From UHGV virus genome UHGV-0048975: a DNA stretch of 20,483 nucleotides. One strand, written 5' to 3'. A program made the position numbers and the translations under genes. Positions within the stretch are counted from its first letter, which is position 1; each line of letters starts with the position of its first letter. The notes beneath the pieces were generated by a model. It did not search any database. It saw only the letters and a list, made by a program, of their open reading frames with translations, and was not told where the DNA came from. This document shows, piece after piece, positions 1 through 20,483 of this stretch. Origin of the DNA: a virus.

Positions 1-9
1 TTAGCAAGG

Positions 10-29
10 TTGTGTACATTTGTACACAA
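10..29. promoter_or_regulatory. Inverted repeat TTGTGTACA-TT-TGTACACAA upstream of the TetR-family gene; putative autoregulatory operator
   Basis: Perfect 9-bp inverted-repeat arms with 2-bp spacer, read directly; sits about 20 bp upstream of the ATG at 50. TetR regulators commonly autoregulate via palindromic operators. Confidence 0.4.
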
Positions 30-49
30 TTGCAGAGAGAGGAAATGAC

Positions 50-586
50 ATGCGTCGCGCTAACGATCCGCAACGGCGAGAAAAAATTATCCAGGCCACG
101 CTGGAGGCGGTGAAACTTTACGGAATACATGCTGTTACGCACCGCAAAATTGCTACCCTTGCCGGGGTACCGTTGGGATCGATGACCTACTATTTTTCAG
201 GAATTGATGAGTTGTTACTGGAGGCGTTCAGCAGTTTTACTGAGATCATGTCCCGGCAATATCAGGCATTTTTTAGCGATGTTAGTGATGCTCCGGGCGC
301 ATGCCAGGCTATCACCGATATGATCTACAGCTCACAGGTTGCAACGCCGGATAACATGGAGCTGATGTACCAGCTCTACGCGCTGGCTAGCCGAAAACCG
401 CTATTAAAAACGGTAATGCAAAACTGGATGCAGCGCAGTCAGCAAACGCTCGAACAATGGTTTGAACCCGGAACCGCCCGCGCGCTTGATGCGTTTATTG
501 AGGGGATGACGCTGCATTTTGTCACCGACCGTAAGCCGCTATCGCGCGAGGAGATTTTGAGGATGGTTGAGAGGGTTGCAGGGTAG
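50..586 (+). CDS. rcdA: TetR-family transcriptional regulator (host gene, RcdA/YbjK-like)
   Basis: N-terminal TetR-type HTH ([23 protein letters not shown]). ATG at 50 preceded by GAGG; the track ORF from 20 uses a TTG and is probably an over-extension. Symbol is from memory of E. coli YbjK/RcdA, unverified. Confidence 0.8.
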
Positions 587-635
587 TAGATAAGTTTTAG
601 ATAACAAAAAACCCATTTATGTAAACGGGTTAATG

Positions 636-669
636 AAAACAATAAGTTAGATTAAAAACAATAAGTTAG
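636..669. repeat. Two direct copies of AAAACAATAAGTTAG (636-650, 655-669) between host gene and int 3' end; possible Int arm-type sites in attL
   Basis: Exact 15-bp direct repeat with 19-bp spacing seen in sequence; the position adjacent to the int 3' end is where arm-type sites sit in P2-family att regions. Confidence 0.35.
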
Positions 670-677
670 GTTGGTGG

Positions 678-1754
678 TCAGTGGTGGTTATTACGGGGTA
701 ATGCCAACCGCTGCCGCCACTTTGTCGCCACTTTGTCGCCACTTGGCAGCGTTGCCAGAGGATTGAAACGGAGCGCCGTTTCCAGATGATCCGGTGCCAG
801 ATGTGCGTAACGCATAGTCATTTTTATATCGTGGTGTCCGAGAATTTTTTGTAAGGCCAGAATGTTTCCACCCGACATCATGAAGTGCGCCGCAAACGTA
901 TGGCGCAGAACGTGTGTGAGTTGACCGCGAGGGAGCACGATAGACGTTTTTTCCATCACGGATAAAAATTGAAAATAGCAGTCTGTGAAGAAATTGAACC
1001 CATCAAGCGCCATGATCTCTTCGTAAAGCTCTTTACTGATAGGGATGCTTCTGTTTTTCTTCCCCTTCGTTCTGACAAAGGTAATTCGGTATTTGGTCAC
1101 CTGTGAGCGGGTAAGATTTACGGCTTCACGCCAGCGTGCGCCTGTGCTTAAGCATATCTTAACTACCAGTGCCAGAATTGGGTCCTGACGTTTGCAATCA
1201 GCCAGCAATTCAACAATCTGCTCATGGGTAAGCCATGCCATCTCTTTTTCTGCGATGGTGAATTTTCGCATGTTCTCCAGTGGGTTCGGATACGACCATT
1301 CGCCCAGACGGGATAGTTCGCTAAAAACACTACTTAGATAGCTTTGCTCCAGGTTAATGGTGACCGGGCTTGCTCCTTTCTTCCATTTCTCGCTGAAGTA
1401 GATCTCGCCTGTCAGGCGTTTATCTCGATAGTGGGCAAACATTTTAGAGGTGAGATCGGTTGCAAGAGGATTGCCCAGAGCGTCAACCATCAACAGCAAT
1501 TTGTCATAGACATGCTGCCCAGCTGTCAGAGATTTACCATGTAGTTTGAACCATAGCTCAACCACGTCTTTCAGTGTTCGACGATCCACTGATTCACCCA
1601 GCCAGGGCTTTGCTTCGGTTTCTTCCATCGTGTGGCGCTCAAAAGCCAGTGCTTCGCCTTTGGTGACGAATTGTTTACGCACACGACGCCCACTTCGTCC
1701 GGCGGGGTAACATTCGCAAAGCCATTTCCCAGTGGTGAGTTTTCGTACTGCCAT
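678..1754 (-). CDS. int: Tyrosine integrase (P2/186 Int family)
   Basis: Begins MAVRKLTTGKWLCECYPAGRSGRRVRKQFVTKGEA, the typical P2-family Int N-terminus; C-terminal HxxR...RYAHL catalytic region. Start placed at the ATG at 1754; the 410-aa track ORF has an implausible N-terminal extension. Confidence 0.9.
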   Translation of the reverse strand: MAVRKLTTGKWLCECYPAGRSGRRVRKQFVTKGEALAFERHTMEETEAKPWLGESVDRRTLKDVVELWFKLHGKSLTAGQHVYDKLLLMVDALGNPLATDLTSKMFAHYRDKRLTGEIYFSEKWKKGASPVTINLEQSYLSSVFSELSRLGEWSYPNPLENMRKFTIAEKEMAWLTHEQIVELLADCKRQDPILALVVKICLSTGARWREAVNLTRSQVTKYRITFVRTKGKKNRSIPISKELYEEIMALDGFNFFTDCYFQFLSVMEKTSIVLPRGQLTHVLRHTFAAHFMMSGGNILALQKILGHHDIKMTMRYAHLAPDHLETALRFNPLATLPSGDKVATKWRQRLALPRNNHH

Positions 1755-1942
1755 AAAAAATGCCCTCCAGTAGAGAGCATTTTCACTGTATGTATAACCA
1801 GTGTCAATGTATGAAATCCTACGACCATACATCTCACTGAAGCCATAATTAAGTTGGCTATTCTTTTTGCTATGTGAGCATGTAACTTTTGCGGTTAACC
1901 TGCGGCTCATTTTTATTTTAGACGCAGATATAAAAGCAAAAG

Positions 1943-2134
1943 TTATCGTGAGTTTTTAGTACAGATTTTTTTGGATTTACTAATAGTTCCATCATTGCAA
2001 ACGAATTTGCCATCTGAGGTACAGTGAGAAACACCTCCCTTTTTCCCTGAGCAGGGATAATTTCTAGCATAGGTAGTTAGTGGGTTTAATAACAAAGAAC
2101 ATGACAAAACCACAAAAAATACCTTACCAAGCAT
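1943..2134 (-). CDS. Small secreted or lipoprotein-like protein (63 aa, signal peptide plus 4 Cys), between repressor and int
   Basis: Hydrophobic N-terminus [23 protein letters not shown], then a Cys-containing mature part; strong RBS GGGAGG 5 nt upstream; starts 15 bp after the repressor stop, so probably co-transcribed in the lysogenic operon. Confidence 0.5.
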
Positions 2135-2149
2135 AGTTTCCTCCCGGTA

Positions 2150-2719
2150 CTATTTAACATACTTGACTGTTAAACTTATAATTTTACCAATTATTTCAAT
2201 GTCTTCTATCTTGCATTCGAAGGCTCTGTTTCCACCCTCGACGAAGATTCTTCCACCGGGTAAACGAGTAATGTCACGGATCGTTATTTCGCCATCAATA
2301 CTTATTACCCATTTACCATCACGTATATCATCAAATTCTTTATCACAAATAAATTCAGAATTGTTATCTGTGATGACAAAAGGTTTTTTAAACGTAGAGG
2401 GTAGAAATCCCTTATCAAAAATATAAAAACCGTCTTTCTGCAATGCTCCATCAGACAATAAATATTTTTCTACTTCTATAGTATTTGTATTTGCTGATGC
2501 TTGCTTTGAACCATGCCCTGTTGTTAGCCAATTAAGCGAGGTGCCCGTTTCAAGGGCGCACTGGATTACCCAATCTGCTGGAAAAATATCACGCATATAG
2601 CGCGTTGCCATGGTGCTCTTAGAAACACCTAAATGATCACATAGAGCCTGACGGGTACCGAACCCATATGCTTCAACTAAACGTTCTATGGCTTTCTTAC
2701 CGCCGCTATTGAAATCCAC
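2150..2719 (-). CDS. cI: Phage 186 CI-like immunity repressor (HTH N-terminal domain)
   Basis: Segment RLVEAYGFGTRQALCDHLGVSKSTMATRYMRD...CALETGTSLNWLTTGHG resembles the 186 CI N-terminal domain (from memory). Start taken as GTG at 2719 with GGAGGA just upstream; the track's longer ORF (to 2806) would cover the putative pR promoter. Confidence 0.7.
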   Translation of the reverse strand: MDFNSGGKKAIERLVEAYGFGTRQALCDHLGVSKSTMATRYMRDIFPADWVIQCALETGTSLNWLTTGHGSKQASANTNTIEVEKYLLSDGALQKDGFYIFDKGFLPSTFKKPFVITDNNSEFICDKEFDDIRDGKWVISIDGEITIRDITRLPGGRIFVEGGNRAFECKIEDIEIIGKIISLTVKYVK

Positions 2720-2746
2720 AAGTCCTCCAAAGAAATCCAAAATTCG

Positions 2747-2775
2747 TTGACAGATTCCAAAAGCGATCTTAAAGT
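2747..2775 (+). promoter_or_regulatory. Candidate rightward early promoter (pR/Pe-like): TTGACA, 17 bp, TAAAGT
   Basis: Perfect -35 hexamer at 2747-2752 and 4/6 -10 at 2770-2775 with 17-bp spacing, about 90 bp upstream of the cox/apl-like ATG. Confidence 0.35.
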
Positions 2776-2864
2776 TGAACCAGAAGTGTTCTTTTGGAGC
2801 CTTCACTACTAATCACGACAAACAACGGCTCGCCACAAGCCATATCTAGAAGGAATGTTGCCTT

Positions 2865-3068
2865 ATGACACCTAACATTTCAATTACTCTGAATACACCA
2901 CATGTCACAATCGAACGTTATAGCGAACTGACTGGCCTTTCTATTGATACGATTAACGACATGTTGGCTGATGGCCGACTACCTCGTCATCGTCTTCGTA
3001 AAGACAAAAAACGTGAAAAGGTAATGATTAACCTGGCTGCTCTGACTGTTGATGCTTTGTCTGCTTAA
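2865..3068 (+). CDS. Cox/Apl-like small DNA-binding protein (excision and switch regulator), putative
   Basis: First gene of the rightward operon, divergent from the repressor; 67 aa, basic C-terminus ([12 protein letters not shown]) and HTH-like segment. Assignment is mainly by position. Confidence 0.55.
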
Positions 3069-3132
3069 TAGACGTCTATTTTCGCAATAAGACGCTGAGT
3101 TCGATTTTGCGATAAGTTCGGAGTTGAAAACC

Positions 3133-3642
3133 ATGTTTGATTACCAAGTTTCCAAACATCCACATTTTGATGAAGCCTGTCGTGCATTCGCACTGCGCCA
3201 CAATCTGGTGCAACTGGCAGAACGTGCGGGCATGAATGTGCAGATTCTGCGGAACAAGCTGAACCCAGCTCAACCTCATTTATTAACCGCACCAGAAATC
3301 TGGCTGCTTACCGATCTGACTGAAGATTCAACGTTGGTAGATGGTTTTCTGGCACAGATTCATTGTCTGCCATGTGTACCGATTAATGAGGTAGCAAAAG
3401 AGAAACTGCCGCATTACGTCATGAGCGCAACTGCAGAGATCGGGCGTGTTGCAGCAGGTGCGGTATCTGGTGATGTAAAAACTAGTGCCGGTCGTCGTGA
3501 TGCTATCAGCAGCATTAACTCTGTAACACGACTGATGGCGCTGGCTGCTGTTTCATTGCAGGCCCGTTTACAGGCTAATCCTGCGATGGCGAGTGCAGTT
3601 GATACCGTGACTGGCCTCGGTGCTTCATTCGGTTTGCTGTGA
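3133..3642 (+). CDS. cII: Phage 186 CII-like transcriptional activator
   Basis: [45 protein letters not shown]...[24 protein letters not shown] matches my recollection of 186 CII; ATG at 3133 preceded by GGAG. Confidence 0.8.
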
Positions 3643-3649
3643 GGTGCTT

Positions 3650-3946
3650 ATGCTGACGAAAGAACCATCATTTGCATCGCTGCTGGTAAAACAAAGCCCG
3701 GCAATGCACTACGGTCACGGCTGGATCACGGGTGAGGATGGAAAACGCTGGCATCCATGTCATTCACAAGATGAATTGCTGTCTGAATTGACCACGAGGA
3801 AACGGAGAAAGTCCAAATGTATGCGGCAGAAAGTGAAGTGGTTTATCAGTTTCGTTACAGAGGGGAGAGTTATTCAGTACCTGAAGATGATTTGCTCTGT
3901 TGCTATCCGTCATTGTCGGGCGATGGCAGTTACTTTTTCACGTTAA
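3650..3946 (+). CDS. Hypothetical early protein; 3' extent uncertain (overlaps next ORF out of frame)
   Basis: ATG at 3650 preceded by GAGGTG; the first ~55 residues look protein-like, the remainder is Cys/Trp-rich and overlaps 3817-4041. Confidence 0.4.
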   Translation: MLTKEPSFASLLVKQSPAMHYGHGWITGEDGKRWHPCHSQDELLSELTTRKRRKSKCMRQKVKWFISFVTEGRVIQYLKMICSVAIRHCRAMAVTFSR

Positions 3947-4041
3947 AGGATGGGACGTTTTTACGGGGAGAGCAGGTTAAAGAGACGATACGAAAAAATG
4001 TATCTCCTCTTGAGCGTTACCGTAAGAACAAAGAACGATAG
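3817..4041 (+). CDS. Hypothetical early protein (74 aa)
   Basis: ATG at 3817 with GGAG 9 nt upstream; protein-like composition. Confidence 0.5.
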   Translation: MYAAESEVVYQFRYRGESYSVPEDDLLCCYPSLSGDGSYFFTLKDGTFLRGEQVKETIRKNVSPLERYRKNKER

Positions 4042-4063
4042 CTGCGTTTGGGGGATATGAAGT

Positions 4064-4405
4064 ATGGCAATTAATGGCGCTGCAGCAACTGTTCCATTAA
4101 GCCCCGGTGAACGCCTGAATGGACTTAATCACATTGCAGAGTTAAGGGCGAAAGTTTTTGGCCTGAATATTGAGTCAGAGCTTGAGCGGTTTATTAAAGA
4201 TATGCGTGATCCACGGGATATTAATTATGAACGAAATAAACGAGCACTGGCTGCTATATTCTTTATAGCAAAAATTCCAGCTGAACGTCATAGCATCAGC
4301 ATTAATGAGCTGACCACTGACGAAAAGCGGGAGTTGATTAAAGTAATGAATCATCTTCGTGCAGTGGTGAGCTTATTTCCCAGACGGCTAGCCATGCCGA
4401 ATTAA
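4064..4405 (+). CDS. Hypothetical early-operon protein (113 aa)
   Basis: ATG at 4064 with GGGGGA RBS; no recognisable motif. Confidence 0.6.
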   Translation: MAINGAAATVPLSPGERLNGLNHIAELRAKVFGLNIESELERFIKDMRDPRDINYERNKRALAAIFFIAKIPAERHSISINELTTDEKRELIKVMNHLRAVVSLFPRRLAMPN

Positions 4406-4472
4406 CCAATTAATGAAATTCATGGCGTAAACCCGCCGGGCATTCCTTTATCTAAATTCAGGAGAATTGATT

Positions 4473-4706
4473 ATGCGTAATATTGAAACCCTCTCGACTA
4501 AAACCGGACCGGATGACGCAGGACTTAATATTTTACTGACAGAGGCTCGTCTGGAAGAACGTCGGGCAAGAGCTGAAGCAATGGCAGCTCGCCTTGATAG
4601 CCTTGCGTGCCATATCACATCCCGCCAGCTAAACCACGTTGAAGCGGCTGAACTGCTGCGTGTGGCAGCTGAAGCAATCCAGAACGAAGCGCAGGAGATC
4701 CACTAA
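4473..4706 (+). CDS. Hypothetical early-operon protein (77 aa)
   Basis: ATG at 4473 preceded by AGGAG; the track ORF from 4467 starts at a TTG. Stop overlaps the next start (TAATG). Confidence 0.6.
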   Translation: MRNIETLSTKTGPDDAGLNILLTEARLEERRARAEAMAARLDSLACHITSRQLNHVEAAELLRVAAEAIQNEAQEIH

Positions 4707-4933
4707 TGGCTGATGCAATGGATCTCGTACAGCAGCGCGTTGAAGAAGAACGCCAGCGTCATATCCGTGCTGCCCGTGCCAAAACGCCGGGCGTGTCCCG
4801 CGTGCTTTGCATTGAGTGTGAAGCGCCAATTCCGCCAGCACGCCGCCGTGCCATTCCGGGTGTGCAGCTTTGCATTACCTGTCAGGAAATCGCAGAGCTG
4901 AAAGGCAAACATTACAACGGAGGTGCTGTATGA
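4706..4933 (+). CDS. TraR/DksA-family C4 zinc-finger protein
   Basis: CIECEAPIPPARRRAIPGVQLCITCQ is a CxxC-N17-CxxC zinc finger of the TraR/DksA type; translationally coupled to neighbours. Confidence 0.8.
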   Translation: MADAMDLVQQRVEEERQRHIRAARAKTPGVSRVLCIECEAPIPPARRRAIPGVQLCITCQEIAELKGKHYNGGAV

Positions 4934-5787
4934 GCACCATCCTGAAATGGGCGGGAAATAAAACCGCCATTATGTCCGAACTGAAAAAGCATCTTCCTGC
5001 TGGCCCGCGACTGGTTGAACCTTTCGCGGGTTCCTGTGCAGTGATGATGGAGACGGAGTACCCCAGCTATCTTGTTGCGGATATTAATCCTGATTTAATC
5101 AACCTCTATAAAAAGGTTGCTGCTGATTGTGAATCGTTTATATCTCGCGCCAGAGTTTTATTTGAGATCGCAAACAGGGGGGGGGCTTATTACAACATAA
5201 GGCAGGAGTTTAATTACTCAACTGAAATTACTGATTTCATGAAAGCGGTATATTTCCTGTATCTCAATCGTCACGGTTACCGTGGTTTATGTCGCTATAA
5301 CAAGAGCGGGCATTTCAACATTCCCTACGGTAATTATAAAAATCCGTATTTCCCTGAAAAAGAAATTCGCGCATTTGCAGAAAAAGCCCAGCGAGCAACG
5401 TTTATCTGCGCCAGCTTTGATGAAACGCTGGCGATGTTGAAGGCGGGGGATGTGGTGTATTGCGATCCGCCGTATGACGGTACGTTTTCCGGCTATCACA
5501 CTGATGGTTTCACTGAAGATGACCAGTATCACCTGGCATCCGTTCTTGAACATCGGTCATCAGAAGGACATCCGGTCATTGTTTCTAACAGTGATACATC
5601 CCTGATCCGTTCGCTGTATCGCAATTTTACTCACCACTATATCAAGGTAAAACGCAGCATCGGTGTGGCAGCTGGCGAGGGTAAATCAGCAACAGAAATC
5701 ATTGCTGTTTCCGGGCCGCGCTGCTGGGTGGGATTTGATTATTCGCGTGGCGTGGATAGTTCTGCCGTGTACGGAGTACGTGCATGA
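4930..5787 (+). CDS. dam: Orphan DNA adenine methyltransferase (Dam / D12-class N6-MTase)
   Basis: LKWAGNK N-terminal motif and DPPY catalytic motif; ATG at 4930 overlaps the upstream stop (ATGA), GGAGG 6 nt upstream; no restriction partner nearby. Confidence 0.9.
5177..5185 (+). repeat. Homopolymeric G9 tract inside the dam coding frame
   Basis: Nine consecutive G read directly (codons AGG GGG GGG in ANRGGAYY). Confidence 0.9.
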
Positions 5788-8198
5788 GCCATGCCGATAT
5801 GAACAACTGCTGCGGCTTTAACGAGGCTGCCGCAGCGTTCTCATGGAACAGCCCGAAAAAGGCCATTAACCCTTATCTGGACCCGGCGGAAGTTGCGCCG
5901 GTTTCTGCGCTTTCAAACCTGATCGCTCTGTACGCTGCCGATAACGAACAGGAACACCTGCGCCGCGAGGCACTGAGTGATCAGGTCTGGGAGCGTTATT
6001 TCTTTAATGAATCCCGTGATCCTGTCCAGCGCGAAATGGAGCAGGATAAGCTCATTAGTCGGGCAAAGCTGGCGCATGAGCAGCAGCGTTTTAATCCAGA
6101 TATGGTCATTCTGGCGGACGTCAATGCCCAGCCTTCCCATATCAGCAAGCCGCTGATGCAACGTATTGAATACTTCAGCAGCCTGGGCAGGCCAAAGGCT
6201 TATTCCCGCTATTTGCGTGAGACGATTAAGCCATGTTTGGAGCGACTGGAGCATGTACGCGACAGCCAGCTATCTGCATCTTTTCGTTTTATGGCAAGCC
6301 ATGTAGGGCTGGACGGCCTGCTGATTCTGCCTGAAATGAGTCAGGATCAGGTGAAACGCCTGTCTACTCTTGTCGCTGCGCATATGAGCATGTGTCTTGA
6401 TGCCGCTTGTGGTGATTTGTACGCCACCGATGATGTTAAGCCAGAAGAAATCCGCAAGACATGGGAAAAGGTGGCAGCAGAAACCCTGCGACTGGATGTT
6501 ATCCCGCCTGCGTTTGAGCAACTTCGTCGGAAAAGAAACCGCCGTAAACCCGTGCCCTATGAACTCATTCCGGGTTCGCTGGCGCGTATGTTGTGCGCCG
6601 ATTGGTGGTACCGGAAATTATGGAAGATGCGTTGCGAATGGCGGGAAGAGCAGTTGCGTGCTGTTTGCCTGGTCAGCAAAAAAGCATCTCCCTATGTCAG
6701 CTATGAAGCCGTGATGCATAAACGTGAGCAGCGCCGTAAGTCGCTGGAGTTTTTCCGTTCTCATGAACTGGTGAACGAAGACGGCGACACGCTGGACATG
6801 GAGGATGTGGTAAACGCCAGCAGCAGCAACCCGGCGCATCGCCGCAATGAGATGATGGCCTGTGTTAAAGGTCTGGAGCTTATCGCAGAAATGCGCAGTG
6901 ACTGTGCCGTTTTCTACACTATCACCTGTCCGTCGCGTTTCCATTCCACGCTCAATAACGGCAGACCAAACCCGACCTGGACAAACGCGACGGTAAGACA
7001 AAGCAGCGATTATCTGGTCGGCATGTTTGCTGCATTTCGTAAGGCTATGCACAAAGCCGGGTTGCGCTGGTATGGCGTGCGGGTGGCTGAACCGCATCAT
7101 GACGGCACAGTTCACTGGCACCTGTTGTGTTTCATGCGCAAAAAAGACCGCCGCGCCATTACTGCATTGTTGCGTAAGTTTGCCATCCGTGAAGACCGCG
7201 AGGAGCTGGGCAATAACACGGGGCCACGCTTTAAGTCTGAGCTGATAAACCCGCGCAAAGGTACGCCAACAAGCTACATCGCGAAATACATCAGTAAGAA
7301 CATTGACGGGCGTGGTCTGGCTGGCGAGATCAGCAAGGAAACGGGTAAATCCCTGCGTGATAACGCTGAATACGTTAATGCCTGGGCGTCTCTGCATCGT
7401 GTTCAGCAATTCCGCTTCTTTGGTATTCCGGGGCGTCAGGCTTACCGTGAACTTCGCTTGCTGGCTGGTCAGGCGGCAAGGCAACAGGGTGACAAAAAAG
7501 CAGGTGCGCCGGTACTGGATAACCCGCGTCTTGATGCCATTCTGGCTGCTGCTGATGCTGGTTGTTTTGCCACCTACATCATGAAGCAGGGCGGCGTACT
7601 GGTTCCCCGTAAATATCACCTCATCAGAACCGCTTATGAAATCAACGAAGAGCCGACCGCCTATGGCGATCACGGCATTCGTATTTATGGCATCTGGTCA
7701 CCCATTGCAGAGGGCAAGATCTGCACTCATGCAGTGAAGTGGAAAATGGTTCGTAAAGCCGTTGACGTTCAGGAGGCGGCAGCCGACCAGGGCGCTTGCG
7801 CCCCTTGGACTCGTGGCAATAACTGTCCCCTTGCTGAAAATTTGAACCAACAGGATAAAGATAAATCAGCTGATGGGGACACCAGAACGGACATTACCCG
7901 CATGGATGACAAGGAATTGCACGATTACCTGCACAGTATGAGCAAAAAAGAGCGCCGGGAACTGGCAGCAAGGTTACGCCTAGTTAAGCTGAAACGGCGT
8001 AAAGACTACAAACAGCGAATTACAGATCATCAGCGACAGCAGCTCGTCTATGAGCTGAAGTCCAGAGGATTTGATGGCAGCGAGAAAGAGGTCGATTTAC
8101 TCCTACGTGGTGGCAGTATTCCGTCAGGAGCAGGCCTGCGTATCTTCTATCGGAACCAGCGTTTGCAGGAAGATGATAAGTGGCGGAACCTGTATTAA
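5784..8198 (+). CDS. P2 gpA-like rolling-circle replication initiator
   Basis: 804 aa; HUH-type motif [10 protein letters not shown] and downstream YIAKYISK tyrosine motif; position after dam as in P2-like early operons; start overlaps dam stop (ATGA). Confidence 0.85.
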
Positions 8199-8289
8199 TT
8201 ACGCAGGTTAACAATTCGTGCTCTTAATAATACCAGGCATATCAGGCTGATGAACGTAAAAAACGTTTTACATCAGTAATATTATTATA

Positions 8290-8309
8290 TACTGTAAATA
8301 CAAACAGTG
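8290..8309. promoter_or_regulatory. LexA box (SOS operator) TACTGTAAATACAAACAGTG
   Basis: CTGT-N8-ACAG core at 8292-8307, 16/20 match to the LexA consensus TACTGTATATATATACAGTA; lies about 40 bp upstream of the 8350 ATG and overlaps the likely -10 region. Confidence 0.7.
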
Positions 8310-8349
8310 GTTATGTATACAGTGTTGCTTTGGTGTCATAGGAGGAAAG

Positions 8350-8538
8350 ATGCAGGACTATTTTTTGGAGTCTTTGAAGCTCCAGCGCATTGATTTTTTT
8401 CTTAAGCTTGTAGCGGCTAGTGAGTGTAGTGATGAAGAGAAGGGGCTGGCTCTGCAGTGGGTTTCTGAACTGACAGATGAACTCATGGCAAAAATCAGAA
8501 CCCACGAATACAACCGCTCAATGGATGTCATCAGCTGA
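8350..8538 (+). CDS. Small SOS-controlled protein (62 aa); candidate Tum-like antirepressor N-terminal part
   Basis: AGGAGG RBS, downstream of the LexA box, at the position of the 186 SOS operon (tum); function by position only. Confidence 0.5.
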   Translation: MQDYFLESLKLQRIDFFLKLVAASECSDEEKGLALQWVSELTDELMAKIRTHEYNRSMDVIS

Positions 8539-8548
8539 GGTGGCTTTT

Positions 8549-8782
8549 ATGCGCATTGAAATAATGATCGATAAAGAGCAGAAGATTAGCCAGTCTACCC
8601 TGGACGCCCTTGAATCCGAGCTTTACCGTAATTTGCGCCCTCTGTATCCCAAAACAGCAATTCGTATCCGTAAGGGCAGCGCCAATGGCGTTGAGCTGAG
8701 CGGGTTAAAACTGGATGAAGACAAAAAGCGAGTGATGGAAATAATGCAGCAGGTCTGGGAGGACGATAGCTGGCTGCATTAA
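8549..8782 (+). CDS. DinI-family protein
   Basis: MRIEIMIDKEQKISQSTLDALESELYRNLRPLYP...VMEIMQQVWEDDSWLH resembles DinI (MRIEVTIAK...ETWESADDWF); GAGGTGG RBS; second gene of the LexA-controlled pair. Confidence 0.8.
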   Translation: MRIEIMIDKEQKISQSTLDALESELYRNLRPLYPKTAIRIRKGSANGVELSGLKLDEDKKRVMEIMQQVWEDDSWLH

Positions 8783-8790
8783 GAAACATT

Positions 8791-8821
8791 GTAGGCGTCA
8801 GAACTTGATTCTGACGCCTAC
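8791..8821. terminator. Perfect 11-bp stem hairpin (GTAGGCGTCAG / CTGACGCCTAC) between convergent operons
   Basis: Seen directly; the T-rich run is better on the minus-strand side, so it probably terminates the minus-strand three-gene operon and possibly acts bidirectionally. Confidence 0.5.
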
Positions 8822-8877
8822 GAGGTTGAACAACGAGTAAGGCGAGGCGTTAGGTGAAGTAACTCCTTATAAGCCAT

Positions 8878-9561
8878 CTATGATTGAAGGGTGACTTTTT
8901 TTAACGTATCAAAAACGATTTTCGTAAACTCATTCTCATTTCTAACATCAATATAAGCAAGGCCGCTATTGGTGATCTTGAGCTTACCGGAATATTCTAA
9001 TGAATTAACAGAGCAAACAAGCCTGTCAATTCTTATTTTTTTACCCTCTAATTCTTCTTTATAATACTTCCTAAGATCATTGCTGCCAATTATTTGCATT
9101 TTAGCTGTGGCGTAATCAGAAACTCTAACCCTTGAAATATCAAGTTGTGTTAAATTGATATTTACACTTGAAGATATTTCATTAAGCCAGTCTATAGGGT
9201 TTATGTCAATTTCTTCCAAACTAACACCTAAGCCAAGATTTTTTACCAAAGCCTGCGAAAAAGGCTTTAAAGTTCTGGGTGGGTTAGTAATCTGCATTAC
9301 AGGAAGAGAGTCTAAAGCCACGCTAAAATTTGTGGTGCGATATTCGATTCTTTCAACGGTAGTTTCGCTTCCGTCAAAGCTTAATATTTTATCATGATAA
9401 ACAATACGCTCGACAAAGCGACCATTTGCAAAATCATGGCGTATTTTATCAAAAATGAACCCTTTCCCTTTATCCTCTGTAAAAGAATCAAGAGAAAGAC
9501 GTCTAACGGCTGTTTCAAACTCAAGCCGTATGTTTAACTTAAGCCATTTAACCTTTTTCAT
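8878..9561 (-). CDS. Hypothetical protein, third gene of three-gene cargo operon (227 aa)
   Basis: ATG at 9561 lies inside the 3' end of the upstream gene (14-nt overlap); AT-rich; no recognisable motif. Confidence 0.75.
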   Translation of the reverse strand: MKKVKWLKLNIRLEFETAVRRLSLDSFTEDKGKGFIFDKIRHDFANGRFVERIVYHDKILSFDGSETTVERIEYRTTNFSVALDSLPVMQITNPPRTLKPFSQALVKNLGLGVSLEEIDINPIDWLNEISSSVNINLTQLDISRVRVSDYATAKMQIIGSNDLRKYYKEELEGKKIRIDRLVCSVNSLEYSGKLKITNSGLAYIDVRNENEFTKIVFDTLKKVTLQS

Positions 9562-10627
9562 CTTCGTTCACCTCTGATCCTATTATTATATTATAGGCAT
9601 TTTCAGCGGCGGACTCAATTAATTCACTAATATGTTTTTTCTCTTGTGCCGTTGCCGCGCGAATGGTTACATTGAAACCGTCTTCTTTTTGATTGTTTAT
9701 ACCTTTAATTTGATAGGCAAAGTCACAGCATTTTTCTGAGTCTTTGAAAAATGCTTCGACGTTGATTCTGTCTCCAATTCCACTTGTCGGCTTTGAAGAC
9801 CATGCAATACGCCCGATATAATAACCTTTCTCATGTAGTTGAGAAAATATAGCTGAACTATTTACCCCTTCACCATTAAGGACGGCTTTCTTAACAAATC
9901 CGGTATCAATAGTTTCTTCCTTGTCTTCATCCTCACTAGCATCAGTACTGCGATTTAATTCGACTTTTGTTACGTCATCAGTCTCATAACCGCGTAGACC
10001 ATTCATTAATTCCTGAAAAAACTGACTTCGCAATGTAGGATCAGTTATTGCTAGTAATGATATTTCGAAGCGCTCGATAGGTTCGGACTTGATTTTAGAT
10101 AGCTCGTTTTGCAAGCTCTCAATAACTTTTTTTGCCTCGGGGTTTTGAGGCATACGTACTTCAACTTTGTCAGCTCCAGGGCGAAGTTCTATTATAACAT
10201 TCCGCTTGTCGATCTGACGTAATGCAGTTTTAGACAGGTCTATTTCTTCATATTTGTATTCTACTGTAAGCGAGCCATCTTTTTTAGCTACAATATTCAG
10301 GCTTTGACCTTTACTAGGGGAGCATGTTTTTTTTAGTGCTTCAGCAGCACTTTTTAATTCGGCCTGATTTGTTGAGGTTTGGAAGCTCACACTAGTAGTG
10401 CTTTCCCTTGGGTCATATGTTTTGACCAGTTTTTTTATGTGTTCTAATTCATTAAATCCGTGAGGAAGTTTGGATATTTCCTCGATTAGTATTTCCTTGT
10501 CGAGTTCTGGTGATAAAAACACACCTCGATTCAACAATAATTCATGCAACTTTGCAGCGGTTATCCTTTTATGATGTAATGCATCATAAATATTTTTATC
10601 AGTTGCGAAATATAGTTTTTTAGCCAT
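9548..10627 (-). CDS. Hypothetical protein, second gene of three-gene cargo operon (359 aa)
   Basis: Start overlaps the upstream stop (TAATG); acidic internal stretch; no Walker A or other known motif seen. Confidence 0.8.
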   Translation of the reverse strand: MAKKLYFATDKNIYDALHHKRITAAKLHELLLNRGVFLSPELDKEILIEEISKLPHGFNELEHIKKLVKTYDPRESTTSVSFQTSTNQAELKSAAEALKKTCSPSKGQSLNIVAKKDGSLTVEYKYEEIDLSKTALRQIDKRNVIIELRPGADKVEVRMPQNPEAKKVIESLQNELSKIKSEPIERFEISLLAITDPTLRSQFFQELMNGLRGYETDDVTKVELNRSTDASEDEDKEETIDTGFVKKAVLNGEGVNSSAIFSQLHEKGYYIGRIAWSSKPTSGIGDRINVEAFFKDSEKCCDFAYQIKGINNQKEDGFNVTIRAATAQEKKHISELIESAAENAYNIIIGSEVNEDEKG

Positions 10628-11628
10628 TATCGTTGCTCCATGCCGATTTGTTCAAGATTATATTCAACAACAATTTTGTCTGTCTTGTCGAAGTCAATTT
10701 TAAGAAAAAGTCTTTCATCCTCGCCTAAGAGCCAGTCTGTGCTGTATTTCTTTTTCGCTCTTTCAAAATGATGAATGGCATTTTCATTTGGGTGAATGTG
10801 ACAATGGCGTAATACGATTGGTTTACCTTCGGTTAATATCTGATAAGTTGATAACATATCAAAGAAGTAAACGAATTCGTCTACTGAATCCCCCGGTTGA
10901 TTGTAATAAACAACATATCCCTCAGGGTTTTTATCCCTGAGCCAACTGAAAGCCTCATGCTTTATTATAATGTATGGTGATGTTAATAATTCAATTGTTG
11001 CAGGTGTTGTCTGATTAATAGGGTGCTTTATTCTTGTTAGGGAAAGATCTGGATAATAATATGTGAACTTATCAGGTTGAGGAAGTTTGCCTGAACCAAT
11101 TAACTTAGTTATGTCAGAAGATATGTTTATCAAATCTGATATTTTATAAGGGTCAAGCAAATGTAGTTTGATGTTTGGAGGGCAATTTATAGATGAGTGA
11201 TCTAATTTTTTTGTAATATTCTCATAGAAGTCTTTATCATATAAATTATCATGGTTATATAAGAATAATAACCCTCTTACGTTATAACCTAAAGAATCAT
11301 CATGAACATATTTCAATCGCCATTCTTCACTGACATTTGCACACTCGGTAGCTAAAGCAAGCGATGTTAAAGCTCCCTCGACTATTTTTTTCCCAATAGT
11401 ACCTTCTGCATAGCTTTTGAGGTCTGTGTTGAGATAGACCATTTCCTCCTCATATGGATCTATGTAGAAAAATACAACATCGCTTGGATGTGTTTTCTTG
11501 GAATGAGCCTCTTGGCAACAATCCCAATTCATGTCCGCTCTAGCGGCACGATCCCATTTGAACACTGAGAAAATATCATCAGAAATCTTACCCGCGACTC
11601 GTTGTATAGCCGAAGTCTCTCCACCCAT
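10627..11628 (-). CDS. Hypothetical protein, first gene of three-gene cargo operon (333 aa); weak PD-(D/E)xK-like signature
   Basis: GGAG RBS 9 nt upstream of the ATG; possible nuclease-like pattern FFYIDP...MVYLNTDLK (tentative); AT-rich. Confidence 0.8.
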   Translation of the reverse strand: MGGETSAIQRVAGKISDDIFSVFKWDRAARADMNWDCCQEAHSKKTHPSDVVFFYIDPYEEEMVYLNTDLKSYAEGTIGKKIVEGALTSLALATECANVSEEWRLKYVHDDSLGYNVRGLLFLYNHDNLYDKDFYENITKKLDHSSINCPPNIKLHLLDPYKISDLINISSDITKLIGSGKLPQPDKFTYYYPDLSLTRIKHPINQTTPATIELLTSPYIIIKHEAFSWLRDKNPEGYVVYYNQPGDSVDEFVYFFDMLSTYQILTEGKPIVLRHCHIHPNENAIHHFERAKKKYSTDWLLGEDERLFLKIDFDKTDKIVVEYNLEQIGMEQR

Positions 11629-11698
11629 TTCAATCTCGCTCCTTTACAATTGCTGTGGCAATCTGCCTGAAAATCCATCTGACTTGATGAGTAATCTA

Positions 11699-11710
11699 AC
11701 CATATGGTTC
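11699..11710. promoter_or_regulatory. Perfect 12-bp palindrome AACCATATGGTT in the control region upstream of the three-gene operon
   Basis: Seen directly, about 70 bp upstream of the operon start; possible operator. Confidence 0.3.
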
Positions 11711-11778
11711 GTATGCGTTTGTTGCATGACTATAGCGCATGAAAATGAATGATCGCAAAAGGATCGTTTTTGCTCAGT

Positions 11779-11801
11779 CCCGCCAGTTCTGGCGGGCTTT
11801 T
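11779..11801 (+). terminator. Intrinsic terminator-like hairpin CCCGCCA-GTTC-TGGCGGG followed by CTTTT, with no upstream plus-strand gene
   Basis: 7-bp GC stem, tetraloop and T-run on the plus strand only; no plus-strand CDS upstream, so it may end a small non-coding transcript or insulate the downstream module. Confidence 0.45.
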
Positions 11802-11933
11802 ACTTATGTCATGCAGGTGCATGAAAACCACTACACAAAGCGGGCAGGCGTGGCGGGGATACGAGCGCGCGCTGTGCGTGGTTGTAAAAGGAAATTGTTT
11901 TCGGTATAACCACTTCCATTAGAAGGAGAATTT

Positions 11934-12179
11934 ATGAAAATTTTTGCAATAGTCATTACATGTATGCTGGCATCGATTGCAGGATTATGGCTTTATATGG
12001 ATCCTGGTTTTGATTCTATTGTTGCATTTTTGGCTGCAGTTAGCGCTTTAGCTGGATTACTTATCACTACAAAAAATAAATATAATTCTATGAGCCAATC
12101 AGTTGGTGATAATTCAACTGCTGTCCAGGCTAGAGGTGATATTAAAATTGATTGTATAAATACAGGTGATAAAAAATAA
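11934..12179 (+). CDS. Small membrane protein (81 aa, two predicted TM helices)
   Basis: AAGGAG RBS; hydrophobic segments IFAIVITCMLASIAGLWLYM and IVAFLAAVSALAGLLITT; C-terminal tail shares a motif with the N-terminus of the next protein. Confidence 0.7.
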   Translation: MKIFAIVITCMLASIAGLWLYMDPGFDSIVAFLAAVSALAGLLITTKNKYNSMSQSVGDNSTAVQARGDIKIDCINTGDKK

Positions 12180-12188
12180 GGAGGATAT

Positions 12189-13046
12189 ATGTTTAGTGAT
12201 AAGCAAAAGCAACAAATAGGTAATAATTCGTATGCAATTCAAGCTGGAAATAATGTAAATGTTTCAGGGATGTCGTTTTCCGAGGTTAGAGAACTATTCA
12301 ACATTCTCTTCGAAAATCAGTTTCCAAAATTGAAAGATGTTGCTTATGCTGCAGCTCAAGAGAATGCAAAAGATTTTGAAGAGCGTGTCGTTTCGGATTT
12401 AACAAAAAACGTTGATAGATTGATTATTGATAAATTTTGCGATCCGGACGTTCAGGCTACATTGACTGAGGCATTAAAGTCATCAGCCAGGAAGGGAAAG
12501 AAAGCTAATATGGATGTGCTTTCTCAGTTGTTAGTTGAACGAGTCTCCAATAACAATGACGATTTTAGAGATATAGTTTTAACGGAGGCAGTTACCGTCG
12601 TTCCCAAGTTAACACAGCAACAAATATCACTTATAACGATAGTTTTTCTTCTCAAGAATGTTGAGATCAAAGACCCTGTTAATGGTGTTCGATTGGATTT
12701 GTTGGAGCACAATTTTAGAAACTTTGAATCAATGTATACTAATGGGTTTAATTTGTCTCAAGCCCAGATATATCACATTCAATATGCAGGGGCTTGTTCA
12801 TGGAATACTTTTTTAGGGATGGATGTTGAAGACTATTTTATGAGTAAATATCCGACTGATATAAAAGATAAGAGTGCATATATTTCAAATCTTAAGTTAG
12901 TTGCCCCTCATGTGTCTGCATTTTTAGAAAAATTTTCAAAGAGCAACTATCAAGGAATTGAATTAACAAGTGTAGGGCAAGCAATTGCTCTGGCTGTTTT
13001 TTCAAGATACGTAGGAAGATTGGATTATAATATTTGGTTAAAGTAG
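12189..13046 (+). CDS. Hypothetical cargo protein (285 aa), partner of the small membrane protein
   Basis: AAGGAGGA RBS immediately after the upstream stop; AT-rich; N-terminus KQQIGNNSYAIQAGNNVNV parallels SQSVGDNSTAVQARGDIKI in the upstream protein. Confidence 0.8.
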   Translation: MFSDKQKQQIGNNSYAIQAGNNVNVSGMSFSEVRELFNILFENQFPKLKDVAYAAAQENAKDFEERVVSDLTKNVDRLIIDKFCDPDVQATLTEALKSSARKGKKANMDVLSQLLVERVSNNNDDFRDIVLTEAVTVVPKLTQQQISLITIVFLLKNVEIKDPVNGVRLDLLEHNFRNFESMYTNGFNLSQAQIYHIQYAGACSWNTFLGMDVEDYFMSKYPTDIKDKSAYISNLKLVAPHVSAFLEKFSKSNYQGIELTSVGQAIALAVFSRYVGRLDYNIWLK

Positions 13047-13075
13047 GGCATTATTTGCCCTACTTTATTATAATT
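13043..13075. terminator. Bidirectional terminator hairpin GTAGGGCA-TTATT-TGCCCTAC followed by a T-rich run
   Basis: 8-bp stem overlapping the stop codon of the 285-aa gene, then TTTATTATAATT; lies between convergent genes. Confidence 0.6.
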
Positions 13076-13630
13076 CATATGGTTGGAAAGAAATTATTTC
13101 ATCACTCAACCATTCATTAATTTCTTTAATTCGCTTTTGCAGCGGTATCAATTCGTTACGGACAAACACCTTACTCGCCTTTTCCACATCCCCAAATCCC
13201 CCAACATTACTCGGCATAATCCCCATCATCTGCGGCGGAACGCGGTGTGCAGCCATCATGTCGTCTCGGCTCACGTTCTTAATGTTCAGAAACTCATCCT
13301 TTGCCGCTACCTCTGACAGCGGGATTATCTGAATCCCGTCCTTTTTGCCGTTGGGTGAATACATAAACAGGTTGCGGAAGTTGCCCGGTCCTTTAGCGCT
13401 TTTCATGGCCTGGCGGATGTTGTTCACGTCCTCCTGGTTCTGCGCGGCGTCGGTCATATACATGATGAACCCTGCATGACTGCCATTGATGTAGTATTTA
13501 CGCCGGAACAGCGTAGCGGACTCGTTCAGCAAGGCGGACGGAATGGCGGACAGATATTCCGGCAGGCCGTAAATTTCCTGGTTCAGGTCCGGCTCCATCA
13601 GGTGAAAGATACTGCCTTTAGTGAACTCGT
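13068..13630 (-). pseudogene. Portal protein gene remnant (3' half only; P2 gpQ-like)
   Basis: C-terminal portal-like sequence (...GIMPSNVGGFGDVEKASKVFVRNELIPLQKRIKEINEWL...); only ~180-190 codons where P2-type portals are about 340; the 5' boundary is approximate. Confidence 0.65.
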
Positions 13631-13639
13631 AGGGCTGCG

Positions 13640-13934
13640 TGGTTACACCCTGAACGTGGTGATTGAGGATTTCAGCGGCGACCAGAATCTGCTGATGGCC
13701 CCGGTTTTGCTGTGGCTGCGGGATAACCAGCCCGATGCCATCAATAACCCGGCGTTACGGGAAAAACTATTTACCTTTGAGGTGGATATTCTGCGCAACG
13801 ATGTCTGTGATATCAGCCTTAACCTGCAACTGACGGAACGTGTGCTGGTCAGCACTGACGGCAGTGTGTCGAGCGTTGAAGCGGTAGCAGAACCCGATGA
13901 ACCTGAAGAAATGTGGACGGTGAAACGTGGCTGA
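13640..13934 (+). pseudogene. Tail completion protein R gene remnant (3' part; P2 gpR-like)
   Basis: YTLNVVIEDFSGDQNLLMAPVLLWLRDNQPD...LNLQLTERVLVS resembles P2 gpR; the upstream part of the track ORF is antisense to the portal remnant, so the N-terminus is missing. Boundary approximate. Confidence 0.6.
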
Positions 13935-14373
13935 ACTGCAGAAGGTGGACGACTGGCTTAGTGCCTTACTGGCGAATCTGGAACCAGTCGCAAGAAGCCG
14001 CATGATGCGCCAGCTGGCGCAGGAACTGCGCCGGACACAGCAGCAGAATATCAGGATGCAGCGCAATCCAGATGGCAGCAGTTATGAACCGCGCAAGGTC
14101 ACGGCGCGCAGTAAAAAAGGCCGCATCAAACGTCAGATGTTTGCAAAGCTGCGCACCACCAAATACCTGAAAACTGCCGCCAGCGCCGATTCTGCCAGCG
14201 TGCAGTTTGAAGGTAAGGTGCAGCGCATTGCCCGCGTTCACCATTATGGCCTGCGCGATCGCGTCAGCCGCAAAGGACCGGAAGTGCGTTACGCAGAGCG
14301 TCGTTTGTTGGGTCTTAATGGTGAGTCTTACGTTCTAACTCTTGATATATTGAATAGATTCCTTCTGTCTTGA
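13927..14373 (+). CDS. Tail completion / virion morphogenesis protein S (P2 gpS-like)
   Basis: 148 aa, GTG start overlapping the R stop; basic central region typical of the gpS family; the last ~17 codons are AT-rich and overlap the convergent membrane-protein gene. Confidence 0.8.
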   Translation: MAELQKVDDWLSALLANLEPVARSRMMRQLAQELRRTQQQNIRMQRNPDGSSYEPRKVTARSKKGRIKRQMFAKLRTTKYLKTAASADSASVQFEGKVQRIARVHHYGLRDRVSRKGPEVRYAERRLLGLNGESYVLTLDILNRFLLS

Positions 14374-15121
14374 ATTCACCATATGCCCAATGAATTGCAT
14401 TTTTTTGTTCAGTCAGAATATATTTCCTAACTTTTTTAGAATAGTGAATGGTCAGTATAAAACCCAAAGAAATCCATAATAGAATAAATATGGTTGTTGG
14501 GGCAAAGGAATAGATAAAGAATTTGTCTTTAACGAAATTCTTGACTTCTTCATCAATGTAAGCATTCCCTTCATCAGTGGTTAGTAGTTTACAAAGAATT
14601 TCTTTATGTTCGATAGTTAATGATTTGTACTTCTCTGTACTGGCAGAGGATGACTCTTCGCAATCATCCTTTGATATTTCCCAATCAGGAGTGGTTAATA
14701 TTGTAGCTGCAGTCGCCAGTTTTTTTGACATATAAAATGATTCACCGGATTTTATCCAATAAAGCAATGTGCTATTTGGTGGGGTTCTAATGGCTTGGAT
14801 GAAAACTGGACCAAAAATATAAATTGCACACAAAAAAAGAAGTGAAAAGAGAACCGTGATTGATTTTTCAGCCCATGTGATAGTAGGCAGCCTTTTTAAT
14901 GATATTCGTATAAGAAAAAAATTCAATATAAACGCAGGTATTCCTGATTTTTTCAAAATTACATCATGAGATTTTCTATATTTGAATAGTGCTCTTATAA
15001 CTATCGTCACCAAAGTTATAACAGCTCCAATAATGGAAATCCATGCGGCAAGTGCCGCTGCCGGGGTGTTTAAAAATTCAGCATTAAATATATTAGAACT
15101 TATTGGATTCATAACACTCAT
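14315..15121 (-). CDS. AT-rich multi-pass membrane protein (268 aa) inserted between tail genes S and V
   Basis: GGTGG RBS 4 nt upstream of the ATG; several hydrophobic helices (AALAAWISIIGAVITLVTIVI, ITVLFSLLFLCAIYIFGPVFI, IFILLWISLGFILTI); opposite strand to the tail genes. Confidence 0.75.
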   Translation of the reverse strand: MSVMNPISSNIFNAEFLNTPAAALAAWISIIGAVITLVTIVIRALFKYRKSHDVILKKSGIPAFILNFFLIRISLKRLPTITWAEKSITVLFSLLFLCAIYIFGPVFIQAIRTPPNSTLLYWIKSGESFYMSKKLATAATILTTPDWEISKDDCEESSSASTEKYKSLTIEHKEILCKLLTTDEGNAYIDEEVKNFVKDKFFIYSFAPTTIFILLWISLGFILTIHYSKKVRKYILTEQKNAIHWAYGEFKTEGIYSIYQELERKTHH

Positions 15122-15224
15122 TTATCCACCTATTGGTTGTTTTTTATCCTTTTATCAATTTGTACCATCGATACCACAATTTGCAAGAAGTTATAAACAA
15201 GTTTTCAGCTGTCATCATATATCT

Positions 15225-15803
15225 ATGAACGCACAACTAACCGAAATCATGCGCCTTATCACCAATCTGATCCGCATAGGTGTAGTCACCGAAGTGGACC
15301 GGGAAAACTGGCTTTGTCGGGTGAAAACGGGCGACCTTGAAACCAACTGGATTAACTGGCTGACGCTGCGCGCGGGTAATGCCCGCACATGGTGGCGACC
15401 ATCGGAAGGTGAGCAGGTGGTGCTGCTGAGTCTGGGCGGCAATCTGGAAACCGCCTTTGCGTTACCCGCCATCTATTCGAATCAGTTCGCGCCACCTTCG
15501 ACGTCGGCGGACGCCTGCGTGACAGAACATCCTGACGGCGGCTGGTTTGAATACGAACCCGCCACCGGGCGCTGGTATGTCAGGGGCATCAAATCAATGG
15601 TCATTGAGGCCGCTGACAATATCACCCTGAAAACCAGTGAGTTTATGCTGGAGGCTGACCGCACGCGTATTAACAGCGAAGTGGTGATCAATGGTGGCGT
15701 TACCCAGGGCGGTGGAGCGATGAGCTCTAACGGGATTGTGGTTGATGCGCATCAGCATACTGGCGTCCTGAAAGGCGGCGACACAACCGGAGGTCCGGTA
15801 TGA
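15225..15803 (+). CDS. Baseplate assembly protein V (P2 gpV-like)
   Basis: MNAQLTEIMRLITNLIRIGVVTEVD... typical of gpV; the track ORF from 14982 is an antisense over-extension. Confidence 0.85.
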   Translation: MNAQLTEIMRLITNLIRIGVVTEVDRENWLCRVKTGDLETNWINWLTLRAGNARTWWRPSEGEQVVLLSLGGNLETAFALPAIYSNQFAPPSTSADACVTEHPDGGWFEYEPATGRWYVRGIKSMVIEAADNITLKTSEFMLEADRTRINSEVVINGGVTQGGGAMSSNGIVVDAHQHTGVLKGGDTTGGPV

Positions 15804-16159
15804 CGCTTTATAGCGGGATGAACAATACCAGCGGCAAAGCCATTACTGATATTGACCATCTGCGCCAGTCGGTGCGGGACATTCTGCTGACACCGCAGGG
15901 TAGCCGTATTGCCCGTCGGGAATATGGTTCTCTGCTGTCGGCACTGATAGACCAGCCACAAAATCCGGCATTACGCCTGCAGGTCATGTCGGCAGTGTAT
16001 GTGGCGCTGAGTCGCTGGGAGCCACGGCTGACGCTGGATTCCATCACCATCAACAGCGATTTTGACGGTTCAATGGTGGTGGAGCTGACCGGGCGGCGTA
16101 ATAACGGTGTGCCTGTTTCCCTTTCCGTATCAACAGGAGCAGAGAATGGCAGTGATTGA
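15800..16159 (+). CDS. Baseplate wedge protein W (P2 gpW / GPW-gp25 family)
   Basis: 119 aa; ATGA overlap with the V stop; sequence DILLTPQGSRIARREYGSLL typical of the gpW/gp25 family. Confidence 0.85.
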   Translation: MTLYSGMNNTSGKAITDIDHLRQSVRDILLTPQGSRIARREYGSLLSALIDQPQNPALRLQVMSAVYVALSRWEPRLTLDSITINSDFDGSMVVELTGRRNNGVPVSLSVSTGAENGSD

Positions 16160-17054
16160 CCTTTCGCAGTTGCCTGCGCCGCAGATTGTGGATGTGCCGG
16201 ACTTTGAGACGCTGCTTGCCGAACGCAAGGCAGAATTTGTGGCGCTTCATCCGAAAGATGAGCAGGAAGCAGTGATCCGCACGCTGGAACTGGAATCTGA
16301 ACCCGTCACCAAATTGTTGCAGGAGAACGCTTACCGTGAGTTGCTTCTGCGCCAGCGCATTAACGAAGCCGCGCAGGCGGTGATGGTGGCTTATGCGATG
16401 GGCGGCGATCTTGACCAGCTCGCTGCCAACTACAACGTGAAACGCCTGACGGTGACGCCTGCTGATGATGACGCTGTGCCGCCCGTTGCAGCTGTGATGG
16501 AAAGCGATGAAGCGTTACGCCTGCGTGTGCCTGCAGCCTTTGAAGGGCTTTCAGTTGCGGGGCCAACTGCAGCTTATGAATTTCATGCCCGAAGCGCCGA
16601 CGGTCGGGTGGCGGATGCCAGTGCAACCAGTCCGGCACCTGCAGAGGTGGTGCTGACTGTCCTTAGCCGCGAAGGCGATGGAACAGCAGAAAAAGACTTG
16701 CTGGATGTGGTGGAGAAAGCCCTGAACAGTGAGAACGTCCGCCCGGTGGCTGACCGTCTGACGGTTCGCAGCGCAGAAATCATCCCGTACCGCGTGGAAG
16801 CCACCATTTTTCTCTATCCGGGACCGGAAGCAGAGCCGGTAATGGCAGCGGCAAAAGCCAGTCTGCAGAAGTACATCGCCAGTCAGACGCGTCTTGGCCG
16901 GGATATTCGCCGTAGCGCCATCTTTGCCGCCCTGCATGTTGAGGGTGTGCAGCGTGTGGAGCTGGCTTCGCCGCTGGCGGATGTGGTCCTGAACAAAACA
17001 CAGGCGGCATCATGTACGCAGTGGAGCGTAACCAACGGAGGAACGGATGAATAG
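16146..17054 (+). CDS. Baseplate assembly protein J (P2 gpJ-like)
   Basis: ATG at 16146 after AGGAG, overlapping the W 3' end; about 300 aa, in the conserved V-W-J-I order. Confidence 0.85.
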   Translation: MAVIDLSQLPAPQIVDVPDFETLLAERKAEFVALHPKDEQEAVIRTLELESEPVTKLLQENAYRELLLRQRINEAAQAVMVAYAMGGDLDQLAANYNVKRLTVTPADDDAVPPVAAVMESDEALRLRVPAAFEGLSVAGPTAAYEFHARSADGRVADASATSPAPAEVVLTVLSREGDGTAEKDLLDVVEKALNSENVRPVADRLTVRSAEIIPYRVEATIFLYPGPEAEPVMAAAKASLQKYIASQTRLGRDIRRSAIFAALHVEGVQRVELASPLADVVLNKTQAASCTQWSVTNGGTDE

Positions 17055-17652
17055 TCTGCTGCCACCGGGTTCAACTTCACTGGAGCGCCGACTGGCGCAA
17101 ACCTGCAGCGGGATTTCTGATTTGCAGGTGCCGCTGCGTGACTTGTGGAATCCAACGACCTGTCCGGTCAGTTTCCTGCCTTATCTCGCCTGGGCGTTCT
17201 CTGTGGATCGCTGGGACGAGGACTGGACGGAAAGTGTCAAACGCCAGGTGGTGAAGGATGCTTTTTATATTCATCAGCATAAAGGAACCACCAGTGCCGT
17301 GCGGCGGGTGGTGGAGCCGTTCGGCTTTCTGATCCGCATTATTGAGTGGTGGCAGACCGGAGAAACACCAGGCACGTTTCGCCTGGATATCGGCGTGCAG
17401 GATCAGGGCATCACTGAAGATACCTATCTGGAACTTGAGCGACTGATAAGCGATGCCAAACCATGTAGCCGTCACATGATCGGCATGTCCATCAATCTGC
17501 AGACCAGCGGCCCGCATTGGGTGGGAGCCGCCAGTTATCTTGGCGAAGAAATCACGATCTATCCGTATATCAACGAAACAATTATTTCCGGCGGCACCGC
17601 GCATGAAGGCGGGGCGGTCCATGTTATTGACACAATGAGAGTGAATCCATGA
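17047..17652 (+). CDS. Tail protein I (P2 gpI-like)
   Basis: Start overlaps the J stop; conserved position between J and the tail-fibre gene. Confidence 0.85.
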   Translation: MNSLLPPGSTSLERRLAQTCSGISDLQVPLRDLWNPTTCPVSFLPYLAWAFSVDRWDEDWTESVKRQVVKDAFYIHQHKGTTSAVRRVVEPFGFLIRIIEWWQTGETPGTFRLDIGVQDQGITEDTYLELERLISDAKPCSRHMIGMSINLQTSGPHWVGAASYLGEEITIYPYINETIISGGTAHEGGAVHVIDTMRVNP

Positions 17653-19163
17653 GCACAAAATTTTATACCCTGCTGACGGATATTGGCGCGGCGAAACTTG
17701 CCAGCGCCGCCGCGCTCGGTGTGCCTTTAAAAATTACCCATATGGCGGTCGGCGATGGCGGCGGAACATTACCAACGCCGGACGCAAAGCAGACAGCACT
17801 GGTAAATGAGAAACGCCGGGCTGCGCTGAATATGCTCTATATCGACCCGCAGAACAGCAGCCAGATTATTGCTGAACAGGTGATCCCTGAAAACGAGGGC
17901 GGTTGGTGGATACGTGAAGTGGGCTTGTTTGATGAGTCCGGGGCATTGATTGCCGTGGGTAACTGCCCGGAAAGCTATAAGCCGCAACTGGCTGAAGGCA
18001 GTGGGCGTACCCAGACCGTGCGCATGGTGCTGATTACCAGCAGTACGGGCAATATCATCCTGAAAATCGACCCTGCTGTAGTGCTGGCAACCCGCAAGTA
18101 TGTGGATGACAAGGCACTGGAGCTGAAGGTGTACGTGGATGACCTGATAGCAAAACATCTTGCCGCACTGGACCCGCATTCACAGTATGCACCCAAAGAA
18201 AGTCCGACATTTACCGGAACCCCCAAAGCGCCAACGCCAGCGGCGGGGAATAATACCACTCAGCTTGCGACCACCGCATTTGTTCAGGCGGCACTGACGG
18301 CCCTGATTAATGGTGCGCCAGCCACGCTGGACACGCTGAAAGAAATAGCCGCAGCCATTAACAATGACCCGAAATTCAGTACCACCATTAACAATGCGCT
18401 GGCACTGAAAGCGCCGCTGTCGAATCCGGCACTCACCGGAACGCCAACAGCCCCCACGGCGGCGCAGTCGGTCAACAATACACAGATTGCCACTACGGCT
18501 TTTGTGAAATCGGCGATTGCGGCAATGGTGGGTTCTGCACCTGCGGCACTGGATACACTGAACGAACTGGCGGCGGCACTGGGGAATGATCCGAACTTTG
18601 CCACGACAATGCTTAATGCGCTGGCAGGTAAACAACCGCTGGACAATACGCTGACTAATTTGAGTGGAAAGGATGTAGCTGGTCTTCTCACATACCTTGG
18701 TTTGGGAGAAGGTTCGGCATTACCCGTTGGTGTGCCTGTCCCGTGGCCTTCCGCCACTCCGCCAACAGGCTGGCTAAAATGCAATGGTGCGGCTTTTTCT
18801 GCTGAAGAATACCCGGAACTGGCAAAGGTTTATCCGACAAATAAATTGCCTGATTTACGCGGTGAATTTATTCGTGGCTGGGATGACGGACGTGGAGTGG
18901 ATGCCGGGCGACAATTATTATCTTCACAGGGGGATGCAATAAGAAATATTGAGGGATTCGCAGATGGCGGGATCGGTATGTCTTTTGATGCAATCAGAGG
19001 GGCTTTTTACGATGCAGGAACACGATCAGCGAGAATGCCGAATAACACAACTACTATAGACAAAACCGATGACCTTGGATTCGACGCCTCTCGTGTCGTG
19101 CCAACAGCTAATGAAAACCGTCCACGTAACATCGCCTTTAATTATATTGTGAGGGCTGCATAA
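17649..19163 (+). CDS. Tail fibre protein (P2 gpH-like) with C-terminal receptor-binding module
   Basis: 504 aa; conserved N-terminus MSTKFYTLLTDIGAAKLA...; repeated ...TPxAPT...TQLATTAFV motifs; the C-terminal module (from about 18783) is repeated downstream. Confidence 0.9.
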   Translation: MSTKFYTLLTDIGAAKLASAAALGVPLKITHMAVGDGGGTLPTPDAKQTALVNEKRRAALNMLYIDPQNSSQIIAEQVIPENEGGWWIREVGLFDESGALIAVGNCPESYKPQLAEGSGRTQTVRMVLITSSTGNIILKIDPAVVLATRKYVDDKALELKVYVDDLIAKHLAALDPHSQYAPKESPTFTGTPKAPTPAAGNNTTQLATTAFVQAALTALINGAPATLDTLKEIAAAINNDPKFSTTINNALALKAPLSNPALTGTPTAPTAAQSVNNTQIATTAFVKSAIAAMVGSAPAALDTLNELAAALGNDPNFATTMLNALAGKQPLDNTLTNLSGKDVAGLLTYLGLGEGSALPVGVPVPWPSATPPTGWLKCNGAAFSAEEYPELAKVYPTNKLPDLRGEFIRGWDDGRGVDAGRQLLSSQGDAIRNIEGFADGGIGMSFDAIRGAFYDAGTRSARMPNNTTTIDKTDDLGFDASRVVPTANENRPRNIAFNYIVRAA

Positions 19164-19358
19164 TGAAACCTGTTTTTGATGAAAATGGGCTGGCTACAGT
19201 ACCGGGTAATATGCGTTGTTTTTATTATGAGGCAGTTACGTATGAATATACTGGCTGGTCTGATGAATATATTAATACTGGCGTAAGTATGCCCGCCTGT
19301 TCCACTGGTATTGACCCGGGCGAATACATTCCGGGAAGAGTGGCAGTATTTAACGGGG
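19163..19358 (+). CDS. Tail fibre assembly (chaperone) gene copy 1, 5' part only, interrupted by the N run
   Basis: First 64-65 codons nearly identical to the complete copy at 19840; TAATG overlap with the tail-fibre stop. Confidence 0.5.
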
Positions 19359-19458
19359 NNNNNNNNNNNNNNNNNNNNNNNNNNNNNNNNNNNNNNNNNN
19401 NNNNNNNNNNNNNNNNNNNNNNNNNNNNNNNNNNNNNNNNNNNNNNNNNNNNNNNNNN
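19359..19458. other. Run of 100 N (assembly gap or masked sequence)
   Basis: Read directly; flanked by two near-identical repeat copies. Confidence 1.
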
Positions 19459-19840
19459 CAACGGGGCTGCTTTTTCGGCTGAAGGATACCCGGAACTGGC
19501 AAAGGCTTACCCGACAAATAAATTGCCTGATTTACGCGGTGAATTTATTCGTGGCTGGGATGACGGACGTGGTGTGGATGCCGGGCGACAATTATTATCT
19601 TCACAGGGGGATGCAATAAGAAATATTGAGGGATTCGCAGATGGCGGGATCGGTATGTCTTTTGATGCAATCAGAGGGGCTTTTTACGATGCAGGAACAC
19701 GATCAGCGACAATGGCGAATAACACAACTGCTATAGGCAAAACCGATGACCTTGGATTCGACGCCTCTCGTGTCGTGCCAACAGCTAATGAAAACCGTCC
19801 ACGTAACATCGCCTTTAATTATATTGTGAGGGCTGCATAA
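19459..19840 (+). other. Second copy of the tail-fibre C-terminal module, lacking its own start codon
   Basis: Encodes NGAAFSAEGYPELAKAYP...NYIVRAA in the same frame as the upstream chaperone fragment; any expression would need fusion across the gap. Confidence 0.6.
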
Positions 19841-20433
19841 TGAAACCTGTTTTTGATGAAAATGGGCTGGCTACAGTACCGGGTAATATGCGTTGTTTTT
19901 ATTATGAGGCAGTTACGTATGAATATACTGGCTGGTCTGATGAATATATTAATACTGGCGTAAGTATGCCCGCCTGTTCCACTGGTATTGACCCGGGCGA
20001 ATACATTCCGGGAAGAGTGGCAGTATTTACGGGTAAGGGATGGAGCCATGAAGAAGACCATCGCAATGAGACTGTTTACTCAACAGAAAATGGCGCAGCT
20101 GTTACAGTGGATTATATCGGTGCCATCAAAGACGGTTATGTCACGCTTTCACCGTTAACGCCATACGATAAATGGGATGGTGAGAAATGGGTGACGGATA
20201 CCGAGGCACAGCATAGCGCCGCACTAGACGCGGCAGAAGTAAAGCGCCAGTCGCTGATTGATGCTGCAATGGCTTCCATCAGTCTGATTCAGCTGAAATT
20301 ACGGGCCGGGCGGAAGCTGACGCAGGCAGAAACCACCCGACTTAACGCTGTGCTGGATTACATTGACGCGGTGGAGGCAACAGATACCAGCACCGCGCCT
20401 GATGTCATCTGGCCTGAACTGCCGGAGGCGTAG
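19840..20433 (+). CDS. Tail fibre assembly protein (gpG / Tfa family), complete copy
   Basis: 197 aa; TAATG overlap with the preceding module's stop; N-terminus MKPVFDENGLATVPGNMRCFYYEAVTYEYTGW. Confidence 0.85.
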   Translation: MKPVFDENGLATVPGNMRCFYYEAVTYEYTGWSDEYINTGVSMPACSTGIDPGEYIPGRVAVFTGKGWSHEEDHRNETVYSTENGAAVTVDYIGAIKDGYVTLSPLTPYDKWDGEKWVTDTEAQHSAALDAAEVKRQSLIDAAMASISLIQLKLRAGRKLTQAETTRLNAVLDYIDAVEATDTSTAPDVIWPELPEA

Positions 20434-20451
20434 GCCATTCAATATCTGGCG

Positions 20452-20478
20452 CACTGGAAGTATCGACCAGTTCCAGTG
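20452..20478 (+). terminator. Hairpin (8-bp stem CACTGGAA / TTCCAGTG, 11-nt loop) downstream of the chaperone gene; possible terminator
   Basis: Seen directly; the window ends before any T-run can be assessed. Confidence 0.3.
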
Positions 20479-20483
20479 CGTCC

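Follow-up and report, generated by a model that had tools for sequence, protein, structure and literature searches.

The 63-codon open reading frame (ORF) between the repressor and integrase genes of a 186-like prophage is a conserved coding gene under selection; it belongs to the YdcA family and lies in the lysogenic operon, where it occupies an exchangeable cargo slot. The prophage was analyzed in a DNA stretch of 20,483 nucleotides (UHGV virus genome UHGV-0048975), called the window below, and the gene is referred to as ydcA-like. We regard the identity of the gene, the export of its product and its membership in the family as close to certain. The protein is probably made in lysogens and probably acts in the cell envelope.

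Position of the ydcA-like gene in the lysogenic operon

The ydcA-like coding sequence, read from the sequence and the ORF list, extends over 1943..2134 on the minus strand and comprises 63 codons, beginning with an ATG at 2134-2132 and ending with a TAA stop at 1943-1945. It is supported by the ORF list, by the family models NF007463 and PHROG 6000, and by the RefSeq annotation. A Shine-Dalgarno sequence, GGGAGG, was read directly from the sequence at 2140..2145 (minus strand) and is separated from the start codon by the 5-nt spacer AAACT. The sequence-only reading had described a 63-aa ORF with a strong ribosome-binding site, and both its coordinates and its description proved correct. An overlapping ORF of 50 codons (1918..2070, minus strand) was set aside as unsupported.

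The ORF upstream of the ydcA-like gene encodes a 186-type CI repressor (2150..2719, minus strand), as indicated by matches to PF07022 (3e-31) and PF16452 (5e-29); 2719 is the start annotated in RefSeq, and the mechanical ORF extends to 2806. The TAG stop codon of cI at 2152-2150 precedes the ydcA-like ATG by exactly 15 nt. The distal gene of the operon is int, coding for a tyrosine integrase (678..1754, minus strand; PF24624, PF00589, phrog_1), and its start at 1754 lies 188 nt downstream of the ydcA-like gene. A scan of the cI-int interval for terminator-like sites on the minus strand found none. The earlier placement of the ORF between the repressor gene and int, 15 nt past the cI stop, was confirmed from the sequence, with no terminator in between. 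The prophage is integrated beside the host gene rcdA (20..586, plus strand) at the start of the window, and to the right of cI it carries an apl/cox-like gene, cII (PF06892), fil, and replication genes. An Rfam scan of the whole window matched no RNA family.

Membership in the YdcA family and purifying selection

A homology search, named as a check in the sequence-only reading, identified the YdcA family. The window protein matched NF007463 (PRK10040.1-2) with 115.8 bits, against a cutoff of 93, over profile positions 1-58 of 58, and PHROG 6000 with an E value of 1.9e-34 over positions 1-56 of 56. The Pfam family PF27300 (YdcA) is precomputed on all close relatives, including the representative of the 90% cluster; a direct Pfam scan of the window protein, with models that did not include YdcA, gave only a meaningless match (0.075). 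At the identical locus RefSeq lists WP_000900883.1, a 'YdcA family protein'. As the gene is already annotated and its family catalogued, the window adds no new gene. Three points were absent from the earlier reading: the named and widespread YdcA family, which has a chromosomal paralogue in Escherichia coli K-12; the annotation of the exact protein in hundreds of genomes; and a conserved promoter-like site belonging to int itself. UniRef names the exact window protein 'Conjugal transfer protein', a label for which we found no basis; the copy on plasmid p3ABAYE is located outside any transfer region.

The mature part of the window protein differs from that of the BL21-type copy by nine synonymous and no nonsynonymous changes. 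Compared with the copies of a second E. coli lineage, Enterobacter and Yersinia, dN was 0.03-0.05 with saturated dS in the mature part and 0.36-0.70 in the signal-peptide part. Purifying selection on the 40 mature residues is very strong, whereas the signal peptide changes freely, and this substitution pattern is decisive for a real gene. Residues P27, C28, S29, K32, G33, G34, C38, F44, C46, D48, G49, S52, S54, K55 and C58 were invariant in 25 sequences. The core pattern with its four cysteines, PCSGxKGG-x4-C-x7-C-xDG-xxSxSK-x2-C, is present in the window protein and kept in 171 further domains, the core being conserved from Enterobacterales to Moraxella, Neisseria, Comamonas and Rhizobium.

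An ORF that is small, AT-rich and located between two regulated genes might lack a protein function of its own and instead be a spacer, couple translation to int, or represent a remnant in decay. To this explanation we assign very little probability. The purifying selection is strong and specific to the mature peptide, so that the substitution pattern already contradicts it, and conservation throughout the family is very high. Furthermore, the distance from ydcA to int varies from 2 to 188 nt across prophages, some of which have extra genes in between, and int possesses its own promoter-like site.

Predicted export and disulfide bonding

The N-terminus of the window protein contains K4, a hydrophobic core formed by residues 5-16, in which 9-residue Kyte-Doolittle means reach 2.7, and then the sequence TYA|RN. 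Of 154 family members, 151 have a hydrophobic N-terminus ahead of the domain. Throughout the family, alanine is dominant at positions -6 and -4 relative to the proline of the PCS motif, corresponding to an A-x-A signal peptidase I site, and A23 was invariant in the 25 sequences. From the hydrophobicity and this family-wide conserved site we inferred a Sec signal peptide comprising residues 1-23 (2066..2134, minus strand) with cleavage by signal peptidase I after A23, which the dN contrast between the two parts of the protein supports as well. The predicted mature peptide (residues 24-63; 1946..2065, minus strand) has 40 amino acids, a mass of 4.3 kDa, a pI of 9.7 and a net charge of about +7. 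Among its conserved lysines, K32 and K55 are invariant, and the net charge of the YdcA domain is positive in nearly all members. The window protein contains five cysteines: C12 is located in the signal peptide and not conserved; C28, C38, C46 and C58 are invariant in the family. A signal sequence followed by a mature part with four cysteines had been noted before, and the hydrophobic N-terminus, the A-x-A site and the four invariant cysteines bear out these features of Sec/signal peptidase I export. Sec export, cleavage after A23 and disulfide bonding of the protein are well-supported predictions.

The residues L-S-C at positions 10-12 could be read as part of a lipobox (VLSC), in which case the protein would be a lipoprotein anchored through Cys12, and one relative is indeed labelled 'Lipoprotein' by UniRef. 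We rejected this reading, whose probability is next to nil, because C12 is not conserved, being absent from most relatives, and only 11 residues precede it. In addition, the conserved A-x-A site lies 11 residues beyond Cys12, and the relative labelled 'Lipoprotein' has no cysteine in its signal peptide. The reading as a cytoplasmic zinc knuckle was rejected as well, given the signal peptides of nearly all members and the disulfides seen in the cryo-EM density of Dis2, a probable homologue from Legionella.

Probable expression in the lysogen and promoter-like sites of the operon

Because a consensus promoter scan did not find pL, transcription from this promoter is argued from synteny with 186, HP2 and K139, whose records annotate pL. 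By this analogy the ydcA-like gene should be co-transcribed with cI, and its expression in the lysogen appears likely. Just upstream of int, promoter scan and alignment revealed a sigma-70 promoter-like site, TTGACA-17-GAAAAT (1779..1807, minus strand). The site, with the general form TTGACA-17-(G/T)AAAAT, is conserved as TAAAAT in prophages with quite different cI-int cargo, and it suggests that int has a promoter of its own besides read-through from pL. The best sigma-70 match of the region, TTAACA-17-TATAAT (11/12), is found at 2154..2182 on the plus strand, at the cI/ydcA junction, and points antisense into the 3′ end of cI; it could be a chance match in AT-rich DNA.

An exchangeable cargo slot between cI and int

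Alignments with prophages that carry other cargo lose homology near position 1818 towards int and at the stop codon of cI. These alignment breakpoints and the base composition define an exchangeable cassette (1819..2149, minus strand), which consists of the ydcA-like gene and about 125 nt of 3′ flank and has a G+C content of 34-35%, compared to 48-51% in the surrounding DNA. In E. coli, the cassette (window positions 1833-2149) was detected in 590-648 of 5426 complete genomes (~11%), and the BL21 derivative C41(DE3) is among its carriers. In sister prophages inserted at the same rcdA site, cI and int are retained, together with some 64 nt in front of int that include the promoter-like site. 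In the slot, strain ET565 has PD-Lambda-1 (DUF4041) and strain SW071619 has PDC-M11; in a third lineage PDC-S20 adjoins ydcA. A search of PADLOC-DB 2.0 with the window YdcA-like protein returned no family at E <= 0.001; cargo genes neighbouring its relatives do match.

A cI-int antiviral hotspot has been reported for K139-like Vibrio P2-like phages (PMC9122126). Vibrio phage K139 carries glo in this slot, and its record annotates the product as a periplasmic protein involved in exclusion. From the letters alone, the position had been called typical of lysogenic-conversion or superinfection-exclusion morons, and 186 and P2 had been said to have no such gene there. This was right for both phages, whose records show no gene between repressor and int, and the occupants of the slot in the sister prophages and in K139 show it to be a moron and defence slot.

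Other features of the prophage

Three co-oriented genes (8878..11628, minus strand) gave full-length matches to PADLOC Hp3, Hp2 and Hp1, with E values of 2e-157, 3e-248 and 1e-239, respectively. We interpret them as the '3HP' anti-phage system, which belongs to the gpA-portal hotspot known from P2-like phages. The next gene (12189..13046, plus strand) is a member of the LPO_1073/Vpar_1526 family. At 13068..13934, a 176-aa C-terminal fragment of the portal protein (13068..13598, minus strand) abuts an N-terminally truncated gpR (13476..13934, plus strand). An intact relative carries terminase, scaffold, capsid, head completion, holin, lysozyme and LysB/C genes between portal and gpR. Judged by these sequences, the prophage in the window looks defective (head-less), its ydcA-like gene nevertheless being intact.

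Compared to an otherwise identical prophage, the 3′ end of int contains an 11-bp tandem duplication (CTTTGTCGCCA) at ~722-743. It shifts the reading frame at the C-terminus of Int, which then has 358 instead of 350 amino acids. The repeated motif resembles the arm-site consensus of 186 Int, YAYCGCCAYTY.

Distribution of the family

A profile search of 1.84 billion representatives yielded 464 clusters of relatives, and a second search with a 100-sequence profile yielded 1101 relatives, all 120 among the matches listed being single-domain proteins. In a scan with one genome for each GTDB species, 229 relatives were detected, distributed over Gamma-, Beta- and Alphaproteobacteria. P2-like marker genes were present within 5 kb at 20 of the 80 best species-level loci, and P2-like prophages of at least 10 genera have ydcA following their repressor gene. 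The gene order cI-ydcA-int recurs in E. coli, where a KAP NTPase gene is sometimes inserted ahead of int, in Enterobacter hormaechei, in Yersinia enterocolitica, and in the Haemophilus phages HP2 and S2. In HP2, the ydcA-like ORF is unannotated, has 60 codons (2920..3102, plus strand, of locus L002) and overlaps the cI stop with its ATG (ATGA); the same holds for S2. It is followed in HP2 by orf1(S), whose start is also a signal-peptide-like sequence.

In the loci inspected from Comamonas, Oceanisphaera, Kingella, Hydrogenophaga and Aquabacterium, ydcA follows, in the same orientation, a repressor gene from another family (HTH_3 with or without Peptidase_S24), and another gene for an exported protein often lies between the two. 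The Proteus ydcA adjoins ogr and D. In the Moraxella and Acinetobacter phages examined, the ydcA homologue lies among the late genes, between those for head and tail. The literature that we searched was not found to describe the breadth of the association of YdcA with repressor operons, the nuclease fusions, or the probable kinship with Dis2.

Association with nucleases and type VI secretion genes

In 39 long family members, the YdcA domain follows the signal peptide. Among them, three members are fused to Endonuclease_NS and one each to SNase, to a PLD-type nuclease and to VasL, a protein of the type VI secretion system (T6SS). In Crenothrix, an Endonuclease_NS domain comes directly after YdcA. 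In a Legionella sp. (locus L027, 4001..4751), a YdcA gene of 93 codons overlaps the start of an SNase-family gene by 26 nt. The element concerned carries a gene for a DUF927 protein, and the locus represents a split version of the YdcA-SNase fusion P0093.

These fusions or adjacencies, which concern three unrelated secreted nuclease folds, could reflect a periplasmic nucleic-acid binder. The cationic knot would then trap or mask DNA and lower the uptake of transforming or injected DNA, and it would be the substrate-binding domain in the nuclease fusions. The net charge of +7 and the conserved lysines are in line with such a function, and so are the phage copies in the naturally transformable genera Haemophilus, Moraxella and Acinetobacter and the ability of mobile elements to block transformation with periplasmic nucleases (review PMC12378983). 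However, Dis2 sits on outer-membrane lipoproteins and not on DNA, the T6SS associations are unrelated to DNA, the nuclease fusions form a small minority of the family, and natural transformation is not a known trait of E. coli, Yersinia or Enterobacter. We consider a role as a nucleic-acid binder rather improbable.

A longer YdcA subfamily of 130-148 aa carries the C-terminal motif PTCAPLYMAxKPGFTHLPIC. Its genes directly follow a T6SS PAAR gene and a 474-aa gene in three contexts (L024-L026, 4001..4447) and tssF-G-J-E on a Citrobacter IncF plasmid (L113, 3926..4327). With the VasL fusion and the contractile tails of P2-like phages, this arrangement might indicate that the domain binds an outer-membrane-proximal site of T6SS or P2-type tails and is an immunity-like or assembly factor of contractile injection machines. 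Such a role is decidedly improbable for the window protein, as it is without the extra C-terminal domain of the longer subfamily; moreover, the adjacency to T6SS genes is correlative only, and the homologues in Moraxella and Acinetobacter phages sit between head and tail genes.

Discussion

Our preferred explanation is that the YdcA-like protein acts in superinfection exclusion at the envelope. By synteny with 186, HP2 and K139, the lysogen would make it together with the repressor, from the lysogenic promoter. Sec would export the precursor, and the cut after A23 would free a mini-protein of 40 residues with a charge of +7, whose four invariant cysteines would, by analogy with Dis2, pair into two periplasmic disulfides. 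The YdcA domain would be a small binding module for a highly conserved envelope target, probably polyanionic or outer-membrane-proximal; the same module appears to recur in the Dot/Icm machine under the outer membrane, next to type VI secretion genes, and fused to secreted nucleases. Its ligand on the envelope side might be a protein or lipid close to the outer membrane, or else DNA or another polyanion. For the free domain in a P2/186-like prophage, lysogenic conversion at the envelope would be the most likely role, and the specific role to which we commit is a block of the envelope-crossing or DNA-entry step of an incoming phage. We propose this exclusion function tentatively, and the chain of explanation as a whole no less so, as both may well turn out to be wrong.

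The main argument against exclusion is that the domain is nearly invariant and has chromosomal paralogues for which stress phenotypes are known, which favours a generic role in envelope fitness. The prophage copy would then do the job of chromosomal YdcA as a host-fitness factor under envelope or acid stress, to the benefit of the lysogen and without blocking phage. The mature domains of K-12 YdcA and of the prophage copies are very similar, and a K-12 ydcA deletion is reported to be sensitive to 3-hydroxypropionate, and ydcA to be acid-induced through YdcI (PMC7642389). The extreme conservation fits an invariant cellular target, and the gene has stayed intact in decayed prophages, namely, that of BL21/C41 and the head-less one in the window. 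On the other hand, a host-fitness function leaves unexplained both the tie to P2-like repressor operons, seen in 20 of the 80 species-level loci, and the slot shared with defence genes, and the K-12 phenotype comes from one study without a mechanism. We consider this alternative possible, although on balance it appears unlikely.

A combination of exclusion and DNA binding can also be conceived. The YdcA knot might be a hitherto unrecognised extracytoplasmic mini-domain that binds DNA or another invariant polyanion. It would give secreted nucleases a substrate or anchor module, and P2-like prophages across Proteobacteria would express the free domain from their immunity operon as an enzyme-free periplasmic trap against entering phage or transforming DNA. 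We judge such a trap unlikely. If it existed, it would constitute a new mechanistic class of prophage-encoded exclusion, and it would provide a first function for E. coli YdcA and a family context for Legionella Dis2.

Apart from the question of mechanism, an exported and almost invariant cysteine knot of 35 residues emerges as a recurrent passenger in the repressor operons of P2-like prophages of Enterobacterales, Pasteurellaceae, Neisseriaceae, Moraxellaceae and Comamonadaceae, and it shares its slot with validated anti-phage genes. Should the protein be an exclusion or envelope factor, this would assign a function to the orphan E. coli ydcA, explain a conserved unannotated ORF of the classical Haemophilus phages HP2 and S2, and place Dis2, a type IV secretion system (T4SS) subunit supposed to be specific to Legionella, in a broad family. 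The peptide is small enough for synthesis, which makes the hypotheses cheap to test.

Comparison with known systems

E. coli K-12 YdcA (b1419) is listed in one study as a protein of 57 aa with a predicted periplasmic location and unknown function. It shares the layout of the window protein, a signal peptide followed by a four-cysteine domain of about 35 residues, PCSGxKGG..C..FxCxDGxxSxSKKxC. K-12 ydcA is a chromosomal gene next to rydC and cybB and not, like the window copy, cargo of a prophage between cI and int; the DNA identity between the two is only ~78% over 87 nt.

Dis2 (Lpg0823) of Legionella was the best PDB match in Foldseek (7muc_AN; probability 0.89, 37% identity). The family profile searched against the PDB also matched Dis2 (E values of 4.6e-5 and 0.005), hhalign gave an E value of 3.3e-5, and a Dis2-like protein scored as PF27300. 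The lobe motif of Dis2, C(C)SKMGG..C....vCN(D/N)G..S, resembles the YdcA core, and, like the protein predicted here, Dis2 is exported, disulfide-bonded and periplasmic. From these sequence and fold comparisons, the Dis2 lobes are probable homologues of the YdcA (PF27300) domain; in PDB entries 7MUC/7MUD, the lobes of chain AN appear to be YdcA domains. The lobes are disulfide-pinned near the outer membrane and touch the lipoproteins DotK, DotC and DotD (PMC8486379, PMC12716638). In the Dis2 papers, the protein is regarded as a Legionella-specific T4SS subunit without structural relatives. [quoted passage not shown]

PD-Lambda-1/DUF4041, PDC-M11 and PDC-S20 occupy the same cI-int interval at the rcdA att site as ydcA. 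They are, however, large proteins of the cytoplasm or membrane that carry nuclease or NTPase domains, in contrast to the YdcA-like protein, a predicted periplasmic peptide of 40 aa that has no PADLOC match and can co-occur with PDC-S20. A parallel in position is Glo of K139, which is likewise encoded in the cI ... glo-int slot of a P2-related phage, in the same orientation and with a signal peptide. Glo has 137 aa and no sequence similarity to the YdcA-like protein, and homology between the two was rejected, as hhalign gave a probability of 2% that involved the signal peptide only. Judged by its place in the operon, the ydcA-like gene is a secreted moron of a P2-family immunity operon and a putative functional analogue of K139 glo.

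What the first reader, a model, noticed from the sequence alone, without database searches (positions are those of the whole stretch)
5177..5185. In-frame G9 homopolymer inside the prophage dam gene: possible phase-variable methyltransferase
Nine consecutive G occupy codons 83-85 of the orphan Dam gene (ANRGGAYY). Homopolymer tracts of this length are rare in enterobacterial coding sequence and are the classic substrate for slipped-strand mispairing; a +1 or -1 slip would truncate the enzyme upstream of the DPPY catalytic motif. Phase-variable DNA methyltransferases are known for type III mod genes; a phage-borne Dam switching by a poly-G tract would be unusual and could modulate host gene expression epigenetically or protect the phage from restriction.
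Basis: partly seen in the sequence, partly recalled or inferred. Interest (0 to 1): 0.65.

Follow-up and report, generated by a model that had tools for sequence, protein, structure and literature searches.

The report
Accidental G9 run in prophage dam
The nine-G run is real, but it is a rare, recently arisen spelling variant of an ordinary prophage Dam methylase gene that occasionally suffers frameshifts, not an evolved on/off switch.

Summary
The G9 run at 5177-5185 is real. It lies in frame in a 285-aa D12-class Dam gene (4930-5787) of a 186/P2-like prophage inserted beside rcdA. A -1 or +1 slip would truncate the protein at 89 or 94 aa, far upstream of DPPY (aa 179).

The tract is not a conserved feature. 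Nearly all orthologues read AAC AGG GAG GTG GCT (N-R-E-V-A). That includes 126 loci from GTDB species genomes and IMG/VR, and more than 1,200 complete E. coli genomes. Seven complete genomes carry the intermediate AGGGGGGTGG, and only three carry G9. The run therefore arose by two point substitutions (E84G, V85G) in one very young prophage lineage.

Length variants do exist on an otherwise identical backbone, and I read G8 and G10 at DNA level. They make up about 1-2% of roughly 300 assemblies. The G6 allele shows about 0.5% and the interrupted allele 0%, which is the gradient expected from ordinary run-length-dependent indels or sequencing errors.

The gene appears to sit in the CI-repressed early operon. 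Its presumed GATC target is already methylated by host Dam, and this copy of the prophage is defective.

Verdict: a mutation-prone accidental homopolymer, not a demonstrated phase-variable methyltransferase. Interest is low.

The parts
5177..5185 (+). G9 homopolymer (codon 83 pos 2-3, codons 84-85, codon 86 pos 1). It is the derived allele AGG GGG GGG G of the ancestral AGG GAG GTG G.
   Evidence: sequence; only G/C run of 6 or more in the window; ancestral and intermediate alleles in relatives
4930..5787 (+). dam, an orphan D12-class (alpha-group) N6-adenine DNA methyltransferase of 285 aa. PFAGS is at aa 31 and DPPY at aa 179. RefSeq protein WP_000104169.1.
   Evidence: PF02086, E=3.7e-76, full length; E. 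coli Dam structures 2G1P/4GOL, E~1.6e-73; annotation; motif positions
5198..5200 (+). TAA stop reached after a -1 slip (G8), giving an 89-aa product ...NRGGLITT
   Evidence: The G8 allele was read in L166/L181 and L183.
5211..5213 (+). TAA stop reached after a +1 slip (G10), giving a 94-aa product ...[13 protein letters not shown]
   Evidence: The G10 allele was read in L184.
4706..4933 (+). TraR/DksA-type zinc-finger gene. Its TGA overlaps the dam ATG (ATGA at 4930-4933).
5784..8198 (+). Replication initiator gene A (Phage_GPA). Its ATG overlaps the dam TGA (ATGA at 5784-5787), and a GGAG lies 7 nt upstream.
2747..2775 (+). pR-like early promoter candidate (TTGACA-17-TAAAGT). It is the only + strand sigma-70-like site between cI and gene A. 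Consensus match only.

Best explanation
The G9 run is an accidental, recently created homopolymer inside an ordinary prophage Dam gene.

How it arose. The ancestral sequence at this spot is already G-rich, AAC AGG GAG GTG GCT (N-R-E-V-A). It lies in a poorly conserved stretch of the DNA-binding half of Dam. An A>G change (E84G) gave AGGGGGGTGG, and a T>G change (V85G) then gave AGGGGGGGGG. Both steps survive as living alleles.

What it does. The enzyme stays full length and is presumably active. Like any long G run, the tract is an indel hot spot. Replication slippage occasionally produces G8 or G10, and these truncate Dam at 89 or 94 aa. They also end translation about 570-585 nt before the translationally overlapped replication gene A. 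These events are rare loss-of-function mutations of a gene that is probably silent in the lysogen. They are not a selected reversible switch.

Shown here: the tract, the reading frame, the two-step origin, the rarity of the allele, the low-frequency G8/G10 variants, and the operon layout.

Inferred: slippage as the cause of the variants (rather than sequencing error), silence of the gene in lysogens, GATC specificity, and any polarity on gene A.
For: Origin by substitution:
- 126 related loci (GTDB species genomes and IMG/VR) align at the site. 55+12+8 and most others read AGGGAGGT[G/A]G, one reads AGGGGGGTGG, and none has G9. More distant relatives have unrelated codons and indels there.
- In 5,426 complete E. 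coli genomes the gene occurs in 1,238.
- The 86-nt query around the tract is matched exactly by 3 records only, with one mismatch by 7, and with 2 or more mismatches by the rest.
- NCTC11023, one of the 7, reads AACAGGGGGGTGGCTT. Those 7 differ from the window's dam by exactly one base in 858.

Young single lineage:
- G9-bearing prophages are 99.87-100% identical to the window over up to 13.6 kb.
- L178 has identical DNA across window 1000-7500, but a different host flank and different hotspot cargo.

Low-level length polymorphism. Exact-product look-ups gave the following.

| Product | Contigs |
|---|---|
| G9 protein | 293 |
| G8 product | 2 |
| 94-aa product (G10, or +1G in other alleles) | 5 |
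| 93-aa product | 1 |
| G11, G12 and in-frame G6 products | 0 |
| RGV (G6) allele protein | 366 |
| G5 product of the RGV allele | 1 |
| REV allele protein | 885 |
| five possible REV frameshift products | 0 |

- DNA read directly: G8 in L166/L181 and L183, and G10 in L184. All have 0 other mismatches to the window.
- One 94-aa case (L174) is G7TGG on the G6 backbone.
- There is no exact G8 or G10 allele in complete E. coli genomes.
- Fisher tests: G9 vs interrupted allele p=0.016 to 6e-5; G9 vs G6 allele not significant.

Expected rate:
- In mismatch-repair-defective E. coli, 95 indels fell in four 8-bp G.C runs over about 250,000 generations, or roughly 1e-4 per run per generation.
- Indel rate rises exponentially with run length (PMC8510543).
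- With repair intact the rate should be about two orders of magnitude lower. That factor is my recollection, not checked here.

Context:
- ATGA overlaps with traR and gene A.
- The only + strand promoter-like site is upstream of the apl/cII homologues.
- Gene order int-cI / apl-cII-fil-...-traR-dam-A matches phage 186.
Against: - G8 and G10 alleles do exist on an identical backbone, so the tract is more changeable than the rest of the gene. A real, even useful, ON/OFF heterogeneity within populations cannot be excluded from consensus assemblies.
- Truncated products are invisible in NCBI protein sets, because PGAP calls them pseudogenes. The 1-2% off-length fraction is therefore a lower bound.
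- The two G8 records (an ENA metagenome assembly of SAMEA3664607 and Logan ERR1136809) may come from the same sample.
- I could not see reads, sequencing platforms, transcription data or methylation data.
- Silence in the lysogen and GATC specificity are inferred from homology and layout, not measured.
Confidence: 0.75

Rival explanations
1. A genuine, if nascent, contingency locus. Slipped-strand mispairing at G9 reversibly switches the phage Dam ON and OFF. The induced phage population then contains methylating and non-methylating variants. ON would protect against GATC-cutting restriction. OFF would avoid methylation-dependent restriction or Dam-triggered retron/abortive-infection systems.
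For: - G9 is longer than the 8-bp G.C runs that are already extreme indel hot spots in E. coli (PMC8510543).
- Both -1 and +1 alleles were read at DNA level on an otherwise identical backbone.
- The off-length fraction is higher than for the interrupted allele.
- Overexpressed Dam, including E. coli, Salmonella and P1 Dam, triggers the Sen2 retron toxin by methylating msDNA. Phage Dam is viewed as anti-restriction (bioRxiv 10.1101/2020.06.22.160242). Both states could therefore in principle be advantageous.
Against: - The tract is absent from essentially all orthologues and derives from two recent substitutions.
- About 98% of assemblies have exactly nine G, and no G11 or G12 product is on record.
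- The difference from the G6 allele is not significant.
- The expected rate in repair-proficient E. coli is at or below the lower bound of phase-variation rates.
- Reversibility, rate and selection of both states are the defining criteria (PMC11868660). None of them is shown.
- The gene is probably not expressed in the lysogen, and this prophage copy is defective.
Confidence: 0.1
2. All apparent length variation (G8, G10) is homopolymer sequencing or assembly error. Biologically the tract is a stable G9.
For: - Variants are seen only in Logan and ENA automatic assemblies, never in 5,426 complete genomes.
- The graded 0 / 0.5 / 1-2% pattern with run length is also what homopolymer error would give.
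- Two of the G8 records may be the same sample.
Against: - Consensus contigs need a majority of reads.
- G10 was found in a contig shared by two samples, with two further similar places.
- G8 and G10 both occur with perfect flanks.
- Only three complete genomes carry G9, so zero variants among them is uninformative.
Confidence: 0.12
3. The G9 itself is an artefact, with poly-G miscalls converting AGGGAGGTGG or AGGGGGGTGG into G9.
For: Only 3 of 5,426 complete genomes show it, and two of those come from one study.
Against: - The exact protein is on 293 contigs from NCBI, JGI/IMG, Logan and ENA, and has an old RefSeq identifier.
- G9 was read in eight independent loci from five collections.
- It occurs with two different cargo modules and host flanks.
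Confidence: 0.02

Closest known systems
Dam methylase of 186/P2-like prophages (the 285-aa 'retron Ec67 DNA adenine methylase' type; Fels-2 / RE2010 / Cartapus-type phages)
   Same: - Same family, length and position (traR - dam - gene A).
- 97% or more nucleotide identity to dam of Escherichia phage Cartapus, Salmonella phage RE2010 and Klebsiella phage KP12.
- Cluster members are named 'retron EC67 DNA adenine methylase' by their sources.
- Strong match to E. coli Dam structures.
   Different: Only residues 84-85 differ (G-G instead of E-V). At DNA level this fuses three short G runs into G9. No phage record in the collection carries this allele; the best hit is 97.7%.
Phase-variable DNA methyltransferases (phasevarions: type III mod and type I hsd genes with simple-sequence repeats in Haemophilus, Neisseria, Helicobacter and others)
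   Same: A repeat tract inside a methyltransferase ORF whose length change shifts the frame. ON and OFF length alleles both exist in nature.
   Different: - Here the methylase is an orphan Dam, not part of a restriction-modification system.
- The repeat is not conserved among orthologues.
- One length dominates (about 98%).
- The host has intact mismatch repair and its own Dam for the same presumed site.
- The gene is in a phage early operon.
- The review PMC11868660 states that Dam-based epigenetic switches do not involve phase-variable expression of Dam itself.
'Accidental' mutation-prone homopolymers (for example the siaD poly-C tract of N. meningitidis, and M. tuberculosis homopolymer indels, as discussed in PMC11868660)
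   Same: A homopolymer in a coding region gives occasional frameshift loss of function at rates above the base-substitution rate. There is no evidence of evolved hypermutability or reversibility.
   Different: Those cases have documented phenotypes under selection. Here no phenotype is known.
8-bp G.C runs in the E. coli leuP/Q/V/T tRNA genes
   Same: Long G.C runs in E. coli behave as extreme indel hot spots. 95 of 117 tRNA-gene indels in repair-defective lines fell in them (PMC8510543).
   Different: Those runs are conserved structural elements of tRNAs. The dam run is a lineage-specific coding polymorphism one base longer.

Membership tests
D12-class (alpha-group) Dam N6-adenine DNA methyltransferase | Full-length match to the family profile | tested here: met
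   PF02086, E=3.7e-76, profile positions 1-253 of 253. E. coli Dam structures 2G1P/4GOL, E~1.6e-73 over residues 4-263.
D12-class (alpha-group) Dam N6-adenine DNA methyltransferase | AdoMet-binding FxGxG-type motif N-terminal and catalytic DPPY C-terminal, with the target-recognition region between them | tested here: met
   PFAGS at aa 31 and DPPY at aa 179. The G-tract codons 83-86 lie between them.
D12-class (alpha-group) Dam N6-adenine DNA methyltransferase | Methylates GATC | not testable with these tools
   Inferred from close homology to E. coli Dam, and from my recollection that the retron-Ec67 Dam complements dam mutants. Not measured here.
D12-class (alpha-group) Dam N6-adenine DNA methyltransferase | Orphan (no cognate restriction enzyme adjacent) | tested here: met
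   The neighbours are TraR/DksA and Phage_GPA.
Simple-sequence-repeat phase-variable locus (criteria of PMC11868660) | Expression state set by genetic variation at a single locus (repeat length changes the frame) | tested here: met
   G8 gives 89 aa, G9 gives 285 aa and G10 gives 94 aa. G8 and G10 alleles were read on an identical backbone.
Simple-sequence-repeat phase-variable locus (criteria of PMC11868660) | Reversible switching, both directions observed without selection | not testable with these tools
   This needs clonal passage or deep read data. Only consensus assemblies were available.
Simple-sequence-repeat phase-variable locus (criteria of PMC11868660) | High switching rate (variants detectable in small unselected populations; 100-10,000 times the basal rate) | tested here: inconclusive
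   - Across assemblies only about 1-2% are off-length (3-7 of about 300), against 0.5% for the G6 allele and 0 of 885 for the interrupted allele.
- The literature-based estimate for a G8 run is about 1e-4 per generation only without mismatch repair.
- No within-culture measurement was possible.
Simple-sequence-repeat phase-variable locus (criteria of PMC11868660) | Evolved localised hypermutability: the repeat is maintained among orthologues or strains, with a spectrum of lengths | tested here: not met
   - The tract is interrupted (AGGGAGGTGG) in essentially all of 126 related loci and about 1,230 E. coli genomes.
- G9 is in 3 of 5,426 complete genomes.
- No G11 or G12 product is on record.
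Simple-sequence-repeat phase-variable locus (criteria of PMC11868660) | Selection for both ON and OFF states | not tested
   There is only a hypothetical rationale: anti-restriction versus Dam-triggered retron toxicity.
Phasevarion (phase-variable methyltransferase controlling a regulon) | The methyltransferase belongs to a type I or III restriction-modification system, and its methylation pattern is otherwise absent from the cell | tested here: not met
   This is an orphan Dam with no R or S genes. By inference its GATC target is already methylated by the chromosomal Dam of E. coli.
Phasevarion (phase-variable methyltransferase controlling a regulon) | Expressed in the growing cell, so that switching changes host gene expression | not testable with these tools
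   - The layout places dam inside the early lytic operon downstream of the pR-like promoter, opposite cI.
- No transcription data were available.
- A different prophage Dam homologue in E. coli EC958 was reported untranscribed in the lysogen (PMC4659465). Orthology to this gene was not established.

The most novel reading that the evidence does not exclude
The G9 allele is a newly born contingency locus in a temperate phage. Slippage during host or phage replication yields a mixed ON/OFF Dam population, and each state is favoured in different hosts. ON would protect against GATC-specific restriction. OFF would evade methyl-dependent restriction or Dam-sensing retron/abortive-infection systems. 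This could explain why this very young lineage is found in several unrelated E. coli backgrounds.
Probability: 0.06. Interest if true: 0.55.

Novelty: already known. Interest (0 to 1): 0.17.

Why it matters
As it stands it matters little. It is a rare missense allele of a well-known prophage Dam that happens to create a frameshift-prone run.

It is a tidy natural example of how a homopolymer is born. Two substitutions in an already G-rich codon string made the run, and both intermediates are still circulating. Indel load then scales with run length (G3 < G6 < G9) in public assemblies.

It also carries a practical warning for annotation pipelines. Split or 'pseudogene' dam calls in this prophage lineage will cluster at this tract.

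Only if reversible high-rate switching and a phenotype for both states were shown would it become a first case of a phase-variable phage Dam in an enterobacterium.

Tried and rejected
I got round this by looking up the 182-aa downstream ORF product that is also encoded in the window. That look-up exposed G8, G10 and G7TGG alleles.
2. Counting the 94-aa product as 'G10' was rejected. The same peptide arises from +1G in the G6 and interrupted alleles, and L174 proved to be G7TGG.
3. The 546 contigs with the 182-aa C-terminal fragment are mostly not tract frameshifts. They are Shigella and E. coli prophage remnants in which an IS3-family element replaced the 5' half of dam, and the tract there is the interrupted AGGGAGGTGG.
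4. The pattern scan GCAAACAGGGGGGG N{0,4} CTTATTACAACA in IMG/VR and JGI metagenomes found only G9, in three loci.
5. Lee et al. 2012, the source for run-length indel rates in wild-type E. coli, is not in the held library. The wild-type rate is therefore extrapolated.
6. I checked whether the EC958 prophage Dam homologue reported as untranscribed is this gene. The P2-like prophage at serS in EC958 has no dam, so orthology is unestablished and the paper serves only as an analogy.
7. Programmed frameshifting or a second product was rejected. Both alternative frames stop within 4-9 codons.
8. No ORF or feature on the minus strand overlaps the tract.

Full report
**1.

Window 5177-5185 is nine consecutive G, bounded by A5176 and C5186. 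It is the only G or C run of six or more in the 20,483-bp window. Mononucleotide and first-order Markov expectations for a G/C run of nine or more in a window of this size are 0.04-0.06.

The run is in frame in an ORF with ATG at 4930 and TGA at 5785-5787. The 285-aa product matches Pfam PF02086 (D12-class N6-adenine methyltransferase) over the whole profile (E=3.7e-76). It also matches the solved E. coli Dam structures (2G1P and 4GOL, E about 1.6e-73). The AdoMet motif PFAGS is at residue 31 and DPPY at 179. The tract spans codons 83-86, A-N-R-G-G-A.

Removing one G gives an 89-aa product ending ...NRGGLITT (stop 5198-5200). Adding one gives a 94-aa product ending ...[13 protein letters not shown] (stop 5211-5213).

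**2. Context**

The gene sits in a 186/P2-like prophage integrated next to rcdA. The gene order is:
- integrase, YdcA-like gene and CI repressor on one strand;
- on the other strand an apl-sized ORF, CII (PF06892), Fil, DUF5347, DUF2732, TraR/DksA, dam, and replication gene A (PF05840).

The traR stop and dam start overlap as ATGA (4930-4933). The dam stop and gene A start overlap as ATGA (5784-5787). The only + strand sigma-70-like site between cI and gene A is TTGACA-17-TAAAGT at 2747-2775, which is a consensus match only.

So dam looks like an internal gene of the early lytic operon. In phage 186 that operon is repressed by CI in lysogens. This is established knowledge of 186, applied here by inference. 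There is no restriction gene nearby, so the methylase is an orphan.

**3. What relatives have at this position**

I collected 160 loci encoding relatives from GTDB species genomes and IMG/VR and aligned the site in the 126 that aligned by blastn.
- The dominant sequences are AAC AGG GAG GTG GCT (55 loci), the same core with a variant left flank (12), and ...GAG GTA GCT (8).
- One locus reads AGG GGG GTG GCT. None has G9.
- More distant relatives have unrelated codons and indels here. In the alignment to E. coli Dam a gap falls two residues before the tract. This is a poorly conserved stretch between the two catalytic motifs.

Among 5,426 complete E. coli genomes the gene is present in 1,238. 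An 86-nt query centred on the tract is matched exactly by three records only: Z1322HEC0001, Z1323HEC0009 and HSP425. Seven records match with one mismatch, and all others have two or more.

The seven are the same records that differ from the window's dam at one base in 858. One of them, NCTC11023, reads AACAGGGGGGTGGCTT.

The run was therefore built by two substitutions: GAG>GGG (E84G), then GTG>GGG (V85G). The starting string already had eight G in ten bases. Extension of runs by substitution at their ends is a known polymerase bias. That is my inference and was not tested.

**4. Age and spread of the G9 allele**

G9-bearing prophages are 99.87-100% identical to the window over up to 13.6 kb. 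One contig (L178) is identical across window 1000-7500, including every base of dam. Its chromosomal flank, however, differs by about 3%, and it carries a different cargo gene (AIPR) in the hotspot after gene A.

The lineage is therefore very young, yet it is present in different hosts and has undergone at least one cargo swap, always with nine G. The exact protein is on record for 293 contigs and has a RefSeq identifier, WP_000104169.1. The tract is not an artefact of one assembly.

**5. Does the length vary?**

I looked up the exact predicted products of length variants in the 15-billion-protein collection.

| Allele or product | Contigs |
|---|---|
| G9 full-length protein | 293 |
| G8 product | 2 |
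| 94-aa product | 5 |
| 93-aa product | 1 |
| G11 and G12 products, in-frame G6 deletion | 0 |
| Intermediate allele (RGV, G6) full length | 366 |
| RGV -1G product | 1 |
| Interrupted allele (REV) on the same backbone | 885 |
| Five possible REV frameshift products | 0 |

The 94-aa peptide is ambiguous, because +1G in any of the three alleles gives the same peptide.

To see DNA, I looked up the 182-aa downstream ORF product that gene callers emit when dam is split. This returned:
- G8 in an ENA metagenome scaffold (L166/L181) and in Logan ERR1136809 (L183);
- G10 in Logan SRR35889176 (L184; the contig is shared by two samples, with two similar places not shown);
- G7TGG on the intermediate backbone (L174).

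The G8 and G10 contigs have no other difference from the window. Synthetic G8 and G10 queries have no exact match in complete E. coli genomes. Pattern scans of IMG/VR and JGI metagenomes found only G9.

Off-length alleles therefore make up 3-7 of about 300 assemblies of the G9 lineage (1-2%). The G6 allele shows about 0.5% and the interrupted allele none. G9 versus interrupted is significant (p=0.016 to 6e-5). G9 versus G6 is not.

Three caveats apply:
- NCBI's pipeline hides frameshifted genes as pseudogenes, so the fraction is a lower bound.
- The two G8 records may come from one sample.
- Homopolymer sequencing error would give the same gradient.

**6. Interpretation**

The review by Bayliss, Clark and van der Woude (PMC11868660) sets three criteria for phase variation: switching at a single locus, reversibility, and a minimum switching rate detectable without selection. 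It explicitly sets aside 'accidental' mutation-prone tracts and homopolymer indels of lower rate and unproven reversibility.

Only the first criterion is met here.
- The tract is not maintained among orthologues.
- One length dominates.
- The host has mismatch repair.

In repair-defective E. coli, four 8-bp G.C runs took 95 indels in about 250,000 generations, or roughly 1e-4 per run per generation. Indel rate rises exponentially with run length (PMC8510543). With repair intact I would expect 1e-6 to 1e-5 for G9. This is an extrapolation, because the primary wild-type data were not available. That range is at or below the floor of phase-variation rates, and it is compatible with a 1-2% off-length fraction accumulating in a young lineage.

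Functionally, a host-epigenetic role is unlikely.
- The gene is probably silent in lysogens.
- E. coli already methylates GATC.
- The review notes that Dam-dependent switches do not work through variable Dam expression.

In this window the prophage has also lost about 7 kb of head and lysis genes. Protection of phage DNA therefore cannot be selected in this copy.

**7. What remains open**

Dam can be both anti-restriction and a trigger of retron toxin systems, so a benefit of OFF variants is conceivable. A frameshift would also stop ribosomes about 570-585 nt upstream of the overlapped gene A start. Gene A has its own GGAG 7 nt upstream, so any polarity is uncertain.

I put about 6-10% on a genuinely useful switch. 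About 12% goes to the length variants being purely technical. About 75% goes to an accidental, mutation-prone homopolymer in a known gene.

**8. Verdict**

The gene belongs to the known 186/P2-like prophage Dam family. Novelty: already known. Interest: low.

Noticed in passing
window 13642-13649 (junction); compare L161 24721-31778: Relative to the otherwise near-identical prophages in HSP425 and Z1322HEC0001, the window lacks about 7.06 kb. The missing DNA covers most of the portal gene, both terminase subunits, scaffold, major capsid, head completion, tail X, holin, lysozyme, LysB/LysC and the start of a tail gene. The two alignment blocks overlap by 8 bp, suggesting a microhomology-mediated deletion. 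The prophage in this window is therefore defective.
   Followed up: partly
window 8878-11628 (- strand) and 12189-13046 (+): Three co-oriented genes in the P2-type cargo hotspot between gene A/DinI and the portal gene match PADLOC models Hp3, Hp2 and Hp1 end to end (E 1e-157 to 1e-248). Precomputed Pfam hits are PDDEXK_GAPS4 and GAPS4b_N. This is a known candidate anti-phage system, which I take to be the '3HP' system of P2 hotspots (from memory). A Vpar_1526-family gene follows. A sister prophage (L178) carries an AIPR abortive-infection gene there instead.
   Followed up: partly
L162 = NZ_CP148585.1 (and NZ_CP148400.1): These 55-kb records are deposited as circular plasmids (pZ1322HEC0001-3). 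They consist of chromosomal genes (gsiD...rcdA) plus this prophage, ending in a truncated tail gene. They look like mislabelled or misassembled chromosomal fragments.
   Followed up: no
L167-L173, L175 (Shigella boydii Sb227 CP000036.1 and others): In many Shigella and E. coli genomes the 5' half of this dam is replaced by an IS3-family element (rve, HTH_Tnp_1), leaving a 182-aa C-terminal ORF. That fragment is on record for 546 contigs. Loss of this Dam by IS insertion is far commoner than loss at the G tract.
   Followed up: partly
L174 (Logan SRR30543739) and P0031: The intermediate allele AGGGGGGTGG (G6) also shows +/-1 variants: G7TGG at DNA level, and a G5 product on one contig. Indel-proneness therefore predates the G9 allele and scales with run length.
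   Followed up: yes
L161 24139-25170 (HSP425): The portal gene of the G9-bearing prophage in HSP425 is annotated as a pseudogene with an internal stop. That copy too may be decaying.
   Followed up: no
window 4930-4933 and 5784-5787: ATGA start/stop overlaps link traR-dam and dam-gene A, implying translational coupling along the early operon.
   Followed up: partly

What the first reader, a model, noticed from the sequence alone, without database searches (positions are those of the whole stretch)
8267..8782. SOS-controlled two-gene induction module: LexA box, small Tum-like ORF and separate DinI-like gene
A strong LexA box (CTGT-N8-ACAG, 16/20 to consensus) overlaps the promoter of a pair made of a 62-aa protein and a DinI-family protein in a different frame. 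In phage 186 the corresponding SOS operon encodes the Tum antirepressor that inactivates CI, which is how that phage responds to DNA damage without a cleavable repressor. Here the function appears split into two ORFs; which of them, if either, is the antirepressor is open.
Basis: partly seen in the sequence, partly recalled or inferred. Interest (0 to 1): 0.5.

Follow-up and report, generated by a model that had tools for sequence, protein, structure and literature searches.

The report
Fels-2-type split tum SOS operon
This is the well-known DNA-damage switch of phage-186/Fels-2-like prophages: a LexA-repressed promoter drives a small antirepressor gene (tumA-like) and a separate DinI-like gene. 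It is real and probably functional, but it is ordinary and already described.

Summary
A LexA box (TACTGTAAATACAAACAGTG, 8290-8309, 16/20 to consensus) overlaps the -10 of a promoter (TTTACA-17 nt-TACTGT). The promoter precedes a 62-aa ORF (8350-8538) and a 77-aa DinI-family ORF (8549-8782), and a strong hairpin (8791-8821) follows. The module lies just after gpA in a 186-like prophage that has a 186-type CI repressor.

It is about 93% identical in DNA to the same locus of Salmonella phage Fels-2, and ORF1 is 61/62 identical to STM2728. It has the same layout as tumA-tumB of phage PSP3. The literature already states that Fels-2 and PSP3 carry tum split in two, with the upstream gene as the antirepressor.

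Profile comparisons link ORF1 to the N-terminal half of 186 Tum, and ORF2 is 41% identical to the C-terminal half. The split form is the norm: only about 3 of 150 family representatives are fused to DinI. The frame relation between the two ORFs varies among relatives, so no programmed frameshift is involved. The module occurs in 1125 of 5426 complete E. coli genomes.

Verdict: already known, low interest. Two side observations: an identical TumA accompanies very divergent CI repressors, and this prophage copy lacks its capsid, packaging and lysis genes.

The parts
8267..8272 (+). -35 hexamer TTTACA of the p95-like SOS promoter
   Evidence: Read from the sequence. TTTACA, a 17-nt spacer and TACTGT recur in SopEPhi, MLG42 and ST437phi4.1 with different spacers. 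The layout matches the annotated p95 of phage 186. The generic promoter scan missed it because TACTGT matches TATAAT at only 3 of 6 positions.
8290..8295 (+). -10 hexamer TACTGT, which is the left arm of the LexA box
   Evidence: Phage 186 p95 is annotated with the identical -10 (TACTGT) inside its LexA site.
8290..8309 (.). LexA box TACTGTAAATACAAACAGTG (16/20 to consensus)
   Evidence: It is conserved in 13 of the 14 sequences compared (window plus 13 related phages). The Fels-2 ortholog operon is induced by DNA damage (PMC2225428).
8305..8324 (.). Possible second, degenerate LexA-like site (CAGTGGTTATGTATACAGTG, 14/20 by hand count) overlapping box 1. Only the right half-site TACAGT is well conserved.
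   Evidence: My reading of the output: TACAGT is kept in all Fels-2-type relatives while neighbouring bases vary. Not tested further, so its status is uncertain.
8340..8345 (+). Shine-Dalgarno AGGAGG for ORF1
   Evidence: Sequence; 4 nt before the ATG.
8350..8538 (+). ORF1, a tumA-like gene (62 aa): the predicted CI antirepressor, homologous to the N-terminal half of 186 Tum
   Evidence: phrog_698 at E 3.6e-38, and 186 Tum residues 1-70 hit the same PHROG at 5.9e-6. hhalign gives E 4.6e-4, colinear over 3-44. ORF1 is 98% identical to Fels-2 STM2728. AlphaFold2 predicts a two-helix hairpin, pLDDT 89.
8537..8540 (+). Shine-Dalgarno GAGG for ORF2, overlapping the ORF1 stop codon
   Evidence: Sequence; 8 nt before the ATG.
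8549..8782 (+). ORF2, a tumB/dinI-like gene (77 aa): a DinI-family protein
   Evidence: Pfam PF06183 at E 3.2e-24. It is 41% identical to 186 Tum residues 71-145, 90% to PSP3 tumB and 88% to the Fels-2 DinI-like protein.
8791..8821 (.). 14-bp G+C-rich hairpin between the SOS operon and the convergent cargo genes. It is the likely terminator for both; a T-run follows only on the minus strand.
   Evidence: Folding energy is -26.4 kcal/mol, z = -7.4 on the + strand and -6.3 on the - strand.
2150..2719 (-). 186-type CI repressor, the presumed target of ORF1. The mechanical ORF runs to a GTG at 2806; the likely start is the GTG at 2719, behind GGAGG.
   Evidence: phrog_4 transcriptional repressor at 5e-42. 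Alignment with the CI of 186, Fels-2 and PSP3; start-codon analysis. No S24 peptidase domain appeared: it aligns with the 186-type C-terminal domain.

Best explanation
This is the SOS operon of a 186/Fels-2-like (Peduoviridae) prophage in its common 'split tum' form.

Proposed mechanism:
1. In undamaged cells, host LexA binds the box at 8290-8309. The box covers the -10 of the promoter, so the operon is shut off.
2. DNA damage activates RecA and LexA cleaves itself. The promoter then fires and a bicistronic mRNA is made, ending at the 8791-8821 hairpin.
3. ORF1 (TumA-like, a 62-aa helical hairpin) binds the 186-type CI repressor non-covalently and stops it binding its operators. This derepresses the early lytic promoter. 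CI has no self-cleavage domain, so this is the only route from SOS to induction.
4. ORF2 is a DinI-type RecA-filament modulator that tunes the SOS signal. It is not needed for antirepression.

Shown here: the sequence elements, their conservation, and homology of both ORFs to the two halves of 186 Tum.

Shown by others: damage induction of the Fels-2 ortholog operon, and antirepression by full-length 186 Tum.

Inferred: that ORF1 alone is the antirepressor. It is also inferred that ORF1 acts on the N-terminal DNA-binding domain of CI.
For: Context:
- gpA (Pfam Phage_GPA, 1.7e-126) lies immediately upstream.
- A 186-type CI, apl and cII lie at 2150-3642.

Promoter and LexA box:
- The layout is the same as the annotated p95/LexA site of 186.

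ORF1 corresponds to the N-terminal half of Tum:
- Both hit phrog_698, phrog_8554 and phrog_1993.
- hhalign of the two families gives E 4.6e-4 over columns 3-44 of both.
- The syntenic position is identical.

ORF2 corresponds to the C-terminal half of Tum and to DinI.

Relation to described phages:
- The whole module is about 93% identical to Fels-2.
- PSP3 is annotated tumA ('UV induction of prophage') plus tumB.
- PMC3121763 states that Fels-2 and PSP3 have tum split by a stop codon, and that the PSP3 upstream gene carries the antirepressor activity.
- The 186 record describes full-length Tum as inhibiting CI DNA binding. It describes the DinI-like truncated product only as modulating SOS induction.

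ORF1-type genes can stand alone:
- ESSI2_ev040 and vB_YenM_06.16-2 have a LexA box plus a tumA-like gene and no adjacent DinI gene.

Expression:
- The Fels-2 DinI-like gene STM2727 is induced 5.5- to 14.8-fold by the mutagen MX, and STM2726-STM2727-STM2728 responds as one operon (PMC2225428).

Target domain:
- TumA divergence tracks the CI N-terminal domain (Mantel rho 0.79, p about 0.001) but not the C-terminal domain (rho 0.19, p 0.13).
Against: - No experiment exists on this exact sequence.
- Direct BLASTP of ORF1 against 186 Tum finds nothing, and identity is only about 20%. Homology rests on profiles and synteny.
- The PSP3 result is a personal communication quoted second-hand. PSP3 TumA itself is very divergent from ORF1.
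- I could not read Bunny et al. 2002.
- An identical TumA sits next to CI proteins only 38-56% identical to this one. The TumA-CI pairing is therefore not demonstrated for this CI.
- The covariation test has n = 12 related phages, and the C-terminal domain may simply be saturated.
- The prophage here has lost its capsid, packaging and lysis genes, so the module can no longer lead to virions.
Confidence: 0.85

Rival explanations
1. The DinI-like ORF2, or an obligatory ORF1+ORF2 complex that rebuilds a 186-like Tum, is the real antirepressor. ORF1 alone would be insufficient.
For: In 186 the antirepressor characterised biochemically is the full 146-aa fusion (PMC3121763). The two genes are adjacent, only 10 nt apart, and co-transcribed in most relatives.
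Against: tumA-like genes occur behind LexA boxes with no DinI gene in ESSI2_ev040 and vB_YenM_06.16-2. About 147 of 150 family representatives are stand-alone. TumA and DinI identities are uncoupled among relatives: 100%/88% in 4LV2017 and 89%/99% in SopEPhi, which argues against a co-evolving heterodimer. The 186 DinI-like truncated product is annotated only as a modulator. Activity in PSP3 is attributed to the upstream gene.
Confidence: 0.08
2. A programmed frameshift or readthrough joins ORF1 and ORF2 into one 186-like Tum polypeptide. The ORF2 frame is open for 24 codons upstream (8477-8548) and overlaps the end of ORF1.
For: The ORF list shows a 101-aa ORF at 8477-8782 in the ORF2 frame that overlaps ORF1. 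An A5 run lies at 8489-8493.
Against: The frame offset between the two start codons differs among relatives: offset 1 here and in Fels-2 and ST13phi12.1, offset 2 in SopEPhi and ST437phi4.1, offset 0 in MLG42 and PSP3. Spacers range from 3 to 13 nt (coordinates). No single recoding mechanism fits these. No canonical slippery heptamer is present. ORF2 has its own Shine-Dalgarno and ATG. None of 120 close homologues is fused to a DinI domain, although a few carry non-DinI C-terminal extensions of up to 38 aa.
Confidence: 0.02
3. ORF1 is a decaying 5' remnant of a once-fused tum gene and has no function. The module now only supplies a DinI-like protein.
For: The prophage is defective. Databases call ORF1 'hypothetical protein'.
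Against: The 62-aa ORF is intact and 82-100% identical in protein sequence across nine Fels-2-type phages of Escherichia, Salmonella, Klebsiella and Yersinia, several of them isolated as phages. It is present in 1125 of 5426 complete E. coli genomes. 26 of 62 positions are invariant in 31 diverse homologues. It has a strong Shine-Dalgarno sequence. The stand-alone form is the majority state of the whole family.
Confidence: 0.03
4. The LexA-box match is fortuitous and the promoter is not SOS-controlled.
For: The box is 16/20 to consensus, not perfect. A second exact CTGT-N8-ACAG at 8642-8657 shows that chance matches occur in this window.
Against: The box is conserved upstream of the tumA-like gene in 13 of the 14 sequences compared, including distant ones whose flanks do not align. 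It overlaps the -10 exactly as in 186 p95. The Fels-2 ortholog operon is damage-induced.
Confidence: 0.02

Closest known systems
Fels-2 STM2728 / STM2726.1 (STM2727) SOS operon of Salmonella Typhimurium LT2
   Same: Same position after gpA, same promoter and LexA box (one base differs in the box), ORF1 61/62 identical, DinI-like protein 88% identical, same 10-nt spacer; about 93% DNA identity overall.
   Different: Fels-2 continues into a third gene (STM2726, the position of 186 orf97). Here the operon ends at a hairpin and is followed by convergent cargo genes. The CI of Fels-2 is only 38% identical to the CI here.
Phage PSP3 tumA-tumB
   Same: A two-cistron split tum behind a LexA box (19/20), located after gpA. 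tumB is 90% identical to ORF2. tumA is annotated 'UV induction of prophage'.
   Different: PSP3 TumA is a very divergent member of the family: tblastn with ORF1 finds no match, and only a C-x(n)-LAL-x-LIA-D/E-L-type motif is visibly shared. The genes are in the same frame, 3 nt apart.
Coliphage 186 Tum (p95-tum SOS operon)
   Same: A LexA-repressed promoter with the box over the -10 TACTGT. The N-terminal half is homologous to ORF1 and the C-terminal DinI-like half is 41% identical to ORF2. The target is a 186-type CI without a cleavage domain.
   Different: In 186 the two halves are one 146-aa polypeptide, with internal starts that also yield a separate DinI-like product. Here they are separate cistrons. 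ORF1 is only about 20% identical to the N-terminal half of Tum.
Gifsy-1/2/3 LexA-controlled antirepressors GfoA/GftA with adjacent dinI homologue (Lemire et al. 2011)
   Same: The same logic: a LexA box, then a small (under 100 aa) antirepressor plus a DinI homologue in one operon, acting on a non-cleavable repressor (PMC3121763).
   Different: The gene order is reversed (dinI first). Those are lambdoid phages with a different repressor family. Sequence relationship to ORF1 was not tested here.

Membership tests
Tum/TumA antirepressor family (N-terminal domain of 186 Tum) | Sequence homology to the N-terminal ~60 residues of 186 Tum | tested here: met
   ORF1 and 186 Tum residues 1-70 hit the same PHROGs: phrog_698 at 3.6e-38 and 5.9e-6, and also phrog_8554 and phrog_1993. 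hhalign of the two families gives E 4.6e-4, colinear over 3-44. Pairwise BLASTP alone finds nothing.
Tum/TumA antirepressor family (N-terminal domain of 186 Tum) | Gene sits directly behind a LexA-box promoter, downstream of gpA, in a P2/186-like genome | tested here: met
   same layout as the 186, Fels-2 and PSP3 records.
Tum/TumA antirepressor family (N-terminal domain of 186 Tum) | The cognate repressor is a 186-type CI (HTH N-terminal domain plus oligomerisation C-terminal domain, no self-cleavage) | tested here: met
   The CI at 2150-2719(-) aligns end to end with the CI of 186, Fels-2 and PSP3 and hits phrog_4 at 5e-42.
Tum/TumA antirepressor family (N-terminal domain of 186 Tum) | The protein binds CI and blocks operator binding; expression induces the prophage | not testable with these tools
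   Known only for 186 Tum (Shearwin et al. 1998, as cited in PMC3121763 and PMC7708051) and reported for PSP3 TumA by personal communication.
186-type fused Tum (single 146-aa antirepressor-DinI polypeptide) | N-terminal domain and DinI domain in one reading frame | tested here: not met
   A TGA stop at 8536-8538 and a frame change separate them. Relatives show all three frame relations.
DinI family (Pfam PF06183) | Match to the DinI profile above the curated cut-off | tested here: met
   ORF2 scores 85.5 bits against a cut-off of 24.2, covering profile positions 1-63 of 63. It also hits phrog_189 at 3.9e-30.
DinI family (Pfam PF06183) | Binds RecA filaments and modulates SOS | not testable with these tools
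   Inferred from family membership only.
LexA (SOS) regulon promoter | CTGT-N8-ACAG palindrome overlapping the core promoter | tested here: met
   Located at 8292-8307, 16/20 to the 20-mer consensus, and overlapping the -10.
LexA (SOS) regulon promoter | LexA binding and DNA-damage inducibility | not testable with these tools
   Indirect only: Fels-2 STM2727 is induced 5.5- to 14.8-fold by MX, and STM2726-2728 is scored as a responsive operon (PMC2225428).

The most novel reading that the evidence does not exclude
The same TumA (98-100% identical) is carried by phages whose CI repressors are only 38-56% identical overall. Against this window's CI, their N-terminal HTH domains are 67-79% identical and their C-terminal domains 23-42%.

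If TumA recognises the conserved N-terminal domain, one SOS-induced TumA could inactivate many different CI repressors of this phage group. Whether those repressors confer different immunities was not tested. Even a defective prophage like this one, which lacks capsid and lysis genes, could then act as a trans-inducer of co-resident Fels-2-type prophages. This would be a P2-family counterpart of the Gifsy 'crosstalk'.
Probability: 0.35. Interest if true: 0.4.

Novelty: already known. Interest (0 to 1): 0.15.

Why it matters
It matters little as a discovery. The LexA-controlled Tum antirepressor route to prophage induction has been a textbook alternative to repressor cleavage since 186. The split tumA/tumB form has been noted for Fels-2 and PSP3.

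Two practical points remain:
1. Annotation pipelines still call the antirepressor gene 'hypothetical protein' or, spuriously, 'levan regulatory protein'. This holds in about a fifth of complete E. coli genomes and in most phage records. A name transfer (TumA-like antirepressor) is therefore warranted.
2. A nearly invariant TumA paired with highly divergent CI proteins raises a testable question about antirepressor specificity and cross-induction among P2-like prophages.

Tried and rejected
- BLASTP of ORF1 against 186 Tum gave no alignment. Homology had to be established with PHROG profiles and hhalign.
- Pfam gave no family for ORF1.
- A PDB sequence search with the ORF1 family profile gave nothing meaningful; the best hit had E 1.4.
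- A Foldseek search of the AlphaFold2 model against PDB returned only generic helical hairpins, none at E <= 0.001. The fold is uninformative.
- A small hairpin over the ORF1 stop and ORF2 Shine-Dalgarno (8527-8544), flagged by the terminator scan, is not more stable than shuffles (z = -0.63). I dropped it as a coupling element.
- The second CTGT-N8-ACAG at 8642-8657 was rejected as a LexA site: it is inside the coding sequence, has a G+C-rich spacer, and is not conserved in Fels-2.
- The generic sigma-70 scan did not find the promoter. I assigned it by comparison with the annotated 186 p95 and by conservation.
- Bunny et al. 2002 could not be retrieved, and a literature search for 'TumA/TumB/PSP3' returned only noise.
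It is supporting evidence only; the Pfam hit is the real evidence.

Full report
**Context**

The window carries the left and early region of a 186/Fels-2-like (Peduoviridae) prophage.
- An integrase lies at 678-1910(-).
- A 186-type CI repressor lies at 2150-2806(-) as a mechanical ORF. Its likely real start is the GTG at 2719.
- An Apl/Cox-like gene lies at 2865-3068 and a cII-like gene at 3124-3642.
- The replication gene A lies at 5784-8198 (Pfam Phage_GPA, E 1.7e-126).

The finding lies in the 150-bp gap after gpA and the two small genes that follow.

**Observation**

The region reads as follows:
- TTTACA (8267-8272), a 17-nt spacer, then TACTGT (8290-8295).
- The 20-mer TACTGTAAATACAAACAGTG (8290-8309) is a LexA box, 16/20 to consensus, with an exact CTGT-N8-ACAG core.
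- AGGAGG (8340-8345) precedes ORF1 (8350-8538, 62 aa).
- GAGG overlaps the ORF1 stop codon.
- ORF2 (8549-8782, 77 aa) is in another frame.

The core pattern occurs twice in the window against 0.23 expected. The other copy, inside ORF2, is not conserved in Fels-2 and is taken as chance. ORF2 is a clear DinI-family protein: PF06183, 85.5 bits against a cut-off of 24.2. A 14-bp G+C-rich hairpin at 8791-8821 follows, with folding energy -26.4 kcal/mol and z = -7.4. It separates the operon from convergent genes.

**Identity with described phages**

- The 661-bp region matches 67 phage records, mostly Klebsiella, Salmonella and Escherichia peduoviruses.
- It is about 93% identical to the corresponding locus of Salmonella phage Fels-2.
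- ORF1 is 61/62 identical to Fels-2 STM2728. It is 100% identical in Escherichia phage Cartapus, vB_EcoM-813R9 and many Klebsiella prophages.
- In Fels-2 the downstream gene is annotated as a DinI family protein 'similar to TumB of PSP3'.
- The PSP3 record annotates tumA ('similar to 5' end 186 tum; UV induction of prophage') and tumB ('similar to dinI and 3' end of 186 tum') at the same position.
- In phage 186 the same position holds p95, with a LexA site over the -10 TACTGT, and the single 146-aa tum gene. The record describes the full-length product as inhibiting CI DNA binding. It describes the internally initiated DinI-like product as modulating SOS induction.

**Homology of the two halves**

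ORF2 is 41% identical to 186 Tum residues 71-145 (E 1e-24).

ORF1 gives no BLASTP alignment with Tum, but three lines of evidence connect them:
- ORF1 hits phrog_698 (3.6e-38), phrog_8554 and phrog_1993. 186 Tum residues 1-70 hit the same three PHROGs (5.9e-6, 3.4e-12 and 1.5e-23), in register.
- hhalign of a 31-sequence ORF1 family against a 30-sequence 186-Tum-N family gives E 4.6e-4, aligning columns 3-44 of both.
- The syntenic position is identical.

AlphaFold2 predicts a confident two-helix hairpin for ORF1 (pLDDT 89). There is no informative match to solved structures.

**Split versus fused**

- None of the 120 closest ORF1 homologues is fused to DinI. Most longer database entries are start-codon overcalls that read through the LexA box; a few carry non-DinI C-terminal extensions.
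- Many close relatives of the 186 Tum N-terminal domain are also 63-72-aa stand-alone proteins, some already named 'Tum protein'.
- A profile search of 1.84 billion cluster representatives found 156 family members. Of the best 150, 116 are 75 aa or shorter and only three contain a DinI domain.
- The split form is therefore the rule, and the 186 fusion is the exception.

The offset between the two start codons is 1 here and in Fels-2, Cartapus and ST13phi12.1. It is 2 in SopEPhi and ST437phi4.1, and 0 in MLG42 and PSP3. Spacers range from 3 to 13 nt (coordinates). Each ORF2 has its own ribosome-binding site. A programmed recoding event is not supported.

**Regulation**

- An exact CTGT-N8-ACAG lies 18-48 nt upstream of the tumA-like start codon in 13 of the 14 sequences compared (this window plus 13 related phages). 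These include distant relatives (186, PSP3, ESSI2_ev040, vB_YenM_06.16-2) whose flanking DNA does not align.
- The 14th, ST13phi12.1, has one mismatch.
- In the Fels-2-type phages I checked by eye (SopEPhi, MLG42, ST437phi4.1), the -35 TTTACA, the 17-nt spacing and the -10 TACTGT are kept while the spacer sequence changes.
- A conserved TACAGT about 10 nt downstream of box 1 might be half of a second, degenerate LexA site. I did not test this.
- A published microarray study of Salmonella TA100 (Fels-2+) lists STM2727 among LexA-regulon genes induced 5.5-, 11.1- and 14.8-fold by the mutagen MX. It scores STM2726-STM2727-STM2728 as a responsive operon (PMC2225428).

**Which gene is the antirepressor**

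- Lemire et al. [quoted passage not shown] They also state that in PSP3 the upstream gene carries the antirepressor activity. The source is G. E. Christie, as a personal communication cited in Bunny et al. 2002, which I could not retrieve.
- Independent support found here: ESSI2_ev040 and vB_YenM_06.16-2 have a LexA box plus a tumA-like gene with no adjacent DinI gene.
- TumA and DinI identities are uncoupled among relatives: 100%/88% in 4LV2017 and 89%/99% in SopEPhi.

I therefore assign antirepression to ORF1 and SOS modulation to ORF2. This assignment is inferred, not shown for this sequence.

**A point beyond the literature I could read**

- TumA is 98-100% identical in phages whose CI is only 38-56% identical to the CI here.
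- The CI alignment shows a conserved N-terminal HTH domain (67-79% identity within the ORF1-type group) and a very divergent C-terminal domain (23-42%).
- Across 12 phages, pairwise TumA identity correlates with CI N-terminal domain identity (Mantel Spearman 0.79, p about 0.001). It does not correlate with C-terminal domain identity (0.19, p 0.13).
- This fits TumA acting on the DNA-binding domain, and it predicts cross-reactivity between phages of this group.
- The sample is small and phylogenetically non-independent, and the C-terminal domain may be saturated. I treat this as a hypothesis only.

**State of this prophage copy**

Homology to the portal gene Q stops at about 13645. There it is joined to the C-terminal two-thirds of tail gene R. 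The terminase, scaffold, capsid, head-completion and lysis genes are therefore missing. The SOS module and the switch look intact, but this prophage cannot make particles.

**Verdict**

The feature is the already described Fels-2/PSP3-type split tum SOS operon, and it is present in 1125 of 5426 complete E. coli genomes. Its novelty class is 'already known' and its interest is low. The remaining value is an annotation fix (ORF1 = TumA-like antirepressor) and the specificity question above.

Noticed in passing
window 13068-13934: The prophage has an internal deletion. A C-terminal portal (Q) fragment at 13068-13598(-) abuts the C-terminal two-thirds of gpR, and homology to relatives' portal genes stops at about 13645. 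Terminase, scaffold, capsid, head-completion and lysis genes are absent, so the prophage is defective.
   Followed up: partly
window 8878-11628 (-): Three convergent cargo genes (227, 359 and 333 aa) sit between the DinI-like gene and the portal remnant. They match PADLOC models Hp3, Hp2 and Hp1 over their full length (E 2e-157 to 3e-248), which marks a candidate anti-phage defence trio in the variable cargo region between the SOS operon and portal gene Q. A three-gene block of the same order, strand and near-identical sizes follows the DinI-like gene in Klebsiella phage ST437-OXA245phi4.1, within a stretch 85% identical in DNA.
   Followed up: partly
window 2700-2810 (-): The ATG start of CI in close relatives (ATGTCAAC) reads CTGTCAAC here, and the local frame differs. 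The likely start is the GTG at 2719, preceded by GGAGG (2728-2724), which gives a 189-aa CI rather than the 218-aa mechanical ORF.
   Followed up: partly
L005:2498-3439 (Klebsiella phage 4LV2017) and L013:3219-4079 (PSP3): The CI repressors of these two phages (313 and 286 aa) contain two tandem copies of the N-terminal HTH domain (alignment A4).
   Followed up: no
window ~8630 (inside ORF2): Identity to Fels-2 drops from near 100% to about 85% partway through the DinI-like gene. TumA and DinI identities are also uncoupled across relatives. Both suggest a recombination breakpoint inside the gene.
   Followed up: partly
window 8305-8324: A conserved TACAGT half-site follows the LexA box in all Fels-2-type relatives while adjacent bases vary. 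It may be a second, degenerate LexA site (my reading).
   Followed up: no
window 8350-8538 and database homologues: ORF1 homologues are annotated 'hypothetical protein' or 'levan regulatory protein' in RefSeq, UniRef and most phage records. Many gene calls extend the N-terminus through the LexA box. The module is present in 1125 of 5426 complete E. coli genomes.
   Followed up: yes
window 8642-8657: A second exact CTGT-N8-ACAG lies inside the DinI-like coding sequence. It is not conserved in Fels-2 (ACGG there) and is judged a chance match.
   Followed up: yes

Follow-up and report, generated by a model that had tools for sequence, protein, structure and literature searches.

The three minus-strand genes at positions 8,878-11,628 of the window, i.e., the whole stretch of 20,483 nucleotides from virus genome UHGV-0048975, constitute the anti-phage system 3HP, listed as Rst_3HP in the DefenseFinder catalogue and as 3HP, with the components Hp1, Hp2 and Hp3, in PADLOC; of this assignment we are practically certain. 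Each of the three proteins is 100% identical (exact string) to its counterpart in pFR109, the "hp + hp + hp" clone from E. coli E1114, which protects E. coli against phage P1 and, among eight phages, only against P1 (Rousset et al. 2022, Cell Host Microbe, PMC9122126); WP accessions of these proteins also stand in Table S5A of that study. PADLOC gave full-length matches of Hp1 to PDLC03004 (E 1e-239), of Hp2 to PDLC03005 (3e-248) and of Hp3 to PDLC03006 (2e-157), and only 3HP models were matched by this trio. 3HP has been published, validated and catalogued since 2022, and the window carries the reference sequence itself. Proteins, gene order, location in the P2 hotspot, upstream region and terminator all agree with pFR109, and the system as such does not differ from that of E1114; what differs is the setting, here a deleted, defective prophage copy with other neighbouring cargo.

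The earlier note had proposed an undescribed defence system of no nameable family, which the PADLOC matches, the identity to pFR109 and the Rst_3HP listing refute, confident homology to a described defence family being among the outcomes that the note itself had counted against novelty. What spoke for novelty, namely a local Pfam-A search with nothing significant for Hp1 and Hp3 and three weak, sub-threshold DUF matches at chance level for Hp2, the lack of NCBIfam matches for Hp1 and Hp3, and the label 'hypothetical protein' that RefSeq gives to most copies, carries next to no weight against sequences identical to those of a published, validated and database-catalogued system, and we have given this reading up. 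The expectation that the operon is defence cargo was, on the other hand, right, since these very sequences were reported to protect against P1 (Rousset et al. 2022).

Our literature search found no published mechanism for 3HP, and a 2024 survey still counts it among the systems without a recognisable domain. As an incremental step, the present analysis turns three hypothetical proteins into a testable model, in which a GAPS4-type DNase would act together with two RdgC-fold subunits. The model accounts for the constant three-gene make-up and marks Hp3 as the variable, exchangeable component, and those who study GAPS4, Rex or defences that sense DNA ends should find it useful. Taken as a whole, that is, the 3HP identity together with a GAPS4-like abortive DNase whose RdgC-fold subunits would engage DNA, it is an account towards which we lean slightly.

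Operon, control region and prophage setting

The operon and its flanking signals are as follows.

10627-11628, minus strand: Hp1, open reading frame of 333 aa, first gene of the trio
9548-10627, minus strand: Hp2, open reading frame of 359 aa, second gene of the trio
8878-9561, minus strand: Hp3, open reading frame of 227 aa, last gene of the trio
8821-8791, minus strand: hairpin resembling an intrinsic terminator at the operon end, with a 14-bp stem (7 G-C pairs), a 3-nt loop and a T-rich tail
11629-11871, minus strand: native upstream control region, common to the validated pFR109 clone
11847-11865, plus strand: cos-like G-rich element GGCGTGGCGGGGATACGAG, located in the sequence

Several features that had been read from the letters alone proved accurate. 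The three genes are tightly coupled, with exact ORF ends and overlaps: the stop codon of Hp1 overlaps the start codon of Hp2 in TAATG at 10627, and the ORFs of Hp2 and Hp3 overlap by 14 nt. The trio is AT-rich relative to the phage backbone (GC 0.364 versus 0.511 for 4870-8198 and 0.549 for 15800-19163), and a single hairpin terminator, with the stem and tail listed above, follows it downstream; the pFR109 insert, with its reverse primer at 8771-8790, reaches just beyond this hairpin. A motif check found no Walker A motif in Hp1, Hp2 or Hp3, and a Kyte-Doolittle scan of the three proteins found no hydrophobic segment (maximum 19-residue mean 1.06), in agreement with the absence of transmembrane segments claimed before.

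The placement in the P2 tin/old cargo position is likewise supported by the flanking genes, with P2 gene A (replication endonuclease), a small ORF and DinI to the left and a truncated portal gene to the right. The host element is a defective P2-like prophage with deletions, and the trio occupies the position that old and tin hold in the P2 genome, a hypervariable hotspot in which unrelated defence systems replace each other (Rousset et al. 2022, PMC9122126).

At 11758-11729, upstream of Hp1, lies a sequence that resembles a promoter (TTGCGA-18-TATAGT), and the Hp1 ATG is preceded by AAGGAG, which is similar to a Shine-Dalgarno sequence. Since promoter-like sites are not enriched in this region over shuffled sequences (15 found versus 10.8 ± 3.4 expected), the site is no evidence by itself. 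Better evidence for a functional upstream region comes from the pFR109 insert: as far as its 5' end is visible, it matches the window exactly from 11871 to 11655 (217 nt), and the promoter that drives pFR109 is the native one (Rousset et al. 2022, PMC9122126).

A search for the canonical P2 cos with up to 3 mismatches allowed gave no match. The G-rich element at 11847-11865 presumably resembles the cos of P2 and 186; if it is real, the operon would be the rightmost part of the phage map, like P2 old. The cargo across this cos-like site differs from that in E. coli E1114.

Hp1 and the kinship with GAPS4

In an alignment of 43 diverse Hp1 homologs (35-74% identity to Hp1), E4, H47-P48-x-D50 and D69-x-K71 are invariant, which fits the PD-(D/E)xK pattern of a conserved acid, a (D/E)xK element and an upstream conserved Glu, with D50, D69 and K71 as candidate catalytic residues. 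The nuclease pattern FFYIDP...NTDLK suggested by the earlier note holds in its second half, D69-L-K71 being the invariant (D/E)xK, while the first acid is D50 of H47-P-S-D50 and not the Asp of 'IDP'. A His-rich stretch that had also been flagged is not conserved; it falls in a variable region of the family alignment and was rejected as a motif.

All Hp1 homologs carry the Pfam annotation PDDEXK_GAPS4 (PF26115), which, like PF26110, was seen as a precomputed annotation, both families lying outside the local Pfam-A copy. RefSeq names Hp1 a 'PD-(D/E)XK nuclease domain-containing protein', and the NCBIfam model GapS4a (NF047933) weakly matches 20 of the 43 family members (best E 2.5e-12). The Hp1 of the window itself is below detection for GapS4a, with no NCBIfam match at E <= 0.1, and the Hp1 family profile matched nothing among all PDB sequences. 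On these sequence features Hp1 is a predicted PD-(D/E)xK nuclease and a distant homolog of GAPS4a, and its activity would be that of a DNase.

For Hp2, the corresponding model GapS4b (NF047934) gave 23.5 bits (E 2e-5, residues 14-314 of 359), the family cut-off of 300 bits not being reached, and matched 10 of 27 members of the Hp2 family, with a best E of 2.4e-9. Hp2 is a distant relative of GAPS4b.

GAPS4 is an a2b2 heterotetramer whose DNase is triggered by DNA breaks, and two GAPS4 systems cannot do without the equivalent Asp (Mahata et al., bioRxiv 10.1101/2023.03.28.534373 and 10.1101/2025.09.07.674715). The two systems agree in that Hp1 and GAPS4a both have the Pfam domain PDDEXK_GAPS4 and, near the N-terminus, similar putative active-site residues (H-x-x-D ... 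x-K), that GAPS4b equals Hp2 in size, both with GAPS4b_N and linked by the weak full-length NCBIfam match, and that the nuclease gene is followed by a translationally coupled partner gene, the partner being predicted to form a ring. They differ in the active-site motif, HPxD-DxK in 3HP versus HGxD-SxK in GAPS4 at an equivalent N-terminal position (G to P, S to D), in the breadth of protection, narrow (P1) for 3HP and broad for GAPS4, and in the third gene, as Hp3 is present in every complete 3HP locus examined whereas GAPS4 defends with two genes, or with a fusion of the two. Canonical two-gene GAPS4 loci were returned neither by a genome scan nor when plasmids and phages were searched by tblastn with Hp1 and Hp2, both giving only three-gene loci of the 3HP type. 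3HP stays far below the NCBIfam cut-offs for GAPS4, and what the matches show is homology, not family membership, in a comparison that rests on family models and a preprint; in the literature searched, no paper links 3HP to GAPS4.

Predicted RdgC-fold partners and the variability of Hp3

Predicted structures divide the two partner proteins of Hp1 as follows.

Hp2, residues ~10-68: helical GAPS4b_N domain
Hp2, residues ~77-349: RdgC-fold module
Hp3: stand-alone RdgC-fold protein, basic, 26 kDa

In comparisons of the AlphaFold models, RdgC was the best structural match both of the Hp2 module and of Hp3, over more than 200 residues each, followed by Iml3/CENP-L for Hp3 and Chl4 for Hp2. The models suggest that both share the RdgC fold, at sequence identities to RdgC of 9-12%. 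RdgC itself forms a dimeric toroid or horseshoe around dsDNA, which it binds non-specifically (PDB 2owl, 2owy). In comparison with RdgC, Hp3 is ~75 residues shorter, and in 3HP the predicted RdgC fold is accompanied by a nuclease. A pairing of a small with a large RdgC-fold subunit, as we propose it for Hp3 with Hp2, has a precedent in the DNA-binding heterodimer Iml3-Chl4; CENP-L-CENP-N and lambda RexA (Rex exclusion) are further members of the RdgC-fold group, and RexA is a known case in which a prophage employs this fold to exclude other phages. Shedu and Hachiman, defence nucleases that respond to DNA ends or aberrant DNA and are cited by the GAPS4 authors as analogous cases of a PD-(D/E)xK effector that such ends or DNA damage activate, have no sequence or architectural relationship to 3HP, and the same holds for P2 old and tin.

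At the sequence level, Hp3 stands by itself. Pfam RdgC (PF04381) matched neither Hp3 nor 26 of its relatives, the Hp3 family profile found nothing among all PDB sequences, RdgC included, and hhalign and Pfam gave no sequence relationship of Hp3 to Hp2 or to RdgC. Profile-profile comparisons with narrow and broad alignments gave probabilities below 1% for Hp3 against Hp2, so that Hp3 was rejected as a recognisable sequence paralog of Hp2, and likewise below 1%, i.e., no relationship, for Hp3 against Hp1. What Hp3 and Hp2 appear to have in common, judged by their models, is the fold and not the sequence. No fused or multidomain relatives of Hp3 were among the best 150 matches of an exhaustive profile search. 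The Hp3 family alignment contains no invariant residues of a catalytic type. Conserved K/R columns occur in both the Hp2 and the Hp3 families and, with the high pI of Hp3, hint indirectly at a ring-shaped dimer that may bind DNA. With a pI of 9.0, Hp3 is basic, as is about half of its family (median 8.3); the RdgC-like module of Hp2 has a strongly negative net charge (family median -15).

The three genes stay together widely. Hp1, Hp2 and Hp3 follow each other in this order in 81 of 88 fetched loci, which is every locus with enough downstream DNA, and the 76 non-redundant complete trios from other genomes, spread across many phyla, are all colinear, with gene junctions of at most 10 nt in 96% of cases. 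The co-occurrence elsewhere that the earlier note had proposed to examine is found in every complete locus examined, including loci outside phages, on plasmids and chromosomal islands of many phyla.

Hp3 is the fastest-evolving subunit (median pairwise identity 18% versus 40% for Hp1), and system 32 of Rousset Table S5B, an E. coli variant, has an Hp3 of 20% identity where Hp1 and Hp2 are 95% identical. In this variant, the one documented case, Hp3 was exchanged as a cassette; among species representatives, no frequent swapping of Hp3 was seen beyond its generally faster divergence.

Proposed mode of action and alternatives

For 3HP itself, complex formation, DNA binding, DNase activity and trigger are what we infer in the following. 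Hp1 would be the PD-(D/E)xK DNase effector, attached to the helical domain at the N-terminus of Hp2, and the rest of Hp2 would make up the DNA-engaging part together with Hp3, the two forming a joint hetero-ring, as in Iml3-Chl4, or a ring each. Abnormal infection DNA, such as free ends, breaks or linear phage DNA, would be the trigger, as reported for GAPS4; on DNA engagement Hp1 would be switched on, phage and host DNA would be degraded and the infection aborted. Hp3 probably sets or modulates what is sensed, because no other subunit varies as much or has been seen to be swapped. For the mechanistic core, a nuclease effector with RdgC-fold DNA-binding partners acting in a GAPS4-like manner, we consider the chances evenly balanced.

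More tentatively, 3HP and GAPS4 may form one superfamily, in which a PD-(D/E)xK DNase is placed on an RdgC-fold DNA ring, the ring of 3HP being an Hp2-Hp3 heterodimer and the divergence and exchange of Hp3 tuning the DNA state or phage factor that is sensed; this we hold to be possible, with somewhat more doubt than confidence. If true, 3HP would for the first time have a mechanistic explanation, and the RdgC fold would have been put to use in prophage-encoded exclusion twice independently, the earlier case being lambda RexA. Some observations count against the mode of action proposed above. The RdgC fold of the subunits is read from AlphaFold models at as little as 9% sequence identity, and the Hp1 of the window falls below detection for GapS4a. 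The acidic Hp2 module counts against DNA engagement, although RdgC itself is said to bind DNA through its basic pore only, and an Hp3 of 20% identity that works beside Hp1 and Hp2 of 95% is easier to understand as a loosely coupled sensor or regulator than as half of an obligate ring.

Protection against P1 alone would, moreover, be unexpected if generic DNA ends were the trigger, and this narrow range favours a nuclease triggered by a specific phage protein, in which Hp3, possibly with Hp2, would be the sensor, the RdgC-like fold a scaffold, and a P1 factor would release or activate Hp1. The rapid divergence of Hp3, its cassette swap between 95%-identical systems, typical of specificity and arms-race components, and its lack of conserved catalytic residues fit such a sensor as well. 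Nevertheless, every characterised protein of the RdgC fold (RdgC, RexA, Iml3-Chl4) binds DNA, Hp3 is basic in about half of its family, and GAPS4, the nearest relative with a studied mechanism, yielded no escape phages and responds to DNA breaks (Mahata et al.), so that we regard sensing of a phage protein as rather unlikely.

A module of the toxin-antitoxin kind, with Hp1 or Hp1-Hp2 as constitutively toxic nuclease and Hp3 as a neutraliser that would no longer be made, or would be degraded, upon infection, appears improbable. The GAPS4 relatives consist of two genes and yet are stable and non-toxic (Mahata et al.), and a pair like Hp1-Hp2 therefore has no inherent need of an antitoxin; Hp3, moreover, is predicted to be a well-folded 26-kDa protein with the fold of Hp2, unlike typical labile antitoxins. 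This outweighs the tight translational coupling with the putative regulator in last place, the suitability of the smallest and most variable subunit as an antitoxin, and an IS1 insertion that interrupts the trio in a strain of E. coli and would agree with a fitness cost.

A role of the trio in the phage's own DNA metabolism (modulation of RecA or recombination, cf. RdgC and DinI), with P1 protection as a side effect of plasmid expression, is very improbable, for although RdgC inhibits RecA functions and the operon adjoins the gene of DinI, a RecA-filament binder, the locus is a hypervariable cargo hotspot of interchanging defence systems, the trio also occurs outside phages, and its first two genes are homologous to GAPS4, a proven defence system.

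Identity and layout of the operon

String comparison showed that the three coupled minus-strand genes of the window, Hp1, Hp2 and Hp3, encode proteins each 100% identical to those of pFR109, the tested clone of the anti-phage system 3HP, which is listed with its protein sequences as "hp + hp + hp" from E. coli E1114 (Rousset et al. 2022, Table S2A). The pFR109 reverse primer corresponds to window positions 8771-8790, the visible part of its insert matches the window exactly from 11871 to 11655, and the RefSeq accessions of the window's Hp proteins also appear in Table S5A of that study. PADLOC-DB gave full-length matches to Hp1 (E 1e-239), Hp2 (3e-248) and Hp3 (2e-157), and DefenseFinder catalogues the system as Rst_3HP, mostly prophage-borne. 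The operon is 3HP itself and therefore already known: an earlier note made from the sequence alone had rightly guessed a defence function, while its proposal that the system was undescribed is refuted on its own terms, by confident homology to a described defence family. In the literature searched we found no mechanistic study of 3HP, and the PHROGs category for all three proteins is unknown function.

The operon comprises the following features:

10627-11628, minus strand: Hp1 ORF, 333 aa
9548-10627, minus strand: Hp2 ORF, 359 aa
8878-9561, minus strand: Hp3 ORF, 227 aa
8821-8791, minus strand: hairpin with a 14-bp stem and T-rich tail, 3' of Hp3

Hp1 and Hp2 are joined by a stop/start overlap (TAATG) and Hp2 and Hp3 by a 14-nt overlap, and the operon has a GC content of 0.364 compared with 0.51-0.55 in the flanking phage genes. 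Neither a Walker A motif nor a hydrophobic segment was found in Hp1, Hp2 or Hp3. The observation in the earlier note was thereby confirmed in all checkable details, including the exact ORF positions, both kinds of coupling, the hairpin terminator, the AT-richness and the lack of Walker A motifs and membrane segments. Hp3 is basic (pI 9.0; family median 8.3), Hp1 and Hp2 are acidic.

A conserved trio with two genes distantly related to GAPS4

Every Hp1 homolog found in a search of 5.8 billion proteins carries the precomputed Pfam domain PF26115 (PDDEXK_GAPS4), and newer RefSeq entries name Hp1 a PD-(D/E)XK nuclease domain-containing protein. Invariant positions across 43 homologs (35-74% identity) are E4, H47-P48-x-D50 and D69-x-K71. 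In the two-gene defence system GAPS4, the nuclease GAPS4a has an HGxD-SxK motif at its N-terminus, and two systems need the Asp of this motif for defence (GAPS4 preprint). The NCBIfam GapS4a model matches 20 of the 43 Hp1-family members (best E 2.5e-12), with no match to the window's own Hp1. Motif conservation, PF26115 and the GapS4a matches together identify Hp1 as distantly homologous to GAPS4a, with a D...DxK site of canonical form. From the nuclease-like pattern previously noted in Hp1, the 'DLK' part thus stands, whereas the 'IDP' aspartate and a separately noted His-rich stretch are unconserved in the 43-homolog alignment.

For Hp2, Pfam PF26110 (GAPS4b_N, after the GAPS4 partner protein) is present on several homologs, and the NCBIfam GapS4b model aligns to residues 14-314 (E 2e-5, 23.5 bits with a cut-off of 300) and matches 10 of 27 diverse family members.

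In a scan for Hp1 relatives using one genome per species, 224 genomes were positive and 88 loci were examined. Hp1, Hp2 and Hp3 homologs occurred in that order at every examined locus with enough downstream DNA, the seven loci lacking the full trio all being contig ends. These loci span Proteobacteria, Cyanobacteria, Verrucomicrobiota, Clostridia, Caldiserica, Acidobacteriota and others, and a distant plasmid subfamily (33% Hp1 identity) keeps the trio too. Gene junctions are ≤10 nt in 96% of trios; median pairwise identity is 40% for Hp1, 28% for Hp2 and 18% for Hp3. While genes 1 and 2 form a distant sister family below the GAPS4 family cut-offs, the third gene of 3HP is constant and GAPS4 is defined by two genes; because this breaks the two-gene definition, we do not file 3HP as a GAPS4 member. 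The link is already implicit in Pfam and UniProt names, and no paper discussing it was found in the literature searched.

System 32, a common E. coli variant (Rousset et al. 2022, Table S5B), is 94.6% (Hp1) and 95.3% (Hp2) identical to the window, whereas its Hp3 is only 19.6% identical to that at 8878-9561, yet still a family member (E 1.5e-43). This sequence comparison indicates a cassette swap of the third subunit, the break lying close to where Hp2 and Hp3 meet.

Among 5,426 complete E. coli genomes the operon is rare, with 17-18 carriers. In E. coli M9682-C1 (NZ_CP024275.1 1002236-1006952) it is split by IS1 into a match of three pieces, with two IS1 transposase CDS beneath it, which points to an inactivated system in some hosts and perhaps to a fitness cost. 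Two E. coli 'plasmid' records of about 55 kb from single-cell assemblies (NZ_CP148585.1, NZ_CP148400.1) carry a 100% identical operon together with DinI, and may represent either prophage contigs wrongly labelled as plasmids or a phage-plasmid form. In Delftia acidovorans, PADLOC detected Hp1 and Hp2 and missed the Hp3 homolog (locus L005 7093-7764), which a broader Hp3 profile scored at 245 bits; current annotation tools may thus overlook complete 3HP systems in distant lineages.

Predicted folds and possible mechanism

Hp3 and 27 divergent relatives drew no sequence match from Pfam, NCBIfam or the PDB, and the Hp2 and Hp3 families share no detectable sequence similarity. As predicted by AlphaFold2, both proteins nevertheless adopt the fold of RdgC. 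In the paper on the RexA structure (PMC11077077), RdgC is described as a dimeric ring whose basic pore binds DNA, lambda RexA as resembling RdgC, and Iml3-Chl4 as a heterodimer with this fold that binds DNA as well. In the Hp2 model (pLDDT 84.6), a four-helix N-terminal domain, the best-conserved part across subfamilies, precedes an alpha/beta module. For the Hp3 model (pLDDT 93.2, pTM 0.84), Foldseek returned only six chains at E ≤ 0.001, all RdgC or Iml3/CENP-L, which independently agrees with an RdgC-type fold for the predicted structure. An exhaustive Hp3 profile search yielded 703 representative clusters, the best 150 being all stand-alone proteins of about 200-236 aa, bar a few fragments. 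We found no earlier RdgC-fold assignment for Hp2 or Hp3 in the literature searched, and the GAPS4 preprint mentions neither RdgC nor 3HP. The assignment and the GAPS4 link add incremental, though testable, insight to a system already known.

Hp1 may dock on the helical domain of Hp2, with Hp2 and Hp3 building a ring or horseshoe that engages DNA. Once this had engaged DNA ends, breaks or linear phage DNA, Hp1 would be activated, and DNA degradation would abort infection, by analogy with the GAPS4 report. However, the narrow published spectrum of 3HP (P1 only), the overall acidic Hp2 module and the tolerance of an Hp3 only 20% identical speak against carrying the GAPS4 mechanism straight over to 3HP. 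The main rival explanation is that Hp3 is a sensor of a phage protein; a toxin-antitoxin module or phage-housekeeping genes are less likely readings of the trio.

Prophage context and neighbouring cargo

The window is a P2-like prophage, whose counterpart in the closely related E. coli H3 adjoins rcdA/ybjJ. There the order is integrase, CI, CII, Fil, Dam, replication endonuclease A, a small ORF, DinI and the Hp trio, followed by two more cargo genes, portal and terminase; the operon does occupy the P2 tin/old position, as the earlier note had placed it. Further features are:

11779-11796: terminator-like hairpin, adjoining the cos-like element
11847-11865, plus strand: G-rich cos-like element GGCGTGGCGGGGATACGAG, with the 3HP promoter region on one side and the adjacent cargo genes on the other
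11934-13046, plus strand: second AT-rich cargo module (GC about 0.35), same hotspot, across the cos-like element
13068-13650: deletion junction region (junction near 13642-13649), from comparison with the E. coli H3 copy
14315-15121, minus strand: DUF6216-family gene (GC 0.33), on the opposite strand between the virion-morphogenesis and baseplate V genes

Compared with the H3 copy, ~5.07 kb is missing: 176 codons from the 3' end of the portal gene are now fused to a tail gene, and the genes for terminase ATPase, scaffold, major capsid and small terminase are lost; the window copy is thus a defective prophage that has retained its defence cargo. We take the element at 11847-11865 to resemble P2/186-type cos ends; the canonical P2 cos gave no match to it within 3 mismatches. 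The second module encodes two proteins, one of 81 aa with two hydrophobic segments (phrog_27656), the other of 285 aa and belonging to the LPO_1073/Vpar_1526 family (NF045477, 243 bits; phrog_19542). PADLOC matched neither, and both genes are listed for the same locus in Rousset Table S5A, outside pFR109; this module may be the less-explored candidate of the window. The DUF6216-family gene, with a weak holin-like match at its N-terminus and no match in PADLOC or PHROG, looks like a further moron or cargo gene, inserted at another site of the prophage.

The immunity region (CI and neighbours; 2001-2500 and 2693-4063) is AT-rich as well (GC 0.35). Relative to the H3 prophage, 2851-3809 is only 88.5% identical and 2693-2850 and 3810-4063 are without alignment, compared with about 95.5-100% identity elsewhere, which suggests that the two prophages differ in immunity type while the rest of their backbone is nearly identical.

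What the first reader, a model, noticed from the sequence alone, without database searches (positions are those of the whole stretch)
11934..13046. Two-gene module: small two-helix membrane protein plus 285-aa protein sharing a duplicated motif
The C-terminal tail of the 81-aa membrane protein (MSQSVGDNSTAVQARGDIKI, itself starting at an internal Met) and the N-terminus of the downstream 285-aa protein (MFSDKQKQQIGNNSYAIQAGNNVNV) share a clearly related 19-residue motif with about 8 identities and several conservative matches. The genes are separated by 9 bp with a strong RBS, are AT-rich and end in a strong bidirectional terminator. This looks like a partial duplication or domain shuffling joining a membrane anchor to a soluble effector-like protein, the architecture of many abortive-infection and toxin/immunity pairs, and it lies in the same cargo hotspot as the three-gene operon.
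Basis: partly seen in the sequence, partly recalled or inferred. Interest (0 to 1): 0.7.

Follow-up and report, generated by a model that had tools for sequence, protein, structure and literature searches.

The report
Shared-motif membrane/sensor gene pair in prophage
A small two-helix membrane protein and the 285-aa protein encoded next to it in a P2-like prophage carry the same conserved 21-residue tail motif, which resembles the bacterial "amyloid signalling" motifs that let an infection sensor switch on a cell-killing membrane protein; this pair is probably an untested variant of that kind of anti-phage system.

Summary
ORFs 11934-12179 (81 aa, two TM helices) and 12189-13046 (285 aa) share a 21-residue motif, at the C-terminal tail of the first and the N-terminus of the second. 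In the window alone the match is marginal (BLASTP E=0.002). It is, however, conserved in 48 non-redundant homologous pairs from many phyla, so it is ancient and not a recent duplication.

The 285-aa protein belongs to the uncharacterised LPO_1073/Vpar_1526 family (NF045477/PF28206). It models as an all-alpha fold with no structural relative, and the motif is a disordered N-terminal tail outside that domain. The motif (QxQxVxxxSx[G/A]IQAG[R/G][D/N]VxI) is rich in Q/G/N/V/I and contains no proline. In profile comparison it resembles BASS1, an experimentally amyloid-forming signalling motif of Streptomyces (hhalign P=1e-5).

Relatives exist as single proteins with TM helix + motif + LPO_1073, or Cap5-type HNH nuclease + motif + LPO_1073. 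This points to the LPO_1073 domain as sensor or regulator and the membrane protein as effector.

The module sits in the validated P2 defence hotspot, next to the 3HP system. The closest experimental precedent is Bab/Agp (amyloid signalling Abi, E. coli). I rate it a new variant of a known kind. Defence activity and amyloid formation are both untested.

The parts
11779..11796 (+). Terminator-like hairpin upstream of the module. It lies in the cos-proximal segment that is conserved in about 1250 E. coli records.
   Evidence: 7-bp stem, 6 GC pairs, T-rich tail; query positions 1-172 match 1256 records.
11882..11910 (+). Candidate sigma-70 promoter, TTGTAA-17 nt-TATAAC. Inferred by eye only; the scan tool did not call it because the last base of the -10 hexamer is C.
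   Evidence: Read directly from the sequence; one search lists no promoter here.
11923..11928 (+). Ribosome-binding site AAGGAG of the 81-aa gene.
   Evidence: Sequence.
11934..12179 (+). Gene for the 81-aa two-TM protein (phrog_27656; WP_000687980). Proposed role: membrane effector.
   Evidence: The family has 415 clusters of 74-114 aa with no Pfam domain. AF2 gives a helical hairpin, H2-22 and H26-44, at pLDDT 84-88.
11937..12071 (+). Two TM helices (residues about 2-22 and 28-46) joined by the conserved loop W19-x4-P24-G-F-D-S. The predicted topology is N-in/C-in.
   Evidence: Hydropathy and K/R distribution (N-terminus +1.3, loop -0.67, after TM2 +1.4); alignments A5 and A6.
12090..12152 (+). 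C-terminal copy of the motif, residues 53-73: MSQSVGDNSTAVQARGDIKID. It is predicted to be cytoplasmic and disordered in the monomer.
   Evidence: invariant Q65 and A66; near-invariant Q53, Q55, G63, I64, G67; tail pLDDT 42-68.
12180..12184 (+). Ribosome-binding site GGAGG of the 285-aa gene, inside the 9-bp gap. This suggests the two genes are co-transcribed and possibly translationally coupled.
   Evidence: Sequence. The gap ranges from -14 to +16 bp in 48 homologous pairs.
12189..13046 (+). Gene for the 285-aa LPO_1073/Vpar_1526 family protein (WP_000490525; phrog_19542). Proposed role: sensor or regulator.
   Evidence: NF045477 at 243 bits against a cut-off of 45, covering residues 27-284; PF28206 is precomputed for homologues.
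12204..12266 (+). N-terminal copy of the motif, residues 6-26: QKQQIGNNSYAIQAGNNVNVS. It lies outside the family domain and is disordered in the AF2 model.
   Evidence: Q8 invariant in both alignments; A16, Q18, A19 and G20 invariant in the 25-sequence alignment A1 and at least 90% conserved in the 120-sequence alignment A2; residues 1-24 at pLDDT below 50.
12267..13040 (+). LPO_1073 domain: all-alpha, 13 helices, with no structural relative found.
13039..13067 (.). Hairpin terminator shared with the convergent portal-gene remnant.
   Evidence: 12-pair stem, 5-nt loop.

Best explanation
This is a two-gene, abortive-infection-type defence candidate carried as cargo in a P2-like prophage. I propose that the 285-aa LPO_1073-family protein is the cytoplasmic sensor or regulator and the 81-aa two-TM protein is the membrane effector. 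Each carries one copy of a roughly 21-residue, Q/G/N/V/I-rich, BASS1-like motif on a flexible tail: N-terminal on the sensor, and C-terminal and cytoplasmic on the effector. On activation, presumably by a phage cue that makes the LPO_1073 domains self-associate, the sensor's motifs would assemble into a beta-rich, amyloid-like nucleus. That nucleus would recruit or template the identical-type motif of the membrane protein. The two-TM hairpins would then cluster and permeabilise the inner membrane, killing or arresting the infected cell. What is shown: the gene pair, the motif pair and their conservation; the topology; the disordered tails; the profile similarity to BASS1; the existence of all-in-one fusions; and the location in a defence hotspot. 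What is inferred: the defence function, the direction of signalling, amyloid or cross-beta assembly, and membrane permeabilisation.
For: 1. The pair and both motif copies are conserved in 48 non-redundant loci from at least six phyla. The genes are collinear with gaps of -14 to +16 bp.
2. The motif is the most conserved part of the small protein and lies outside the NF045477 domain of the large one.
3. Both motif tails are low-confidence coil in AF2, while the flanking TM hairpin and the all-alpha domain are confident.
4. Motif composition is Q 15%, G 14%, V 9%, I 8%, N 7%, P 0%, L 1.5%, K 2.5%. This is the same bias reported for BASS and fungal amyloid signalling motifs.
5. Profile-profile comparison with BASS1 gives 81.9% probability, P=1.1e-5, over 17 columns in register. 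Our motif HMM scores BASS1 Bell-side motifs above their shuffles (median empirical p 0.0017), but not BASS2-7 or RHIM. BASS1 forms amyloid fibrils and prions experimentally.
6. Mean identity within a pair is 45%, inside the 43-56% range of BASS pairs that cross-seed.
7. The partners' motifs co-vary. At position +3 the counts are R/R 24, G/G 17, mixed 3 (Fisher 1.7e-9). Summed cognate identity is 454, against 421 +/- 9 when partners are permuted. The divergent pair L078 changed to I-N-V-Q-A-G on both sides.
8. All-in-one relatives exist: TM + motif(s) + LPO_1073 (P0348, P0378, P0307, P0341, P0355) and Cap5-type HNH + motif-like linker + LPO_1073 (P0338, P0367, P0369, P0377, P0379). The two whose contigs were examined (P0338 and P0348) have no small TM gene upstream.
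9. The module lies in the P2 hotspot between gpA and gpQ, next to the validated 3HP system. Homologues sit beside terminase, portal, integrase, relaxase/T4CP and methylase genes.
10. There is an experimental precedent for amyloid signalling with a non-NLR sensor in an E. coli prophage Abi system, Bab/Agp.
Against: 1. There is no experimental evidence for this pair or for any LPO_1073 protein: no paper mentions the family, and PADLOC 2.0 has no model for it.
2. The similarity to BASS1 rests on one short profile comparison. The BASS1 NLR-side motifs do not score significantly (median p 0.08), so convergence cannot be excluded.
3. The motif profile finds nothing in PDB sequences.
4. The motif, or a remnant of it, is retained in the all-in-one fusions. 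Pure trans-templating does not predict this. It fits a general oligomerisation element equally well, whether a closed beta assembly or an open-ended amyloid.
5. The covariation tests are confounded by shared ancestry of the two genes.
6. The window allele has R instead of the near-invariant G at motif position +2 (1 of 48). However, 'QARGD' also occurs in genuine BASS1 motifs.
7. The LPO_1073 fold gives no clue to a ligand or trigger.
Confidence: 0.55

Rival explanations
1. Constitutive tethering. The two motifs form a stable, closed heteromeric beta-sheet that permanently anchors the LPO_1073 protein to the inner membrane, effectively a split membrane protein. The LPO_1073 domain would then be the active part, for example blocking DNA entry or another envelope step (superinfection exclusion). 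No templating or switching would be involved.
For: TM + motif + LPO_1073 fusions show that the domain works while attached to the membrane. The motif persists in the fusions. Vpar_1526 was detected in membrane-fraction proteomes. The close gene spacing suggests roughly equal expression of the two proteins.
Against: HNH + motif + LPO_1073 fusions have no membrane anchor and carry a classic effector in the position that the TM module occupies elsewhere. The motif's composition and its similarity to BASS1 go beyond what a simple tether needs. Both tails are predicted to be disordered rather than docked onto the domain.
Confidence: 0.2
2. Toxin-antitoxin logic. The small two-TM protein is a holin-like toxin that the LPO_1073 protein holds in check by binding its tail through the shared motif. 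Phage-induced loss of the antitoxin would release the toxin.
For: The small protein has class-II-holin-like size and N-in/C-in topology. It has a weak PADLOC match to a CBASS '2TM effector' model (E=0.017). The two-gene operon has the toxin gene first.
Against: The all-in-one fusions, TM or HNH covalently linked to LPO_1073, fit poorly with a labile antitoxin. In the Bab/Agp precedent, each protein is non-toxic alone and the two are toxic together. No degron or protease partner is evident.
Confidence: 0.1
3. The shared motif is a recognition tag for a third party, such as a host chaperone, a protease or a phage protein. The two proteins would not contact each other through it.
For: The motif sits on exposed, disordered termini. 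Nothing here tests direct interaction between the two proteins.
Against: The partners' motifs co-vary between loci, including a concerted change in L078. A fixed third-party recognition site does not predict that. The arrangement of C-terminal motif on the effector and N-terminal motif on the partner, in adjacent genes, is the hallmark of homotypic signalling motifs.
Confidence: 0.08
4. The similarity is due to chance or to a recent local duplication and has no function (the null reading of the first-stage note).
For: Within the window alone the match is weak: E=0.002, 7/22 identities.
Against: The motif is present on both partners in 48 non-redundant pairs at 35-43% overall protein identity across phyla, with invariant Q and near-invariant A-G.
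Confidence: 0.02

Closest known systems
Bab/Agp amyloid-signalling Abi system of E. coli ECOR25 (Ibarlosa et al., bioRxiv 10.1101/2024.11.07.622273)
   Same: Both are adjacent collinear genes in an E. coli prophage defence locus. In both, a small membrane-targeting protein has a roughly 20-aa motif at its C-terminus and a larger, non-NLR partner has the same motif at its N-terminus. Bab/Agp provides experimentally shown amyloid templating, from sensor to effector, that causes Abi.
   Different: [quoted passage not shown] The Bab/Agp effector is a soluble Bell-like helical bundle; here it is an integral two-TM hairpin. The Bab/Agp motif is BASS11 (I87-G-S-V..Q92..D99-N100), which does not line up with QxQxVxxxSxGIQAGRDVNI. 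Nothing has been tested for the present pair.
BASS1 Bell/NLR gene pairs of Streptomyces (Dyrka et al. 2020, bioRxiv 10.1101/2020.01.06.895854)
   Same: The motif cores align in register..ASGSARIYQAGRDQHI.. (Bell side) and ..YQAGGDQYI.. (NLR side) against ..VSGSSVGIQAGRDVNI.. and ..STAIQAGGNVTV.. here. Both show the same R/G alternation after QAG. The architecture is the same: C-terminal motif on the effector, N-terminal motif on the receptor, with gaps or overlaps of a few bp. hhalign gives P=1.1e-5.
   Different: The BASS1 partners are NB-ARC/TPR NLRs and Bell domains, found in filamentous Actinobacteria. Here the pair has no NTPase and no Bell domain, and occurs in unicellular Proteobacteria and other phyla, and in phages. 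None of the IQAGRD-type core variants searched for (IQAGRD, IQAGGD, IQAGGN, VQAGRD, LQAGRD) occurs in their table. Homology versus convergence is unresolved.
HET-S/NWD2 of Podospora anserina (fungal amyloid signalling paradigm)
   Same: The logic is the same: a receptor with an N-terminal single-repeat motif is encoded next to a membrane-targeting executioner with a C-terminal motif. All-in-one architectures exist alongside the split ones.
   Different: It is eukaryotic. It uses a HeLo pore-forming domain, a NACHT-WD receptor and a different motif (HRAM), with two pseudorepeats on the effector.
Cap5 (HNH-SAVED) CBASS effectors
   Same: Some LPO_1073 relatives carry an N-terminal HNH domain that matches Cap5 chains 7rwm, 7rwk and 8ysq and the 'HNH endonuclease' 9om4. 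The layout is therefore effector-N / sensor-C, as in Cap5.
   Different: This applies to fused relatives, not to the window genes. The C-terminal domain is LPO_1073, not SAVED. No cyclase is linked, so a nucleotide signal is not implied.
Class II holins/pinholins and CBASS 2TM effectors
   Same: They are small proteins with two TM helices, N-in/C-in topology and a hydrophilic cytoplasmic tail. There is a weak match to PADLOC 2TM effector model PDLC00710 (E=0.017).
   Different: There is no significant sequence match to any holin or 2TM effector family. The conserved W-x4-P-G-F-D-S loop and the C-terminal motif are specific to this family.

Membership tests
LPO_1073/Vpar_1526 family (NCBIfam NF045477; Pfam PF28206) | Whole-protein HMM score above the curated cut-off | tested here: met
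   243.4 bits against a cut-off of 45, E=3e-72, residues 27-284 aligned to model positions 1-257 of 257. RefSeq annotates identical proteins this way.
Amyloid signalling gene pairs (BASS/FASS type) | Adjacent, collinear genes with a very short gap or an overlap | tested here: met
   9 bp in the window; -14 to +16 bp in 47 of 48 pairs, with one pair at 289 bp. For comparison, Dyrka reports 57% of pairs at 10 bp or less.
Amyloid signalling gene pairs (BASS/FASS type) | The same ~20-25-aa motif at the C-terminus of the effector and the N-terminus of the receptor | tested here: met
   A 21-aa motif at residues 53-73 of 81 and at residues 6-26 of 285. Fourteen of 21 columns share a consensus. Mean identity within a pair is 45%.
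Amyloid signalling gene pairs (BASS/FASS type) | Composition enriched in Q/N/G/V/I and depleted in P/L/K | tested here: met
   Q 15.3%, G 14.1%, V 8.9%, I 8.3%, N 6.9%; P 0%, L 1.5%, K 2.5%, compared with the description.
Amyloid signalling gene pairs (BASS/FASS type) | Predicted beta-arch or amyloid propensity of the motif (ArchCandy, ASMscan, PCFG) | not testable with these tools
   The only evidence is indirect. The monomer tails are disordered in AF2. The alternating pattern QxQxV / SxGIQA / GRD / VNI is compatible with three short strands, but that is inference.
Amyloid signalling gene pairs (BASS/FASS type) | Fibril or prion formation, and cross-seeding of the effector motif by the receptor motif | not testable with these tools
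   This needs peptides, ThT, EM or ssNMR, or GFP-foci assays as.
Amyloid signalling gene pairs (BASS/FASS type) | The receptor is an NLR (NB-ARC or NACHT plus repeats), per the original definition | tested here: not met
   There is no NTPase domain. Only NF045477 matches. AF2 shows a 256-residue all-alpha domain. Agp shows that non-NLR receptors do exist in this kind of system.
Amyloid signalling gene pairs (BASS/FASS type) | The effector is a Bell/HeLo-type helical domain or another immune effector domain | tested here: not met
   The effector is a two-TM hairpin with no Pfam or PADLOC family.
Amyloid signalling gene pairs (BASS/FASS type) | 'All-in-one' proteins exist in which the effector is fused directly to the receptor | tested here: met
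   TM + motif + LPO_1073 and HNH + motif-like + LPO_1073 representatives were found. The two whose contigs were examined, P0338 and P0348, are stand-alone genes.
BASS1 motif class | Significant profile match to the BASS1 motif | tested here: inconclusive
   hhalign gives 81.9% probability, P=1.1e-5, over 17 columns. Bell-side motifs score above shuffles (median p 0.0017), but NLR-side motifs do not (median p 0.08). The cores differ: YQAGRDQHI against IQAGRDVNI.
RHIM / BASS3 / PP motif | The I/V-Q-I/V-G core in its RHIM context, detectable by profile | tested here: not met
   Pfam RHIM is not hit. The motif profile retrieves no RIPK1 or RIPK3 chain from PDB at E<=10. BASS3 and remembered RHIM sequences do not score above shuffles.
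Known anti-phage systems in PADLOC-DB 2.0 | HMM match to a catalogued system protein | tested here: not met
   There is no hit for the 285-aa protein and only E=0.017 for the 81-aa protein. By contrast, the neighbouring genes hit Hp1, Hp2 and Hp3 at E<1e-150.
Phage T4 Cef family (PF24050 / phrog_1354) | A match that is consistent across family members | tested here: not met
   E=0.007, below the cut-off, and seen in only 1 of 25 homologues.

The most novel reading that the evidence does not exclude
The LPO_1073/Vpar_1526 family (at least 2,290 representative clusters at 50% identity) would be a widespread immune sensor platform that lacks an NTPase. It would signal through a BASS1-like amyloid motif in two ways: in trans to a dedicated two-TM executioner, as in this P2-like prophage, and in cis in TM or HNH fusions. 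Amyloid-type signalling would then be common in unicellular Gram-negative bacteria and their phages rather than a speciality of filamentous bacteria. The Streptomyces BASS1 motif and this proteobacterial motif would share an origin, or be a striking case of convergence.
Probability: 0.35. Interest if true: 0.85.

Novelty: new variant of a known kind. Interest (0 to 1): 0.7.

Why it matters
Only one bacterial amyloid-signalling defence system, Bab/Agp, has been shown to work, and BASS motifs were originally tied to NLRs, Bell domains and multicellular bacteria. This pair would add three things. The first is a new sensor family with an orphan fold. The second is a minimal integral-membrane executioner. 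The third is a motif that links E. coli and Salmonella prophage cargo to the best-characterised amyloid motif of Streptomyces. At 1.1 kb and two genes, it is a compact, easily tested model for how a 20-residue motif transmits a death signal to the membrane. It also gives a first functional hypothesis for the thousands of proteins annotated 'LPO_1073/Vpar_1526 family protein', and for a locus listed only as 'hypothetical' in the P2 hotspot catalogue.

Tried and rejected
1. Pfam, PADLOC and PHROGs gave no function for either protein.
2. The weak T4 Cef matches are chance; only 1 of 25 homologues shows them.
3. Sequence searches of PDB with the full-length profile and with the motif profile found nothing.
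5. I first suspected a RHIM-like motif (NSTGIQxG against RIPK1 NSTGIQIG, recalled from memory). The profile tests did not support this, and BASS1 is the better match.
6. Literature searches for LPO_1073, Vpar_1526, PF28206 and for the motif strings found nothing relevant.
7. A single-sequence search with the 81-aa protein found only 3 clusters; a profile of sequences taken from the loci was needed.
8. The apparent exceptions without a TM partner (L016, L052, L068, L078) all turned out to have one.
9. The BASS11 sequence is not given in the text of the Bab/Agp preprint, so no direct profile comparison was possible. Only the residue numbers quoted there could be compared.
10. The N-terminal HNH domain of the fused relatives is not recognised by Pfam, but it is recognised by phmmer against PDB.
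Full report
**Observation.**
The window carries an 81-aa ORF (11934..12179) and a 285-aa ORF (12189..13046) on the + strand. They are 9 bp apart, and that gap contains GGAGG. GC is about 0.345, against 0.45-0.59 in the flanking phage genes. A 12-bp-stem hairpin at 13039..13067 closes the module against the convergent portal remnant, and another hairpin at 11779..11796 precedes it. BLASTP of the two proteins aligns residues 51-72 of the small one with residues 4-25 of the large one: 21.9 bits, E=0.002, 7/22 identical, 14/22 positive. On its own this is marginal.

**Genomic setting.**
The window is a P2-like prophage of E. coli, 98.6-99.9% identical to one in strain H3. The module lies between the replication gene A/DinI region and the portal gene Q. 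Rousset et al. 2022 defined this cos-proximal locus as a defence hotspot (PMC9122126).

The neighbouring three-gene operon (8878..11628, - strand) matches PADLOC models Hp1, Hp2 and Hp3 end to end (E<1e-150). I take these, from my recollection of the DefenseFinder name 'Rst_3HP', to be the models of Rousset's validated 'three genes with no predicted domain' system, which protects against P1. That paper's supplementary table lists this exact locus (WP_000687980 + WP_000490525 + the three Hp proteins), with every gene labelled 'hypothetical'. The pair has therefore been catalogued but never singled out.

The pair occurs in 6 of 5,426 complete E. coli genomes and in Salmonella. In strain PEC422 it keeps its place beside Q while the neighbouring cargo differs, so it is an autonomous module.

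**The large protein.**
It is a full-length member of NCBIfam NF045477, 'LPO_1073/Vpar_1526 family' (243 bits, cut-off 45). The model starts at residue 27, which leaves the first 26 residues, the motif, outside the domain. The Pfam copy I searched, PADLOC and PHROGs give no function; the precomputed Pfam family PF28206 (named 'Vpar_1526') likewise carries none. A weak T4 Cef match appears in only 1 of 25 homologues and is chance.

AF2 with 120 homologues gives a confident all-alpha model (pLDDT 85.8, pTM 0.81) for residues 30-285, whereas residues 1-24 fall below pLDDT 50. The searches found no structural relative:
- Foldseek against PDB and BFVD: nothing at E<=1e-3.
- Sequence profile against PDB: nothing.

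No paper mentions the family. Vpar_1526 appears only in a list from a membrane-fraction proteome. An exhaustive profile search finds 2,290 representative clusters at E<=1e-3, of which 263 are at E<=1e-30.

**The small protein.**
Hydropathy shows two hydrophobic segments, residues about 2-22 and 28-46. The K/R distribution is N-terminus +1.3, loop -0.67 and after TM2 +1.4, which predicts N-in/C-in topology, so the C-terminal tail is cytoplasmic. AF2 with 121 homologues gives a helical hairpin (H2-22 and H26-44, pLDDT 84-88) and a coil tail (pLDDT 42-68). A profile built from loci-derived sequences finds 415 clusters of 74-114 aa, none with a Pfam domain. Conserved positions are W19, P24 in a W-x4-P-G-F-D-S loop, and Q53, Q55, G63, I64, Q65, A66 and G67 in the tail.

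**The motif is ancient and paired.**
Scans of genome, viral and metagenome collections with the large-protein alignment gave 78 loci. Every locus with enough upstream sequence has a small TM gene that ends between -14 and +16 bp of the large gene and carries the motif at its C-terminus. The one exception in spacing lies 289 bp away. The four apparent exceptions were all resolved.

The 48 non-redundant pairs come from Beta-, Gamma- and Alphaproteobacteria, Chlorobiaceae, Brocadiaceae, Polaribacter, Bryobacterales and Desulfomonile. Both sides share the pattern Q-x-Q-x-V-x-x-x-S-x-[G on the small, A on the large]-I-Q-A-G-[R/G]-[D/N]-[V/I/A]-x-[I/V/Y], and the central Q is invariant on both. This rules out both chance and a recent partial duplication.

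The partners' motifs also co-vary:
- At position +3 the counts are R/R 24, G/G 17, R/G 3 and G/R 0 (Fisher 1.7e-9).
- Summed cognate identity is 454, against 420.8 +/- 8.8 for permuted partners (p=0.0003).
- In the divergent pair L078/L079 both sides changed together to I-N-V-Q-A-G-R-D.

These tests are confounded by co-inheritance of the two genes, so they are supportive rather than decisive.

**What the motif resembles.**
A C-terminal motif on a membrane-targeting protein, the same motif at the N-terminus of the protein encoded next door, and genes a few bp apart: this is the defining architecture of amyloid signalling. It was first described for HET-S/NWD2 in fungi and then for Bell/NLR pairs in bacteria, as BASS1-10 (Dyrka et al. 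2020).

The motif composition here is Q 15%, G 14%, V 9%, I 8%, N 7%, no P, L 1.5% and K 2.5%. That matches the bias the paper reports. Their Table S2 shows BASS1 as ..ASGSARIYQAGRDQHITER on the Bell side and ..ASGSARIYQAGGDQYIEE on the NLR side. This shares the QAG[R/G]D core, the preceding S-G-S, the following hydrophobic position and even the R/G alternation with the present motif.

The quantitative tests gave these results:
- hhalign of my motif alignment (A3) against a BASS1 alignment (A4): 81.9% probability, P=1.1e-5, 17 columns in register.
- My motif HMM scores BASS1 Bell-side sequences above their own shuffles (median empirical p 0.0017; 82% at p<0.01).
- It does not do so for BASS2-7 or RHIM, and BASS1 NLR-side sequences are only weakly above shuffles (median p 0.08).
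- None of the IQAGRD-type core variants I searched for (IQAGRD, IQAGGD, IQAGGN, VQAGRD, LQAGRD) occurs in their catalogue.
- The motif profile retrieves nothing from PDB sequences. My initial RHIM idea is therefore not supported.

BASS1 is experimentally amyloid- and prion-forming, and BASS pairs that cross-seed are 43-56% identical. The pairs here average 45%. The window's unusual 'QARGD' (R at the near-invariant G position, 1 of 48) also occurs in genuine BASS1 motifs, and this allele is seen on 404 contigs. It need not be defective.

**Which protein is the effector.**
Among the 150 best representatives of the large-protein family there are single-polypeptide versions:
- P0348 has one TM helix, two tandem motif copies (NQIQIGGDFNV and LITQAGRDVNY) and the LPO_1073 domain.
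- P0378 and P0307 have a TM helix, one motif and the domain.
- P0341 and P0355 have a TM helix, a degenerate motif and the domain.
- P0338, P0367, P0369, P0377 and P0379 carry an N-terminal domain, then a motif-like linker, then the LPO_1073 domain. The N-terminal domain of P0338 matches an HNH endonuclease structure (9om4_A, E=1.7e-8) and Cap5 HNH-SAVED effectors (7rwm, 7rwk, 8ysq; E=3e-4 to 1e-3); the other four carry the same cysteine/histidine pattern by eye or regular expression.

The eight of these fusions that I scanned (plus two other extended relatives) are bona fide NF045477 members at 155-296 bits. The two whose contigs I could inspect stand alone, with no small TM gene upstream.

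A nuclease and a TM segment thus occupy the same N-terminal position in front of a constant C-terminal LPO_1073 domain. This is the effector-N / sensor-C logic of Cap5, of NLRs and of the 'all-in-one' counterparts of amyloid signalling pairs. The fusions retain the motif. This suggests that it acts primarily as an oligomerisation element of the sensor, which the separate effector's copy then joins.

**Mechanism proposed (inferred).**
A phage cue would cause LPO_1073 domains to self-associate. Their N-terminal tails would convert from disordered to a stacked beta assembly. The cytoplasmic tails of the two-TM protein would be recruited or templated into it. Clustered TM hairpins would permeabilise the inner membrane, giving abortive infection.

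The precedent is Bab/Agp of E. coli ECOR25. [quoted passage not shown] The two are toxic only together. They protect against T5 by Abi. Proline substitutions in either motif inactivate the system.

Whether the assembly here is an open-ended amyloid or a closed oligomer cannot be decided in silico, and whether the module defends against any phage is untested. Homologues lie next to terminase, P2-type portal, integrase, relaxase/T4CP, C5-methylase, SbcC-like ATPase, S8 peptidase and PIN genes, or as islets between housekeeping genes. This is the pattern of a mobile accessory or defence module. The protein is almost absent from sequenced phage isolates and from plasmids.

**Verdict.**
The finding is real and more interesting than the first-stage note suggested. 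It is a widely conserved sensor/effector pair linked by a BASS1-like motif, and it sits in a validated defence hotspot. The concept of amyloid signalling in antiphage defence is known. What is new is the sensor family, the integral-membrane effector, the motif subclass and the breadth across unicellular bacteria and prophages. I therefore rate it a new variant of a known kind. My confidence in the sensor-to-effector, motif-mediated Abi model is 0.55, and lower, around 0.4, for true amyloid templating specifically.

Noticed in passing
window 8878..11628 (- strand): The three-gene operon next door matches PADLOC Hp1, Hp2 and Hp3 over their full length (E 1e-157 to 1e-248). This is probably the '3HP' system that Rousset et al. 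2022 showed protects against P1. The middle protein also has a weak NCBIfam match to GapS4b (E=2e-5, far below the cut-off).
   Followed up: partly
window 13068..13598 and junction 13642..13649: The portal gene is truncated to a 176-aa C-terminal fragment. Relative to strain H3, the window lacks 5,065 bp (L001 13951-19015: the portal N-terminal part, terminase P, scaffold O, capsid N, M and the lysC fragment), with an 8-bp overlap at the junction. The prophage is therefore defective but keeps its cargo.
   Followed up: yes
window 14315..15121 (- strand): An AT-rich (GC about 0.33) 268-aa membrane protein of family DUF6216 (E=7e-12) is inserted in antisense orientation between the tail/virion-morphogenesis genes and baseplate gene V. 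It looks like a second cargo (moron) site in this prophage.
   Followed up: no
window 11848..11866: GGCGTGGCGGGGATACGAG resembles the 19-nt cohesive-end sequence of P2/186 as I recall it. If so, the two-gene module lies between cos and Q, at the extreme left end of the packaged genome, and 3HP lies on the other side of cos. The surrounding 170 bp are conserved in about 1250 E. coli records with no annotation.
   Followed up: partly
window 12117..12134 (small-protein residues 62-67) versus L002, L027, L028: The window allele reads STAVQARGD where the 96%-identical allele in E. coli PEC422 and in three IMG/VR viral contigs reads SIGVQAGGD. Three of the five amino-acid differences between the alleles fall inside the motif, including the near-invariant G67. 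This could reflect specificity tuning or partial inactivation.
   Followed up: partly
L016 2771..4852 (Nitrospirillum viridazoti): One small TM gene is followed by two tandem LPO_1073 paralogues, each with its own N-terminal motif. This may be two sensors feeding one effector.
   Followed up: no
P0326 (396 aa) and P0383 (374 aa), relatives: These LPO_1073 proteins have a 90-140-residue N-terminal helical extension that starts MEIDEIL... or MPIDSII..., followed by a motif-like stretch. The start is reminiscent of the N-terminal signature described for Bell/HeLo-type domains, but it was not tested.
   Followed up: no
P0322, P0349, P0354 and similar (340-364 aa): A subfamily of LPO_1073 proteins keeps the N-terminal motif (for example KVGNNSTSIQAGGDMYI) but has an insertion of about 65 residues in the C-terminal half of the domain.
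   Followed up: no

What the first reader, a model, noticed from the sequence alone, without database searches (positions are those of the whole stretch)
13068..13934. Deletion junction fusing the portal 3' half to the tail-completion R 3' part: prophage lacks terminase, capsid and lysis genes
A portal remnant (minus strand) abuts an R remnant (plus strand) at roughly 13600-13660. In P2 order the portal 5' half, terminase, scaffold, capsid, head-completion and the lysis cassette lie between these points, so all are missing. The prophage cannot make heads or lyse the cell, yet keeps an apparently intact switch, replication, SOS module, cargo and tail genes. The cargo may be what is being maintained.
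Basis: partly seen in the sequence, partly recalled or inferred. Interest (0 to 1): 0.5.

Follow-up and report, generated by a model that had tools for sequence, protein, structure and literature searches.

The report
Deletion scar in defective P2-like prophage
A single 7.1-kb deletion in an E. coli P2-like prophage removed all head, DNA-packaging and lysis genes and left a real, inherited scar, which makes this an ordinary defective prophage that still carries a known anti-phage defence system.

Summary
The minus-strand portal remnant (codons 153-343; 13068-13645) abuts the plus-strand tail-completion R remnant (codons 48-143; 13642-13934). Against near-identical undeleted prophages in E. coli Z1322HEC0001 and HSP425, exactly 7,066 bp are missing. 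The loss covers the portal 5' part, both terminase subunits, scaffold, capsid, head completion, X, holin, lysozyme, LysB/LysC, the R 5' part, and the region that holds the divergent P_P/P_O late promoters in P2. The joint lies in a 4-bp perfect microhomology, GTTA (7 of 8 bases as GTTA[G/C]ACC).

It is not an assembly artefact. The two junction-specific ORFs occur in at least 48 contigs from isolate and metagenome assemblies, and the 12 aligned are 99.9-100% identical.

The "intact tail genes" part fails. R is truncated, and sister contigs with the same junction show two more deletions that remove the invertase, most of the sheath gene, the tube gene, E/E' and half of the tape measure.

The cargo is the three-gene "3HP" system of Rousset et al. 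2022 (anti-P1), plus a Vpar_1526-family gene pair.

The retained genes, including useless orphaned tail genes, are identical to those of the undeleted relative. Conservation therefore gives no evidence that the cargo is under selection.

Defective P2-like prophages with conserved defence genes are already described. Interest is low.

The parts
13068..13645 (-). Portal (gpQ-like) gene remnant: codons 153-343 plus the stop codon. The N-terminal 152 codons are deleted.
   Evidence: Pfam and NCBIfam portal hits cover only the C-terminal part of each profile. The remnant is 100% identical to the portal 3' half of the H3, HSP425, Z1322HEC0001 and E47 prophages. Translation.
13642..13649 (.). Deletion joint. 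GTTACACC in the window; the parental portal side reads GTTAGACC and the parental R side GTTACACC. Perfect microhomology is GTTA (13642-13645).
   Evidence: Three-way alignment of the window with both parental breakpoints in L015. The H3 left breakpoint has the same sequence. Alignments overlap by 8 bp.
13642..13934 (+). Tail-completion gene R remnant: codons 48-143. The first 47 codons and everything upstream are deleted.
   Evidence: Pfam P2_Phage_GpR hit covers profile positions 47-133 only. 100% identity to R of the H3, HSP425 and Z1322HEC0001 prophages from this point on. Translation.
13476..13934 (+). 152-aa chimeric ORF: 55 codons read antisense through the portal remnant, fused in frame to R codons 48-143. 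Most likely a by-product of the joint, not a gene.
   Evidence: Gene callers call either this ORF plus a 131-aa portal piece, or a 176-aa portal piece plus a 110-aa R piece. It served as a junction-specific probe.
13927..14373 (+). Tail-completion gene S. Intact, but it has lost the region that holds its promoter in P2 (in P2, R and S are transcribed from P_O).
   Evidence: Pfam Phage_tail_S, full length. Protein identical to S of the undeleted relative. The P2 record lists the O operon as O, N, M, L, X, Y, K, lysA, lysB, R, S.
8878..11628 (-). Cargo 1: three-gene '3HP' anti-phage system. Hp3 is 8878-9561, Hp2 is 9548-10627, Hp1 is 10627-11628.
   Evidence: PADLOC models Hp3, Hp2 and Hp1 match full length at E 2e-157, 2.7e-248 and 1.1e-239. 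Pfam PDDEXK_GAPS4 and GAPS4b_N appear on the same proteins in sister contigs. Rousset et al. 2022 describe a three-gene P2-hotspot system with no predicted domains that protects against P1 (PMC9122126).
11847..11865 (+). Retained cos-like site, GGCGTGGCGGGGATACGAG. It lies inside a 150-bp non-coding block (11723-11873) conserved among P2-like prophages.
   Evidence: 36 of 45 identity to the P2 cos region, reaching 13 bases into the 19-nt cohesive end. The conserved block is found in 1,252 E. coli genomes and 87 phage records.
11934..13046 (+). Cargo 2: an 81-aa ORF (11934-12179) and a 285-aa LPO_1073/Vpar_1526 family protein (12189-13046), lying between cos and the portal stop codon. Function unknown.
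   Evidence: NCBIfam NF045477, E 3e-72. Pfam Vpar_1526 on the same gene in sister contigs. No PADLOC hit.
14315..15121 (-). DUF6216 membrane-protein gene inserted between S and V. It is the positional counterpart of P2 orf30.
   Evidence: Pfam DUF6216, E 7e-12. Absent from the S-V gap of E47 and CP019275. Only marginal similarity to P2 Orf30, E 0.042.
15161..15803 (+). TGT-N12-ACA element (15161-15178), matching the motif I recall from memory as the P2 late-promoter activator site, followed by intact baseplate gene V (15225-15803). W, J, I and H follow and are intact within the window.
   Evidence: Motif found. The P2 record places the P_V activator site 42-69 bp upstream of V. V, W, J and I proteins are identical to the undeleted relative.
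8292..8782 (+). LexA-box-like CTGTAAATACAAACAG (8292-8307) ahead of a 62-aa ORF (8350-8538) and a DinI-like gene (8549-8782). This is the 'SOS module'.
   Evidence: Annotated 'DinI family protein' in relatives.
678..1754 (-). Integrase gene with an 11-bp tandem duplication (CGCCACTTTGT twice; the extra copy is 715-725). The duplication replaces the last 7 residues with a 15-residue tail, downstream of the RYAHL catalytic motif.

Best explanation
This is the scar of one recent intramolecular deletion in a P2/186-like (Fels-2-type) prophage integrated between rcdA and ybjL of E. coli. Illegitimate recombination between two directly oriented copies of GTTA[G/C]ACC, 7,066 bp apart, joined portal codon 153 (minus strand) to R codon 48 (plus strand). 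The loss covers portal codons 1-152, both terminase subunits (P, M), scaffold (O), capsid (N), head completion (L), X, holin, lysozyme, LysB, LysC and R codons 1-47. It also covers the P-O intergenic region, which holds the P_P and P_O late promoters in P2. The element therefore cannot build or fill heads, cannot complete tails and cannot lyse the cell. It is a defective prophage inherited vertically in one E. coli lineage. That lineage has since lost more late genes: the invertase, and sheath through tape measure. In one sub-branch V through T is gone as well. The retained parts are int, CI, cII, dam, A, the LexA-box/DinI module, cos, ogr, the 3HP defence system, the Vpar_1526 pair and the DUF6216 gene. 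Shown here: the breakpoints, the gene content lost, the occurrence in independent assemblies, and the identity of the cargo. Inferred: the microhomology-mediated mechanism, the loss of the late promoters (by P2 analogy), and any selective benefit from disarming an SOS-inducible killer or keeping immunity and defence.
For: The window differs from the undeleted Z1322HEC0001 prophage by only one synonymous substitution, the int duplication and the joint over about 13 kb on the left. It is 100% identical over 5,055 bp on the right. Against HSP425 exactly 7,066 bp are missing, and microhomology is visible at both parental sites. Annotated relatives list the lost genes in P2 order. P2's own record gives the operon and promoter layout. 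The junction-specific ORFs occur in at least 48 contigs read, across 124 index blocks, and the 12 aligned contigs are 99.9-100% identical. Further deletions in the same lineage were mapped against intact ET350 and CP019275. Prophages on the same backbone decay differently elsewhere: H3 has lost M-lysC and T-D, and HSP425 has a portal Q97stop and a V-D deletion. Intact versions exist with other cargo (ET350, KN13-4). E47 carries the same cargo in a prophage with intact late genes, annotated as far as the fetched region runs, into gene D.
Against: No reads were available for the source assembly, which is a draft with a 100-N scaffold gap at 19359-19458. The junction in this particular genome therefore rests on agreement with other assemblies. 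The window ends in gene G, so the extra downstream deletions are seen only in sister contigs and not in this genome itself. A 4-bp microhomology is short and only suggests the mechanism. Nothing here measures expression, excision or defence activity.
Confidence: 0.92

Rival explanations
1. Assembly artefact: two contigs, or two different P2-like prophages, were wrongly joined in a draft assembly, and the real genome has an intact prophage.
For: The window is from a scaffolded draft. It has a 100-N gap at 19359-19458, flanked by a duplicated and slightly divergent H 3' end and G. Repeat-induced misassembly therefore does occur nearby.
Against: The identical junction is present in at least 48 contigs from different runs and assemblers (Logan, ENA isolate and metagenome assemblies, IMG/VR), and the fetched ones are 99.9-100% identical across it. 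From my knowledge of assemblers, a 4-8 bp overlap is far too short for a join. Both flanks are about 100% identical to a single parental prophage.
Confidence: 0.01
2. Rearrangement, not loss: the head and lysis block was moved elsewhere, in the prophage or in the genome, and the element is still complete in trans.
For: The window ends in gene G. The divergent second copy of the H 3' end after the N gap (12 mismatches at 19462-19737) hints that the genome may hold another related tail-fibre gene, possibly a second P2-like prophage.
Against: The window and sister contigs with the same junction together run from rcdA through ogr to ybjL. Between them lie only tail remnants, U, D and ogr, with no head or lysis genes. 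A separate resident P2-like prophage would be a different element, not a relocated block.
Confidence: 0.03
3. Domesticated defence island: the deletion, and the later ones, were favoured because they disarm an SOS-inducible lethal prophage while keeping immunity (CI) and the 3HP, Vpar_1526 and DUF6216 cargo, which are under purifying selection.
For: All eight inactivating events seen across this prophage backbone hit the late region, and the cargo is untouched. The junction lineage is widespread. Rousset et al. 2022 report that a three-gene P2-hotspot system without predicted domains protects against P1 (PMC9122126), and the PADLOC Hp1-3 hits tie this cargo to it. A 2026 survey reports defective P2-like elements whose defence genes stay near-identical to those of intact phages (PMC13586616).
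Against: Useless orphaned genes (S, V, W, J, I) are as perfectly conserved as the cargo, so recency explains the retention just as well. The late region is about 65% of the prophage. Eight of nine events falling there has a binomial probability of about 0.12 (my arithmetic from the coordinates), which is not significant. Deletions that remove CI would be counter-selected whatever the cargo.
Confidence: 0.3

Closest known systems
Bacteriophage P2 / 186 / Fels-2 family (Peduoviridae) prophages of Enterobacteriaceae
   Same: The gene order matches: int-CI-(apl)-cII-...-dam-A-DinI-hotspot-cos-hotspot-Q-P|O-N-M-L-X-lysis-R-S-(orf30 position)-V-W-J-I-H-G-...-ogr. Portal, GpR, S and V Pfam families are present, along with a cos-like site and a TGT-N12-ACA element upstream of V.
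   Different: It lacks 7.07 kb of essential head, packaging and lysis genes and part of R. Sister contigs also lack sheath, tube, E/E' and half of T.
Defective P2-like prophages with conserved defence genes (NAR 2026, PMC13586616); more generally, domesticated defective prophages (Bobay et al. 2014, cited from memory)
   Same: The P2 core genes are incomplete while the hotspot defence genes stay identical to those of intact phages.
   Different: Here the exact parental state, the breakpoint and the microhomology can be read, because near-identical undeleted relatives exist. The replication gene A is intact, whereas that survey found the primase to be the core gene most often pseudogenised.
3HP (DefenseFinder 'Rst_3HP', name from memory; PADLOC Hp1-Hp3) anti-phage system of the P2 cos-proximal hotspot (Rousset et al. 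2022)
   Same: Three co-oriented genes give full-length matches to the Hp1, Hp2 and Hp3 models, and they lie between A/DinI and cos.
   Different: Nothing was detected at sequence level. Activity in this strain is untested.
Defective P2-related prophage of E. coli B (recalled from memory as the source of P2 Hy dis hybrids)
   Same: It is a P2-family remnant in an E. coli chromosome that keeps R-S and tail genes. The BL21 and REL606 R-S region is 99.2% identical to the window's.
   Different: The deletion set is different, and I did not compare the integration sites. No B strain carries this junction.

Membership tests
P2-like (Peduoviridae) prophage | Collinear P2 gene order with hallmark proteins (portal Q, GpR, S, V, W, J, I, H, replication protein A, integrase) | tested here: met
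   Pfam hits. 86-96% DNA identity in collinear blocks to Klebsiella phage KP12 and E. coli CP019275. Annotated relatives.
P2-like (Peduoviridae) prophage | P2-type cos site between the A-side hotspot and Q | tested here: met
   36 of 45 identity to the P2 cos region at 11815-11859, including the first 13 nt of the cohesive end. Whether it is cleaved is not testable here.
P2-like (Peduoviridae) prophage | Complete set of essential morphogenesis and lysis genes (a functional phage) | tested here: not met
   7,066 bp holding P, O, N, M, L, X, holin, lysozyme, lysB and lysC, plus parts of Q and R, are absent. It is therefore a P2-like remnant, not a functional member.
Defective (cryptic) prophage | Integrated phage-derived element flanked by host genes, with essential genes deleted, and inherited vertically | tested here: met
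   rcdA lies on the left and ybjL on the right in sister contigs. The deletions are mapped. The same scar is found in many assemblies.
3HP anti-phage defence system | Three adjacent co-oriented genes matching Hp1, Hp2 and Hp3 | tested here: met
   Full-length PADLOC hits, E 1e-239, 3e-248 and 2e-157.
3HP anti-phage defence system | Confers phage resistance (P1 in the original test) | not testable with these tools
   Known only from PMC9122126.
R-type tailocin (domesticated contractile tail) | Intact sheath, tube, baseplate and tail-completion genes, plus a lysis cassette for release | tested here: not met
   The lysis cassette is deleted and R is truncated. Sheath and tube are deleted in sister contigs.
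P4-like satellite / helper-dependent element | No structural genes of its own, a helper-compatible cos, its own integrase and replication, and helper-manipulating genes (sid, psu, delta, epsilon type) | tested here: inconclusive
   cos, int, A and ogr are retained. No helper-manipulating genes were seen in any annotation. At about 23.7 kb (my estimate) it is about 69% of the intact 34-kb genome. Packaging was not tested.

The most novel reading that the evidence does not exclude
The multiply deleted element (about 23.7 kb) keeps int, the CI switch, the LexA-box/DinI module, replication gene A, ogr and a cos-like site, and it has lost every gene that kills the host. It might therefore still excise and replicate on SOS induction and be packaged by a related co-resident or superinfecting P2-like helper. 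That would make it a newly born, satellite-like mobilisable defence island carrying 3HP.
Probability: 0.05. Interest if true: 0.5.

Novelty: new member of a known kind. Interest (0 to 1): 0.15.

Why it matters
Mostly for annotation. The locus should be labelled a defective P2-like prophage, with pseudogenes for the portal and R. The 152-aa "GpR" ORF that gene callers report is a chimera. The scar is a clean lineage marker. Because near-identical undeleted and differently deleted relatives exist, this backbone at rcdA-ybjL gives a small natural series of prophage decay around a validated defence system. It could be used to ask whether defence cargo outlives its phage. It does not reveal a new mechanism.

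Tried and rejected
(1) An exact search for the 28-nt junction in the GTDB species-representative genomes gave 0 hits. A megablast of 13300-14000 against 5,426 complete E. coli genomes gave no place covering both sides. The junction is therefore absent from those sets. This first suggested rarity or an artefact, until the exact-protein look-ups found it in many Logan and ENA assemblies.

(2) The assembly-artefact reading was rejected on those data.

(3) The tailocin reading was rejected because the lysis genes and the sheath and tube genes are gone.

(4) A search for the exact P2 cos 19-mer with up to 3 mismatches found nothing. The cos homologue appeared only by aligning the whole P2 cos region.

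(5) P2 Orf30 against the DUF6216 protein gave only marginal similarity (E 0.042), so I call it a positional analogue and not a homologue.

(6) PADLOC and NCBIfam gave no defence assignment for the Vpar_1526 pair or for DUF6216.

(7) I tried to use conservation as evidence for selection on the cargo. It is uninformative, because all retained genes are identical to the parent. The late-region bias of inactivating events is not significant (about 0.12).

(8) The att core was only partly defined, as a shared 14-mer AACAAAAAACCCAT at window 603.

Full report
**What the window is.** It is the left two-thirds of a P2/186-like (Fels-2-type) prophage inserted next to the E. coli gene rcdA (20-586). That flank is 99% identical to E. 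coli chromosomes.

The gene order follows; coordinates come from ORFs, annotated relatives and protein identity.
- int: 678-1754, minus strand.
- CI repressor: 2150-2719, minus strand.
- A small apl/cox-like gene, then cII (3124-3642), fil, DUF5347, DUF2732 and TraR.
- dam: 4870-5787. Replication gene A: 5784-8198.
- A LexA-box-like site at 8292-8307, ahead of a 62-aa ORF and a DinI-like gene (8549-8782).
- Three minus-strand cargo genes: 8878-11628.
- A conserved non-coding block: 11723-11873.
- Two plus-strand cargo genes: 11934-13046.
- The finding itself: 13068-13934.
- S (13927-14373), then a DUF6216 gene on the minus strand (14315-15121).
- V (15225-15803), then W, J, I, H and G.

**Checking the observation.**
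- The ORF at 13068-13598 (minus) matches only the C-terminal part of the portal profiles: Pfam Phage_portal positions 136-277 of 321 and NCBIfam portal_PBSX positions 139-316 of 320 at E 4e-70.
- The plus-strand ORF at 13476-13934 matches P2_Phage_GpR only from profile position 47 to the end.
- Portal DNA similarity to complete phages stops at about 13645-13649. R similarity starts at 13642.
- In the intact Klebsiella phage KP12 these two points are 7.4 kb apart. That interval holds the rest of the portal, terminase, scaffold, capsid, small terminase, head completion, X, holin, endolysin, spanins and the start of R.
- So the described remnants are there, at the stated coordinates, with overwhelming statistical support.

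**Base-level mapping.** Near-identical undeleted relatives exist. Inside the prophage, the window differs from the prophage of E. coli Z1322HEC0001 in only a few places. (That record is NZ_CP148585.1, labelled a plasmid but carrying chromosomal genes.)
- Left of the joint (603-13649), the differences are an 11-bp tandem duplication in int, one synonymous substitution at 3582, and one base at the joint.
- Right of the joint (13642-18696), it is 100% identical over 5,055 bp.

Against strain HSP425, window 1-13649 aligns to L015 1-13638, and window 13642-15378 aligns to L015 20697-22433. Exactly 7,066 bp are missing. The parental portal side reads ...GCGTG GTTAGACC GTATTG..., the parental R side reads ...GTACC GTTACACC CTGAAC..., and the window reads ...GCGTG GTTACACC CTGAAC.... 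The crossover therefore lies within the perfect 4-bp repeat GTTA (13642-13645), inside a 7-of-8 match. The two copies are in direct orientation, as a deletion requires.

The portal keeps residues 153-343 of 343, and R keeps residues 48-143 of 143. Lost outright, using L015 annotation, are terminase ATPase, scaffold, major capsid, small terminase, head completion, X, holin, lysozyme, LysB and LysC. In P2 the P-O intergenic region holds the divergent late promoters P_P and P_O, and R and S belong to the O operon. By that analogy the truncated R and the intact S have also lost their promoter.

**Is the junction real?**
- No complete RefSeq E. coli genome (5,426) contains the junction, and neither does the GTDB representative set.
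- The joint creates two junction-specific ORFs, and exact-sequence look-ups find both widely. The 152-aa chimera (55 antisense-portal codons plus R 48-143) is listed in 38 index blocks. The 176-aa portal remnant is listed in 86. Gene callers pick one pairing or the other.
- Twelve fetched contigs, from Logan SRA assemblies and ENA isolate and metagenome assemblies, are 99.9-100% identical to the window across the joint. One IMG/VR contig has it too.
- This excludes an assembly artefact. It shows a single event inherited by a circulating E. coli lineage.

**What lies beyond the window.** The window stops in G. Sister contigs with the same junction continue to ogr and the host gene ybjL (L003, L012, L013). 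No head or lysis genes lie there, so this is loss and not rearrangement. The contigs reveal more damage.
- Relative to H3, about 0.92 kb is gone. It covered part of the inverted tail-fibre segment, the invertase and the first 89 nt of the sheath gene.
- Relative to intact ET350 and CP019275, 3.42 kb is gone. This runs from sheath nt 349 through tube, E/E' and the first 1,590 nt of the tape-measure gene.
- What is left is a 102-aa sheath fragment and a 470-492-aa T fragment.
- One sub-branch (L013) has additionally lost V (3' part) through T.

As a module the tail is dead. A TGT-N12-ACA element sits 47-64 bp upstream of V. That motif is, from memory, the P2 late-promoter activator site, and the position corresponds to the P_V activator site in the P2 record. 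V-G might therefore still be transcribed if Ogr is made. This is an inference.

**Relatives decay in other ways.** The same backbone at rcdA-ybjL occurs in several states.
- Intact with other cargo: ET350 and KN13-4.
- E47 carries the same cargo on a mosaic backbone. Its late genes are annotated intact as far as the fetched region runs (into gene D), and it has an IS insertion between int and CI.
- Same cargo but differently damaged: H3 has deletions M-lysC and T-D. HSP425 has a portal Q97stop and a V-D deletion.
- Only five complete genomes hold this exact cargo arrangement.

**The cargo.**
- The three minus-strand genes match PADLOC models Hp1, Hp2 and Hp3 over their full lengths (E 1e-239, 3e-248 and 2e-157).
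- They lie in the cos-proximal hotspot between A and Q. Rousset et al. 2022 describe a three-gene system from that hotspot, without predicted domains, that protects against P1 (PMC9122126). This is the system that, from memory, DefenseFinder lists as Rst_3HP.
- Newer Pfam families (PDDEXK_GAPS4 and GAPS4b_N) hit Hp1 and Hp2.
- The conserved 150-bp block between the two cargo clusters contains the cos homologue. Positions 11815-11859 are 36 of 45 identical to the P2 cos region, and GGCGTGGCGGGGATACGAG (11847-11865) aligns to the 19-nt cohesive end. So both sides of cos carry cargo.
- The second cluster is an 81-aa ORF plus an LPO_1073/Vpar_1526 family protein (NCBIfam E 3e-72). It has no known role and no PADLOC hit.

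**Mechanism and consequences.**
- Shown: one 7,066-bp deletion at a short direct microhomology, loss of 10 whole genes and parts of two more, and vertical inheritance.
- Inferred from the P2 record or from general knowledge:
  - The deletion arose by RecA-independent illegitimate recombination or replication slippage.
  - It removed the late promoters (by analogy with the P2 record).
  - The element cannot form heads, package DNA, finish tails or lyse.
  - Because CI, A and the LexA-box module remain, losing the lethal late functions would make SOS induction survivable. That is a plausible selective advantage.

**Is the cargo "what is being maintained"?** The idea is reasonable, and a 2026 survey of P2-like elements already reports defective copies whose defence genes stay near-identical to those of intact phages (PMC13586616). 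The present data cannot support it, for two reasons.
- All 23 retained genes compared, including functionless S, V, W, J and I, are protein-identical to the undeleted relative. The only exception is int. Too little time has passed for decay to show.
- Eight of nine inactivating events across this backbone fall in the late region. That region is about 65% of the element, giving a binomial probability of about 0.12 (my arithmetic). This is not significant, and deletions that touch CI would be counter-selected whatever the cargo.

**Comparison with what is known, and verdict.** The locus is a P2-family prophage remnant. It fails the "functional phage" test, it fails the tailocin test, and it has no satellite-specific genes. 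Its cargo is a described defence system. Defective P2-like prophages with conserved defence genes are a described phenomenon. What is specific here is only the exact scar and the convenient series of relatives. Novelty is that of a new instance of a known kind, and interest is low (0.15).

The least conventional reading still open is that the element remains excisable and replicative, bears cos, and could be mobilised by a helper. At about 23.7 kb (my estimate) it is about 69% of the intact genome. I give this reading about 5%.

Noticed in passing
window 19359-19458 and flanks 18783-20033: A run of 100 N is flanked by duplicated sequence. G starts at 19163 and is cut by the gap. After the gap comes a second copy of the H 3' end with 12 mismatches (19462-19737), followed by a complete G (19840-20433). 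Sister contigs have a single H-G. This looks like a scaffolding artefact at a repeat, and the divergent H copy may come from another tail-fibre gene or a second P2-like prophage in the genome.
   Followed up: partly
window 704-725 (int 3' end): An 11-bp tandem duplication (CGCCACTTTGT twice) changes the integrase C-terminus from ...GDKVAAAVGITP* to ...GDKVATKWRQRLALPRNNHH*. It is absent from HSP425 and Z1322HEC0001. It lies after the RYAHL catalytic motif, and its effect on excision is unknown.
   Followed up: partly
window 14315-15121 (-): A DUF6216 membrane-protein gene lies between S and V and overlaps the S 3' end by 59 nt. It has the same position, strand and size as P2 orf30 but only marginal similarity to it (E 0.042). 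It is absent from E47 and CP019275, so the S-V gap is a second variable cargo slot.
   Followed up: partly
window 11723-11873: A 150-bp non-coding block is conserved at 84-92% in 1,252 complete E. coli genomes and 87 phage records. It contains the cos homologue at 11847-11865, and cargo genes lie on both sides of it.
   Followed up: yes
window 11934-13046: An 81-aa ORF plus a 285-aa LPO_1073/Vpar_1526 family protein sit between cos and the portal stop codon. There is no PADLOC hit, so this is a candidate uncharacterised hotspot system.
   Followed up: partly
L019 (NZ_CP148585.1, E. coli Z1322HEC0001 'plasmid pZ1322HEC0001-3'); also NZ_CP148400.1: The 55-kb records labelled as circular plasmids carry chromosomal genes (rimO, dacC, mdfA, rcdA) plus this prophage, and end inside tail-fibre gene H. 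They are probably mis-closed chromosomal contigs rather than plasmids.
   Followed up: no
L005 (Logan SRR015731) 5560-8153: In this old run Hp3 and Hp1 appear split or shortened, and the contig differs from the window only by 4 gaps and no substitutions. This is more likely homopolymer sequencing error than real cargo decay.
   Followed up: no
window 8292-8307 and 8642-8657: There are two exact CTGT-N8-ACAG matches, against 0.23 expected. The first lies 43 bp upstream of the 62-aa ORF and DinI-like pair and is a plausible LexA box. The second lies inside the DinI-like gene.
   Followed up: no

Follow-up and report, generated by a model that had tools for sequence, protein, structure and literature searches.

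Why does a P2-like prophage carry an AT-rich membrane-protein gene on the opposite strand between its tail genes S and V? The window analysed here (the whole stretch of 20,483 nt, UHGV virus genome UHGV-0048975) has such a gene at 14315–15121 on the minus strand. An original prediction, made from the letters alone, had described it as an antisense insertion with a possible role in superinfection exclusion, abortive infection or another form of lysogenic conversion. The reading frame is present as described. It starts with ATG, encodes a predicted inner-membrane protein of 268 aa with three strong hydrophobic segments (hydropathy), in keeping with the predicted multi-pass protein, and has a GC content of 0.33 (GC3 0.27), whereas the body of S has 0.58, the genes V–I 0.57 and the flanks about 0.57. 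Its own ribosome binding site is the Shine-Dalgarno sequence AGGTGGA (15125–15131, minus strand), 3 nt upstream of the ATG, where homologues carry AGGAGGA instead. Gene S (tail completion, 148 aa, 13927–14373, plus strand; Pfam Phage_tail_S, 8.9e-40) converges on it, and the 3′ end of the antisense gene covers the last 59 nt of S (14315–14373), again as predicted. On the other side lies gene V (baseplate spike, 192 aa, 15225–15803, plus strand), the first gene of the V operon. The true start of V is at 15225, and the listed ORF 14982–15803 with its TTG start over-extends the gene.

The antisense ORF is a real gene and no chance reading frame, since its product has homologues at 50–99% identity (32 clusters, nearly all full-length), its pairwise dN/dS is 0.12–0.19 and its Pfam match lies above the cut-off. 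The dN/dS values come from pairs with unsaturated dS and include copies in prophage remnants; the gene evolves under purifying selection.

The S–V slot and its cargo

The original prediction placed the gene inside a co-linear block of tail genes, at a position where P2 was thought to have none. The site is instead the junction of two late operons, with the O operon ending on one side and the V promoter on the other, and P2 (NC_001895) has a gene at exactly the same place and on the same strand: orf30, whose product (261 aa, minus strand; NP_046770, phrog_2407) is annotated as nonessential. In the P2 annotation the O-operon terminator and the V promoter's activator site flank orf30. P2-like phages commonly carry foreign genes at this place, as they do in the TO and Z regions (PMC3091744), and phage R18C has a different ORF of 741 bp at the orf30 place (PMC6823313).

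In the nearest relative without cargo, Escherichia phage 500465-1, S and V are separated by 68 nt. Nucleotide homology between this phage and the window ends at about 14305, inside S, and resumes at 15223; what lies between is therefore an approximately 0.9-kb cassette, to which the last ~18 codons of S belong. When 13400–15900 was compared by megablast with 50,697 phage records, S and V were matched at about 95% identity in Escherichia and Klebsiella phages, and the segment between them was never matched in these records. The S–V comparison across relatives that had been suggested with the prediction was made on 79 IMG/VR loci, those nearest to the window by S protein. The slot is empty in 62 of them (gap of 50–99 bp) and holds cargo in 17; the gene is not a structural one, and its description as a horizontally exchanged accessory gene (‘moron’) is supported.

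All cargos examined are on the minus strand and have a GC content of 0.31–0.35. The DUF6216 type of the window (the family is described below) occupies seven loci, and seven other cargo types were found, namely a second, divergent DUF6216 type (locus L111; Pfam 5.8e-12) and six that are unrelated. These include proteins of 253 aa (two membrane helices), 481 aa and 271 aa (weak HNH-like match), PARIS (AriA 1e-38, AriB 2.6e-24) and the defence candidate PDC-S59 (2e-197). Most cargos of the slot are uncharacterised.

The exchangeable AT-rich cassette of the window can be delimited to 14305–15224, and comprises the last ~18 codons of S, the cargo gene with its promoter and the cassette's own V promoter version. 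Whether the slot is empty or filled, all versions examined have a TGT-N12-ACA dyad (discussed below) at −64 (±1) from the V ATG, in surroundings that differ each time; because the dyad is fixed and its surroundings vary, the cassette spans the end of S to the V start codon and brings its own V promoter. This pattern points to cassettes being swapped whole between P2-like phages, probably by recombination in S and V, and not to a fresh insertion. The predicted replacement of the native S terminus is correct in part. The last codons of S do belong to the exchanged segment, and the last ~18 residues differ from those of 500465-1, but they are no foreign replacement. S keeps its length of 148 aa and the C-terminal family pattern LLGxxxExxx[LM]xx[DE][IM][IL]xxxL that it shares with P2 S, which rules out a terminus of foreign junk. 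The end of S looks as if it came with the cassette from another P2-like phage.

The other morons of P2, old, tin and Z/fun, are exclusion genes. In recent surveys two hotspots count as classical, old/tin (between A and Q) and Z/fun, and the S–V slot is not among them. The former lies between A and Q and the latter in the tail region (Rousset 2022, PMC9122126; PMC13586616), and defence hotspots in P2's tail genes have been reported (PMC13586616). In the window, the A–Q hotspot carries a 3HP system (PADLOC). Like the classical hotspots, the S–V slot has conserved genes on both sides of a cassette that is short, AT-rich and variable, and in sister phages it holds validated or candidate defence systems (PARIS, PDC-S59). 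Unlike them, its cassette carries PV, an essential promoter, and the last part of S, an essential gene.

Architecture of the protein and its relation to P2 Orf30

The window protein matches Pfam DUF6216 (PF19723) over aa 72–237 with 45.6 bits (E = 7e-12), against a gathering threshold of 27.3 bits; the match spans model positions 114–265 of 270 only. Its homologues carry precomputed PF19723 assignments and the RefSeq name ‘DUF6216 family protein’. A profile search of 1.84 billion representative proteins returned only 50 relatives, and the named ones are all from Enterobacterales (Cedecea, Franconibacter, Serratia, Pectobacterium, Pantoea, Erwinia and Tatumella); DUF6216 is a small family confined to this order. 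The subfamily of the window has a C-terminal extension of about 22 aa, encoded where the gene overlaps S, that is missing from most members. The homology and topology checks that the original prediction had suggested thus identify a DUF6216 member with three helices.

The hydrophobic segments lie at approximately aa 21–45 (TM1), 88–111 (TM2) and 201–227 (TM3). The loop 46–87 contains nine K/R and two D/E, the domain 112–200 is acidic and the tail 228–268 is basic. By the positive-inside rule the N-terminus and residues 112–200 are predicted to be periplasmic, with the loop 46–87 and the tail 228–268 in the cytoplasm. Only C154 and C177 are invariant across 35 family representatives (14–41% identical to the window protein); P114, F129 and W147 reach at least 90% conservation, and all five fall within the predicted periplasmic domain, which has about 90 aa and is probably of the disulfide type. 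The AF2 model has a mean pLDDT of 73, rising to 85–93 across most of the region from TM2 to TM3. The order of elements there is TM2, four short strands, a short helix containing C154, a second short helix, a helix containing C177 and a long helix that runs into TM3.

Known functions gave few leads. The window protein has no match at E up to 0.1 in PADLOC 2.0 or PHROGs (known exclusion proteins included), nothing near the cut-offs in NCBIfam, no enzymatic or transporter domain (Pfam, NCBIfam) and no similar structure in the PDB or BFVD. A tblastn search of the 50,697 GenBank phage records with the window protein and one distant relative found none. In the literature the name DUF6216 was met in an unrelated context only, with no function, and the accession of the BL21 protein appears in no paper.

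P2 Orf30 offers the closest comparison. It lies, like the window gene, on the minus strand in the slot that follows S and precedes the V promoter, is similar in size (261 versus 268 aa) and GC content (0.34 versus 0.33), and has the same predicted architecture of three helices, charged loop, periplasmic domain and basic tail; the Orf30 family also has two invariant cysteines. When the AF2 models are compared by the order of their secondary-structure elements, that of P2 Orf30 matches and its cysteines sit in equivalent helices. Pairwise searches did not link the two: BLASTP of the window protein against Orf30 is not significant (E = 0.042), Orf30 has no Pfam match, and the window protein does not match phrog_2407, which Orf30 itself matches at 2.9e-148. 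Alignment of DUF6216 with Orf30 by hhalign gave a score of 36.5 (E = 1.1e-4, probability 56%) with both cysteines and the helix preceding TM3 aligned. Sixty block-shuffled controls had a mean of 15.0 (sd 2.7, maximum 24.4), so that none of the 60 reached 36.5, and the reversed alignment scored 13.8. The two differ in the spacing of the cysteines, 16 residues in Orf30 and 22 in the window protein. They differ also at the junction with S, where P2 has a strong S/orf30 terminator (a hairpin of −26.8 kcal/mol, z −6.1) and no overlap, whereas the window has the 59-nt overlap without a terminator; no terminator hairpin was found at the S/cargo junction. We consider distant homology of the DUF6216 protein and P2 Orf30 probable, although not proven. 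That the gene encodes a three-helix inner-membrane protein of the DUF6216 family, carried as cargo in the orf30 slot of a P2/186-like prophage, can be stated with high confidence.

Predicted promoter and putative Ogr site

Comparative alignment of the upstream regions predicts a sigma-70-type promoter for the DUF6216 gene at 15159–15186 on the minus strand. It consists of a −35 element TTGCAA (15181–15186), a 16-nt spacer and an extended −10 of the type TGnTACAAA with its hexamer at 15159–15164. A generic promoter and terminator scan of the intergenic region did not list it and gave nothing useful. The promoter is conserved both in phage-borne copies and in lone chromosomal ones (TTGCAA...TGATAAGAA in Cedecea, TTGCTA...TGATAAAAA in Franconibacter), and we infer promoter function for the conserved TTGCAA-N16-TACAAA element. 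With a promoter and a ribosome binding site of its own, and with its direction away from the late operons, the cargo gene is well supported as a self-contained unit.

The TGT-N12-ACA dyad TGTACCATCGATACCACA (15161–15178, plus strand), 46 nt before the V ATG, is the putative Ogr site of the V promoter. From established P2 knowledge and the P2 annotation, we take TGT-N12-ACA to be the site of the Ogr activator. Where the gene is phage-borne, the spacer of the DUF6216 promoter contains the dyad. Copies without V (L004, L008, L029 and L031) have lost the dyad and kept the promoter hexamers. This arrangement suggests a switch. In the lysogen the cargo gene would be expressed constitutively; late in lytic growth, Ogr bound to the dyad in the promoter spacer would switch it off. 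Because there is no terminator between S and the cargo gene, transcripts of the S operon may in the lytic phase also read through the gene in antisense and add to the shut-off.

The position of the gene between tail and lysis genes, and a promoter intertwined with that of V, could be taken to mean that it serves the phage itself, in the timing of lysis, the assembly of the tail or injection. This is largely refuted, and we think it very improbable: the slot is empty in 62 of the 79 close relatives, the strand is opposite to that of the late genes, P2 Orf30 is annotated as nonessential, and the DUF6216 gene is kept where all virion genes have been lost.

Persistence, module exchange and possible function

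RefSeq lists a DUF6216 gene in 111 of 5426 complete E. coli genomes, BL21(DE3), REL606 and other B strains included, as against 461 of 5426 for P2-type orf30. The protein is WP_000115390.1 in BL21(DE3) and REL606, and the BL21 copy occupies the same slot, with DNA 99.4% identical to the window. At least twelve prophages that have decayed independently still hold an intact ORF. Besides the window itself and the IMG/VR locus L016 these are E. coli B (several deletions), E. coli H3 (M′–′lysC and T′–′D deletions, fibre genes frameshifted), L014 (V′ fused to ′D), L025, L028, a scrambled remnant in Serratia rubidaea, a K. aerogenes copy that adjoins an IS element, and copies in Scandinavium, Citrobacter youngae and an Enterobacteriaceae MAG. 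In Franconibacter, Cedecea and C. sedlakii the DUF6216 gene is the only phage-derived gene at ybjL–rcdA, the attachment site of the window's prophage. No phage remnant is detectable besides it at this site in the three, and a PHROG scan of small ORFs near the lone copies of Franconibacter and Cedecea found none. The gene is retained across the Franconibacter taxa sampled. The lone copies, with a GC content of 0.45 (Franconibacter) and 0.41 (Cedecea), fall between the phage-borne copies (0.33) and the host flanks (0.57), which fits long residence in the chromosome and partial drift towards the host value.

The reverse order of events, a gene that was chromosomal at ybjL–rcdA first and was then captured by a phage, is argued against by its position in the middle of the prophage, by graded remnants at two different attachment sites and by the GC content, which is lower in phage-borne copies than in the partly host-adjusted lone ones. 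One DUF6216 member lies in a conjugative-type island of Pectobacterium together with MobA, TraD and a SIR2 gene.

Because the ORF stays intact in many independently decayed prophages, we infer that the protein is made in the lysogen and benefits the host. What the benefit would be is less clear. The retention in Franconibacter would fit a general envelope function as well as defence. The gene may thus encode a domesticated envelope protein unrelated to phage (acting in membrane stress, in resistance to bacteriocins, tailocins or toxins, or in surface modification) that the prophage merely spreads, as a gene of lysogenic conversion. The lone copies at ybjL–rcdA in several genera, with their GC drifting hostward, speak for this, as do the long-term purifying selection, the lack of likeness to known defence proteins and the family member in the Pectobacterium island. 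It is harder to reconcile with the absence of an enzymatic or transporter domain and with the bona fide defence systems among the other cargos of the slot. We regard it as unlikely, also in view of the pattern of variation within the protein itself.

That pattern is clearest in two copies from one metagenome, L024 and L027, whose flanks are equally diverged and whose alleles are 80% and 50% identical to the window protein, respectively. In L027 the ends (aa 1–45 and 228–262) are 73–80% identical to the window protein with dS of about 0.5, whereas residues 88–227, from TM2 through the periplasmic domain to TM3, are only 17–36% identical with dS saturated. Between the window and L024 the cytoplasmic loop is 95% and the tail 89% identical. 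By these comparisons the central module of the L027 allele has been replaced. A swapped periplasmic module looks more like an arms-race interface than like a housekeeping protein.

We favour, at a probability of roughly 0.4, a reading in which the gene is slot cargo that acts at the envelope to exclude other phages and is silenced by Ogr. The most likely action would be against superinfecting phages at the envelope, and the periplasmic domain would hinder entry of the genome at the inner membrane. The periplasmic domain would then set specificity, and this proposed role would account for the swapping of the segment TM2–periplasmic domain–TM3. HK97 gp15, P22 SieA and T4 Imm are small inner-membrane proteins, encoded by accessory genes and expressed from the prophage, that act on incoming phage DNA at the membrane. 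The DUF6216 protein resembles them in being a small inner-membrane protein encoded by an accessory gene among virion genes, but has no detected similarity to them in sequence or fold (PADLOC, PHROGs, PDB, BFVD), so that the likeness is one of analogy. The sharing of the slot with defence systems points in the same direction but, like all the evidence on function, is circumstantial. Taken separately, an anti-phage role of any kind is about an even chance, and exclusion at the step of entry is less likely than not.

A different anti-phage mechanism would be abortive infection, in which the protein would detect infection and then, as RexB or a holin does, depolarise or permeabilise the inner membrane, so that the infected cell dies before phage release. 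The multi-pass architecture suits such an effector, the well-conserved cytoplasmic loop and tail could receive a signal, and PARIS, an abortive system, is found in the same slot of sister phages. TM1 also bears a weak resemblance to the HP1-type holins (PF16080), at 14.5 bits (E = 0.037), which is below the threshold of 28.8 and is confined to this helix. Yet this is a single small protein without a recognisable sensor domain, the invariant residues of the family are in the periplasmic domain, and it is rare for a constitutive pore-former to be tolerated as all that survives of a prophage; we judge an abortive effector to be improbable.

The variability of the orf30 place and the cataloguing of the gene as DUF6216 in RefSeq are already known. 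New here are the three-helix architecture with a two-cysteine periplasmic domain, the probable homology to Orf30, the purifying selection and the survival in decayed prophages, as well as the module swap, the predicted promoter overlapping the putative Ogr site, and the presence of PARIS and PDC-S59 in the slot of sister phages. Recent surveys concentrate on the A–Q and Z/fun loci, and Orf30 and DUF6216, the membrane proteins found most often as S–V cargo, appear to form a single superfamily. It is conceivable, if doubtful in this full form, that they make up one old and fast-evolving exclusion superfamily native to the slot, with a swappable specificity module and silencing by Ogr, that has been domesticated repeatedly (in Franconibacter, Cedecea and some Citrobacter). 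The appeal of the gene lies in its persistence after the prophage has decayed, its presence in laboratory B strains and its likely tie to the long-orphaned orf30 of P2. If the exclusion phenotype is true, it would add a class of defence that present detection tools miss and would explain part of the differences in phage sensitivity between E. coli B and K-12; should the function lie outside phage defence, the gene would neatly illustrate the change of a prophage gene into a resident envelope gene.

A deletion in the tail and head region

The prophage of the window is defective. A deletion of 7,058 bp with 8 bp of microhomology has its junction at 13642-13649 (within the region 13068-13934), where the C-terminal part of the portal gene Q (minus strand) is joined to the C-terminal part of the tail gene R. 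Through it the prophage has lost its genes for terminase, scaffold, capsid, head completion and lysis. ORF 13476..13934 is a chimera, in which the match to GpR is limited to aa 56-140. The same deletion, identical, is present in the IMG/VR contig L016. At the rcdA|ybjL attachment site, prophage decay differs between E. coli lineages, as seen in E. coli H3 versus BL21(DE3).

The sister prophage L009 lies in a 55.6-kb record (NZ_CP148585.1) labelled as plasmid pZ1322HEC0001-3. The chromosomal genes bssR, dacC, deoR, mdfA, ybjJ and rcdA occur in it alongside the prophage, and the record looks like a piece of chromosome that was mislabelled or misassembled.

The V promoter and possible mosaic regions

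Across the versions of the S|V cassette that were compared (window 15161-15178 and loci L001, L041, L043, L050, L086, L102 and L111), the TGT-N12-ACA dyad, the Ogr-type activator site of the V promoter, lies at a constant distance of -64 +/-1 from the V ATG, even though the remaining promoter-region sequence is unrelated from one version to the next. P2's own V promoter region contains no exact N12 dyad; its spacings are N11 and N14. A distant member of DUF6216, the family of the S|V membrane-protein cargo, is encoded in Pectobacterium brasiliense (7001-7711 of locus L030). Its gene is not part of a P2-like prophage but sits in an AT-rich island that also carries MobA/MobL, TraD, H-NS and a gene with a SIR2_2 domain.

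The GC content of the window also dips to 0.37 at 19001-19500, in the region for the tail fibre and its assembly, and to 0.35 at 2001-2500, around ORF 2150-2806, the positional counterpart of the CI repressor gene in the sister prophage. These dips suggest further mosaic exchange.

Cargo of the A|Q hotspot

Another variable cargo site, between A and Q, carries different genes in different strains: BL21 has a retron St85 system there, E. coli H3 and the window the three Hp1-3 (3HP) genes. In the window, three minus-strand genes (8878-11628) give full-length matches to PADLOC Hp1, Hp2 and Hp3 (E = 1e-239, 3e-248 and 2e-157), and we interpret them as '3HP', a system of three genes known from the A|Q hotspot of P2. 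Rousset et al. (2022; PMC9122126) validated a system of three genes, taken from the 'AC1 locus', against lambda, LF82_P8 and P2.

Two more AT-rich cargo genes lie on the plus strand of the hotspot at 11934-13046. One encodes an 81-aa protein whose match to a PADLOC '2TM' effector model (phrog_27656) is weak and sub-threshold. The product of the other has 285 aa (phrog_19542; 'LPO_1073/Vpar_1526 family' in RefSeq) and contains a T4 Cef-like stretch, likewise weak and sub-threshold. The pair may be another defence candidate.

What the first reader, a model, noticed from the sequence alone, without database searches (positions are those of the whole stretch)
18783..20035. Tandem duplication of tail-fibre tip and chaperone interrupted by 100 N; the same 7-mer flanks the gap
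The tail-fibre C-terminal module plus the first ~190 nt of the chaperone gene occur twice in direct orientation with a few amino-acid differences, so the copies are diverged rather than identical. The last 7 bases before the N run (AACGGGG) equal the 7 bases that start the second copy, so the true junction might be a direct in-frame fusion of chaperone codons 1-64 to a second receptor-binding module, or the gap may hide real sequence. Either the locus carries alternative receptor-binding tips (host-range variation) or the assembler collapsed a repeat.
Basis: seen in the sequence. Interest (0 to 1): 0.5.

Follow-up and report, generated by a model that had tools for sequence, protein, structure and literature searches.

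The report
Duplicated tail-fibre tip flanking scaffold gap
The apparent second copy of a phage tail-fibre tip and chaperone start is most likely two overlapping, unmerged contigs at the end of a draft E. coli scaffold, so it is probably an assembly artefact, though a strain-specific rearrangement is not excluded.

Summary
18782-19351 and 19459-20028 are 570-nt direct copies with 12 mismatches. They flank exactly 100 N, and AACGGGG lies on both sides of the gap.

The repeat boundaries are simply the two contig ends. The window is the last 20 kb of scaffold JH660540.1 of Escherichia sp. 4_1_40B. The second contig is only 1,159 nt and ends the scaffold.

The locus is a defective P2-like prophage. 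Its fibre gene carries a Gin/Cin/Pin-type crossover site (18688-18710) and is followed by convergent chaperone genes. This is the known invertible host-range segment.

Of the 24 contigs read that carry the identical 504-aa fibre gene, only the source has the duplication. The largest single-copy group (21) is represented by L004, which is 100% identical over 7.7 kb. No junction or fusion protein was found in any collection searched.

The second tip is an allele typical of other prophage families.

Best reading (about 0.5): a false duplication made from two co-resident alleles of a multi-copy module.

Rival (about 0.35): a real, strain-specific, in-frame capture. Contig 1's last six bases match the second allele, which chance explains poorly.

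On either reading it is not a designed pair of alternative tips. Interest is low.

The parts
17649..19163 (+). Tail-fibre gene (P2 gpH-like, 504 aa) carrying tip allele T1
   Evidence: ORF. Pfam Phage_tail_fib (aa 1-150) and Collar (aa 361-408). Synteny V-W-J-I-H-chaperone.
18688..18710 (.). Left crossover site of the invertible segment, at the junction of the constant and variable parts of the fibre gene
   Evidence: Single match in the window, 0 expected by chance. In relatives it pairs with an inverted copy, CTTCTCCCAAACCAACGTTTATGA, about 1.8 kb downstream next to the invertase gene.
18782..19351 (+). Copy 1 of the repeat: tip T1 from Asn379, the fibre stop codon, and chaperone codons 1-63
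   Evidence: alignment. 100% identical to single-copy relatives L004-L006.
19163..19358 (+). Chaperone gene fragment (65 codons) cut off by the contig end; annotated ESBG_05073, partial
19353..19358 (+). Aberrant last 6 bases of contig 1 (ACGGGG). Every relative reads CGGGTA here. The 6 bases match bases 3-8 of contig 2, including two T2-specific bases.
   Evidence: alignment. In one search all 114 closed-genome matches lack the extra A.
19359..19458 (.). 100-N scaffold gap between two contigs
19459..20028 (+). Copy 2 of the repeat. It is the start of a 1,159-nt contig that runs to the scaffold end, 134 nt beyond the window.
19460..19840 (+). Tip allele T2 (126 aa plus stop) with no start codon and no fibre shaft; annotated ESBG_05074, partial. 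It begins at Collar profile position 19 of 57.
   Evidence: The exact peptide sits in an ordinary fibre context in P0001/L008.
19840..20433 (+). Complete tail-fibre assembly (chaperone) gene, 197 aa
   Evidence: Caudo_TAP; Caudo_TAP_N.
20405..20483 (-). 3' end of a convergent second chaperone gene (tfa'), which runs off the window and then off the scaffold
   Evidence: Called gene in L007 at 8757-8969, minus strand, Caudo_TAP. Full 146-aa gene in relatives.

Best explanation
The locus is the invertible host-range segment of a defective P2-like prophage. It consists of the fibre constant part, a crossover site, the variable tip, a chaperone gene and a convergent chaperone gene. In relatives an alternative tip and a serine invertase follow.

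The direct 'tandem duplication' is most likely not in the chromosome. It looks like two contigs that cover the same single-copy stretch, overlap by 570 nt and were not merged. The scaffolder then placed them end to end with a default 100-N gap.

They were not merged because the short second contig (1,159 nt) carries tip allele T2. T2 belongs to a second copy of this widely shared tip-plus-chaperone module elsewhere in the same genome or sample. That contig was then threaded through the identical chaperone sequence into this prophage's own downstream sequence.

Shown: the anatomy, the single-copy state in relatives, the foreign affinity of T2, and the coincidence of the repeat limits with the contig ends. 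Inferred: that a second module is present in strain 4_1_40B, and how the assembler behaved.
For: 1. The repeat limits are the two contig ends flanking the only gap. Contig 2 is 1,159 nt and ends the scaffold inside tfa'.
2. Of 24 contigs read that carry the identical 504-aa fibre, 23 are single copy. The largest group (21 contigs) is represented by L004, which is 100% identical to window 11649-19352 and shares the portal-to-R deletion.
3. In L004-L006, contig 1 continues without a break into sequence 100% identical to contig 2 from 19738 to 20617. The only differences are the 12 tip sites.
4. T2 is a common natural allele in other prophages. It is 99.6% identical to a P2-like prophage of strain 1332KP. 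The exact T2 peptide occurs in the 251-aa fibre family of prophages with a Mu-like baseplate beside dusA/pspG. The module also occurs in at least two further contexts.
5. The first base of contig 2 (C) fits the normal fibre codon TGC-AAC, not the chaperone TTT.
6. Half of closed E. coli genomes carry the module, with up to 8 places per genome.
7. The module often breaks assemblies. Many drafts have chaperone fragments of 68-104 aa at contig ends and stand-alone 1.5-1.8 kb contigs. One 'complete' assembly even has a 1,803-nt record made of the module alone (H35).
8. No junction was found in closed E. coli genomes: the 30 top rows listed of 1,662 matching records were all two-piece, single-copy arrangements. 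The junction 19-mer is absent from GTDB representatives, IMG/VR and JGI metagenomes. No fused protein exists in the collections searched.
9. The breakpoints cut the Collar domain and the Caudo_TAP_N region of the chaperone.
Against: Contig 1's last six bases (ACGGGG) are not the chaperone sequence found in every relative. They equal the start of T2, including two T2-specific bases. By chance this is about 2e-4, or it needs two homopolymer overcalls that happen to copy the other contig's start. It suggests that some reads really join chaperone codon 63 to T2.

Contig 2 starts inside the divergent block of natural T2-type alleles, which already differ at 18776. It does not start at the edge of that block.

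Contig 2's downstream 880 nt are purely this prophage's type. All six natural T2-type alleles examined differ there at 2 or more sites. On the artefact reading, contig 2 therefore has to be a chimera, or the second locus has to be unusually similar.

A second module in strain 4_1_40B was not demonstrated, because the rest of the assembly could not be searched.
Confidence: 0.5

Rival explanations
1. A real, strain-specific rearrangement. A 569-nt piece of a co-resident tail-fibre module (T2 from Asn379 through chaperone codon 63) was inserted into this prophage's chaperone gene. This would take one illegitimate join (chaperone codon 63 to Asn379) and one homologous join in the shared chaperone sequence. 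The result is fibre(T1), an in-frame Tfa(1-63)::T2 fusion ORF of 189 aa, and then an intact chaperone gene. The true gap would be an overlap of about 7 nt. In a prophage that has already lost its head genes the event would be neutral.
For: Contig 1's six-base tail equals the T2 start, with T2-specific C and G. No closed-genome allele has this tail. AACGGGG occurs only at the two gap edges. Contig 2 downstream of the tip is 100% this prophage's own type. The two contig ends are exactly the two sides of one junction. A repeat-resolving assembler would produce this if a second T2 locus also feeds into the T2 node. The join is in frame. This prophage lineage has had other recent rearrangements.
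Against: The duplication is absent from the other 23 contigs read with the identical fibre, including the 21-contig group whose representative L004 is 100% identical over 7.7 kb. The junction and the fusion protein are absent from every collection searched. The first base of contig 2 is C, not the T expected at the junction. The event needs a rare illegitimate join with a foreign donor. A simple duplication is excluded because the tail is T2-type, not T1-type. The join ignores the available ACGGG microhomology. The scaffold also ends 1.16 kb later, which points to a multi-copy module in any case.
Confidence: 0.35
2. The gap hides real extra sequence. The second copy would extend further upstream, for example as a complete second cassette with its own crossover site, as in multi-site inversion systems such as Min of plasmid p15B (from memory). 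The 7-mer would then be irrelevant.
For: The first base C of contig 2 fits a normal fibre codon upstream of T2. Natural T2 alleles are always preceded by a crossover site and a fibre constant part.
Against: No relative has a second direct cassette. A direct-repeat crossover site would promote deletion rather than inversion (established knowledge of serine invertases). The hypothesis does not explain the T2-type tail on contig 1. 100 N is a placeholder length, not a measurement.
Confidence: 0.06
3. A built-in diversification system that uses direct repeats, such as a diversity-generating retroelement (template and variable repeats) or cassette switching between two tips.
For: Two near-identical copies at the 3' end of a receptor-binding gene, differing only in the tip, look superficially like a variable/template repeat pair.
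Against: The 12 substitutions are of mixed types (T>C, T>G, G>T, A>G, A>T, G>C, C>G) and are not adenine-specific on either strand. No reverse transcriptase is annotated or called in this gene neighbourhood in the relatives; the window's own ORFs were not screened for one. Both alleles are ordinary natural alleles found at single-copy positions elsewhere. The copy boundaries cut through domains.
Confidence: 0.02

Closest known systems
Invertible tail-fibre host-range segments driven by serine invertases (Mu G segment/Gin, P1 C segment/Cin, e14 P segment/Pin; P2-like prophages with the same cassette)
   Same: There is a crossover site inside the fibre gene at the boundary of the constant and variable parts (18688-18710). 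The variable tip is followed by its chaperone gene, and a convergent second chaperone gene follows. In relatives there is also an inverted partner site, an alternative gp53-like tip and a Resolvase+HTH_7 recombinase. From memory, the site resembles hix/gix/cix/pix sites (TTCTCCCAAACCAA...).
   Different: The feature that was flagged is a direct repeat inside the segment, not the inverted arrangement. The partner site and invertase lie beyond the scaffold end. In at least two relatives with the identical fibre gene (L004, L005) they have been deleted.
False segmental duplication at scaffold gaps (unmerged overlapping contigs from two alleles or paralogues)
   Same: The duplication is bounded by contig ends, the gap has a placeholder length, and the copies are 98% identical. 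Closely related assemblies are single copy. The second copy carries the allele of a paralogous locus.
   Different: The last six bases of the left contig copy the first bases of the right contig. A plain unmerged overlap does not predict this.
Mosaic exchange of tail-fibre tip and chaperone modules between unrelated prophages
   Same: The same tip-plus-chaperone module, at 98-100% identity, occurs in four contexts: P2-like prophages, prophages with a Mu-like baseplate, a remnant beside rsmF/pphA, and a Phage_Wedge1 myovirus.
   Different: Known exchanges replace a module at homologous boundaries such as the crossover site. Here the putative join is inside the Collar domain and inside the chaperone N-domain.

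Membership tests
Gin/Cin/Pin-type invertible tail-fibre segment | Crossover site inside the fibre gene at the constant/variable junction | tested here: met
   18688-18710, a unique match with 0 expected by chance. Same position in relatives.
Gin/Cin/Pin-type invertible tail-fibre segment | Second crossover site in inverted orientation bounding the segment | tested here: inconclusive
   Not in the window, because the scaffold ends first. Present in relatives L001/L003/L006/L002 about 1.8 kb downstream. Deleted in L004 and L005.
Gin/Cin/Pin-type invertible tail-fibre segment | Two convergent tip-plus-chaperone cassettes | tested here: met
   The 3' end of tfa' lies on the minus strand at 20405-20483. 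Relatives have the full tfa' plus a gp53-like alternative tip. The alternative tip itself is outside the window.
Gin/Cin/Pin-type invertible tail-fibre segment | Adjacent serine recombinase (Resolvase + HTH_7) | tested here: inconclusive
   Outside the window. Present in H3, 1332KP and L006. No such gene is called in L004 or L005.
P2-like tail fibre (gpH) and chaperone (gpG) pair | Phage_tail_fib N-domain and a C-terminal receptor-binding tip, followed by a Caudo_TAP chaperone, in V-W-J-I-H-G synteny | tested here: met
   Pfam; synteny.
Genuine tandem duplication | A contiguous novel junction sequence joining the end of copy 1 to the start of copy 2 | not testable with these tools
   The junction is replaced by 100 N. 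Only a 6-7 nt overlap hints at it. Reads are needed.
Genuine tandem duplication | Found in independent assemblies of the same element | tested here: not met
   Only the source shows it among the 24 contigs read with the identical fibre. It is absent from the 30 top rows listed for closed E. coli genomes, and from GTDB representatives, IMG/VR, JGI metagenomes and the protein collections.
False duplication at a scaffold gap | Repeat boundaries coincide with contig ends, and close relatives are single copy and colinear across the gap | tested here: met
False duplication at a scaffold gap | Read depth and read pairs consistent with one copy at this locus, and a second locus that supplies the variant allele | not testable with these tools
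Diversity-generating retroelement | Differences between template and variable repeats restricted to adenines, plus a reverse transcriptase | tested here: not met
   The substitution types are mixed. No RT is annotated or called in the neighbourhood in relatives; the window's own ORFs were not screened.

The most novel reading that the evidence does not exclude
The junction is real. In strain 4_1_40B a receptor-binding tip from a co-resident, unrelated prophage was captured by an illegitimate in-frame join into the chaperone gene of a decaying P2-like prophage. This created a Tfa(1-63)::tip fusion next to the resident tip. It would be a snapshot of tail-fibre module shuffling by non-homologous capture between prophages in one cell.
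Probability: 0.35. Interest if true: 0.3.

Novelty: not a real feature. Interest (0 to 1): 0.12.

Why it matters
If it is an artefact, the value is practical. The two partial genes ESBG_05073 and ESBG_05074 and the apparent second tip should not be counted as host-range diversity. The case also shows how the widely shared, invertible tip-plus-chaperone module breaks short-read assemblies.

If the junction were real, it would be a single neutral rearrangement in a prophage that has lost its head genes (and, if it matches L004, its invertase too). That would be a modest illustration of illegitimate module capture, not a new mechanism.

Tried and rejected
- **Junction searches.** I searched for the junction 19-mer GTGGCAGTATTTAACGGGG in GTDB representatives, IMG/VR and JGI metagenomes and got 0 hits each. 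A 401-nt synthetic direct-fusion query against 5,426 closed E. coli genomes returned only two-piece, single-copy arrangements among the 30 rows listed.
- **Fusion protein searches.** The 189-aa fusion protein found no hit covering both halves. The exact sequence is not in the 15-billion-protein collection.
- **Natural chaperone allele.** I tested whether contig 1's tail is a natural chaperone allele. All 114 closed-genome matches lack the extra A, so this is rejected.
- **Invertase-mediated join.** The breakpoints are 73 nt and about 640 nt downstream of the crossover site, and the junction sequences have none of the AAACC..GGTTT core. Rejected.
- **DGR.** The substitution spectrum is not adenine-specific. 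Rejected.
- **Simple duplication of this locus.** The tail carries T2-specific bases. Rejected.
- **Contig 2 limits as allele boundaries.** I tested whether contig 2's start and end coincide with boundaries between allele types. Natural T2-type alleles already differ upstream at 18776, and nothing special happens at the scaffold end. Inconclusive.
- **Strain information.** I looked for the strain or assembly in the literature to learn the assembler. Nothing useful came back.
- **Second T2 locus.** I could not search the rest of the 4_1_40B assembly for a second locus carrying T2.
Full report
**Observation.** The window has one gap, exactly 100 N at 19359-19458. The 570 nt before it (18782-19351) align without gaps to the 570 nt after it (19459-20028). 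There are 12 mismatches, all between 18785 and 19060. The last 291 nt are identical: the fibre 3' end plus chaperone codons 1-63. Six mismatches change an amino acid. AACGGGG occurs only twice in the window, at 19352-19358 and 19460-19466. The second contig actually begins one base earlier, with a C. So the description is confirmed with that small correction.

**What the locus is.**
- Fibre gene: ORF 17649-19163 has a Phage_tail_fib N-domain and a Collar domain at aa 361-408.
- Chaperone gene: 19840-20433 is a Caudo_TAP chaperone.
- Synteny: upstream are baseplate genes V, W, J and I, so this is the gpH/gpG region of a P2-like prophage.
- Crossover site: TCACATACCTTGGTTTGGGAGAA lies in the fibre gene at 18688-18710, a unique match with none expected by chance. 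In relatives it forms an inverted repeat with CTTCTCCCAAACCAACGTTTATGA about 1.8 kb downstream.
- Rest of the segment: between the two sites relatives carry the tip, its chaperone, a convergent second chaperone and a gp53-like alternative tip. Just outside is a Resolvase+HTH_7 recombinase.
- Window end: the window finishes in the 3' end of the convergent chaperone gene.

This is the classical invertible host-range segment of the Mu G / P1 C / e14 P type. The similarity of the site to hix/gix/cix is from memory, not tested. The prophage is defective. Relative to strain H3 about 5 kb is missing, running from inside the portal gene to just upstream of gpR, with an 8-nt overlap at 13642-13649.

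**Source.** The window is positions 642234-662716 of scaffold JH660540.1, assembly GCA_000158415.2, Escherichia sp. 4_1_40B. The scaffold ends 134 nt after the window. The sequence after the gap is therefore a contig of only 1,159 nt. The two cut genes are annotated as partial: ESBG_05073 (65 aa) and ESBG_05074 (126 aa). Both limits of the duplication are contig ends.

**Relatives.**
- The exact 504-aa fibre protein is indexed in 104 blocks of the collection. Of the 24 contigs read, only the source shows the duplication.
- The largest single-copy group is L004 plus 20 similar places. L004 is 100% identical to window 11649-19352 and includes the portal deletion junction.
- In L004, L005 and L006 the sequence runs straight on from 19352 into sequence 100% identical to contig 2 from 19738 to the scaffold end. 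Contig 2 differs from these single-copy loci only at the 12 tip sites.
- The best closed-genome matches are also single copy.

**The second allele.** T2 is not noise. It is 99.6% identical to the tip-chaperone module of a P2-like prophage in strain 1332KP. Its exact 126-aa peptide occurs in an ordinary fibre context (...TGWLKC-NGAAF...) in another E. coli draft, P0001/L008. That fibre belongs to a 251-aa family in prophages with a Mu-like baseplate beside dusA/pspG. The module also sits beside an invertase near rsmF/pphA and in a Phage_Wedge1 myovirus. About half of closed E. coli genomes carry it, with up to 8 places per genome. Some genomes, such as GPEC1222 and 1332KP, carry both T1-like and T2-like copies at different loci. 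The module also breaks assemblies. Many drafts have 68-104-aa chaperone fragments at contig ends and stand-alone 1.5-1.8 kb contigs. One 'complete' assembly lists a 1,803-nt record made of this module alone (H35).

**The 7-mer.** Contig 1's last six bases (ACGGGG) are not chaperone sequence. H3, 1332KP, L004-L006 and all 114 closed-genome matches read CGGGTA there. They equal bases 3-8 of contig 2, including the two bases that distinguish T2 (AACGGGG) from T1 (AATGGTG). This excludes a simple duplication of this locus. It also makes chance a poor explanation, at about 2e-4. The alternative is two homopolymer overcalls, A to AA and GGG to GGGG, that happen to mimic the other contig's start. Against a clean junction, contig 2's first base is C, as in the normal fibre codon TGC, and not the T that a chaperone-to-tip junction would give. 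No junction or fusion exists anywhere else that I could search.

**Weighing the two readings.** Both need a second T2-bearing module in the sequenced DNA.
- *Artefact.* The scaffold strings together two overlapping contigs of one single-copy stretch. The short contig takes the T2 branch and then runs through the identical chaperone sequence into this prophage's downstream sequence. This fits the single-copy relatives, the contig-end boundaries, the scaffold ending 1.16 kb later, the C at 19459 and the known behaviour of this module. It leaves the six-base tail unexplained and requires contig 2 to be an A/B chimera. All six natural T2-type alleles examined differ from this prophage at 2 or more sites in the 880 nt downstream of the tip, whereas contig 2 does not.
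- *Real capture.* A strain-specific event joined chaperone codon 63 in frame to Asn379 of a foreign tip, with the second join homologous. This explains the tail, the downstream identity and both contig ends as the two sides of one junction. It needs a rare illegitimate event that arose after divergence from relatives with zero SNPs in 7.7 kb. It also leaves the C unexplained unless the donor locus is still present.

I put about 0.5 on the artefact, 0.35 on the real capture, and the remainder on hidden sequence or other causes. Only reads, PCR or long reads can decide.

**What it is not.** It is not a designed pair of alternative tips. The second copy starts at Collar profile position 19 of 57. 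It has no start codon and no shaft. The first copy of the chaperone stops at codon 63, inside its N-domain. It is not a DGR, because the substitution types are mixed. It is not invertase-made, because the breakpoints are 73 nt and about 640 nt from the crossover site and lack its core. Host-range switching at this locus works by the known inversion system. In relatives L004 and L005, which carry the identical fibre gene, the right-hand site and the invertase are deleted.

**Verdict.** The duplication is probably not a real feature, and on either reading it is of low interest. The underlying biology, a P2-like invertible fibre segment, is already known.

Noticed in passing
window 8878-11628 (minus strand; three ORFs 8878-9561, 9548-10627, 10627-11628): Three overlapping genes with no Pfam domain give full-length matches to PADLOC models Hp3, Hp2 and Hp1 (E 2e-157 to 1e-248). 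They sit between the replication gene/DinI and the portal gene. From memory, this is the P2 defence hotspot and these models belong to the 'Rst_3HP' system of Rousset et al. 2022. An LPO_1073/Vpar_1526-family gene follows at 12189-13046.
   Followed up: partly
window 13068-13598 (minus) and junction 13642-13649: A 176-aa portal fragment abuts the gpR/gpS tail genes. Relative to strain H3 about 5 kb is missing (rest of the portal gene, terminase, scaffold, capsid, small terminase and lysis remnant), with an 8-nt overlap at the junction. The prophage therefore cannot make heads. Relative L004 shares the same junction.
   Followed up: partly
window 14315-15121 (minus): A DUF6216 gene is inserted on the opposite strand between tail gene S and baseplate gene V. 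It overlaps the 3' end of S. It looks like a moron or cargo gene and is conserved in H3 and L004-L006.
   Followed up: no
L004 and L005 at about 8824 (L006 coordinates), 43 nt before the right crossover site at L006 8867: Two different deletions in relatives with the identical fibre gene share the same left endpoint (...GCTCCCATAT|). Both remove the right crossover site and the invertase gene, which freezes the segment. The shared endpoint suggests nested deletions or a recombination-prone point.
   Followed up: partly
NZ_CP148587.1 (1,803 nt; H35) and NZ_CP074007.1 positions 709-1733: A 'complete genome' assembly contains a stand-alone 1,803-nt record made only of this tip-chaperone-chaperone' module. 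Another chromosome record starts with the same coordinates. Both look like assembly by-products of the invertible or multi-copy segment.
   Followed up: no
L009-L012, L013-L014, L002: The same tip-plus-chaperone module (98-100% identity) is attached to unrelated fibre shafts in at least four prophage types: P2-like, Mu-like baseplate beside dusA/pspG, an invertase-linked remnant beside rsmF/pphA, and a Phage_Wedge1 myovirus. The exchange boundary is at the crossover site.
   Followed up: partly
window 2096-3809 versus 4064-19357 compared with strain H3: Identity to the H3 prophage is 99.9% in the tail region, 98.6% from 4064 to 13649, and only 88% across the repressor/early-control region (2096-3809). 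The immunity region is therefore mosaic.
   Followed up: no
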